DNA of 32,000 nt from Arthrobacter sp. H14-L1 (lineage in GTDB: Bacteria; Actinomycetota; Actinomycetes; Actinomycetales; Micrococcaceae), in contig NZ_JAPNLH010000026.1 in the NCBI RefSeq assembly GCF_026627425.1, positions 5,378 to 37,377 of the forward strand, given 5' to 3'. Under the pieces are notes generated by a model, which saw nothing but the letters and a program-made list of their open reading frames with translations, ran no database searches and was not told where the DNA came from. Both the position numbers and the translations under genes were made by a program. Numbering within the stretch: the stretch's first letter is position 1; each line of letters starts with the position of its first letter. Positions 1 through 32,000 of the stretch are shown here, piece by piece.

Positions 1-468
1 CCGATCAGCGCCCATGCGCTGTTCGCCAAGCCTTTGGTGGTCTCACCGAAGTCGAAGCTCGCCGTGGAGGTCCTGACCCGTACCGAAGCGCACGGGGTGA
101 TGTGGTGCGACGGCCGGCGGACCATCGACCTCCCGCCCGGATCGCGGATTGAAGTGACCCGCTCGGCGAACCCCGTGCGGCTTGCCCGGATCTACCAGAC
201 GCCCTTCTCAGCGCGCTTAGTGCGCAAATTTGAACTCCCGATCGAAGGCTGGCGGGGCCGTCCCGGCGAAGAAGCGGCCGCGCGCACCTCGCAGATGCCG
301 ATCGTCAGCAGCCCGAAACCGAGGGCACCGGTCCGCACGCCGCTGCGCCATCCCGGTTCTGCGGGCAGTCAGCCGGAAACCGGCCGGCCGTGGAATCACG
401 AGCGCGGTGCCGGCGACCGCACCGCGGCGCCCGGACAGGCTGAAGGAGCTCCAACGCACCATGAGTGA
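1..468 (+). CDS. nadK: NAD kinase, 3' portion (5' end lies upstream of the window)
   Basis: Frame 1 is open from nt 1 (PISAHALFAKPLVVSPKSKL...). It carries the conserved NAD-kinase C-terminal block ...GVMWCDGRRTIDLPPGSRIEV...FSARLVRKFELPIEGWRG, followed by a ~70 aa Pro/Arg/Ala-rich tail. It lies directly upstream of recN, as in other actinobacteria. Confidence 0.85.
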   Translation, partial: PISAHALFAKPLVVSPKSKLAVEVLTRTEAHGVMWCDGRRTIDLPPGSRIEVTRSANPVRLARIYQTPFSARLVRKFELPIEGWRGRPGEEAAARTSQMPIVSSPKPRAPVRTPLRHPGSAGSQPETGRPWNHERGAGDRTAAPGQAEGAPTHHE

Positions 469-474
469 AGCCAT

Positions 475-2283
475 ATGATCGAGGAAATCCGCATTCGGGA
501 CCTGGGCGTCATTGCCGAAGCGACGCTTCCGCTGGGCCCGGGCCTGAGCGTTGTCAGCGGCGAGACCGGCGCGGGCAAAACCATGGTGGTCACCGCCGTC
601 GGCCTGTTGTTGGGTGCGCGTTCGGACGCCGGCGCCGTACGTACCGGCGCGAAGTCAGCCTCGGCGGAGGCATCCGTACGGCTTCCCCGCGGACACCGGG
701 CTCTGCTGCGCGCGCTGGAAGCCGGTGCAGACCTGGATGAGTTCGACGGCGGTTCTGCCAGCGGTGGCGGCTCCGGCAGTGACGGCGATTTCGACGGTGG
801 CGGCTCGGCCAGCGGCGTTCCCGCTACCAATGACGGACGGACCTTCGCCGGCCTGGTGCTGGCCCGAACCGTCGGCGCGGACGGCCGTAGCCGCGCACAT
901 GTGGGAGGCCGGCTGGCGCCCGTGGGCGTGCTCTCCGAGCTGGGTGAACAGCTGGTAGCAGTGCATGGTCAGTCGGACCAGATTCGGCTGAAGGGCAGTA
1001 CCGCGCAACGCGATGCCCTGGACAGGTTTGCCGGGGATTTCCAAAAGACTTTTGCCGCCGGGCTGGAGCAGTACCGGACTCTGTTCCGCCGTTGGCAGCA
1101 GGCTGAGTCGGAGCTCGAGGAGCTGCGGCACAACGGCAGGGAGCGGCTCCGGGAAGCCGAGACCCTGCGGCTGGCCCTGGCGGAGATTGACGAGGTGGAC
1201 CCGCAGGCGGGCGAGGATGACGTGCTGAAGGCGGAGTCCATCAAGCTGGCCAATCTGGAGGAACTGCGCCTGGCCTCGCAGCAGGCACGCGAGGCCCTGA
1301 TCACGGAGGATTTCGGCGCCGGCGCGGACGCCACCACCCTGGTTGATACGGCCAAACGATTGTTGGAAGGTGTCGCGGACCATGACGAGGAACTTCGAGC
1401 TGCCGCCGCACGGCTGACCGAAGCCGGCATCATTCTGGCGGACATTGCCCGTGACCTGGCGGGCTACTCAACGTCCTTGGACTCAGACGGCCCAGGCAGG
1501 CTCGCCGAGGTAGAAGACCGCAGGGGCGCCCTTGTCGTGCTGGTGCGCAAGTACGCCCCCTCCGTGGATGGTGTCTTGTCCTGGGCCGAAGAATCACGCG
1601 TCCGATTGGACGAGCTGCAGGATGATTCCGGCCGGATCGAGGCACTGGAGAAGGAGGTGGCAGCGGCCGCGGTGGAACTGGTGGATCTTTCCGCACGGCT
1701 CACCGCATCGCGGACCAAGGCCGCTGCTGAGCTGTCCCGACGGGTCAGCGCCGAACTGACGGCCCTTGCCATGCCCGATGCGAAACTCGTGATCGATATT
1801 TCCGCTGCGTCCGCGCCGGGAATCAACGGCGCGGACGAGATCGTCTTCCTGCTGCAGCCCCATACCGGTGCAGCTCCCCGGCCATTGGGCAAGGGCGCCT
1901 CCGGCGGTGAGCTCTCCCGGGTGATGCTGGCCATCGAGGTCGTGCTCGCGGCGGTGGATCCGGTACCCACCTTTGTTTTCGATGAGGTCGATGCCGGCGT
2001 GGGCGGCAAGGCTGCCGTGGAGATCGGCCGCCGGCTGGCCATGCTGGCCAAGCATGTGCAGGTCCTGGTGGTCACACACCTGCCGCAGGTAGCTGCCTTC
2101 GCGGACCAGCATATCCGCGTCACTAAGACCTCCGACGGCGGTTTCACATCCTCCGACGTGACACTGCTCGACGACGCCGGCCGGGTCCGCGAGCTGGCGC
2201 GGATGCTGGCGGGGCAGGAAGATTCCGCCACGGCCCAGGCCCATGCCCGCGAACTGCTGGACGAGGCGCGCAGCGGCCGCTAG
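475..2283 (+). CDS. recN: DNA repair protein RecN
   Basis: ATG at 475. N-terminus MIEEIRIRDLGVI... with Walker A GETGAGKT, long coiled-coil middle, SMC signature ASGGELSRVMLA and Walker B FVFDEVDAGVGG. 602 aa. Confidence 0.95.
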   Translation: MIEEIRIRDLGVIAEATLPLGPGLSVVSGETGAGKTMVVTAVGLLLGARSDAGAVRTGAKSASAEASVRLPRGHRALLRALEAGADLDEFDGGSASGGGSGSDGDFDGGGSASGVPATNDGRTFAGLVLARTVGADGRSRAHVGGRLAPVGVLSELGEQLVAVHGQSDQIRLKGSTAQRDALDRFAGDFQKTFAAGLEQYRTLFRRWQQAESELEELRHNGRERLREAETLRLALAEIDEVDPQAGEDDVLKAESIKLANLEELRLASQQAREALITEDFGAGADATTLVDTAKRLLEGVADHDEELRAAAARLTEAGIILADIARDLAGYSTSLDSDGPGRLAEVEDRRGALVVLVRKYAPSVDGVLSWAEESRVRLDELQDDSGRIEALEKEVAAAAVELVDLSARLTASRTKAAAELSRRVSAELTALAMPDAKLVIDISAASAPGINGADEIVFLLQPHTGAAPRPLGKGASGGELSRVMLAIEVVLAAVDPVPTFVFDEVDAGVGGKAAVEIGRRLAMLAKHVQVLVVTHLPQVAAFADQHIRVTKTSDGGFTSSDVTLLDDAGRVRELARMLAGQEDSATAQAHARELLDEARSGR

Positions 2284-2363
2284 CGCCCGTGGTCGATGGA
2301 GGCGGCTTGCGTTCCCGGTGCGGAAACTTCCATCGTGTCGGTGGGCGGTCGTAGGATCAAGGC

Positions 2364-3932
2364 ATGACGGATTCCACGAAGGACAAACTGGTTCTGGTCA
2401 CCGGAGCTACCGGCTATGTCGGTGGCAGGTTGGTGCCCAGGCTGCTCGCCGAGGGATACAAGGTGCGGGTTCTGGTGCGCTCGCCGCAAAAGCTGGAATC
2501 GGTTCCGTGGAGCGGGGACGTGGAAATTGTCCAGGGGGACCTGACGTCGGAGGAGGACACGACTGCCGCCTGCGGGGGCGTCCATACGTTGTTCTACCTT
2601 GTTCATGCAATGGGCTCGGGACCCGATTTTGCAGTGCAGGAATTGCAGACAGCGCGCACGGTGGCTGCCGCTGCCCAAACGGCTGGCGTTGACCGGATTG
2701 TTTACCTCGGCGGCCTGCACCCCGAGACCGGGGAATTGTCCCCGCATATGCGATCCCGCAGCGAGGTCGGCAGAACACTGCTCGCCGGCGCGGTGCCCGC
2801 AGTGGTGTTCCAGGCAGGCGTGGTGATCGGATCGGGTTCGGCCTCTTTTGAAATGATCCGTCACCTCACGGACAACCTCCCTGCAATGCCATCGCCGAGC
2901 TGGGTGCAGAACCGGATTGAGCCGATTGCGATCCGGGACGTCCTGCATTACCTGGTTGCCGCGCCGGGCATGCCCTCCGGGATCAACCGGACGTTTGATA
3001 TTGGCTCCCGGGAAGTGCTGACGTATGGAGCCCTGATGTATGGCTATGCTCATGAGGCGAAGCTGAGCCGGCGGTACATCTATGCGCTGCCGCTGCCAGC
3101 GCCCATGCTCGCCGGCTGGTGGGTGGCGCTGGTCACTCCCATTCCCCATTTCATGGCGGTTCCGCTGGTCGGATCCCTGCAGCACGAGGCCATTGCCCAG
3201 GAGCATGACATCGATGCATTCATCCCGTTGCCGCCGGAGGGTCTCACGCGCTACCGCAAGGCCGTGGAGCTGGCCCTGGGCAAACTGGCCAGTGACGAGG
3301 TCGTAACGAGTTGGGCTGGTGCCACCAACAGTCCGCCTTCTGATCCGTTGCCCAGCGACCCCGAGTGGGCAGGCCGGACCTTCTTCGTCGATCGGCGGGA
3401 GAAATCGACGGCGGTGGCACCAGAGTACGTTTGGCGAGTCATCGAGGGCATCGGCGGGCAGAACGGCTGGTACTCACTCCCGGCGGCTTGGTCAATCCGG
3501 GGTGTGTGGGACAAACTGGTCGGCGGGGCCGGGCTTAACCGCGGGCGCCGGAACGCGCAGAGGCTTTTTGTCGGCGACGCTGTGGACTGGTGGCGGGTAG
3601 AGAAGATCGAGGACGGAAGGCTGCTGCTGCTGCACGCGGAAATGCGGGTCCCCGGCGAGGCGTGGCTCGAATTTACCGCGGAACCCGACGGTGCCGGGAC
3701 TGTTTACCGGCAGCGGGCCATATACTTTCCGGCCGGACTGGCCGGAAAACTGTACTGGTGGGCAATTTTGCCGTTCCACGGTTTAATTTTTCCCTCGATG
3801 GCCAAGAACATCATTGGCCGGGCCGCCGATCTGGAACGGGAGGAGAAGCAGGCAGGACTTGAACCGGGGCGCGGCCCCGGCGAGGGGAGAAGCGCGGACG
3901 GTGCGGCCGCAGCCGGCAGCCAAAGATGCTAG
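2364..3932 (+). CDS. NAD(P)-binding SDR/NmrA-like protein with a C-terminal DUF2867-like domain
   Basis: Rossmann motif [16 protein letters not shown] at the N-terminus. The long C-terminal half ([20 protein letters not shown]...WRVE...) resembles the DUF2867/SRPBCC-type extension seen on atypical SDRs. The domain name is from memory. Confidence 0.75.
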
Positions 3933-5632
3933 GCTCGAATCCCGTGGTGCATCGATCAAATTCCCGGTCCAGTGGTCAGTCCAAGACGACCAAACATATC
4001 TTCGTCACCGGTGGCGTGGCGTCTTCCCTGGGTAAGGGACTCTCGGCCTCCAGCCTCGGTCATCTGCTGAGGGCCCGCGGGCTTTCCGTCACGATGCAGA
4101 AACTCGATCCCTATCTCAACGTGGATCCCGGGACCATGAATCCCTTCCAACACGGCGAGGTTTTCGTCACCGATGACGGTGCAGAAACGGACCTCGACAT
4201 CGGTCACTACGAGCGCTTCCTGGACGAAAGCCTTGAAGGTTCGGCTAACGTGACCACCGGGCAGATCTACTCGACGGTGATCGCCAAGGAGCGTCGCGGC
4301 GAGTACCTGGGGGACACCGTCCAGGTCATCCCGCATATCACCGATGAGATTAAGCGCCGGATGCGGCTGGCCGCGGACGGCACGAACGCACCGGATGTGA
4401 TCATCACCGAAATCGGCGGCACGGTCGGGGATATCGAATCCCAGCCATTCCTCGAATCGGCCCGCCAGGTCCGTCAGGACGTCGGCCGCAATAACGTGTT
4501 CTTCCTGCATGTTTCGCTGGTGCCGTACATTGGTCCGTCGCAGGAGCTCAAGACCAAACCCACGCAGCATTCCGTGGCCGCGCTGCGTTCCCTGGGAATT
4601 CAGCCGGATGCAATCATTTTGCGTTCGGACCGCGAGCTGCCCGATTCCATGCGGGAGAAGATCGGCCGCGCCTGCGACGTTGACGTCGACGCCGTCATCG
4701 GCTGTCCCGATGCTCCCAGCATTTACGACATTCCGAAGACCCTGCACTCGCAGGGCCTGGATTCCTACATTGTCCGGGCGCTGGACCTGCCGTTCAAGGA
4801 CGTGGACTGGACCAAATGGGATGCGCTGCTGGAAGCCGTCCACAATCCGGCCCACGACGTCGAAATTGCCTTGGTGGGTAAGTACATCGACCTGCCCGAC
4901 GCCTACCTTTCGGTCACGGAGGCACTACGCGCCGGTGGCTTTGCCAACCAGACGCGGGTGAAAATCCGCTGGGTCCCCTCGGATATTTGTGCCACTCCAG
5001 CGGGCGCGGCGAAGGCGCTCGACGGCGTCGACGCCATCTGTGTGCCGGGCGGTTTTGGAATCCGGGGACTGGAAGGGAAGCTGGGTGCGCTGACCTTTGC
5101 GCGCGAAACCCAGCTGCCTTCCTTGGGCCTCTGTCTGGGCCTGCAGTGCATGGTGATCGAATACGCCCGCAATGTGGTGGGGCTGGACGGCGCGTCATCG
5201 AGCGAATTCGAGCCGGACTCCGCCTATCCGGTGATCGCGACCATGGAAGAGCAGCTGGACATCGTGGAAGGCCGGGGCGACCTGGGCGGAACCATGCGCC
5301 TGGGCCTATATGAGGCCAGGCTGGACGCGGGCTCAGTCGTCGCGCAGACCTACGGCAAAACCACGGTCAGCGAACGGCACCGCCACCGTTACGAGGTGAA
5401 CAACAAGTACCGCGACCAGATTGCGGCCAAGGGGCTGGTCTTCTCCGGCACGTCACCGGACGGCAAACTGGTGGAGTTTGTGGAACTTCCCAAGGACGTC
5501 CACCCTTACTACGTGGCCACGCAGGCCCACCCCGAACTGAGCTCGCGCCCCACGCGCCCGCATCCGCTGTTTGCCGGATTGGTGACCGCTGCACTGGAAC
5601 GTCAGCGCTCCACGCGCCTGCTCGAGGTCTGA
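3926..5632 (+). CDS. pyrG: CTP synthase
   Basis: [17 protein letters not shown] synthetase N-terminus and GATase active-site region GLCLGLQCM. 568 aa from the ATG at 3926, which overlaps the upstream stop by 7 nt. The true start could be a few codons downstream. Confidence 0.93.
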
Positions 5633-5634
5633 GC

Positions 5635-6315
5635 ATGATGATAAATCCGGACGGTGCGCTGGGCCGCAGCGTGGACGACGGTGAAAGCCTCGCAGACTCG
5701 CTCAGCCCGCGTGAACTCGTGTCCTCCACAACGGTCTACCGGGGCCGGATCTGGGATGTCGTCAGCGATACTTTTGTTTTGCGGGACGCCGGGAAGCAGC
5801 TGACGCGGGATTACATTACCCATCCGGGAGCGGTGGCCGTGCTGGTGATGAATGCCGCCGGTGAGGTCTTGATGATCAGCCAGTACCGGCATCCGGTGGG
5901 GATGACGCTATGGGAGATCCCGGCCGGGCTCCTGGACGTCTCCGGCGAGGACTACGTTGAGGCCGCTGCCCGTGAGTTGGCCGAGGAAGCGGATCTGGTC
6001 GCCTCCCAGTGGCTGGTCCTGGCGGATGTTTTCAATTCGCCCGGATCCTCCAGCGAAGCGATCAGGATTTATTTGGCGCGGGGGCTTACCGAAGTGGATG
6101 CGGGGCTCCGGCACACCCGCACCGACGAGGAAGCGGAAATACGGTTCGCCTGGGTCTCTCTGGAGGACGCGGTCGCAGCGGTTCTGGACGGTTCCTTGCA
6201 TAACCCCTCTGCCGTCGTCGGCATACTCGCCGCAGCGGCCGCACGCGCCAGCGGTTTCGCCACCCTGCGTCCGGCCGATGCTCCCTGGCCGGCCCATCCG
6301 GACCAGCGCCAATAA
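5635..6315 (+). CDS. NUDIX hydrolase (ADP-ribose pyrophosphatase-like)
   Basis: Nudix box [27 protein letters not shown] lies 2 nt after the pyrG stop. The pyrG-nudix-xerD order is conserved in actinobacteria. Confidence 0.85.
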
Positions 6316-6316
6316 C

Positions 6317-7291
6317 GTGGATCCCCTCCCGCCGGCGTTGGAGCGGGCCGTGACCGACTACCTGCAGCATGTGGGTGTTGAGCGAGGTCTGGCACCCAAT
6401 ACTCTCAGCGCCTACCGGCGGGATCTGGGACGGTATCAGCGGTTCCTGGCTAAATCCGGCGTGCAGGCACCGGGGGAGATCACGCGGCACCATGTCACGG
6501 GCTTCTCGCTGACCATTGCTGAGGGCACCGACGGGTCCGCAGCGCTAGGCGTCCGGTCCGCGGCGAGGACCATTGTGGCCGTGCGGGGTCTGCATAAATT
6601 CTGGGCGTTGGAAGGGATGACGGCGACAGATCCGGCCGCGGACGTGCACCCTCCCATGGCGGGACGACGCCTGCCCAAGGCCATCAGCGTAGCCGAGGTG
6701 ACCCGATTGCTGGAGGCAGCCGGAGCGGACACTGCCACGGGATTGCGCGACCGCGCATTGCTCGAGTTCCTTTACTCCACCGGTTCCCGAATCAGCGAGG
6801 CCGTAGGGCTGGACGTGGACGACGTCGCGGTTGGTGCGGGCAGTGGCGTCCACGGCGCCTCGGGTTCGGCCGGTAGCCCTGCGGTGGTGCGGCTCTTTGG
6901 CAAGGGTTCCAAGGAACGCATGGTGCCGCTGGGCTCTTACGGGGCTCGGGCAGTACAGGCATATTTGGTGCGCGGCCGGCCCTTGCTGGCGGCCAAGGGC
7001 AAGGGCAGCCCCGCGCTATTCCTGAACGCCAGGGGCGGTCGAATCAGCCGGCAAAGTGCGTGGACCATTCTAAAGGTCGCGGCCGAGAAGGCAGAAATCA
7101 GTGCAGTCGTCTCACCGCACACGCTGCGGCATTCATTCGCCACGCATCTGCTGGAGGGGGGCGCCGATGTACGCGTCGTCCAGGAGTTGCTGGGCCACGC
7201 TTCGGTGACCACGACGCAGGTCTACACGCTGGTGACAGTGGAAACACTGCGGGAGGTCTACGCCGCCGCACACCCTCGCGCACTGGGGTAA
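6317..7291 (+). CDS. xerD: Tyrosine recombinase XerD
   Basis: The track ORF 5957-7291 is over-extended across the NUDIX gene. An in-frame GTG at 6317 (1 nt after the NUDIX stop) gives [37 protein letters not shown]... The catalytic region [12 protein letters not shown]...[14 protein letters not shown] is present. Confidence 0.9.
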
Positions 7292-7404
7292 CCCTGGATC
7301 GGGCCGTGGTAGTACTTGTGAGGTACTGGGCCAGCCGCGGTAAAGCATCAAGGCTGACCGGCAGCCGGACTGATTCCTGGCCTGCAGCCACGTACGCTGG
7401 GACC

Positions 7405-7911
7405 ATGACTGCTGCCGAGGTAACCCTGTGCTTCCTGCTCCGTGACGAGGATGGCCGGCAGGATGTGCTGCTGGGGCTGAAAAAGTCCGGCTTCGGCACC
7501 GGTAAGGTCGTGGGAATTGGCGGGCATCTGGAGCCGGGGGAGAGCGCCGCGCAGGCCATTTGCCGCGAGGTGGCCGAAGAAGTACATGTCCACGTCGAGG
7601 AATGCAGCCTGCTTGACGCCGGGACGGTTGACTTTGTTTTCCCCGCGAAACCTCAGTGGGACATGCACACTACGGTGTTTCTCAGCCGGCGATGGGAGGG
7701 CCAGCCCACCGAAAGCTCAGAGATTGCCCCGCAGTGGCATCCGGTCAGCACGCTGCCGCACGAACAAATGTGGGCGGACTCCCTCCGGTGGCTGCCACCC
7801 ATGTTGGCCGGGGAACGGCTGGCGGTGCGGGTAGTGCTCAATGCGGACAACGAAACCGTGGCCAATTACACAGCTAAGCCCTTGCTCAAACCGGCCGTAT
7901 CTGAAAAATGA
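7405..7911 (+). CDS. NUDIX hydrolase (MutT/MTH1-like 8-oxo-dGTPase type)
   Basis: The track ORF 7060-7911 is trimmed to the ATG at 7405 (MTAAEVTLCFLLRDEDG...). Nudix box GGHLEPGESAAQAICREVAEEVHV and C-terminal MWADSLRWLPPML motif. Confidence 0.8.
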   Translation: MTAAEVTLCFLLRDEDGRQDVLLGLKKSGFGTGKVVGIGGHLEPGESAAQAICREVAEEVHVHVEECSLLDAGTVDFVFPAKPQWDMHTTVFLSRRWEGQPTESSEIAPQWHPVSTLPHEQMWADSLRWLPPMLAGERLAVRVVLNADNETVANYTAKPLLKPAVSEK

Positions 7912-7970
7912 CGCGCAGCCACGCGCAGTCACGCTGAGTCACGCGCACTTACGCGCAGCCACGCGCACCG
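7911..7970. repeat. Six tandem copies of a 10-bp unit (consensus ACGCGCAGCC)
   Basis: Read directly: ACGCGCAGCC ACGCGCAGTC ACGCTGAGTC ACGCGCACTT ACGCGCAGCC ACGCGCACCG. The array starts at the last base of the NUDIX stop codon, in the gap between convergent genes. Confidence 0.9.
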
Positions 7971-8022
7971 CGAACGTCATGCTCCCGCCGGCTGCCGTCA
8001 TATTTCGGGACACGTGGCCGCG

Positions 8023-8355
8023 TCAGCGGCCCTTGGCCACCGTCAGCAGCACGGAGGCCGCTTCGATGGCACGCAGTGAATGCCGGGCCTCCGGCACGAT
8101 CAGCAGGTCTCCCGGCGAGCCCTCCCACGACGTCTCGCCGGATGCCAGCTCAACACGTCCGCTGAGTACGTAAAGGGTGGCTTCGCCCGGATTCTCGTGC
8201 TCATCGAGTTGCTGCCCCGTATCCAAAGCGATCACCGTCTGGCGCAGAATATGCTCATGACCACCGTAGACCGTCTTGGCGCTCCGCCCGCTGGAGGAGG
8301 CTTGCGCCGTGGCAAGCTGTTCTCGGGCCAGAGCCTTGAGCGAAGATTTTTCCAT
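8023..8355 (-). CDS. Small cupin-domain protein
   Basis: The track ORF starts at a TTG (8367). The ATG at 8355 has a GGAG 6 nt upstream. Cupin-like core ...HENPGEATLYVLSGRVELASGETSWEGSPGDLLIVP. It starts 58 nt downstream of the prpC stop, on the same strand. Confidence 0.7.
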   Translation of the reverse strand: MEKSSLKALAREQLATAQASSSGRSAKTVYGGHEHILRQTVIALDTGQQLDEHENPGEATLYVLSGRVELASGETSWEGSPGDLLIVPEARHSLRAIEAASVLLTVAKGR

Positions 8356-8413
8356 TCTGTGCTCCAACTTCTCGTGGTTTTCAGGGGGACCGGCCTATTA
8401 GGGCACGGGTCTT

Positions 8414-9559
8414 TCAGGGCACCTGGCGTTCGTCCACGCCGTTGTACTCGCTCAACGGGCGGATCAGCGAATTCGCCTCGAGCTGCTCCATCACATGCGC
8501 GGTCCAGCCGGTGATGCGGCTGGCCACGAATAACGGGGTGAACATCTCGGTGTCGAATCCCATCAGGTGATACACCGGCCCGGTGGGGTAATCCAGGTTT
8601 GGCTTGATGTTCTTTGCCTGTGCCATGGCGGATTCCATGGTCGCGTACAGCTCACCCAAATCGGGCCGGTTGTAGTGTTCCACCATGATGTCCAGCGAGG
8701 CCTTCATGGTCGGCACCCGCGAGTCGCCGTTCTTGTAGACACGGTGCCCGAAGCCCATGATCTTCTTCTTGTTGGCCAGTGCATTGTCGAGCCATTTTTG
8801 CGTTGCTTCACCGACGTTCCCACCGGCTGGCAGGGACTTAGTGATCTCGTCAAAGGTGTGCATGACGGCCTCATTGGCTCCACCGTGCAACGGCCCCTTG
8901 AGCGCACCGATGGCCCCGGTCACGGCGGAATGCAGATCCGCCAGGGTCGAGGCGATCACCCGTGCGGTGAACGTGGACGCATTGAAGGAGTGCTCCGCAT
9001 AGAGAATCATCGAGACGTTGAACGCCTCCACGACCTCGGGGGCGGCTTCCTGGCCGAAGGTCATGTAGAGAAAGTTGGCGGAGTAGCTCAGGTCTCCGCG
9101 GGCCGGCACCTCCGCAAGAGAGCGACGGCGGCGCTGGTCATAGGCGACGACGGCGGGCATGGCCGCGAGCAGGTCAACGCCCTTCTTCAGGTTTGCCTCA
9201 TGGGAGTTGTCCGCCGCCAGGGGATGCGAAGCACCGAGAACGCTGGCCGCGGTCCGGCAGACGTCCATTGGGTGCGTCGTGGTGGGCAGCAGGTCAATGG
9301 CTTCCTTGACGATCCGCTCGAGCCCCCGACCGTCACGTTCGGCCTGCTCAAATCCGGCCAGCTGGTCCGGCGTTGGCAGTTCGCCGTACCACAGCAGGTA
9401 GGCGACCTGTTCAAAGCTGCATTTGGCTGCCAGCTCCTGGACAGGATAGCCGCGGTACAGCAGCGAGTTGGTCTCCGAATTGACCTTGGAGATTTTCGTG
9501 GTGTCCGCCACTACGCCAGCAAGACCCTTATGGATGGTGGTTTCAGATGTTGATGTCAT
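8414..9559 (-). CDS. prpC: 2-methylcitrate synthase (citrate synthase family)
   Basis: 381 aa with citrate-synthase signature GFGHRVYKNGDSR. N-terminus ...GLAGVVADTTKISKV...LLYRGYPVQELA. ATGA overlap with the prpB stop (9556-9559). Lies within a prpD-prpB-prpC cluster. Confidence 0.9.
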   Translation of the reverse strand: MTSTSETTIHKGLAGVVADTTKISKVNSETNSLLYRGYPVQELAAKCSFEQVAYLLWYGELPTPDQLAGFEQAERDGRGLERIVKEAIDLLPTTTHPMDVCRTAASVLGASHPLAADNSHEANLKKGVDLLAAMPAVVAYDQRRRRSLAEVPARGDLSYSANFLYMTFGQEAAPEVVEAFNVSMILYAEHSFNASTFTARVIASTLADLHSAVTGAIGALKGPLHGGANEAVMHTFDEITKSLPAGGNVGEATQKWLDNALANKKKIMGFGHRVYKNGDSRVPTMKASLDIMVEHYNRPDLGELYATMESAMAQAKNIKPNLDYPTGPVYHLMGFDTEMFTPLFVASRITGWTAHVMEQLEANSLIRPLSEYNGVDERQVP

Positions 9560-10473
9560 TGCCGTCCTTTGTGCTTGCCGGGTATCTGGAAGTTGAAGAC
9601 CGAGGTATCGAATTGATTGTAGGATTCATAATCCACCAATTCATACAAACGCGCACGAGTGAGCATCTGACTGACAGCGGATTCCTGCGTTCCGTTGGCC
9701 TTGATGGCATCCAGCGTCCGCTCCGCCGCCCCCATGGCGCTGCGCAGCAGGGTCACCGGGTAGATGACCATGTTCACCCCCACGGAGGCCAGCTGTGCCG
9801 CCGTGAACAGCTCACTCTTGCCGAATTCGGTCATGTTCGCCAGGATCGGCACATCCACCGCCGCCCTGATGGCAGCGAATTCCGTGAGATCTTTCATCGC
9901 TTCGGGGAAGATTGCGTCCGCGCCTGCGTCCACCAGAGCCCGTGCCCGGTCCTGTGCGGCCACCAGCCCGTCAGTTGCGCGGATGTCGGTGCGGGCCATG
10001 ATCAGGAAGTTCGGATCCCGGCGGGCGTCGGCAGCGGCGCGGATCCGCTTGCAGGCCGTATCAAGGTCGACGACGTTCTTGCCGTCCAGATGACCGCACC
10101 TTTTGGGATTGAACTGGTCTTCGATGTGGCATCCGGCCAGACCGGCATTTTCCAGTTCCTGGATACTGCGGGCCACATTCATCGGTTCGCCGAAGCCGGT
10201 GTCGGCATCAACGATGGAGGGCAGGTCCGTCATCCGGGCAATCTGTCCGGCACGGCCAGCCACTTCGGTTAAGGTAGTGAGCCCGATGTCGGGCAGACCC
10301 AGATCGTTGGCGAGGACCGCGCCGGAGATATAGACGCCGTCGAAGCCCTTTTCCTGGATCAGCCGGGCGGAGAGCGGATTAAAAGCCCCTGGAAACTGCA
10401 TCAGCGTGCCGGAGGCCAGACCGTCCCGGAGTGCAACGCGTTTTTGCTCGGGCGTCGTGACAGAATACAGCAT
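9556..10473 (-). CDS. prpB: Methylisocitrate lyase
   Basis: The track ORF 9556-10848 is trimmed to the ATG at 10473 ([19 protein letters not shown]...), which overlaps the prpD TAA by 1 nt. ICL/PEP-mutase signature KRCGHLDGK. Confidence 0.9.
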   Translation of the reverse strand: MLYSVTTPEQKRVALRDGLASGTLMQFPGAFNPLSARLIQEKGFDGVYISGAVLANDLGLPDIGLTTLTEVAGRAGQIARMTDLPSIVDADTGFGEPMNVARSIQELENAGLAGCHIEDQFNPKRCGHLDGKNVVDLDTACKRIRAAADARRDPNFLIMARTDIRATDGLVAAQDRARALVDAGADAIFPEAMKDLTEFAAIRAAVDVPILANMTEFGKSELFTAAQLASVGVNMVIYPVTLLRSAMGAAERTLDAIKANGTQESAVSQMLTRARLYELVDYESYNQFDTSVFNFQIPGKHKGRQ

Positions 10474-12020
10474 TAGAAGAGTCCCTTCGGTGCGACCGCC
10501 AGATTGATGATGCCCTCTGCCGCCTGGATGTTCAGACCATCCAATTCCCCGGCAGCCAATTCGGGCAGCCGCTGGACGGTGTCCAGGAAACGGTTGATCT
10601 CCGCCTCGTCCACCAGCCGCCGGCCGTTGTCCCCGGCAGCCAGGGTGCGGAATTTGTTGATGTACTGCTCGCGGGCGAAGGGCCGGGCACCCAGCGGGTG
10701 AGCGTCGGCAACGGCGATCTGGTCCGTGATGGTCCGGCCATCCGTCAGCGTGATCTCCACGGAGCCGCCGAAGGCCTTTTCCTGCGGGTCCAGCGAGTGG
10801 TAGCGCCGGGTCCATTCGGGGTCCTCCGCCGTGCTGACCTTGTGCCACAATTCCACCGTATCGGCACGCCCCGCGCGCTCTGGGGCATAAGAGTTCACAT
10901 GGTGCCAGGCACCGTCCTGCAAGGCAACAGTGAAAATGTACGGAATCGAATGGTCCAGCGTCTCACGGGACGCGGTGGGGTCATACTTCTGCGGATCGTT
11001 GGCCCCGGACCCGATCACAAAATGCGTGTGGTGGCTCGTGCGGATGACGATGCTTTGCACCAGATCGTTCACTGTGGCCGGATCCGCCAGCTCCGGGTAC
11101 TGGCCGTGCAGCTTCCGCGCCAGGTCAATCAAGGCCTGGGCCTGGTATTCCGCGGAGTGTTCTTTGGTGTAGGTATCCAGGATGGCCAGTTTCGCTTCAC
11201 CCTCGGCCGGCAGCGGGACCTGATAGGAACCGTCCGGGCCGTCCAGCAGCCAAGCGATAACGCCGTCTTCGCCCTCGTAAATCGGGGTGGGGGACGTCTG
11301 CCCGCGCATCGCGCGGTCCACCGCTTCAATCGCCATTTTTCCGGCAAACGCCGGTGCATAGGCCTTCCAGGTGGAGATTTCACCCTTGCGCGATTGGCGC
11401 GTCGCCGTCGTCGTGTGCAGTGCCTGGCCAACCGCCTGGAAGATCGTTTCCGCATCCAGACCGAGCAGTGTGCCGATACCTGCCGCCGCGGACGGCCCGA
11501 GATGGGCCACATGATCAATTTTGTGTTCATGCAGGCAGATGGATTTAACCAGGTCCACCTGAATCTCATAACCGGTGGCAATGCCCCGAATCAGATCCGC
11601 TCCGCTGCACCCGACGTGCTGGCCCACGGCCAGGATCGGCGGAATGTTGTCCCCGGGGTGGGAATACTCCGCAGCCAGGAACGTGTCGTGGTAGTCCAGC
11701 TCGCGCACGGCGACGCCGTTGGCCCAAGCCGCCCACTCGGGGGAAACGCGGTCCGTAATCCCGTAAACTGATGATCCTCTGCCGCCGGCGCTCGGCCCGT
11801 GCGCCAGCGCCTGCGCCCGGGCAGCCACAATAGGTGCACGATTCAGGGACGCCACTGCCACCGCGGCGTTGTCGATAATCCGGTTGATGACCATGTCGGT
11901 GACCGCGTCCGTGACAGCGACCGGATCCGCTGCCACCTTGGCGATCTTGTAAGCGAGTTGTTCTTCGCGGGGGAGGTTTTCCTCGCTCTTGTGGACGCGG
12001 ACGTGATGAGTGAGCACCAT
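10473..12020 (-). CDS. prpD: 2-methylcitrate dehydratase (MmgE/PrpD family)
   Basis: 515 aa with PrpD-family sequence throughout (…[16 protein letters not shown]…[12 protein letters not shown]…). RBS GAGAGGAAACC directly before the ATG at 12020. Confidence 0.9.
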
Positions 12021-12061
12021 GGTTTCCTCTCGGGTTTTGCCGGCTGCCGGCCGGCGGATGG

Positions 12062-12730
12062 TTACTGGGGGTGAGTGTTGATGGTCAGCGGGTGCTGGGG
12101 GTTAGTGGAGAGGAGATGGTCCAGGCTGTTGTCCAGATGGACCGTGGTGGCGGCACTGGCGACCCGGGCATTGCCCTTCGCGATTGCCCGGGCAATAGTG
12201 GCGTGTTCCTGGGCAGCGGCCAGCAGTCTGCCGGGGTTGTCCTGGGAGAGTCGACGGACCCGGACCAGATGCACCCGGAGACCTTTCAGTGCCTGCGCCA
12301 GGTAACTATTGCCGATGGCGGCATCAACGGCCGCATCGAGGCGGCTCACCAGCTCGTAGTACGCAGCGCGGGACGGATCGGGATCGTTGAGCAGCCCCGC
12401 CGCGCCGGTGAGTTCCGCGGACAACTGGCCAAACACTTCCCGGTCGCCTCGCTCGGAGGCGAGCTCGGCGGCGCGGCACTCCAGCGTTGCCCGGAGCTCA
12501 AACAGCTCACGAACCTGATGCAGGGAAATGTCCGTGACCACCACGCCGCGGCCGCGCTGTGCCGCCGTCAGGCCTTCCGCTGTAAGCCTGGCGAGCGCCT
12601 CCCGCAAGGGTGTGCGGGAAACGCCCAGCCGCTCGGACTGCTCCACCTCGGCCAGCACCGATCCGGGAGGCAGGCGCCAGTGAACGATGTCGGCACGCAA
12701 AGCCGCGTAGGCACGATCGCTGGCCCGCAT
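12062..12730 (-). CDS. GntR-family (FadR/FCD-type) transcriptional regulator, probable prp regulator
   Basis: The track ORF is trimmed to the ATG at 12730, which is preceded by GGGAGG. N-terminal winged HTH ...[29 protein letters not shown] and a helical FCD-like C-terminal domain. It lies 41 nt upstream of prpD on the same strand. Confidence 0.85.
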
Positions 12731-12817
12731 GCTGCCTCCCTGCTTGGTTCTGCTCGGCCTACTTCGGATTGCCCCGGAGGCGAAATGCGAGAAATGCCGC
12801 CAGAACTCTTCACTCAG

Positions 12818-12825
12818 TGTATACA
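12818..12825. promoter_or_regulatory. Candidate GntR operator 1 (perfect palindrome TGTATACA)
   Basis: Read directly in the gntR-prpE divergent region, 88 nt upstream of the gntR ATG. It matches the generic GntR/FadR half-site logic (GT-N-AC). Confidence 0.45.
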
Positions 12826-12890
12826 AAGACTGCGCGAAATCCATATAAATCTATGAAGTTAGCCGCATTTGTTGAGAAACTTTCTACCTA

Positions 12891-12898
12891 TGTATACA
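12891..12898. promoter_or_regulatory. Candidate GntR operator 2 (perfect palindrome TGTATACA)
   Basis: An 8-mer identical to operator 1, 73 bp away and 73 nt upstream of the prpE ATG. It lies just upstream of a possible promoter: TTGTTT 12905-12910, 18-nt spacer, TAGTAT 12929-12934. Confidence 0.45.
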
Positions 12899-12970
12899 CG
12901 CCTCTTGTTTTATCACCTGAGTAGCAGTTAGTATGACTGACATCACAGCAGTGCCGATGGGAGAGTTGAC

Positions 12971-14875
12971 ATGTCAGAAGAGGACTACCGGGCGGTCTAT
13001 CAGCGCAGTCTGCACGATCCGGAGGGATTCTGGCTGGAAGCTGCACGGGCAGTTGACTGGGATCAGGAGCCCTCGCGCGCCTTAGATGGTGCCTCCGCGC
13101 TGATCAGCAAATGGTTTCCCGACGCGAGGATCAATACCTCGTTTAATGCTCTGGACCGCCATGTGCTGGCCGGTCGCGGCGGGCAGGATGCACTGATCTA
13201 TGACTCCGCGATGCTCGGGATCCAACGGCACTACAGCTACGCGGAGCTAACGGACCTGGTGGCGCGCTTTGCCTCAGTGCTGCGTTCGCACGGGGTCGAC
13301 AAGGGGGACCGCGTTGTCATCTACATGCCAATGATTCCCGAAACCGTGATCGCCATGCTGGCCACCGCACGCCTGGGGGCGGTGCATTCGGTCGTCTTCG
13401 GCGGATTTGCCGCAGCCGAGCTGGCATCGCGCATCGCCGATGCCCAGCCGGCCGTTGTCGTGACAGCATCGGGCGGGCTGGAACCGAGCCGACGCATCGA
13501 GTACCTGCCCGCCGTGGCCGAGGCGCTGCGGCTGGCCGATGCCGGCAGTACGCCGGTTATCGTCAAGGTCCGGGACGGCTTTGAGGCCGCCGCGGGCGGC
13601 AGCGGTTCACCATACGAGAGCTGGCGCGACTGGGATACGGAGATGCTCGAAGCCGGGCCTGCGGATCCGGTCCCCGTGGCTGCGTCGGATCCACTGTACG
13701 TTCTTTACACCTCGGGAACCACCGGTGCGCCCAAGGGTGTGGTCCGGGACAACGGCGGACATGCCACGGCGCTGATGTGGACCATGACGAACCTTTACGA
13801 CATCCATCCCGGCGACGTGATGTGGACCGCCTCGGACGTGGGCTGGGTGGTGGGGCACTCCTACATCGTCTACGGCCCCTTACTGGCGGGCGCCACCACC
13901 GTCCTCTATGAAGGAAAGCCGGTCGGAACGCCGGACGCCGGAGCCTTCTGGCGTGTGGTCAGCGACCACCGCGTCCGCGTGCTCTTCACAGCGCCCACGG
14001 CGCTACGGGCCATCCGCAAGGTTGATCCGGAGGCTGCCGAACTGGCTAAATACGATATGTCCTCGCTGACAACGCTTTTCGCGGCGGGGGAGCGTCTGGA
14101 CTCGGACACTTATCACTGGGCCGGACGCGTACTCAACGTTCCCGTGGTGGATCACTGGTGGCAGACCGAGACGGGGTGGGCCATCTGCGGCAATCCGCGC
14201 GGGCTTGAGCCGTTGCCGATCAAGGCAGGGTCGCCGTCGTTCCCGATGCCGGGCTTTGACCTGCGCATCGTCGACGGACGAGGGGACCGGGTACCGACGG
14301 GAACGGAGGGGAACATTGTGCTCGGCCTGCCGTTGCCGCCGGGCACCCTGATGACCTTGTGGGGTAGCGATGAACGTTATATCTCCTCTTACCTGAACGC
14401 CTTCCCGGGCTACTACACGACCGGTGATTCCGGCTACGTGGACGAGGACGGCTACGTCTTTGTGATGGGCCGCACCGACGACGTGATCAATGTGGCCGGC
14501 CACCGGCTGTCAACCGGCGCCATCGAACAGGTTCTGGCGCAGCACCCCGCAGTGGCCGAATGCGCCGTCATCGGGCTGGCCGACGTGCTCAAAGGCCAGC
14601 GGGCCAGCGCCTACATTGTGCTGAAATCCGGCGTGCACATCACCGAAGAACAGCTGGTGAAGGAGCTGGTAACGATGGTCCGCGAACACATTGGCCCGGT
14701 GGCCGACTTCAAACAGGCGGTGGTCGTTGACTCGCTGCCCAAGACCCGGTCGGGGAAGATTCTGCGCAAGACAATGCGCCAGATTGCCGACGGCCACGAG
14801 TACACGGTTCCATCCACCATCGAGGATGCCAGCGTCATTGACTCGCTCTTGCCCATCCTGCGGATGCCACGGTGA
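12971..14875 (+). CDS. prpE: Propionate--CoA ligase (acyl-CoA synthetase, ACS/PrpE family)
   Basis: 634 aa. The N-terminus ...YQRSLHDPEGFWLEAARAVDWDQ... and the block GDRVVIYMPMIPETVIAMLATARLGAVHSVVFGGFAA closely resemble E. coli PrpE as I recall it. AMP-binding motif YTSGTTGAPKG. Divergent from the prp regulator. Confidence 0.85.
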   Translation: MSEEDYRAVYQRSLHDPEGFWLEAARAVDWDQEPSRALDGASALISKWFPDARINTSFNALDRHVLAGRGGQDALIYDSAMLGIQRHYSYAELTDLVARFASVLRSHGVDKGDRVVIYMPMIPETVIAMLATARLGAVHSVVFGGFAAAELASRIADAQPAVVVTASGGLEPSRRIEYLPAVAEALRLADAGSTPVIVKVRDGFEAAAGGSGSPYESWRDWDTEMLEAGPADPVPVAASDPLYVLYTSGTTGAPKGVVRDNGGHATALMWTMTNLYDIHPGDVMWTASDVGWVVGHSYIVYGPLLAGATTVLYEGKPVGTPDAGAFWRVVSDHRVRVLFTAPTALRAIRKVDPEAAELAKYDMSSLTTLFAAGERLDSDTYHWAGRVLNVPVVDHWWQTETGWAICGNPRGLEPLPIKAGSPSFPMPGFDLRIVDGRGDRVPTGTEGNIVLGLPLPPGTLMTLWGSDERYISSYLNAFPGYYTTGDSGYVDEDGYVFVMGRTDDVINVAGHRLSTGAIEQVLAQHPAVAECAVIGLADVLKGQRASAYIVLKSGVHITEEQLVKELVTMVREHIGPVADFKQAVVVDSLPKTRSGKILRKTMRQIADGHEYTVPSTIEDASVIDSLLPILRMPR

Positions 14876-14917
14876 GTGCAGCGCCTTCTGAGTTGGTGCA
14901 GGTGCCGCATTGTGGAA

Positions 14918-15622
14918 CTACCGCCAGCAGTATTCGTTTTCCGGCCTCCCTGGCGTCCCGTAACGGGCGCTGCGCAGCACAATTCCCGTATCGGACAGAT
15001 ATTCCAGATACCTACGGGCTGTGACTCGGGACATTCCGAGCCCGTCCATCACCTCGTAGGCCGACGCCGCCCGTCCAACTCCGCGTAAATAGGACACGAC
15101 GGCGGACAAGGTGGTCTCTGACAGGCCCTTTGGCAGCGGTGGTGTCGTGGGCGCCCGCAAACTGGCAAACGCCAGATCGACGTCGGTTTGCGAAGCAGGC
15201 GCGGTCGGAGAAGCCAGCTGCTGCCGGAAGTCTCGGTAGCTGACAAGCTTTTCCGCGAACATCGCATAGCTGAAGGGTTTGATGAGGTATTGGACTGCGC
15301 CGCTGGAGATGGCGGTCCGGACCACTTTCAGGTCCCGGACGGCGGTGACGGCAATGATGTCCACGGCCAGACCGGCGGACCGGACGCGGCGGGCGATATC
15401 AAGTCCGTGCAAGTCGGGAAGATTCATATCCAGCAGCATGAGATCGATCGGTGCCCCGGCCTCGGCGCACTGCTGCAGGGCACGCAGCGCGGACTGACCA
15501 TCGTGGGCAATGCCACCGAGGGAAAAACCGCCGATCCGTTGCAGATAGGTGGCATGCGCATCGGCGGCAATTGGCTCGTCATCTACCACGAGGACGCGGA
15601 TCGGTTGCGGGAGAACGCTCAT
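14918..15622 (-). CDS. Two-component response regulator (CitB/DcuR family)
   Basis: Receiver domain IRVLVVDDEPIAA...MLLDMNLPDLHGLD...YLIKPF and a C-terminal HTH (GMSRVTARRYLEYLSDTG). ATGA overlap with the kinase stop (15619-15622). Confidence 0.85.
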   Translation of the reverse strand: MSVLPQPIRVLVVDDEPIAADAHATYLQRIGGFSLGGIAHDGQSALRALQQCAEAGAPIDLMLLDMNLPDLHGLDIARRVRSAGLAVDIIAVTAVRDLKVVRTAISSGAVQYLIKPFSYAMFAEKLVSYRDFRQQLASPTAPASQTDVDLAFASLRAPTTPPLPKGLSETTLSAVVSYLRGVGRAASAYEVMDGLGMSRVTARRYLEYLSDTGIVLRSARYGTPGRPENEYCWR

Positions 15623-17370
15623 TCGGGCTTCCCGGCAAGTTGTTCTACGATGGGTGTAAAAGAGTCCGGGTCCAGGGCTATGGGAAGAACGACCGTAAAA
15701 ACGGCGCCCGATCTTCCTGCAGCGACCCCTGTTCCTGTGGCGACCCCTGTTTTTTCAGGAGCCTCTGTTCCTGCAGCCCTCGGCGGCCCGGCGGGTGCGC
15801 CCGCGCGTGCGCCAATGATCAGCTGGCCGCCCAGCCGTTGGACGGTCTGCCGGACCAACGCCAGCCCGATTCCGCGACCCCCGCCGTCGGAGTGCTTGGT
15901 ACTGAAACCCTTGGCGAGGATGCCGGCGGTCTGCGCCGGATCCAGGCCCGGCCCGCTGTCGGAGACCTCCAGTTCCAGTCCGTCCACGGTAGGCCCAAGG
16001 TGCAGGGCAACCCAGCGTGGCTCGTCGCCCTCGGCCGCGGCATCCATCGCATTGTCCAGCAGATTCCCCAGAATGGTGACGACGTCGTGTGTGCGCACAC
16101 CGGAAAACTGGGTTTGTGTTTCGGTGCTGACCCGCAGCTCGATCCCGCGTTCATTGGCCTGGGCGATCTTGCCCATCAACAGGGCGCTAAGCACCGGTTC
16201 ATCTGCCGCGTTCAGAACCTCGTCGGCCAGCCGCTGGCTCAGCTGCAGATCCGCGGTGGCAAATTCCAACGCCTGAGCCGTGCGGCCCAACTCCAGTAAC
16301 GACACCAGCGTGTGGATCCGGTTGGCATGTTCATGGGTCTGGGCGCGCAGGGCGTCCGTGAGCGTCTGCGTCGAACGAAGTTCATCGCCAAGTTCGGCGA
16401 TGACGGTGTGATCCTGCACTGTGGTCACGGTCCCGATGCCGGGCGGCCCGGATCCGGCGGATGTTCCGGATCCGGGGGAGCGGGCCGGTTCCTGGCTGAC
16501 GATCAGCAGGCGCGTCTGCGTCAGATGTAGTTCGTCTCTGGCCGTCCGCCCGCTGTGCAGCAGCTCCTCCAGCGACGTCGGCAAATCCAGTTCCGCCAGC
16601 CGTGGCGCCGGCCCGTTGCCGGAGGGCGCCTTAATACCCAGCAGATGTGCCGCCTGGTCGTTGTACATCAACAGTTCGCCGTTGTGATCGGTCAATACCA
16701 GCCCGTCACGGACCGAGTGCAGCACGGATTCGTAGTAAACAAACAGCTGTCCGAGCCGTTCGGGACCCCAGCCCAAGGTGACCTTGCGCAGATAGCGCCC
16801 GAGCAGCCAGGAAATTAACGAGCCGCCCAGTAACAGGGCTGCCGCGATGCCGGCGACGGCGGGGAGCCTGGCCTGCAGCGCCACTTCAACGGTGGGAACC
16901 GTCACCCCGGATGCCACCAGTGCGCGGATCTTCCCGGTCGAGTCCTTGACCGGGACAATAGCCCGCACGGAGGGACCCAGGGTGCCGGCTGTCACTTCCG
17001 TATAGGTATCTCCGGCGAGCGCCTGATCGATCGAGCCGATGTAGCGACGGCCGATTTCTGCCGGGTCCGGGTGGGTCCACCGGGTGCGGTCCGGTGCCAT
17101 GATGGTGACGAAATCCACCCTCGCATCGGCCATCACCCGCAGGGCGTAGGGCTGGAGCAGTCCGGACGGATCGGCCGAACCGGCTGCAGTGAGCACCAGC
17201 GGATTGTCCGCCACGGTTCCTGCCACGGACACCATCCGCTCCTGCGCCTGGCTGTAAGCCTGATTGCGTGCATCGGCGAACAGCAGCAGTGCCAGCACCG
17301 CGGTGAGCAGCAGCACAAACAGAACTTGCGCGGCAAACAGGCGTCGCGCAAGGCTCCAGCTGCGGATCAC
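15619..17370 (-). CDS. Sensor histidine kinase (CitA/DcuS family)
   Basis: TM1 (FAAQVLFVLLLTAVLALLLF), a periplasmic sensor region, TM2 (AVAGIAAALLLGGSLISWLL), a PAS region, an H-box region (AQTHEHANRIHTL) and HATPase motifs (ILGNLLDNAMDAA...DSGPG). The start is uncertain. The track uses a TTG at 17439. I prefer the GTG at 17370, with AGGAGG 11 nt upstream. Confidence 0.85.
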   Translation of the reverse strand: MIRSWSLARRLFAAQVLFVLLLTAVLALLLFADARNQAYSQAQERMVSVAGTVADNPLVLTAAGSADPSGLLQPYALRVMADARVDFVTIMAPDRTRWTHPDPAEIGRRYIGSIDQALAGDTYTEVTAGTLGPSVRAIVPVKDSTGKIRALVASGVTVPTVEVALQARLPAVAGIAAALLLGGSLISWLLGRYLRKVTLGWGPERLGQLFVYYESVLHSVRDGLVLTDHNGELLMYNDQAAHLLGIKAPSGNGPAPRLAELDLPTSLEELLHSGRTARDELHLTQTRLLIVSQEPARSPGSGTSAGSGPPGIGTVTTVQDHTVIAELGDELRSTQTLTDALRAQTHEHANRIHTLVSLLELGRTAQALEFATADLQLSQRLADEVLNAADEPVLSALLMGKIAQANERGIELRVSTETQTQFSGVRTHDVVTILGNLLDNAMDAAAEGDEPRWVALHLGPTVDGLELEVSDSGPGLDPAQTAGILAKGFSTKHSDGGGRGIGLALVRQTVQRLGGQLIIGARAGAPAGPPRAAGTEAPEKTGVATGTGVAAGRSGAVFTVVLPIALDPDSFTPIVEQLAGKPE

Positions 17371-17421
17371 GGGCGTTGACTCCTCCTGGTGCGGGACCTG
17401 CGGATCTGGAAAAGGAAACTG

Positions 17422-17447
17422 TGAACAATATGAACGCAAGGGTGAAC
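17422..17447. promoter_or_regulatory. Three direct TGAAC repeats (candidate response-regulator site)
   Basis: TGAAC occurs at 17422, 17431 and 17443 (ctGTGAACaataTGAACgcaagggTGAACgtc), in the divergent region between the kinase/regulator operon and dctA. Confidence 0.3.
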
Positions 17448-17524
17448 GTCATCACATCTGCGGCCATGCTGGTCAAGGCGCGGTGCACTTACCGCCCCCT
17501 CAAGACTAGCTAAAGGAACGTGCG

Positions 17525-18934
17525 ATGACCTCACGGCAGGAACATTCGTCTCGAGCAGCAGCTGAACCTGCGGTCCGCCGCAAGGGACTGGACAGGACCC
17601 ATTGGTTGTACATCGCCGTCGTCGTTGCGGTGATCCTCGGCGTCGTCGTCGGACTCGCCTTCCCGGGCAAAACCGGCGCCGCAGCGCAGCTGAAGCCGCT
17701 CGGTGACGGCTTCATCGCGCTGATCAAAATGATGATCGCACCGATCATTTTCTGCACCATAGTGCTCGGGATTGGCTCGATAGCCAAGGCCGCAACGGTC
17801 GGCAAGGTGGGCGGCCTGGCGCTGCTGTACTTCATGGTGATGTCTACCTTTGCACTGGCCATCGGCTTGTTGGTCGGGAACATCATCCAGCCCGGCGCCG
17901 GCCTGCACCTGCAGGATGCCGTCTACAAGGCACCCGCGGAAAGTGCTTCCAGCACTGAATTCCTGCTGGGCATCATTCCCACCACGCTGCTGTCATCGCT
18001 GACCGGCACCAACATTCTGCAGACACTGCTGGTTGCGTTGCTGGTGGGGTTTGGGCTGCAGAAAATGGGGAAAGCCGGAAAACCGATCCTCACGGGCATT
18101 GCGCATATCCAAGCCCTGGTATTCCGCATCCTGATCATGGTCATGTGGCTGGCCCCGGTCGGCGCGTTCGGTGCCATTGCCGCCGTCGTCGGACTGACCG
18201 GCTGGCAGGCGGTGCTGAGCCTGCTGTCTCTGATGGGCGCGTTCTACCTGACCTGTGCGATCTTCATCGTGTTGATCCTGGGAACCCTCCTGAAGCTGGC
18301 CACCGGCGTGAACATTTTCAAGTTGATGCGGTACCTGGGCCGGGAATACCTGCTGATCGTTTCCACATCCTCCTCGGAGGTGGCCCTGCCCCGGCTAATC
18401 GCCAAGATGGAGCACTTGGGCGTTTCCAAGCCGGTCGTGGGCATCACGGTACCCACCGGCTACTCCTTCAATCTGGACGGCACGGCCATTTACCTCACCA
18501 TGTCCGCGTTGTTCATCGCCTCGGCGATGGGTAAGCCGCTGGACATCGGTTCGCAGATCGGGCTGCTGGTTTTCATGATCATTGCGTCCAAGGGTGCCGC
18601 TGGGGTCAGCGGCGCCGGCTTGGCCACGCTGGCCGGCGGTCTGGCCTCACACCGGCCTGATCTGGTCGGCGGTGTCTCATTCATTGTCGGCATTGACCGG
18701 TTTATGTCCGAAGCGCGGGCGCTGACGAACTTCACCGGAAACGCCGTCGCCACGGTGCTGATGGGCACTTGGGTCAAGGAAATCGACCGGAGCCGGGTCG
18801 ACCGTGTCCTGGATCGGCTCGAGCCGTTCGATGAGGCGACAATGATTTCGCACGAGGGCGACGTCCCACAGCATGGGAAGGTGGAAGCCGCGCTGGGAGG
18901 TCCGCTGGCGCACGGAGAAAAGGTCGGCGTCTAA
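17525..18934 (+). CDS. dctA: C4-dicarboxylate/cation symporter (DAACS family)
   Basis: 469 aa polytopic protein with DctA-like motifs LIKMMIAPIIFCTIV, SSSEVALP and ...NFTGNAVAT. ATG at 17525 preceded by AAAGGAA. Confidence 0.9.
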   Translation: MTSRQEHSSRAAAEPAVRRKGLDRTHWLYIAVVVAVILGVVVGLAFPGKTGAAAQLKPLGDGFIALIKMMIAPIIFCTIVLGIGSIAKAATVGKVGGLALLYFMVMSTFALAIGLLVGNIIQPGAGLHLQDAVYKAPAESASSTEFLLGIIPTTLLSSLTGTNILQTLLVALLVGFGLQKMGKAGKPILTGIAHIQALVFRILIMVMWLAPVGAFGAIAAVVGLTGWQAVLSLLSLMGAFYLTCAIFIVLILGTLLKLATGVNIFKLMRYLGREYLLIVSTSSSEVALPRLIAKMEHLGVSKPVVGITVPTGYSFNLDGTAIYLTMSALFIASAMGKPLDIGSQIGLLVFMIIASKGAAGVSGAGLATLAGGLASHRPDLVGGVSFIVGIDRFMSEARALTNFTGNAVATVLMGTWVKEIDRSRVDRVLDRLEPFDEATMISHEGDVPQHGKVEAALGGPLAHGEKVGV

Positions 18935-18951
18935 ACGATCGAGCGTGCAGT

Positions 18952-18996
18952 TCAGGCCCCTGTTTGCCGACCGCTGGTCGGTAAACAGGGGCCTGA
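18952..18996. terminator. Strong hairpin (about 20-bp stem), probable bidirectional terminator
   Basis: TCAGGCCCCTGTTTGCCGAC (18952-18971) pairs with GTCGGTAAACAGGGGCCTGA (18977-18996), with one G-U pair and a 5-nt loop. It begins 18 nt after the dctA stop. No U-tract on either side. It overlaps the last 15 codons of the convergent ABC ATPase ORF. Confidence 0.65.
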
Positions 18997-19794
18997 GCTG
19001 TTGATCGGGGCCGACGGCGGCAGCTGGCTGTTGCCGGACGGAAGGGTTTCCGCGGAGCCGTACCGCGGGACAACGGTGCGGCGCAGGGTCCCGTTGCCTT
19101 CCTGGTATTCCAGGGTGCTGACGCCGACGCCGTAAAGGTCGCTTAGCTGAACGGCGGTCAATAATTCTGCGGCACTCCCGGCCAGCACGCCGTCCCGGCG
19201 CATCAGGACCACGGAATCGGCCAGGTACAGCGCATGGTCCGGCTCGTGGGTGCTGAGCAAAAGGGCCATCCCGTCCGCCTTCAGATCCCGCAGCAGGGTC
19301 AGCACACGTACCTGGTTCTTTAGGTCCAGTCCGGTGGATGGTTCATCTAAGACAAGCAGGGGGCAGTCGGTGGCGACGGCGCGGGCAATGAGGACCAGCT
19401 GCTGTTCGCCTCCGCTGAGGGTGGGAAACAACCGGTCCGCCAGGTCGGCGATGCCGACCCGCTCCATGGCCTGCAGCGCTGCCGCCCGATCGGCCGCACC
19501 AGGGGAACGAAAAATGCGGACCTGGCGGGCCCTGCCCATGAGTACCATATCGAGCGCACGGTAGGCGAAGGAGCTGCTGTGCGCTTGAGGCACGTAGCCC
19601 ACCGTCTGCTCTCTGGTGATGGCGCCTTCGGTAGGCGCCAGAAGCCCGGCAGCACAGCGCACCAGCGTGGTCTTGCCGCTGCCATTCGGTCCCAGTACCG
19701 CCGTTGCAGTGCCCGACGTCACCCGGAAACTGACATCGCGGAAAATGTGTTCCGCCGCCCGGTAGCCGTAGGCAACGTGGTCCAGCTCAAGCAC
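18952..19794 (-). CDS. ABC transporter ATP-binding protein (FecE/BtuD-type)
   Basis: Walker A GPNGSGKTT, signature LSGGEQQ, Walker B LLVLDEP. The track start (GTG 19848) lies inside the permease gene. I prefer the GTG at 19794 (VLELDHVAYGY...), which overlaps the permease stop by 8 nt. The C-terminal ~50 aa are low-complexity. Confidence 0.85.
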   Translation of the reverse strand: MLELDHVAYGYRAAEHIFRDVSFRVTSGTATAVLGPNGSGKTTLVRCAAGLLAPTEGAITREQTVGYVPQAHSSSFAYRALDMVLMGRARQVRIFRSPGAADRAAALQAMERVGIADLADRLFPTLSGGEQQLVLIARAVATDCPLLVLDEPSTGLDLKNQVRVLTLLRDLKADGMALLLSTHEPDHALYLADSVVLMRRDGVLAGSAAELLTAVQLSDLYGVGVSTLEYQEGNGTLRRTVVPRYGSAETLPSGNSQLPPSAPINSSGPCLPTSGRQTGA

Positions 19795-20863
19795 TGTCCC
19801 AGATCCTGTCCCGGTTATGGCGCAGCAATAAAAAGAAAACCGGCGCACCGATCAGAGCGGTCAGCACACCTAATGGGATCTCCCCGGCCGTAGCTGTGCG
19901 GGCCACGCTATCAACTGCGGTGAGGTAGCACCCGCCCAGCAAAAAGCACACCGGCAGCAGCACCCGGTGGTCCGGTCCCACCCAGATGCGGGCCAGGTGG
20001 GGGATGACCAGTCCCACCCAGCTGATCACTCCGCTGACGGCCACCGCGCCGGCCACGATCAGTGCGACGGCGATCAGGACCACCACACGTAACGAGCGGG
20101 GCCGCAGACCCAACGCTGCGGCATCCTCATCGCCGAGGGACAGCACATTGATCCGCCAGCGCAGGGCCAGCAGCACGCCGGTCCCGGCCAGAATCGGGAT
20201 CACCGCGATCAGGACCTTGGCGTAATTCGCCGTCGCCACACTGCCCAGCAACCAGAAGACGATCGCAGGCAAGGTGGTGAACGGATCGGCACTATACGTG
20301 ATCAGCGCCACTAACGCGGAAAAGAACGATCCCACGACGACGCCGCCGAGAACGATCATGAGCATCGGGGTACCGCCGCGGCCGGAGACGATCAGGAACA
20401 GCAGGCCCAGCGCTGCCAACCCAAAGACAAAGGATCCGCCCACCAGGAGCAGGGAACCCAGGCCAAACAGCAGGGCCATCGCACCGCCAAAGGACGCCCC
20501 TGCCGATACGCCGATGATTTCCGGGCTGACCAGCGGATTACGAAAGATGGCCTGCAGCGCGGCGCCGCCCATGGCAAGACCGCCGCCCACCAGCAGTGCC
20601 AGCAGAACCCGGGGGAGCCGGACCAAGAGGACCACGGTTTCTTCGGAGCTGTTCATGGGCGTGTCCAGCGGCAGGAGCCGGGAGGCGAGGATCTGCACTA
20701 CATGCCAGAACGGGACGTGGTAGCGGCCTACCGTCAGCGCCAGCAGTGCCAGGGCGAGCAGCAGAATAGCCGTGACCGCTACGGGGCCGATTATCCGCGG
20801 GACCGACCGTGTGGCCGGGGCACCGAGTCGCTTGGGCCTCAGCTCCCGGACCTCACGCGCCAC
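19787..20863 (-). CDS. ABC permease, FecCD/BtuC family (metal-chelate type)
   Basis: 358 aa with about 9-10 hydrophobic segments. Family motif GGAALQAIFRNPLVSPEIIGVSAGASFG. The GTG start overlaps the binding-protein stop by 11 nt. Confidence 0.85.
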   Translation of the reverse strand: MAREVRELRPKRLGAPATRSVPRIIGPVAVTAILLLALALLALTVGRYHVPFWHVVQILASRLLPLDTPMNSSEETVVLLVRLPRVLLALLVGGGLAMGGAALQAIFRNPLVSPEIIGVSAGASFGGAMALLFGLGSLLLVGGSFVFGLAALGLLFLIVSGRGGTPMLMIVLGGVVVGSFFSALVALITYSADPFTTLPAIVFWLLGSVATANYAKVLIAVIPILAGTGVLLALRWRINVLSLGDEDAAALGLRPRSLRVVVLIAVALIVAGAVAVSGVISWVGLVIPHLARIWVGPDHRVLLPVCFLLGGCYLTAVDSVARTATAGEIPLGVLTALIGAPVFFLLLRHNRDRIWDSA

Positions 20864-22028
20864 GGAACTGTTCGTAGTCGGCGGATTTGCTGTTCACGCT
20901 CATCCACAATATGGTGTCGATTTCCGCCGAATCGGGTGCCTGCCCATACAGGAAGCGGTAATAGTCCGGGATGGCACCACGCAGGGCGGAGGACTTCTGG
21001 CTTGGGAAGCTGATGTCCGTAAGCCACTGCCACATCAGCGGTGATTCCTGGCCCGGGGGATCCCAGCGGTACCCGCCTAGGGGAACCTTGTAGACCCGCC
21101 GCTCGCGCACCGCCGAAACGTTCTGCCAGACCGGGTCAGAATAGATATCCTGCGGCAGTGCACCGTCGAAATTGCCCAGGAGGACGACCTCGGGATTCCA
21201 GGCCAGGACCTGCTCCACATCCACGCCCACCATGCCGGAACCCTTGACACCGGTACCCGCCGTGGCGGGATTGCTGCCGCCCACCAGCTTGATATAGAAA
21301 TCGTTGTAGCTCCCGTTGGCGGCTACCTTGAGTCCTCCCGTGAAACGGTTGAAATACAGAATGCGCGGTCCGGGGCCTGACCGGCCGGCAGCCAGAGCCC
21401 GGATCTTTGTCAGCTCCAGCTCGCTGCGGGATTTGATCGCGGTGGCCCGCTCCGGTTTGCCCAGCATTTCCGAGAACAGGGTCACCCACGCGTCAACATC
21501 CGACTGCTGTCCGGTGTTGGTCAAACCAAGGACCTTCAGGCCGGCATTCTCCAAGGGTCCGGTGAGTTGCGAATCGCTCCACTGCACCACGACATCCGGA
21601 TTCAGCGCCCGGATGCTTTCCACGTTGGGGGTGAAGTCCGTCGTGGCGATATCGTGCGGGACCGTCAAGGCCTTCGGAAAGAGTTTGCCCATGGTGCCGT
21701 CCCGCATAGCCAGCCACGAGGCATTGTGCATACCGCTCAGATGGTCAGCGCTTTGGTCAACGGCCACCAGCAGGGACGCGGCGGGCATTGGAATGGTCAC
21801 TACCCTGCTAACAGGTCTGTCAAACGTCAGTGTCTTGCCCCGCTGGTCAGTCAATCGAATGGTTTGGGCTAACGCCGAGGTGCTGCTTGGCGCCGGGGTG
21901 CCCTGCGGCGCCGCGGTGCCTTCCGGGGCCGAAGCGCTGTTATCCCCGCACGAGGACAGAAGAACCGCGCCTCCGCCGAGCATCATCATGGACAGAACCG
22001 AACGGCGGCTGATGTCGGGGTTGCGCAC
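20853..22028 (-). CDS. ABC substrate-binding lipoprotein (siderophore/heme/B12-type periplasmic binding protein) with a Tat-like signal
   Basis: GTG start with AGGAGG 7 nt upstream. N-terminus MRNPDISRRSVLSMMMLGGGAVLLSSCGD has a twin-arginine motif (SRRSVL) plus a lipobox (LLSSC). Its position upstream of the FecCD permease and ATPase supports the call. Confidence 0.8.
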   Translation of the reverse strand: MRNPDISRRSVLSMMMLGGGAVLLSSCGDNSASAPEGTAAPQGTPAPSSTSALAQTIRLTDQRGKTLTFDRPVSRVVTIPMPAASLLVAVDQSADHLSGMHNASWLAMRDGTMGKLFPKALTVPHDIATTDFTPNVESIRALNPDVVVQWSDSQLTGPLENAGLKVLGLTNTGQQSDVDAWVTLFSEMLGKPERATAIKSRSELELTKIRALAAGRSGPGPRILYFNRFTGGLKVAANGSYNDFYIKLVGGSNPATAGTGVKGSGMVGVDVEQVLAWNPEVVLLGNFDGALPQDIYSDPVWQNVSAVRERRVYKVPLGGYRWDPPGQESPLMWQWLTDISFPSQKSSALRGAIPDYYRFLYGQAPDSAEIDTILWMSVNSKSADYEQFRGA

Positions 22029-22229
22029 GAGCTGGCCTCCTTACAGGAAAGATCAGCAAAAGTTGCTCTCTTCGATTGCTCACAGCATCCGCCCGAACAG
22101 CGGGGCTGTCAACGGCGGCATGACCACATCTCCGGCACCGTCTCCGTCTCTGGCTCCGGTACTGATCCTTGTCGTCGGCGGCCGCTGGTGCTAGCGTCAA
22201 AATCATCTGTTGTGGAGCGAGGCCAACTC

Positions 22230-23003
22230 ATGGTTATTAACGGTGCCCAGTTGTTTGTCCGTTACGCGTATCCGCCCAATTCCCGGGGTAGTTGCGGACC
22301 TCAAGACAGCGACGCCCTTCTGCACTATGGTCAGTCCGGAGTGACGGACCGAGGGTTGAAGGAGCTGGCAAAAGGATTCGCCGGCGCGTGGCCGTATCTT
22401 GAACTGATCGCCCGGGCCACCAATATCACCGATCCACTGAATTACCGAGTGGTGGAGGCCTACTGGGTCGGGAACCCGCTGCTGGACACCGTCGGTGTGA
22501 GGAACATCGGCAATTCGATGGAGGACCGCTTCCGGGCCCGAACGGGCATGCAGTTCCCGCATTTGGTTGAGGGTGTTCTTGCCGGCGGGGTGCCGCACCA
22601 CAGTTTCCACGTCTTCGAGATCTATCCATGGCTGGGGCTGCTCCACGATGACCGCAGATACCCGACGGCGCTCAACGTGCTGGACCAGTGCCGCATCCGC
22701 TGGGGCGAGGTGTTGGCCGTGACCGGGGATGAGGCGCTGGTGCGCTCGCAGCCGCTGGTCTGGGACGGTGCGGTGCTGAGCCTGGGCCCGGCCATCGTGG
22801 AGACCGCCAAGCATGCCGTTGCGGGGACTGGCTTTGTGGCCAATCTGGCCGTCGGCGATGCGGTCTCGCTGCACTGGGATTGGGTCTGTGACAGGCTCAC
22901 CCCGCTGCAGCTGCAGCGGCTGCAGCACTTCACTGCCCGGCATCTGAAGATCGCCAACACCGGCGTCGAACACCGCGGCACGGCCGTCGCGCTTGAACGT
23001 TAA
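22230..23003 (+). CDS. Conserved hypothetical protein (I recall the N-terminal motif as DUF6390-like; unverified)
   Basis: The track ORF starts at GTG 22188. The ATG at 22230 has GAGG 7 nt upstream and gives MVINGAQLFVRYAYPPNSRGSCGPQDSDALLHYG... No catalytic motif recognised. Convergent on hypC with a 24-nt gap, and divergent from the ABC operon. Confidence 0.6.
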   Translation: MVINGAQLFVRYAYPPNSRGSCGPQDSDALLHYGQSGVTDRGLKELAKGFAGAWPYLELIARATNITDPLNYRVVEAYWVGNPLLDTVGVRNIGNSMEDRFRARTGMQFPHLVEGVLAGGVPHHSFHVFEIYPWLGLLHDDRRYPTALNVLDQCRIRWGEVLAVTGDEALVRSQPLVWDGAVLSLGPAIVETAKHAVAGTGFVANLAVGDAVSLHWDWVCDRLTPLQLQRLQHFTARHLKIANTGVEHRGTAVALER

Positions 23004-23027
23004 CGTCCCATCGTGGAGCGCCCGGTT

Positions 23028-23285
23028 CTAGCCAGCGGTCGCGTCCTCCTCCGGACCGGAACCCAAAAGTTTCAGCCCTCCCATCGCCCGCTCGGCTCCG
23101 GCCGCATCCACCCGCTCCAGCGCGAAGCCCATGTGGATAATTACCCAGCTTCCGGCTTCCAAGGGACCCTCATCCAGCAAGCCGATGTTGATTTTCCGCC
23201 GTACCCCGGCGACGTCTACCAGAGCCAGCTGATCGCCGTAGCCGGCGAGCAGCTCAATCACCCGGCCAGGGATTCCCAGGCACAT
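23028..23285 (-). CDS. hypC: Hydrogenase assembly chaperone HypC/HupF family
   Basis: Canonical N-terminus MCLGIPGRV with the essential Cys2. 85 aa. Last gene of the hydrogenase operon. Confidence 0.92.
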   Translation of the reverse strand: MCLGIPGRVIELLAGYGDQLALVDVAGVRRKINIGLLDEGPLEAGSWVIIHMGFALERVDAAGAERAMGGLKLLGSGPEEDATAG

Positions 23286-23863
23286 GAGCCATTTCTCCTT
23301 ATCGCTGGAAGAGATTCAGTAATTTCCTCGATGAGCTGCCCGATGGCGCTCAGCGCTTCGGGGATGGCGGCCGCCACGGCAGGGGACAGTCCGATTCCCT
23401 CCGACAAGTCTCCGGGCACGCAGCCCACCACAAATGTCAGCGGAACACCGCCGCCCAGCGACGTCAGCCTGCCCAGCACAGCCACCGGGTCCATCCCGTG
23501 CGGGTCCAAGGCCGGTGGGCCGCCGTCGTGATTGCTCTGCAGATCCTCGGAGCGGACCTGCAGCACACGGATGGCTCCGGACATTTCCGCAGCCGGATGG
23601 GAACGCGCGGATCCGTTGCCGCCACCCGTTCGAGGTGCCGGCACGGTATCGACCAGGATCAGGGCATCCACGCGGTCCAGCAGGTCATAGGCCAAATGCA
23701 TTCCACGGATGCCATAGTCCACCGCGTGGACGCCTGGACGGAGCATGGCCGCATCGGTCGCCATCGCGCGCGCGACCTCGGGACCGAACCCGTCGTCGTG
23801 CAGGAACATATTGCCTACTCCGGCCACGAGTATGCTGCGGGGGACAGTCTCGATGCCGCTCAC
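23258..23863 (-). CDS. [NiFe]-hydrogenase maturation endopeptidase (HupD/HyaD/HybD family)
   Basis: Conserved ILVAGVGNMFLHDDGFGPEV...DALILVD...DPHGMDP motifs. The track ORF (from 24235) runs across the upstream gene. I place the start at the GTG at 23863 (VSGIETVPRSILVAGVGN), which makes a GTGA overlap with the small ORF. The ATG at 23998 is the alternative. Confidence 0.8.
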   Translation of the reverse strand: MSGIETVPRSILVAGVGNMFLHDDGFGPEVARAMATDAAMLRPGVHAVDYGIRGMHLAYDLLDRVDALILVDTVPAPRTGGGNGSARSHPAAEMSGAIRVLQVRSEDLQSNHDGGPPALDPHGMDPVAVLGRLTSLGGGVPLTFVVGCVPGDLSEGIGLSPAVAAAIPEALSAIGQLIEEITESLPAIRRNGSCAWESLAG

Positions 23864-23979
23864 ATCCGGCTGATTTTCACGTAGCGGACAATGTCCGGAA
23901 TCGAGCGCACCATCACCGCGATTCCTGTCAGGGCGGTCAGTGCCAGCGTCACGGCGGACAGCTTTCCCAGGGTTTTCAT
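23860..23979 (-). CDS. Small (39 aa) predicted single-pass membrane peptide, absent from the ORF track
   Basis: Hand translation of the minus strand from 23979 gives MKTLGKLSAVTLALTALTGIAVMVRSIPDIVRYVKISRM*. It forms an ATGA overlap with the upstream stop and a GTGA overlap with the protease start. 31 of 39 codons end in G/C. Confidence 0.7.
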   Translation of the reverse strand: MKTLGKLSAVTLALTALTGIAVMVRSIPDIVRYVKISRM

Positions 23980-25460
23980 GTTCGGGTTTCCTTTCCATCA
24001 CCAGTAGCGGGTACCGGGTCGAGAGGCTCCAGCTCATCCGGAGAGAAGTAGAGGTATCGTCCGTACCATTCCTGCAGTTCCGCCGCCGGATCCGCTTCGA
24101 TGACGACGGCGACGTGAGTACTGCCGTCGACGTCGAAATGAACGCCGGTGACGCGCGCGCTCTGGCCGGTTGAGAACAGGTCCTGCGCATCGGCCCGGCG
24201 GTTCGGCATGACCACAACGCGGCTGCCCCTGGCAACGGGCACGCCTTTGATCACCACGGCGTCGGTTTCCGGCTTGACACTGGAATCGGCCGCGGGGTCC
24301 CACCAGGGAGCCTGTTTGAGGGGACTATCACCGAGCACCGGGAAGGCAGGGGTGAGGTCAGCGCCGTCCCGGGGTCCGCCCAGGAGTCCGGCACCCCATT
24401 GAACATCAGGCTCACCTGCTGCCTCCGCATGCGGGTTGCGGAGGATTCCGTGCAGCGCCTGCAATTGGTCATCGCTCATGGCCTCGCAACGGTCGATGAT
24501 CGCCGCAGCCCGCGGGTCCGTGGCCCTCGCCTCGGCCTTTTCATTCTCGGTGAGCGTCAGTACGCGCAGCGTGAGGATCTCATCGATTTCGGTTGAATCG
24601 TAGAGTTCAACCGAGCTTTCCGGCGCCACAGCGGGGTGGTCATAGAGAATGATCGGGGAGATCAGCAGGACGTCGCTTTGCCCCTCAGGCCCGGCAAGGA
24701 CAGGCCAGCCGCGGTGCTGGCTGCAGGCTGCCGCTGCGGCACGTAAGTTCTCCGGCGGGTCCAGCAGCGAGATGAAGTCCGCGTCCTGCACGCTCAGCAA
24801 CAGATGCGTGCCGATGAACGACAGCGCGATTGCTTCCTGCTTTTGAACCGTTCGGCCCGCCGCGGTATTTACCGCACTCACCCGAAGGCGCAGCGGCCCG
24901 GAATGGGATTCGCCGCCGTCGACGGGGTCGTGGAGAGTTCTGGCGCATAGCCTGACCTCTCCCCAGAGGGGCTTCCTTCTGCGCACGAGCCGTCCTGCCA
25001 GCGCCCCGGCCGCATCGTAGAGCAGCTCGGTCTCATCGGCGCCGGGAACCCGGACTGCCGTTATCAATCCACCGGCCAGTTGATCGAGCGCGAACGGGCC
25101 CAAGGTGATCTCCTGTTCGGTCGCCTCGTCCCACGTCAGCCATCGTGCAGCACCGATCTGCAGCGCAGGTACCGGGCTGAAGCTCCCGTCGTCGAACTCT
25201 TCACAGGTCCGGGACTGCAGCTGCAGGAAACGCAGATGCACCTCCAGCCGGGCCTCCGGGCCGGCGAGCAACAGGGTGTCCGCGAACATGGTTGACTCCT
25301 CGCCCGCTCCCGCGGCGGCCGCGCCGGGTGGGCCCAGGATGCCAAACTGCCAGCGTGACTGGTTTTTCTGCGAGGAGGCACGGTAGGGATAGAGGAGGTA
25401 GCCCTCGTAGAGGACCGCATCCGCGATGGCCCTGGCCAGGCTGAGGCTCGGATTCATCAT
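23976..25460 (-). CDS. Hydrogenase-operon protein of unknown function (494 aa)
   Basis: Long ORF with coding-like composition and an ATGA overlap at both ends. N-terminus MMNPSLSLARAIADAVLYEGYLLYPYRASSQKNQSRWQFG. No motif I can assign. Confidence 0.75.
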   Translation of the reverse strand: MMNPSLSLARAIADAVLYEGYLLYPYRASSQKNQSRWQFGILGPPGAAAAGAGEESTMFADTLLLAGPEARLEVHLRFLQLQSRTCEEFDDGSFSPVPALQIGAARWLTWDEATEQEITLGPFALDQLAGGLITAVRVPGADETELLYDAAGALAGRLVRRRKPLWGEVRLCARTLHDPVDGGESHSGPLRLRVSAVNTAAGRTVQKQEAIALSFIGTHLLLSVQDADFISLLDPPENLRAAAAACSQHRGWPVLAGPEGQSDVLLISPIILYDHPAVAPESSVELYDSTEIDEILTLRVLTLTENEKAEARATDPRAAAIIDRCEAMSDDQLQALHGILRNPHAEAAGEPDVQWGAGLLGGPRDGADLTPAFPVLGDSPLKQAPWWDPAADSSVKPETDAVVIKGVPVARGSRVVVMPNRRADAQDLFSTGQSARVTGVHFDVDGSTHVAVVIEADPAAELQEWYGRYLYFSPDELEPLDPVPATGDGKETRT

Positions 25461-26098
25461 TGGACCGGGTCACCGGCCGCCGCCAGCAACTCTTCGACAG
25501 CGGCTTCCCAGGTGGTAAGTCCGAGACTTGCTTTATAGAGCGCCAATGCTTTGATGACATCCCGATCAAGCCGGAGCCAGCCGCTGTTGGGGAAATGCTG
25601 GTTCATTAATTCGGTCCAGGTAGCGACCGGCAGTTGGAAGGACGCCTCGCGGTCCCACGGCACCGGTTCGACGCCGAACCCGGTGGCTCCTTTGGTGAAG
25701 ACGGTTCCGGAGAACAGCAGTTCCACCGGAATGCTCCGCTCGCGAAGCGCGTGCAGGTATTTCGCTGCGGCGACCTCGAAATCGAAGGTACAGGGAAGGG
25801 CGAGATCCACCATGGTCGCATTGCTGAAGCCCTGCACCATGGTGCTGCACTGCATCCAAAGGAAGGGTTTGAGCGTCGAGGGCCAGCGCACGCGGGTGCC
25901 GAAGAGATCCAGTAGACCAGCTTCCTCCTCCGGGGTGTAGCCACGGCGCTGCGGCTGAATCCGCACCTGGCAGCGCAATGCTATCGCGTGGATGGCCGTG
26001 CCCGTCGTTTCGGTGAGGCGCAGCCGGGCAGTCAGCTGTGGGGAGGCTGCGTAGCGTTCGGGAAGAATGTCCTCAATGCTGAAGCCAAGATCGGTCAT
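25457..26098 (-). CDS. Hydrogenase-operon protein of unknown function (213 aa; I recall homologues labelled DUF6084, unverified)
   Basis: ATGA overlaps at both ends. MTDLGFSIEDILPERYAASPQLTARLRLTE... No cofactor motif. Confidence 0.75.
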   Translation of the reverse strand: MTDLGFSIEDILPERYAASPQLTARLRLTETTGTAIHAIALRCQVRIQPQRRGYTPEEEAGLLDLFGTRVRWPSTLKPFLWMQCSTMVQGFSNATMVDLALPCTFDFEVAAAKYLHALRERSIPVELLFSGTVFTKGATGFGVEPVPWDREASFQLPVATWTELMNQHFPNSGWLRLDRDVIKALALYKASLGLTTWEAAVEELLAAAGDPVQ

Positions 26099-26793
26099 AA
26101 CCGGGGCCCGCTTCCGGCCCGGGCCGCTGTAGAGGAGGTTCCGAGGTATGGCCTGCTGCGGTTACTAACCCGCTCAAAGAAGGCCGAGAGCTGGACGCGC
26201 GCGTCCTGGCCGCCGTCGAAGCCCCGCCAGACTTTGCGCAGCTGACCGACCAGTTCGTAACAGGCATCAATCGGCACCAGATGACAATCGGCCTGCAGGC
26301 GCTCCGGCCCAGGAGCCCGGATCAGCAACGCCTCCGTGTCCGGGACGGCAGCGCCAACGGCAGGGTTGCGTGCCAGCACTGGTTCCCACGCACCCAGCGG
26401 CAGCTCCGACTCCGTGGCGCCGGCGGGGCCGGGATAAAACGCCACGGTCCGACCCATGCGGGAATTGGTGAAGAAGAATGCCAGGCCAACGGGTATCTCC
26501 AGTTCGTCCCACACCCCGGTTCCCAACTCAAATCCGGGAAAGGAAAGGTAACGCTCCGGCACGGAACGGTACCGCAGGTGTGCCGTTGCATCGGTAAAGA
26601 GCAAATAGCACGGCCGGCAGGTGCACATCAGGGCGCGGCTCTGAACATCGACCACGTGCTGGTGCTTTTCTGCCAGAGGCTCTGCGCACATCTCACAGCG
26701 CTCGCCGTCGGCGCTGGCGGAACGGCTGACGGCGATGCGCCGGAGCATGGCCACCGGCCCGGCGGCCGGGATGCTGCCTGTTCCGGGGCTCAT
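26095..26793 (-). CDS. Hydrogenase-operon Cys-motif protein of unknown function (232 aa; I recall homologues labelled DUF5947, unverified)
   Basis: The track ORF is trimmed to the ATG at 26793, which forms an ATGA overlap with the upstream stop. It contains CEMC-x20-CTCRPC. Confidence 0.75.
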   Translation of the reverse strand: MSPGTGSIPAAGPVAMLRRIAVSRSASADGERCEMCAEPLAEKHQHVVDVQSRALMCTCRPCYLLFTDATAHLRYRSVPERYLSFPGFELGTGVWDELEIPVGLAFFFTNSRMGRTVAFYPGPAGATESELPLGAWEPVLARNPAVGAAVPDTEALLIRAPGPERLQADCHLVPIDACYELVGQLRKVWRGFDGGQDARVQLSAFFERVSNRSRPYLGTSSTAARAGSGPRL

Positions 26794-27824
26794 GAAACGG
26801 TCCCGACTGGAATGGCGACGGAAATCACGCCGCCGCGCACGAGCAACGGAAGCGGATCCAGATGCAGTGCCTTGTCCTCCAGGCACGCACCGGCCATCCT
26901 TACATCGAAATGGGCCCGGCAGGTGGGGCACCGCAGCAGACCGCCTCCCGTAGGGGCCGCGAGGGCGCGCTGCAATGACGCCCCTGCCAGGGACTTCTCA
27001 CACCGCGGACAGTAGTCCAGGTAAGCGAAAATGTCCTCGCCGATCCGGCAGGCCAGCAGCCTGGCTCCGCCGACCAGAAAGCCTGCCACCTCCCCTGACC
27101 GGAGTCCGCCAAGCTCCGCCGCCGGCTCCCAGGCCCCACCCGACGGGCCGGGAACAGCGGGTTTGGCCTGCTGATCCCGATCATTTTGCTGATCCAGGCG
27201 CAGCCGCAGCGCGGCCACGGGAATGACGGCTGCGGAAGGGCTGGGCTCCTGCTCCACCACTTGGATGGATGTCACCTCGGGGGCCGCCGTTTCAATGGCA
27301 TCCTCGACCGCGAGCTTCAAAGTGACGGACGATGACGGGCAGCCGTGGCAGCTTCCCAATAGTCGCAGGCTCACGATCCCGTCCGCGCTGATACCCAGCA
27401 GCTCCACGTCGCCGCCATGGGAGCCAAGGTAGGGCCGCACACTATCGAGTGCAGCGGCGACTCTGGTCGGCACGTCCTGTGGATGCAGACCGTGGACCAG
27501 CAGTAAACCGGAGATCAGCTCATCCTTGACCAGGGCCTCCAAAGTGCCGTTGGTTTCACCTCCCCGGGCCGAAATTACGCCGAGAATGCGCTCCAGCCCG
27601 GCACCGTAGAGGTCCGTGACCTGCCGGACCAGCTCCTCGGAGCGCTCACGGGCCACCGCACCGCCGGAGGACAGCGCATCCAGCAGTGTTCCGATCCGTG
27701 TCCCCGAATTCCGCAGCTGGTCGGCGCCGGAGCCGGCCACTGCAGCCTGCCCCGCTGGCCGCGGCGCAGCGGCTGCAGGCGCAGCGGCTTCGCCTTGCTC
27801 CAGCAAACCGTCCTGCGCGATCAT
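26790..27824 (-). CDS. NifU(Nfu)-domain protein with a C-terminal Rieske-fold-like Cys4 domain (HhyE-like putative Fe-S protein)
   Basis: Nfu-type motif YLGSHGGDVELLGISADGIVSLRLLGSCHGCPSSSVTLKLAVEDAI (aa ~130-177). The C-terminal domain carries CPRC-x23-CPTC (aa 272-302). It lies immediately (6 nt) downstream of the large subunit. Confidence 0.8.
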   Translation of the reverse strand: MIAQDGLLEQGEAAAPAAAAPRPAGQAAVAGSGADQLRNSGTRIGTLLDALSSGGAVARERSEELVRQVTDLYGAGLERILGVISARGGETNGTLEALVKDELISGLLLVHGLHPQDVPTRVAAALDSVRPYLGSHGGDVELLGISADGIVSLRLLGSCHGCPSSSVTLKLAVEDAIETAAPEVTSIQVVEQEPSPSAAVIPVAALRLRLDQQNDRDQQAKPAVPGPSGGAWEPAAELGGLRSGEVAGFLVGGARLLACRIGEDIFAYLDYCPRCEKSLAGASLQRALAAPTGGGLLRCPTCRAHFDVRMAGACLEDKALHLDPLPLLVRGGVISVAIPVGTVS

Positions 27825-27830
27825 GGCGGG

Positions 27831-29624
27831 TCATTCTCCGGTGAGTGACTGCGTGGGGGAGTGCAGCATATCCAACGTTTTACCCTCGCCCAGATACATG
27901 TGCACGCCGCAGGGCAGACAGGGGTCAAAGCTGCGCACCGTGCGCATAATGTCGATTCCCTTGAAATGCTCCCGGTCGTTCTCTTCGAAGATGGGCTGCC
28001 CCTGCACCGCGTCTTCATACGGCCCCGGAGTTCCGGACGCGTCGCGCGGGCTGGCGTTCCACGGCGTTGGCGGATAGGGATGGTAGTTGGCGATCTTGCC
28101 GTCACGAATCACCATGTGGTGTGAAAGAACGCCGCGGACCGCTTCGGTAAAGCCGCAACTGACCGCCTCGTCCGGGACCTCAAACGATTCCCAGGTCTTG
28201 GTCCGTCCGGCCCGGATTTCCTCCAGCGCCTTCTCCGCGAAATGCAGGGCCGCGGCCGCCGCGTAGGCCTGGAAATAGGTGCGGGCCCGGTTGCGTTCGA
28301 GCGTGTTGCTCCACTGCGGAATCTTCCATTCGAGTGAGACTGGTCCTTTGAGAGCCGTCTTGGGCAGGTTGATCTCCACGCTGTGTCCGGTGGATTTGAG
28401 GTAGCCGATGTCGACGAGTCCGGCCAGCGCCGTCGACCAGAGCCGTGCCAGTGGGCCACCGCCGGTATCCAGCGCCAGATTATCCTGTCCGTCAAACCAG
28501 CGCGGTGACATAACCCAGCTGTATTTGTCCGTCAGGTCACGCTTTTGCGGGCGGGGATTGGTGTGCTGGTTCCACGGATGACGGCGGTCCACCGGGTTAC
28601 CGAGCGGGTCATTCGTGACGAACATCTCCTGATCATTCCAGTCCTCGTAGTAGGAGGAGCCCAGCATGATCCGGATGCCGAGGTTGATCCGCACCAGATC
28701 GGTGGTCACTAGCTTTCCGTCGACCACGACGCCCGGGGTGACAAACATCTTCCGGCCCCAGTCGGTCATGTCCTTGTAGGCGAAGTTGCAGTACTCCGGA
28801 TCCTGGAAGGAACCCCAGCACCCCAGCAGCGTCCGCCGCAGCCCGACTTGCTCATAGCCCGGTAGCGCGTCGTAGAAGAAATCGAAAAGATCATCGTGCA
28901 TGGGCACGACCTTCTTCATGAACTCCACATAACGCATCAGCCGGGTGAGGTAATCCGTCATCAGCTGGATCGTGGCAACGGTGCCGACTCCACCCGGATA
29001 AAGCGTGGAGGGGTGAACATGGCGACCCTCCATCAGGCAGAACATTTCCCGGGTGAGCCGGCTGACCTGCAGCGCTTCGCGGTAGAACTCACCGGTAAAA
29101 GGATTCAGCGAACGCATGATGTCCGCAATGGTCCGGTATCCGTGTTCGCCTTCATGCGGGGCCCGGGTGTTTTCCGCCTTGGCCAGTACCGCCGGGTTCG
29201 TCTCAGAGACCATTTTTTCGCAGTAGTCCACGCCCACCAGGTTCTCCTGGAAGATGTTGTGATCGAACATGTACTCCGCGGCTTCACCGAGATTGACGAT
29301 CCATTCGCCCAGATGCGGCGGCTTCACCCCATAGGCCATGTTTTGCGCATAACAGGAGCACGTGGCGTGATTATCGCCGCAGATCCCGCAGATCCGGCTG
29401 GTGATGAAGTGCGCGTCGCGAGGATCCTTGCCGCGCATGAAGATCGAGTACCCGCGGAAGATCGAGGAAGTGCTGTTGCACTGCACCACCTGCTTGTTTT
29501 TGAAATCTATTTTGGTATAGATGCCAAGGCTGCCGACAATCCGTGTGATGGGATCCCACGCCATCTCCACCAGTGAATCGTCCGCGGCGTTGCCCGATGC
29601 GGGTAACGGAATCGTGGAGGTCAT
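27831..29624 (-). CDS. hhyL: [NiFe]-hydrogenase large subunit, group 1h (formerly group 5)
   Basis: L1 motif TSRICGICGDNHATCS and L2 motif SFDPCLPCGVH, followed by a 22-aa C-terminal extension (MYLGEGKTLDMLHSPTQSLTGE) for protease cleavage. 597 aa. RBS AAGAGG. Confidence 0.95.
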   Translation of the reverse strand: MTSTIPLPASGNAADDSLVEMAWDPITRIVGSLGIYTKIDFKNKQVVQCNSTSSIFRGYSIFMRGKDPRDAHFITSRICGICGDNHATCSCYAQNMAYGVKPPHLGEWIVNLGEAAEYMFDHNIFQENLVGVDYCEKMVSETNPAVLAKAENTRAPHEGEHGYRTIADIMRSLNPFTGEFYREALQVSRLTREMFCLMEGRHVHPSTLYPGGVGTVATIQLMTDYLTRLMRYVEFMKKVVPMHDDLFDFFYDALPGYEQVGLRRTLLGCWGSFQDPEYCNFAYKDMTDWGRKMFVTPGVVVDGKLVTTDLVRINLGIRIMLGSSYYEDWNDQEMFVTNDPLGNPVDRRHPWNQHTNPRPQKRDLTDKYSWVMSPRWFDGQDNLALDTGGGPLARLWSTALAGLVDIGYLKSTGHSVEINLPKTALKGPVSLEWKIPQWSNTLERNRARTYFQAYAAAAALHFAEKALEEIRAGRTKTWESFEVPDEAVSCGFTEAVRGVLSHHMVIRDGKIANYHPYPPTPWNASPRDASGTPGPYEDAVQGQPIFEENDREHFKGIDIMRTVRSFDPCLPCGVHMYLGEGKTLDMLHSPTQSLTGE

Positions 29625-29650
29625 TGCCTTGCCTCTTTCTCGTGCCGTTC

Positions 29651-30709
29651 TTACCAGGTGCGGGTGGCGCCGGTGAGCAGTTCGGGGCCGGTCCTGCGCC
29701 AGCGTGGTTCCTTGTCAAGGGTGTTCATGGTGATGTGCCGCAGCGTCCGCACGGCAGCGCCGTAGGGCCGCACGGCATTGGTGGAGAGAATGCTGCCCGG
29801 CGGCTCATCCATGAACGGCATGAACTTATCGGGGAACCCCGGCATCGTGCAGCCTATGCAGATACCACCAACGTTCGGGCACCCGCCAATTCCATTCATC
29901 CAGCCGCGCTTGGGAACATTGCATTTAACCACCGGGCCCCAGCAGCCCAGCTTTACGATGCATTTCGGCGAGCCGTATTCAGTGGCAAAATCACCTTGCT
30001 CGTAATACCCCGCCCGGTCGCATCCCTCGTGCACGGTCCGGCCGAAAAGCCACGTCGGCCGCAGCGCGTCGTCCAACGGAATCATGGGCGCCTGCCCGGT
30101 CGCCTGGTACAGCAGGTAGGTGATGGTTTCGGAGAGATTGTCAGGTTGGATGGGGCAGCCCGGAACACAGACAATCGGTATTCCGGCCTTGGACCTCCAG
30201 TCATAGCCAAGGTAATCGGGAACGCCCATCGCACCGGTGGGATTGCCGGCCATGGCATGGATACCGCCATAGGCCGCGCAGGTTCCGGCGGCAATAATGG
30301 CAGTTGCCTTCGGTGCAAGCCGGTCCAGCCATTCGCTTGTCGTAATGGGCTGCCCGGTCTCCAGATCGTTGCCGAAACCCGACCAGTATCCGCCGACGTC
30401 GTGCAACTTCTCGTTGGGAATGGAACCCTCGACAACGAGGACAAATGGCTCCAGTTCGCCCCGGTCCGCCTTCCGGAACCACTCGAGGAAGTCATCTGCA
30501 CCCTCCTGGGGGCCGCATTCAAAATCAATGAGCGGCCAATGCATGGCAACCTGCGGCAGACCGGGCAGGGCACCGAGTGCTATTTCCTCCACGCTGGGCT
30601 GCGTAGCCGCGGTCAGCGCCACGGAGTCGCCGTCGCAGCTGAGACCGGCGTTGATCCATAGGACATGAATAAGAGATTCTTCGGCTTTTATCGAAGCTTC
30701 TGTAGGCAT
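29651..30709 (-). CDS. hhyS: [NiFe]-hydrogenase small subunit, group 1h, no Tat signal
   Basis: It starts MPTEASIKAEESLIHVLWINAGLSCDGDS with no twin-arginine leader. Fe-S ligand regions GTCAAYGG, VPGCP and GCWGPVVKCNVP...GGCPNVGGICIGC. Strong RBS AAGGAGG. Confidence 0.95.
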   Translation of the reverse strand: MPTEASIKAEESLIHVLWINAGLSCDGDSVALTAATQPSVEEIALGALPGLPQVAMHWPLIDFECGPQEGADDFLEWFRKADRGELEPFVLVVEGSIPNEKLHDVGGYWSGFGNDLETGQPITTSEWLDRLAPKATAIIAAGTCAAYGGIHAMAGNPTGAMGVPDYLGYDWRSKAGIPIVCVPGCPIQPDNLSETITYLLYQATGQAPMIPLDDALRPTWLFGRTVHEGCDRAGYYEQGDFATEYGSPKCIVKLGCWGPVVKCNVPKRGWMNGIGGCPNVGGICIGCTMPGFPDKFMPFMDEPPGSILSTNAVRPYGAAVRTLRHITMNTLDKEPRWRRTGPELLTGATRTW

Positions 30710-30750
30710 CGTTGCCTCCTTTGGGAGTCCTGCTCACCGAGCGGGGCCCA

Positions 30751-31668
30751 TTATGCGTTTGTCTGCACCTGCGACTCGGACGCCATCGGATGCGATTGGG
30801 CGCCCGCGTGCGACGCCGGTGTTTGAGTGTTCTTGATCAGCCAGTCGTACCAGCTGTCCAGACCAGCGCCGTTCGTGGCGGAAATAGCGAGCATCTCGAC
30901 GTGCGGATTCAGCTGTCGTGCCTGGCGGAGGCATTCATCCACGTCGAATTCAACATAGGGCAGCAGATCGGACTTATTGATTATCACTAGATCTGCGGCC
31001 ATAAACATGTGCGGATATTTTTGCGGCTTATCATCACCTTCCGTGACGGAAATAATCACTACCTTGGCTGTTTCCCCCAGATCAAAAAGCGCCGGACAGA
31101 CCAGATTTCCGACATTTTCAATAAAGAGCGTTGATCCCGGAGCCGGGTTGAGTGCTTCGAGCCCCCGTCGGAGCATATCGGCGTCCAGATGGCAGCCGGC
31201 TCCGGTATTAATCTGAACAGCTGGACGCCCGGCGCTACGAATGCGGTCGGCATCCAGCGACGTCTCCTGGTCACCTTCAATGACCGTAATGCCCAGCCTT
31301 TCGCCCAGCTCTTCAATGGTGCGGACCAGCAAAGTCGTCTTGCCTGCCCCGGGGGAACTCATCACATTGAATGCCTGGATGGCACGCCCGGCCAGCCAGC
31401 CCCGGTTTCGCGCGGCCAACAGGTCGTTCTTGGCCAGCAGGCTCTGCTCCAGCGTGATCGTGGTCACTGGAGCATGGGTATGTGCCGGGCCACCCTCGTG
31501 CGAGTGGTTGTGTCCGCCGTCGTGCGCGTGCTCCTGCTGGTGCCCGTCGGGGTGTTCACCGTCGTGCACATGCTGATGTCCGTGGTCCGGTTCCGGGACG
31601 GCGACGCTGCCGTTTACGCTTGACACCCGAACCTCGCCGTCGTCGCTGCAACCGCAGGTGGAGCACAT
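30751..31668 (-). CDS. hypB: Hydrogenase nickel incorporation GTPase HypB
   Basis: The track ORF is trimmed to the ATG at 31668 (MCSTCGCS, a CxxCGC Ni site). His-rich tract HGHQHVHDGEHPDGHQQEHAHDGGHNHSHEGGPAHTH. P-loop SSPGAGKTT. ENVGNLVCP and NKSDL motifs. Confidence 0.95.
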   Translation of the reverse strand: MCSTCGCSDDGEVRVSSVNGSVAVPEPDHGHQHVHDGEHPDGHQQEHAHDGGHNHSHEGGPAHTHAPVTTITLEQSLLAKNDLLAARNRGWLAGRAIQAFNVMSSPGAGKTTLLVRTIEELGERLGITVIEGDQETSLDADRIRSAGRPAVQINTGAGCHLDADMLRRGLEALNPAPGSTLFIENVGNLVCPALFDLGETAKVVIISVTEGDDKPQKYPHMFMAADLVIINKSDLLPYVEFDVDECLRQARQLNPHVEMLAISATNGAGLDSWYDWLIKNTQTPASHAGAQSHPMASESQVQTNA

Positions 31669-31670
31669 AT

Positions 31671-32000
31671 TTACCCCACTTCCACGGACGCAAGCATCAG
31701 CTCGCGGCCGCCCGTGATTTCGATGTCGGCGCTGCCGCAGGTGCACAGCGGAATCGTGTCCGGAAGAATGAAACTCTGCCGGCACGTGTGGCAGGTGGCC
31801 CGGCCGGCCGGCTCGTCGATGCGTAGATCGGCGCCGGCCAGCGGAGTTCCCTCCGCCAGCAATTGGAAACAGAACCGCAAGGCATCCGGCAGGACGCCAC
31901 TTAGCCGTCCGATCCGCAGGTTCACCCCGGTGACAGTGCGATCGCCGGTGCGGTCAAGCACCGCGTCGACCAGGCTTTGGGTAATGGAGAGTTCGTGCAT
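31671..32000 (-). CDS. hypA: Hydrogenase nickel insertion protein HypA
   Basis: MHELSITQSLVD N-terminus (MHE Ni site) and Zn motif CHTC...CTCG. 109 aa. The ATG falls exactly at the window edge (31998-32000), and the TAA lies 2 nt before the hypB ATG. Confidence 0.9.
   Translation of the reverse strand: MHELSITQSLVDAVLDRTGDRTVTGVNLRIGRLSGVLPDALRFCFQLLAEGTPLAGADLRIDEPAGRATCHTCRQSFILPDTIPLCTCGSADIEITGGRELMLASVEVG

Follow-up and report, generated by a model that had tools for sequence, protein, structure and literature searches.

A conserved 39-codon DUF6893 gene in an Arthrobacter group 1h [NiFe]-hydrogenase operon encodes a predicted membrane peptide, a candidate tether of the enzyme

Results

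We found that an open reading frame (ORF) of 39 codons within the group 1h (Hhy) [NiFe]-hydrogenase operon of Arthrobacter sp. H14-L1 is a genuine and conserved gene, translationally coupled to both of its neighbours, and that its product belongs to an already catalogued peptide family without an assigned function (DUF6893). The peptide is predicted to be the sole transmembrane (TM) candidate of the operon and may tether the hydrogenase to the membrane. The window analysed is a stretch of 32,000 nucleotides (contig NZ_JAPNLH010000026.1, positions 5,378 to 37,377), and all features described below lie on its minus strand (-).

The DUF6893 small-protein gene occupies positions 23860..23979 (-), with an ATG start and a TGA after the 39 codons, and is translated as MKTLGKLSAVTLALTALTGIAVMVRSIPDIVRYVKISRM. 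At the upstream junction the ATG of the peptide lies over the stop of a 494-aa ORF (ATGA, 23976-23979), and at the downstream junction its TGA lies over the GTG of the maturation protease gene (GTGA, 23860-23863); translated from this GTG, the protease has a normal N-terminus, VSGIETVPRSILVAGVGN. A Shine-Dalgarno-like sequence, GGAAAGGA, is located at 23989..23996 (-), with an AAGGA core (23989-23993) which ends 9 nt before the peptide ATG, while a search for promoter-like or terminator-like sites around the ORF found none. Codons ending in G or C number 31 out of 39. The coordinates, translation, two overlaps and codon count reported by an earlier sequence-only reading of this DNA were all reproduced exactly. 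Its description of the ORF as "hidden" has to be dropped, as the identical peptide is a called gene labelled PF21833 in the public assembly GCA_025491075.1 and its close homologs already carry the NCBI name "DUF6893 family small protein". It should be noted that 96 ORFs of ≥ 30 aa overlap positions 20000-28000 of the window, so the size of a 39-codon ORF carries no significance in itself; the significance of this one comes from its Pfam match and from its conservation in 78 of 78 informative related loci.

The Pfam match to DUF6893 (PF21833) covers residues 10-39 with 36.3 bits (E = 5.6e-9; gathering threshold 24.6 bits). The window copy shares with this family its 39-aa length, its genomic setting and the C-terminal motif PDxxRYxKxRxM, ending in IPDIVRYVKISRM, and differs from most members in having ISRM in place of IRxM. 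The sequence-only reading had linked the peptide to small proteins ending in PDIxRYLxIRxM that are annotated as a DUF family in actinobacterial hydrogenase loci, and this family was verified as DUF6893. No other family was identified: NCBIfam gave no match to the peptide, Pfam gave DUF6893 only and no described maturation family, and a PDB sequence search gave no relative. Neither a full-text literature search for DUF6893, which returned no paper naming the family, nor one for the Cupriavidus necator locus tags, which returned nothing relevant to the peptide, added to this. An exhaustive phmmer search with the single peptide recovered only 2 representatives, due to the shortness of the query, whereas a profile built from 72 copies recovered 2047 database relatives, of which the best 120 were all 39-40 aa long. 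The Asp, Arg, Tyr and terminal Met residues of the motif were invariant in alignments of both 72 and 101 sequences.

The surrounding genes identify the host operon as an Arthrobacter-type group 1h operon. Those encoding the group 1h small subunit, hhyS (29651-30709, -), and large subunit, hhyL (27831-29624, -), were assigned by Pfam and NCBIfam, and are followed by the Pfam-assigned hhyE (NifU/Rieske-like; 26790-27824, -), a DUF5947 gene (26095-26931, -) and a DUF6084 gene (25457-26098, -). HhyL matched chain C of PDB entry 5AA5 with 1078.8 bits, the only match with E < 1e-50, and is 76.7% identical to the product of the C. necator pHG1 gene. Next comes the 494-aa gene (23976..25460, -), which has no Pfam family and homologs of which stand before the peptide gene in most actinobacterial loci. 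On the other side of the peptide gene are the gene for the [NiFe]-hydrogenase maturation endopeptidase (23258..23863, -; Pfam HycI; TIGR00072, E = 2.3e-25 from residue 12) and, downstream of it, hypC (23028..23285, -; Pfam HupF_HypC, E = 8e-21). The set of hhyE, DUF5947 and DUF6084 genes was also present in the C. necator, Methylocystis and Mycobacterium plasmid loci, and the order of the accessory genes was repeated in loci traced from the peptide side; the transporter genes near the cluster differed from locus to locus. A PDB sequence search with the 494-aa neighbour found nothing. Its AF2 model (pLDDT 69) contains a confident beta-sandwich at residues ~40-250, and in a Foldseek comparison with the PDB it gave no convincing match (TM-scores ≤ 0.2, except for a PetP-like small C-terminal barrel), so that this protein provides no functional lead for the peptide.

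We compared actinobacterial loci which had been picked by HhyL similarity only. The sequence-only reading had proposed looking for an ORF at the corresponding position of related group 1h loci, and a homolog of the peptide was found there in every informative actinobacterial locus (78/78), with a constant length of 39 aa and an aligned ATG or GTG start codon in 75 of 80 copies. A Shine-Dalgarno core (GGAG, GAGG or AGGA) was located 6-10 nt upstream in 67 of 75 homologous loci, as opposed to 14% of random windows. The translational coupling suggested for the window recurs in these genomes: the start codon of the peptide overlaps the stop of the preceding gene in 47 of 76 loci, and in 15 the end of the peptide ORF overlaps the protease start by −4, as in the window. 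When family members were instead traced from the peptide side, 3 of 3 were situated in a group 1h cluster with the same gene order. Judging by synteny, the probable ortholog in M. smegmatis is MSMEG_2714, annotated as a hypothetical protein, which is flanked by MSMEG_2715 and the protease gene MSMEG_2713 and is induced together with the operon (PMC5445863).

Homologs with the same C-terminal motif, shorter or longer than the actinobacterial form, were also found in two proteobacterial loci (C. necator pHG1 and Methylocystis) and in 34 of 38 metagenomic 1h loci, almost always adjoining the protease gene. Some loci contain two copies or long forms of 67-71 aa. A second DUF6893-like ORF was located ≤ 400 nt from an orphan HhyS-like gene in 10 of the 27 metagenomic loci with room for one, and these orphan genes had no large subunit or protease gene alongside. 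The ORF was missing from the PLSDB gene tables for the C. necator pHG1, Methylocystis and Mycobacterium plasmids; these tables are incomplete, so absence from them is no proof that the original records miss it. At locus L021 the 494-aa homolog and the peptide appeared to be naturally fused, but comparison with a close relative (L024) traced this to a single additional A in the metagenome-assembled genome, and the case was rejected; L020 was likewise a frameshifted copy.

Codon-aware comparison of the loci found protein constraint in the peptide frame only, with a pN/pS of 0.62 (0.40 in the tail), whereas the other two frames gave 1.09 and, for the frame of the protease, 1.22. Third-position entropy was also highest in the peptide frame (GC3 82%). 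These data bear on two readings in which the peptide itself would have no function. One is that the region is not a gene, but either a chance ORF or a 5' extension of the protease from the ATG at 23998: no stop interrupts the protease frame here, in the window or in 74 of 78 loci, and short ORFs are plentiful in the G+C-rich DNA found here. However, this openness is explained by the high GC3, the protease frame evolves across the peptide without constraint on its product (pN/pS 1.22), homology of the protease begins at residue 12 counted from the GTG, with the starts of family members lying only a few residues ahead of the ILVxGxGN motif, and the peptide frame is backed by Pfam and by conservation across phyla. 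The comparative data thus effectively refute the extension, which the sequence-only reading had already taken for off-frame sequence, and the chance ORF with it, and we give this reading almost no credence. The other is that the ORF acts purely in cis, its translation feeding ribosomes to the protease start with the peptide being irrelevant, as could be supposed from the overlap of both ORF ends with neighbours in the window and from the absence of an obvious Shine-Dalgarno sequence before the protease GTG. This very improbable reading is already disfavoured by the selection on amino acids (invariant Asp, Arg, Tyr and Met, and the pN/pS of the tail), by the fixed length and by retention of the ORF in loci where the protease gene comes first or is 200-600 nt distant.

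The AF2 model of the peptide (pLDDT 94) consists of a helix at residues 2-25, a predicted kink at Ser26-Pro28 and a second helix at residues 27-38. Residues 2-25 (23905..23976, -) form the predicted TM helix, which varies in sequence (25% identity across genera) and is always hydrophobic: the highest Kyte-Doolittle 19-residue mean (KD19) was ≥ 1.6 in 82 of 82 members (1.81 in the window copy), most of which have 18-27 uncharged residues in a row. Residues 27-39 (23863..23901, -) form the conserved basic C-terminal helix, which ends at the invariant C-terminal Met. Its consensus is P-D-x-x-R-Y-h-K/R-h-R-x-M-COOH, in which D29, R32, Y33 and M39 are invariant and P28 is nearly so. The net charge after the hydrophobic run was +3 to +5 in 77 of 82 members and that of the N-flank −1 to +2, a distribution which predicts an N-out/C-in topology with the tail in the cytoplasm. 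Amphipathicity of the tail was not detectable (helical moment 0.69, compared with 0.88 ± 0.43 for shuffles). The proposal of one hydrophobic helix followed by a basic tail therefore agrees with the model and the hydrophobicity data, and at least one membrane-spanning segment is predicted.

The segment in the peptide has the highest hydrophobicity of all operon products. The next highest (KD19 1.73) lies in HhyE and was not read as a TM segment because it contains an Arg and several Gly residues and falls inside the weak Rieske-like match. By inspection, without a dedicated predictor, HhyS has no twin-arginine (Tat) signal, its N-terminus (MPTEASIKAEESLIHVLW...) being free of an RRxF motif, and no TM segment (highest KD19 1.25). 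There is no His or Cys among the 39 residues of the peptide, which therefore has no ligand for a cofactor and would be unable to carry electrons, leaving a tether as a possible role. It is thereby distinguished from the cytochrome b-type electron-transfer anchors of the HyaC/HoxZ kind, which have multiple TM helices and His haem ligands.

Discussion

With group 1h hydrogenases, soil bacteria can subsist on the traces of H2 in the atmosphere, and these enzymes are responsible for a large part of the global H2 sink. Tight binding of the enzyme to the membrane is seen in mycobacteria, Acidobacteria and Verrucomicrobia, and the published operon analyses identified no transmembrane protein. Hhy has been found in membrane fractions only, from which 5% cholate fails to release it, and has no predicted TM segment (10.1101/769216), and the same membrane-binding puzzle is posed by Methylacidiphilum (PMC7174314). 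Group 1h enzymes are accordingly reported as membrane-bound with no known anchor (10.1101/769216; PMC7174314; PMC13332983), as the sequence-only reading had noted, and a 2026 paper states that no anchor subunit is yet known for a membrane-bound group 1h enzyme. A one-helix peptide encoded in essentially every group 1h cluster is a candidate for this missing anchor.

The mechanism that we tentatively prefer is that the DUF6893 peptide is the membrane tether of Hhy. Its helix would sit in the cytoplasmic membrane and its conserved tail would dock on a cytoplasmic Hhy component, most plausibly on the small-subunit/HhyE electron-output side, so that an enzyme with neither a TM segment nor a Tat signal would be kept at the membrane beside menaquinone; the peptide would in effect be a detached "tail anchor". 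The second DUF6893-like ORFs near orphan HhyS-like genes may be a hint, from gene neighbourhood, to the partner of such a tether. A stronger form of this idea, possible but held with low confidence, is that DUF6893 is a true added subunit or anchor of group 1h hydrogenases, whose tail would clamp the HhyS/HhyE module to the membrane; menaquinone coupling, and perhaps also a high apparent H2 affinity, would depend on this attachment.

Several observations count against a tether. No copy was detectable in 4 of the 38 metagenomic loci, and the helix of the window copy is the least hydrophobic among the DUF6893 set. The tail, with 60% identity, does not exceed the conservation of the accessory genes, as against 85-87% for HhyS and HhyL. 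The only solved 1h structure, 5AA5, was matched by HhyL alone. The tether would have gained support had the locus of the soluble C. necator enzyme lacked the peptide. This was not the case, as a 33-aa homolog (pHG1, locus L081, 14702-14803) is encoded after the protease gene, the sole difference being a shorter, proline-interrupted hydrophobic stretch; presence or absence alone therefore fails to explain membrane binding.

The most consistent neighbour of the peptide gene across phyla is the maturation protease and not hhyS or hhyL, which fits equally well with a role in maturation. As the main alternative, the peptide could be a membrane-sited maturation or assembly factor working with the endopeptidase and the Hyp machinery and absent from the mature enzyme; it might, for instance, recruit the last steps of HhyL and HhyS processing and assembly to the membrane. 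Its gene precedes the protease in most Actinomycetota, follows it in 5 actinobacterial loci, C. necator, Methylocystis and 31 of 38 metagenomic loci, and marks the border between the accessory genes and hypC/hypF; conservation at the level of the accessory and maturation genes and a purified, crystallised C. necator enzyme without the peptide, as far as the PDB sequences show, are also in keeping with this. We nevertheless consider it somewhat unlikely, given that proximity within such a compact operon says little about partnership, that the peptide resembles no known maturation factor in Pfam or NCBIfam, that second copies occur beside orphan small-subunit-like genes with no large subunit or protease nearby, and that no hydrogenase endopeptidase (HybD/HycI) is known to need a membrane partner. 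Alternatively, the strict co-occurrence with 1h clusters may reflect another trans role tied to H2 oxidation, such as, in the way of CydX, stabilising or modulating a respiratory partner, a quinone site or a component of nickel or iron uptake. Through its conserved Asp, Arg, Tyr and terminal Met, the tail could engage a partner whose gene lies outside the operon, and the loci with two copies or with the 67-71 aa forms are compatible with this; however, the gene context points to no specific partner, the nearby transporter genes being variable, and such a role appears quite unlikely.

The preferred tether can be set beside several known systems. Canonical group 1 small subunits (E. coli HyaA/HybO type) have a C-terminal TM tail anchor and a cytochrome b partner, and the DUF6893 peptide would similarly use a single helix as the anchor, supplied in trans to an anchorless small subunit. 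The HyaA/HybO-type anchors are part of the small subunit of Tat-exported periplasmic enzymes and work with a haem-binding cytochrome b, whereas the peptide is encoded by a separate gene, contains neither His nor Cys and, going by the positive-inside rule, faces the cytoplasm. CydX of cytochrome bd is a small single-TM, operon-encoded subunit which is often missed by annotation; it resembles the peptide in size (30-40 aa), in its one TM helix and in its place in an operon, but this is an analogy only, with no sequence similarity evident.

Functional precedent is provided by HucM, a previously unrecognised operon-encoded subunit which attaches the group 2a hydrogenase Huc of M. smegmatis to the membrane (PMC10017518) and which likewise links a high-affinity hydrogenase without TM segments or a Tat signal to the membrane and menaquinone. 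Homology is not expected, as the two are set apart by size and predicted architecture: HucM has 189 residues and is a tetrameric scaffold with an amphipathic coiled-coil tube and peripheral membrane contact (PMC10017518), while the peptide has 39 residues and a single predicted TM helix. Small predicted TM proteins are also encoded in sister high-affinity clusters, namely HylTM1-5 in group 1l and, in group 1m, a pair of proteins with one TM segment each and a length of 82-92 aa (PMC9561532). These are likewise short, single-pass and located inside clusters of related O2-tolerant uptake hydrogenases (PMC9561532), but group 1l HylTM lies between the small and large subunit genes and the proteins of both groups differ in size from DUF6893.

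Of all the products of this conserved hydrogenase cluster, the DUF6893 peptide alone is predicted to span the membrane, and it occurs in nearly every locus examined across phyla. If it is the tether, the attachment may lie behind the high apparent H2 affinity which the soluble C. necator enzyme lacks. As the peptide is the sole predicted TM product and is near-universal, the question of how group 1h hydrogenases are anchored can be put to direct experiment on one gene of 39 codons.

The peptide ORF and its operon

We found a 39-codon ORF at 23860-23979 on the minus strand, which runs from an ATG start to a TGA stop and translates as MKTLGKLSAVTLALTALTGIAVMVRSIPDIVRYVKISRM. Its start shares the ATGA at 23976-23979 with the stop of an upstream ORF encoding a 494-aa protein, and its TGA shares the GTGA at 23860-23863 with the GTG start of the hydrogenase maturation protease. 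From that GTG the protease N-terminus reads VSGIETVPRSILVAGVGN, and residue 12 of this reading is where the match to the TIGR00072 protease profile begins. The peptide ATG is preceded at 9 nt by an AAGGA core, and a search for promoter-like and terminator-like sites around the ORF found none interrupting the region. The observation made in the sequence-only reading is confirmed, with its coordinates, translation, both overlaps and count of G/C-ending codons (31/39) all accurate. It should be noted that such an ORF by itself means little, because 96 ORFs of ≥ 30 aa overlap 20000-28000.

The surrounding operon encodes a group 1h [NiFe]-hydrogenase (Hhy), the type which scavenges H2 from air. On the minus strand the gene order is hypB (30751-31785), the small subunit gene hhyS (29651-30709), the large subunit gene hhyL (27831-29624), the NifU/Rieske-like hhyE (26790-27824), DUF5947 (26095-26931 in its longest reading), DUF6084, the 494-aa protein (23976-25460), the peptide, the protease and hypC (23028-23285). 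The large subunit matched 5AA5 from C. necator, the only solved group 1h enzyme, at 1079 bits, and neither a twin-arginine signal nor a hydrophobic anchor was present in the small subunit. The closest relatives were Arthrobacter species. No Pfam, NCBIfam or PDB relative was found for the 494-aa protein, which is conserved and has at least 7998 homologs; in its AlphaFold2 model, residues from about 40 to 250 form a confident beta-sandwich, and a small barrel at the C-terminus weakly resembles PetP. The longest DUF5947 reading shares 142 nt with the end of hhyE, and its true start is probably further downstream because the Pfam match begins at residue 78. After hypC (18952-22973, minus strand) there is a 256-aa ORF without a family and then the genes of an ABC importer (Peripla_BP_2, FecCD permease and ATPase), where other Actinomycetota have hypF, hypC, hypD and hypE.

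Conservation and coding evidence in Actinomycetota

With an iterated profile we searched the six-frame translations of 80 loci, one genome per species and picked solely on HhyL similarity. These loci spanned Arthrobacter, Rhodococcus, Nocardia, Mycobacterium, Streptomyces, Actinoplanes, Modestobacter and many MAGs. A match at E < 1e-4 was found in 78 loci, always on the hydrogenase strand and approximately 3.5-4 kb after hhyL; the two remaining loci stop short of the expected position. The copies are 39 codons long and share the same aligned start codon (ATG in 65, GTG in 10), with a Shine-Dalgarno core 6-10 nt upstream in 67/75 copies versus 14% of random windows. The proposed coupling at both ends also recurs: the peptide start and the 494-aa homolog's stop overlap in 47/76 loci, 28 of them by 4 nt, and 15 loci again show the −4 overlap of peptide and protease start.

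Pooled Nei-Gojobori pN/pS was 0.62 in the peptide frame (0.78 for the helix, residues 2-25, and 0.40 for the tail, residues 27-39) versus 1.09 and 1.22 in the two shifted frames, a contrast which is understated because synonymous sites are near saturation. Positional entropy was 1.05, 0.75 and 1.39 at codon positions 1, 2 and 3, and GC3 was 82%. The frame of a competing N-terminal extension of the protease, which the sequence-only reading had taken to be off-frame, is open in 74/78 loci owing to the high GC3, and no protein-level constraint was shown there. Given the conservation and constraint in the peptide frame, we therefore rejected both this extension and a chance ORF; that the ORF is not a gene is very improbable.

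Several loci depart from the common arrangement. One actinobacterial MAG carries a clearly diverged tandem pair between the 494-aa homolog and the protease (locus L067, 15525-15644 and 15658-15777). In L021 (15440-15500) one extra A relative to its close relative L024 brings the peptide into the frame of the 494-aa homolog as an apparent fusion, and L020 (15800-16000) has a frameshift in the peptide ORF; both cases come from MAG contigs and may reflect assembly error. Two short, very acidic, Gly/Asp/Glu-rich ORFs lie between peptide and protease in L087 (7151-7354 and 7383-7556). Gaps of 220-630 nt separate peptide and protease in L007, L012, L013, L015, L026, L028, L030, L034, L039, L042, L049, L051 and L058, including several Streptomyces loci.

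Family membership and homologs beyond Actinomycetota

The peptide matched Pfam DUF6893 (PF21833) at 36.3 bits (cut-off 24.6, E = 5.6e-9) and agreed with this family in every feature tested, so the DUF family suggested in the sequence-only reading is real. A profile search returned 2047 relatives, the best 120 of which were all 39-40 aa. The ORF is "hidden" only with respect to a length-filtered ORF track: relatives at 82-97% identity include two named "DUF6893 family small protein" by NCBI, and GCA_025491075.1 includes the identical sequence as a called gene labelled PF21833. The peptide is thus already known as an object, although a full-text literature search on "DUF6893" found no paper and NCBIfam contains no model of it.

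The PLSDB gene tables list no small gene at the peptide position in C. necator H16 pHG1 or a Methylocystis parvus plasmid. Six-frame searching found an ORF in both, immediately following the protease gene and equipped with a Shine-Dalgarno sequence of its own: MKGFLKYLVLPALVVALLANIKDIRRYIRIRSM in C. necator (L081, 14702-14803; 33 aa, E = 2.2e-6), with a short, proline-interrupted hydrophobic stretch, and MGLFEIILGLLILALIAFNFRDIVRYIKITMM in M. parvus (L082, 14326-14424; 32 aa), where the score is weak and position and motif agree. A 39-aa copy on a Mycobacterium plasmid is likewise absent from the PLSDB table.

We also examined the 80 metagenomic loci nearest the Methylocystis HhyL, restricting the count to the 38 with a protease and ≥ 300 nt past it. 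An ORF with the same C-terminal motif was present in 34/38, 31 of which adjoin the protease, and no DUF6893 copy was detectable in the other 4. In two of those four the protease is followed by another kind of ORF, which ends ...GGxLKLKxExKxAFD... (L113, 13340-13590; L144, 5750-6280). Many metagenomic loci carry a long form of 67-71 aa after the protease (L101, 13699-13911; L094, 10561-10767; L129, 13743-13958; and approximately 25 others), comprising a polar N-terminus, a single hydrophobic segment, an internal RRYLG and a ...PDLDRYLKLRxM C-terminus.

A second short DUF6893-like copy lies ≤ 400 nt from an orphan small-subunit-like gene, mostly in divergent orientation, in 10 of the 27 loci with room. 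The orphan gene encodes 391 aa and precedes a PAS histidine kinase and a LuxR-type response regulator; the set lies upstream of hhyS, has no large-subunit gene and may be an H2-responsive regulatory module. In L112 the second ORF is at 2718-2849 (minus) and the module at 3033-6628 (plus), with similar arrangements in L110, L115, L119, L120, L123, L128, L129, L154 and L157.

Looked up from the peptide side, 3/3 family members were in the standard cluster. The C-terminal motif is shared across phyla and is thus the family-defining element; it is strictly accompanied by the group 1h cluster, with the protease gene as the most constant neighbour.

Anatomy of the peptide

Residue conservation was taken from alignments of 72 and 101 copies. 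Both show no variation at D29, R32, Y33 or the C-terminal M39, and little or none at M1, G5 and P28; the 101-sequence set adds S26 as invariant, with R25 and R37 almost so. The stretch of residues 6-24 changes freely between copies and remains hydrophobic. Cross-genus identity to the window copy was 25% for the helix and 60% for the tail, with 85-87% for HhyS/HhyL and 47-61% for accessory genes. The terminal Met is kept also where no downstream gene overlaps, so its invariance acts at the protein level.

The Kyte-Doolittle 19-residue mean was ≥ 1.6 in 82/82 copies, the window copy being lowest at 1.81. Flanking charge was +3 to +5 after the hydrophobic run and −1 to +2 before it, therefore the predicted topology is N-out/C-in. 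AlphaFold2 with the family alignment predicted helices at 2-25 and 27-38 with a break at 26 (mean pLDDT 94), in line with the single hydrophobic helix and basic tail originally proposed. By the same hydropathy measure no other operon product read as transmembrane; the next highest was HhyE (1.73), in a segment with Arg and several Gly inside a weak Rieske-like match.

Discussion

The coding and family claims are supported. In the literature searched we did not find it stated that DUF6893 is near-universal and syntenic in 1h clusters across phyla, that it has short proteobacterial and long forms, that its D-R-Y-M tail is invariant, or that the peptide is the operon's sole transmembrane candidate.

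In M. smegmatis, Hhy occurs exclusively in the membrane fraction and stays there in 5% cholate, "despite lacking obvious transmembrane regions" (10.1101/769216). In the other mycobacterial high-affinity hydrogenase the membrane-associating subunit is HucM, an overlooked operon protein (PMC10017518), and small predicted transmembrane proteins have also been noted in group 1l and 1m clusters (PMC9561532). The M. smegmatis "hypothetical protein" MSMEG_2714, which is flanked by MSMEG_2715 and the protease MSMEG_2713 and is induced together with the operon (PMC5445863), is by synteny probably the peptide's ortholog.

We tentatively favour the peptide as a membrane tether of Hhy, a plausible anchor. 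Its helix would be embedded in the membrane, leaving the invariant basic tail to bind some cytoplasmic component of Hhy; the small-subunit/HhyE side is the probable one because the paralog adjoins orphan small-subunit genes. With one helix, neither His nor Cys and no haem ligands, it differs from, and so is not, a cytochrome-b-type anchor. The main rival, in which the peptide works with the endopeptidase in maturation or assembly, would account for the cross-phylum adjacency to the protease and for the peptide's absence from the crystallised C. necator enzyme, and we consider it only somewhat less likely than the tether. The peptide belongs to no described maturation family. The C. necator homolog weakens a simple presence/absence argument; its short, interrupted hydrophobic run is compatible with a soluble enzyme, in this single case. 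An ORF which serves only for coupling in cis would have the overlaps with its neighbours; the tail is constrained as protein, and we give this reading hardly any weight.

As an annotation the peptide gene is ordinary, yet a tether of this kind would touch a standing question, namely how oxidisers of atmospheric H2 wire their hydrogenase to the membrane.

Follow-up and report, generated by a model that had tools for sequence, protein, structure and literature searches.

HhyE-like, DUF5947, DUF6084 and 494-aa proteins represent one translationally linked, inherited unit whose genes always lie between hhyL and the gene for the maturation endopeptidase. This block probably serves as a group-1h-specific maturation or assembly module coupled to the endopeptidase, and not as an electron relay; on balance, the module appears to be lineage-wide, dedicated to building the group 1h (Hhy, 'actinobacterial-type') [NiFe]-hydrogenase, an oxidizer of atmospheric hydrogen, and to stand outside both the mature enzyme and the electron path. 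Of the three candidate roles raised in a preliminary description of this DNA (electron relay, oxygen protection or repair, maturation complex), the last is the one favored by the gene fusions and the mutant data. The block has been noted before, as PHG066-069 of Cupriavidus necator pHG1, and papers from 2025-26 still describe it as "four hypothetical proteins." The literature up to 2026 indeed establishes no function for four of the five genes that had been called uncharacterized, but that label does not fit hhyE, deletion of which abolishes Hhy activity in Mycobacterium smegmatis (PMC6883350).

The window, the whole stretch of 32,000 nucleotides analyzed here, carries the following features of the hydrogenase operon, listed in minus-strand order.

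31671..32000, minus strand: putative hypA, 109 aa; the ORF translation, MHELSITQSLV..., is typical of a HypA N-terminus
30751..31668, minus strand: hypB, likely start ATG 31668
29651..30709, minus strand: hhyS, small subunit (Pfam Oxidored_q6 and NiFe_hyd_SSU_C)
27831..29624, minus strand: hhyL, group 1h large subunit (1078 bits to 5aa5 HofG)
26790..27824, minus strand: hhyE, 344 aa (Pfam NifU, 7.5e-22; PDB relatives are Nfu domains only)
26793-26790, minus strand: ATGA, 4-nt overlap of HhyE stop and DUF5947 start
26095..26793, minus strand: DUF5947 protein, 232 aa (Pfam DUF5947, 241 bits)
26098-26095, minus strand: ATGA, 4-nt overlap, DUF5947/DUF6084
25457..26098, minus strand: DUF6084 protein, 213 aa (Pfam DUF6084, 308 bits)
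25460-25457, minus strand: ATGA, 4-nt overlap, DUF6084/494-aa protein
23976..25460, minus strand: 494-aa protein, no Pfam or NCBIfam family
23979-23976, minus strand: ATGA, 4-nt overlap, 494-aa protein/39-aa peptide
23860..23979, minus strand: 39-aa DUF6893 peptide (Pfam DUF6893, 36.3 bits, cut-off 24.6)
23863-23860, minus strand: GTGA, 4-nt overlap, 39-aa peptide/protease
23258..23863, minus strand: [NiFe]-hydrogenase maturation endopeptidase, 201 aa, GTG start (TIGR00072, 2.3e-25; Pfam HycI)
23028..23285, minus strand: hypC (MCLGIPG...; Pfam HupF_HypC, 8e-21)

The start of hypA coincides with the last bases of the window. For hypB, a GTG start at 31785 is less likely, as the first 39 residues of that long ORF fall outside the TIGR00073/PRK10463 match; ATG 31668 lies 2 nt past the hypA stop. 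A longer DUF5947 ORF, reaching to GTG 26931, likewise lacks support, since the start that is conserved is the one at the -4 overlap. In the protease, the GTG start precedes the conserved ILVAGVGN motif. The L2 motif SFDPCLPCGVH is present in the hhyL product, whose C-terminus is extended by 22 aa that form the substrate of the protease. Inspection of the HhyS N-terminus revealed no Tat signal sequence.

When the minus-strand sequence was read and recomputed, all five 4-nt start/stop overlaps of the preliminary description proved correct, as did the gaps of 41, 26, and 6 nt at hypB/hhyS, hhyS/hhyL, and hhyL/hhyE. The chain is in fact one gene longer: since hypC must start at ATG 23285, it overlaps the 3' end of the protease gene by 28 nt. 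Overlaps by themselves, however, prove little. Unrelated pairs in the same window overlap too, by 4 nt in prpB/citrate synthase (9556-9559) and in a histidine kinase/response regulator pair (15619-15622), by 1 nt in prpD/prpB, and by 8 and 11 nt in ABC transporter genes; serial overlaps are thus a sign of an operon, whereas a complex cannot be deduced from them alone, and the obligatory coupling and fixed stoichiometry read from the chain do not follow. What goes beyond chance is the conservation of the overlaps. Against a chance expectation of about 16% (our own rough estimate), the -4 overlap is retained in 63/79 actinobacterial loci at HhyE/DUF5947, 69/79 at DUF5947/DUF6084, and 77/79 at DUF6084/494-aa protein, and overlaps of 4-8 nt occur at these junctions in C. 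necator, Methylocystis, and Acidobacteriota. The junctions on either side of the 39-aa gene are kept far less often, the -4 overlap being present in 23/61 and 14/61 loci.

The arrangement hhyS-hhyL-HhyE-DUF5947-DUF6084-494-aa protein-(DUF6893)-protease-hypC is found in all 79 untruncated HhyL-anchored actinobacterial loci, each with an HhyE homologue and the mycobacterial loci among them, and it is also kept in C. necator pHG1, Methylocystis (Proteobacteria), Acidobacteriota, and Acidimicrobiia. In DUF6084-anchored metagenome loci, where the flank permits, DUF5947 (56/56), an HhyE-like protein (39/40), the 494-aa protein (59/60), the protease (33/33), hhyL (25/26), and hhyS (18/18) accompany the anchor. 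The block is thus tightly linked, near-invariant in order, and specific to group 1h hydrogenase loci. The proposed five-gene core holds for four genes, universal together with the protease, and not for the fifth, which varies in presence and position. The 39-aa ORF is nonetheless a real gene; homologous peptides occur in 63/72 loci, at differing positions relative to the protease, and consist of one hydrophobic helix followed by a conserved tail, SIPDxxRYxKxxRM, whose terminal Met is kept ahead of TGA, TAG, or TAA stops.

The 494-aa protein is the hub of the block, being fused in other lineages to the endopeptidase, DUF6084, or DUF5947. It has at least 7998 homologues (3824 representatives at 50% identity), and has a conserved motif in its N-terminal part, ADAVLYEGYLLYPYR...KN..RWQFG. 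A beta-rich core spans residues ~40-270; after a conserved acidic stretch of helical character (STEIDEILTLR...) come a variable linker and, at the C-terminus, an SH3-like barrel. A HycI protease domain is joined to it in 88 of the 120 best matches to one such fusion, P0148, in two phyla, with carriers including the isolate Aciditerrimonas ferrireducens as well as Thermoanaerobaculia; the two parts adjoin cleanly, end to end, and independent full-length cluster members exist. Fusions to DUF6084 (P0209, a cluster of 28 members) and to DUF5947 (P0261, 4 contigs) complete the set. These natural fusions support a probable physical association, as originally suggested, for DUF5947, DUF6084, and the 494-aa protein, although they attest a functional link and not a mechanism. 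None of the three has a homologous PDB chain by sequence or profile, the solved C. necator enzyme included; the large subunit of that hydrogenase is chain 5aa5_C. No clear PDB counterpart was found for the AF2 folds of the 494-aa protein (by Foldseek) or DUF5947 (pLDDT 77.8; no PDB match at E<0.06), nor a PDB relative of DUF6084 by profile. In the absence of an informative fold match, nothing structural ties the block proteins to known maturases. The DUF6084 protein is without invariant Cys; DUF5947, by contrast, has eight invariant residues (C33, C36, H44, H46, C57, C59, C62, and C178), most within a motif, CxxC-x7-HxH-x10-CxCxxC, kept in three phyla.

HhyE comprises an N-terminal helical region (invariant HGLHP), an Nfu/NifU domain (GSCHGCPSS), and a C-terminal 2xCxxC domain of Rieske-like fold. 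Its earlier designation as "NifU/Rieske-like" stands for the first part; the Rieske resemblance is weak and at the level of fold, Rieske_2 scoring 17.5 bits under a cut-off of 27 and the ligands being CxxC...CxxC, not CxH...CxxH. By alignment, the NifU CxxC is gone from homologues of C. necator, Methylocystis, the Actinoplanes type, and Aciditerrimonas, and the C-terminal domain is missing in 11 loci. Given that the ligands are lost in several lineages, cluster-based electron transfer cannot be the conserved function. In M. smegmatis ΔhhyE the Hhy band is absent from an NBT zymogram and is restored by hhyE, and its authors reported that an artificial acceptor cannot compensate (PMC6883350). 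Loss of an assembly factor would be expected to cause just such inactivity with NBT. The deletion might also have disturbed the translationally coupled genes downstream, which the complementation makes less likely, and a co-localization of HhyE with HhyLS on native gels, known to us as cited in PMC6883350, would also fit a bound subunit.

An assembly module might work as follows. The four proteins would assemble into a transient complex on the precursor of HhyL, on HhyS, or on both, holding or preparing the subunits under oxic conditions and handing HhyL to the endopeptidase, which would then remove the 22-residue extension. DUF5947 would contribute its 8-ligand Cys/His metal or redox site, and HhyE, where the Nfu CxxC is kept as in the window, may in addition supply HhyS with [4Fe-4S] clusters. 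The DUF6893 peptide, predicted by the positive-inside rule to be an N-out/C-in single span with a cytoplasmic tail, may serve as a membrane anchor for the complex or for the finished enzyme.

The best of the alternatives, though unlikely, divides the labor: DUF6084, the 494-aa protein, and the protease would mature the enzyme, whereas HhyE and/or DUF5947 would be a weakly bound redox or stabilizing subunit lost on purification. It would account for protease fusions of the 494-aa protein alongside an HhyE never seen in any fusion detected, for the native-gel band cited above, and for the tight hhyL/hhyE junction (+3 or -4 nt in 48/79 loci). Further, the Methylacidiphilum enzyme drops in affinity and stability when purified off the membrane, so partners matter. 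However, DUF5947 is also fused to the 494-aa protein, several lineages do without the HhyE cysteines, and the conserved coupling is common to all four genes.

Unlikely too, and ranking next, is the electron relay, in which HhyE (Nfu cluster and 4-Cys domain) and DUF5947 (Cys/His cluster) would pass electrons from the HhyS distal cluster to menaquinone, with DUF6084 and the 494-aa protein as scaffold and DUF6893 as membrane anchor. Its appeal lies in the conserved Cys motifs of both proteins, the DUF5947 site being one that could hold a redox-active cluster, in an operon where a Pfam scan found neither a cytochrome b gene nor that of any other known acceptor, and in a conserved single-span peptide for an enzyme that is membrane-associated with its anchor not known (PMC13332983); a relay is also the model favored by the authors for HhyE, and PHG067, the C. 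necator DUF5947 homologue, was suggested as an electron acceptor (PMC6883350). Yet ΔhhyE is inactive even with NBT, whereas the purified Methylacidiphilum enzyme, with bands of HhyL and HhyS only, reduces it (PMC7174314). Methylacidiphilum is without the block genes and still has a working, membrane-associated, high-affinity group 1h enzyme (PMC7174314), and the HhyE ligands are gone where the enzyme works, as in C. necator. Together with the protease fusion in two phyla and the three proteins unrelated to any PDB chain, these observations weaken the relay originally proposed; by the same token, an active enzyme lacking the block means that maturation does not require the module in every case either. 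Quite improbable is an oxygen-protection or repair machine that would reactivate or re-metallate the mature enzyme after oxidative damage during long-term persistence. In its favor, the literature describes an enzyme active in air while cells starve, an Nfu domain and a Cys/His protein could re-supply clusters, and the module is dispensable in the microaerophile-leaning thermoacidophile Methylacidiphilum, but ΔhhyE activity is undetectable and not merely faster to decay, and the fusion is to an endopeptidase whose single action is on the precursor, which indicates biogenesis and not repair.

Among known systems, the closest is the 'actinobacterial hydrogenase' (AH, hofKG) of C. necator H16 pHG1, where PHG066-PHG069 encode, as in the window and in the same order from large subunit to protease, NifU-family, DUF5947, DUF6084, and hypothetical proteins, the last of 476 aa and 35% identical to the 494-aa protein over 95% of its length. 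Its junctions overlap by 1, 4, 8, 4, and 4 nt. Unlike the window, its NifU-like protein is short, without the CxxC or the C-terminal 4-Cys domain, DUF6893 is absent so that the 476-aa gene overlaps the protease directly, and the hyp genes form one downstream cluster, whereas here hypC alone is downstream and hypAB upstream. M. smegmatis HhyE (MSMEG_2718) resembles the 344-aa protein in its Nfu CxxC, two C-terminal CxxC, and position directly after hhyL; it alone of that block was tested genetically, the downstream genes (including MSMEG_2717) appearing in the literature only as hypothetical proteins. HucE, of the group 2a hydrogenase Huc, is a paralogous NifU-domain protein that, like HhyE, is needed for activity, but it has a true Rieske motif, CxH...CxxC, in place of CxxC...CxxC. 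HucM is an example of an unusual additional subunit that an atmospheric-H2 hydrogenase can recruit for access to membrane and quinone (PMC10017518). A HucM-like gene is absent from the window locus, unlike Huc.

In O2-tolerant membrane-bound hydrogenase operons (hoxLOQRTV, hyaEF), enzyme-specific maturation genes lie between the structural and hyp genes, and their products are required for assembly in air and absent from the purified enzyme. No sequence or fold relationship of these families to the block was detected, and they are absent from its Pfam/NCBIfam matches; in group 1h, moreover, there is no Tat signal peptide that would call for proof-reading. The operon logic is the same as that of HoxL/O/Q/R/T/V in C. 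necator and HyaE/HyaF in Escherichia coli (established knowledge and the discussion in PMC6883350), and the rubredoxin-like HoxR parallels a Cys-rich member of the window block.

On balance, the genes that follow hhyL in the window probably encode a maturation or assembly module specific to the group 1h [NiFe]-hydrogenase Hhy, working with the maturation endopeptidase on the precursor of the large subunit HhyL and/or on the small subunit HhyS. This is the best-supported model for the four proteins concerned: the NifU-like HhyE, DUF5947, DUF6084 and p494, a 494-aa protein outside the known families. HhyL itself is a group 1h/5 large subunit, scoring 1078 bits to HofG of C. necator (5aa5), with the L2 motif SFDPCLPCGVH and a 22-residue C-terminal extension. 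The coordinates and junctions of the preliminary description were all confirmed when the reverse strand was read and the junctions recomputed, four being ATGA and one GTGA. The gaps hypB/hhyS, hhyS/hhyL and hhyL/hhyE are likewise 41, 26 and 6 nt, the last placing the block directly downstream of the large-subunit gene.

Genes from the 3' end of hhyL to hypC, in window coordinates
27831, minus strand: 3' end of hhyL (strand read, junctions recomputed)
27824-26790, minus strand: hhyE, 344 aa (Pfam NifU)
26793-26095, minus strand: DUF5947 gene, 232 aa (Pfam DUF5947)
26098-25457, minus strand: DUF6084 gene, 213 aa (Pfam DUF6084)
25460-23976, minus strand: p494 gene, 494 aa (without Pfam, NCBIfam or PDB match)
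23979-23860, minus strand: DUF6893 gene, 39 aa (Pfam DUF6893)
23863-23258, minus strand, GTG start: maturation endopeptidase, 201 aa (TIGR00072)
ATG at 23285, minus strand: hypC (Pfam HupF_HypC)

Family assignments are well above the gathering cut-offs for DUF5947 (241.2 bits against 25) and DUF6084 (308.4 against 25), and above it for DUF6893 (36.3 against 24.6). The overlap chain extends one gene further than had been described, hypC overlapping the protease gene by 28 nt; its start is placed at the ATG at 23285 because HypC requires a Met-Cys N-terminus, and a GTG start at 23261 was rejected for the same reason. A longer, 278-aa DUF5947 reading frame from a GTG at 26931 was also rejected, the conserved start being that of the -4 overlap. 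For hypB (30751-31785, minus strand), the longest reading frame, from a GTG at 31785, would overlap hypA; since the HypB profile match starts at residue 40 of this frame and an ATG at 31668 lies 2 nt past the hypA stop, the true start is probably 31668. Scans for promoters and terminators gave no excess of sites over shuffled sequence, and no internal terminator was convincing.

The chain of overlaps had been taken as the mark of subunits of one complex. This is not borne out, as overlaps are ordinary at unrelated junctions of the window: those of -4 recur between prpB and the citrate synthase gene and between histidine kinase and response regulator genes, and overlaps of -1, -7, -8 and -11 are also seen in unrelated operons. 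By itself, the chain thus denotes an operon and not a complex. The real signal is the conservation of the overlaps across loci. Among 79 untruncated HhyL-anchored loci, including those of Arthrobacter, Rhodococcus, Nocardia, Mycobacterium, Streptomyces, Actinoplanes and Modestobacter, the -4 overlap is retained in 63 at HhyE/DUF5947, in 69 at DUF5947/DUF6084 and in 77 at DUF6084/p494, whereas hhyS and hhyL are mostly separated by 10-46 nt. (The nearest locus to that of this Micrococcaceae genome is in Arthrobacter sp. A5, with HhyL 97% identical.) In C. necator, Methylocystis, Thermoanaerobaculia and Aciditerrimonas these block junctions also overlap, by 4-8 nt. The junctions on either side of the 39-aa gene vary much more, with -4 in 23/61 and 14/61 loci.

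Gene order is equally constant. HhyE, DUF5947, DUF6084 and p494 follow one another in all 79 loci, with the protease next in 77, and the succession of NifU-like protein, DUF5947, DUF6084, 400-500-aa protein and endopeptidase is common to the window, plasmid pHG1 of C. necator and metagenome loci. Of the five-gene core originally proposed, four genes therefore hold their order, and the 39-aa gene varies in position and presence. A metagenome search anchored on DUF6084, its profile headed by the C. necator sequence, gave similar results where the flank was long enough for neighbours to be counted: DUF5947 is present in 56/56 loci, an HhyE-like gene in 39/40, hhyL in 25/26, hhyS in 18/18, p494 in 59/60 and the protease in 33/33. 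In the sampled Actinomycetota, Pseudomonadota and Acidobacteriota, the block is thus a specific and nearly constant companion of group 1h loci. Homologues of the hypothetical genes in the Pyrinomonas Hyd-1h operon are absent from the Methylacidiphilum fumariolicum SolV genome, although SolV has an active, high-affinity and membrane-associated group 1h enzyme (PMC7174314); the module is consequently widespread but not universal.

Beyond linkage, the maturation model is supported by gene fusions and by a lack of solved relatives. Among the long p494 family members, six have a HycI protease domain at the C-terminus, one has DUF6084 at the N-terminus and one has DUF5947 there. The possibility that these are frameshift or assembly artefacts was rejected, given that several p494::protease clusters include independent full-length members, isolates among them, and that 88 of the 120 best relatives of one fusion have the same protease domain, including those of Aciditerrimonas ferrireducens (an isolate), Ilumatobacteraceae and Thermoanaerobaculia. 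The DUF6084::p494 cluster has 28 members from many contigs. The protease fusion aligns end to end with the window p494 (residues 2-493) and then directly with the window protease (11-182), and the fused genes occupy the same operon position as the separate ones. The fusions accordingly indicate that p494 works with the enzyme of the last step of large-subunit maturation, and that DUF6084 and DUF5947 work with p494.

The p494 family is very large (at least 7998 homologues, with 3824 cluster representatives at 50% identity), and every listed homologue named by a source is a 'hypothetical protein'. No Pfam, NCBIfam or PDB match was obtained for p494, and Pfam searches to E 10 with its fragments and distant homologues returned noise only. 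In its AF2 model (pLDDT 69.6), residues 40-270 form a confidently predicted beta-rich core and the C-terminus an SH3-like barrel; Foldseek gave only domain-level matches for the model, the barrel resembling PetP and the nitrile hydratase beta subunit. Two independent weak matches liken the core (residues 63-283; window 24610-25270, minus strand) to the N-terminal region of the DISARM helicase DrmA: a Foldseek match to 7s9w_A (E 7e-5, probability 0.99, but TM 0.19) and a PADLOC DrmA HMM match at positions 83-299 (E 4.5e-4). The two may share a domain; since the DISARM structure paper makes no functional statement on this region, the likeness carries no functional inference. Against the PDB, which includes C. 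necator hydrogenase 5aa5, neither p494, DUF6084 nor DUF5947 found a related chain by sequence or profile; the best-scoring entries, among them a zinc finger and a hyaluronate lyase, had E-values of 0.15-1 and are taken as chance matches.

The sequences of HhyE and DUF5947 also bear on mechanism. HhyE has a NifU-like domain (Pfam NifU, 77.7 bits, 7.5e-22) with GSCHGCPSS at residues 157-165 and a C-terminal pair, CPRC 272-275 and CPTC 299-302. All three CxxC motifs recur in 66 of 68 long homologues. The 'Rieske-like' label it had been given does not hold, the pattern CxH...CxxH being absent, all ligand positions being Cys, and Rieske_2 reaching 17.5 bits against a cut-off of 27; the protein matches instead the published HhyE signature of three CxxC motifs (PMC6883350). 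These ligands are dispensable in some lineages. The Nfu CxxC is lost in homologues from C. necator, Methylocystis, Aciditerrimonas and the Actinoplanes type, the C-terminal four-cysteine domain is missing in 11 loci, and what stays invariant is the helical N-terminal part with its HGLHP motif. Proteins that retain HGLHP and lack both cysteine elements were seen in C. necator (L081, 7112-7687), L082 (7180-7701), L040, L048, L061 and L085; such proteins are unable to bind a cluster in the usual manner. DUF5947, in contrast to these variable ligands, keeps C33, C36, H44, H46, C57, C59, C62 and C178 invariant in all three phyla and is, on sequence grounds, the block's one universally conserved candidate metal site. 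In its AF2 model (pLDDT 77.8), an alpha/beta domain at residues 80-212 is well predicted; Foldseek gave no PDB match for the model below E 0.06.

A mixed arrangement in which HhyE and/or DUF5947 remain with the finished enzyme is unlikely. The purified SolV enzyme showed only two bands, HhyL and HhyS, and reduces the artificial acceptor NBT (PMC7174314); weakly bound partners may be lost in purification. A dedicated electron relay, among the roles first suggested, is slightly less likely again. In the PDB, HhyE matches Nfu-domain entries only, and no haem-binding multi-span protein (cytochrome b HyaC/HoxZ), ferredoxin-like domain or HucM domain was found in any gene from hypA to hypC. In M. 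smegmatis, the only organism in which a requirement for HhyE has been demonstrated, the Hhy band of ΔhhyE is absent from NBT zymograms and is restored by hhyE; the authors noted that an artificial acceptor cannot compensate and that a role in assembly is possible (PMC6883350). Loss of a downstream electron acceptor would be expected to leave dye-linked activity in place. A repair machine, also among those first suggestions, is improbable and ranks below both. The ΔhhyE phenotype and the two-subunit enzyme of SolV are thus the literature support for maturation, the one early suggestion that the fusions and linkage favour. Under the maturation model, the block proteins would form a transient complex in which HhyE and DUF5947 may handle a cluster or metal and the DUF6893 peptide could provide a tether.

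This 39-aa peptide, a single-span protein, is the sole membrane element from hypA to hypC. DUF6893-like peptides occur in 63 of the 72 loci in which p494 and the protease were both modelled, and also in Aciditerrimonas and Acidobacteriota; the C. necator and Methylocystis loci have none. The gene precedes the protease in most actinomycete loci and follows it elsewhere. Each peptide has a hydrophobic helix and then a tail, SIPDxRRYLKxRxM, whose conserved basic residues should be cytoplasmic by the positive-inside rule. All 61 pattern-matched loci end in Met-stop (TGA 33, TAG 25, TAA 3) whatever gene follows, so that the terminal Met reflects selection on the peptide itself and does not merely result from the overlap.

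DUF6893 genes cited for the Met-stop ending
23860-23979, minus strand: window
8487-8591: locus L085
11013-11120: locus L086

Several further features of these loci deserve record. Between the 39-aa gene and the protease, 340-740 nt, room for an additional gene, lie in L007, L012, L013, L015, L019, L026, L028, L030, L034, L039, L042, L049, L051 and L058. A conserved, very hydrophilic ORF of 72-74 aa (M..S.HDSVT...GHPENVGK...) sits between hhyS and hhyL in L084 (3869-4093, Thermoanaerobaculia) and L086 (4973-5191), both of which have the fused p494::protease gene; the window lacks this ORF. On one Thermoanaerobaculia contig (L084), an inserted gene at 9833-12097 separates the fused p494::protease gene from hypC; its 754-aa product has eCIS_core, Glucosaminidase and SH3_3 domains. 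Directly after hypC in the window is a convergent gene for a 271-aa DUF6390 protein (22188-23003, plus strand; Pfam E 3.7e-89), homologues of which occur in at least 41/83 loci no further than 10 kb downstream of hhyL, usually on the strand of the hydrogenase genes; it appears to be one more gene linked to the hydrogenase, with no function assigned. An iron-siderophore-type ABC importer (Peripla_BP_2, FecCD, ABC_tran; 18952-22028, minus strand) lies just past the operon. The hypD, hypE and hypF genes, which follow hypC in other genera, are not in the window.

Group 1h hydrogenases rank among the main biological sinks of atmospheric H2 and help soil bacteria to survive, and the literature consulted, up to 2026, leaves two questions: how Hhy is made in air and how it is joined to the membrane. 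The block genes are obvious candidates for both and are still annotated as hypothetical. It is a fair possibility, somewhat short of even, that HhyE, DUF5947, DUF6084 and p494 constitute an unrecognised class of [NiFe]-hydrogenase maturases, with folds lacking solved relatives, physically coupled to the C-terminal endopeptidase (a coupling that is an outright fusion in some phyla) and tethered in many lineages by a 39-aa peptide that could also be the long-sought membrane anchor of Hhy. If true, such a class would explain the assembly of atmospheric-H2 hydrogenases in fully oxic, starving cells. The fusions predict that HhyL processing or assembly, and not electron transfer, should fail once DUF5947, DUF6084 or p494 is lost, and the conserved 39-aa peptide is singled out as a candidate tether. 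Producing these O2-insensitive, high-affinity enzymes in other hosts is a further reason to know the complete set of accessory genes.

The block itself has been noted since the first descriptions of group 5/1h operons, and papers of 2025-26 still label its genes 'four CDS of unknown function' or 'four hypothetical proteins'. So far as the searchable literature shows, the p494 fusions to protease, DUF6084 and DUF5947, the lineage-specific loss of HhyE ligands, and the description of DUF6893 as the operon's conserved membrane peptide of mobile position are new. DUF5947, DUF6084 and p494 bear no likeness to HypA-F, HyaE, HyaF/HupH, HybE, HupK or the rubredoxin HoxR in Pfam and NCBIfam searches (for p494, to E 10), and no known maturation factor was matched in the PDB by sequence and profile or, for the p494 and DUF5947 models, by Foldseek. 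Their likeness is to C. necator: p494 is 35% identical to its counterpart there over 95% of its length (E 6e-57), and DUF5947 and DUF6084 align at 39% and 44% identity. The block in the window is another member of the known arrangement of group 1h/5 operons typified by PHG066-069 of C. necator pHG1.
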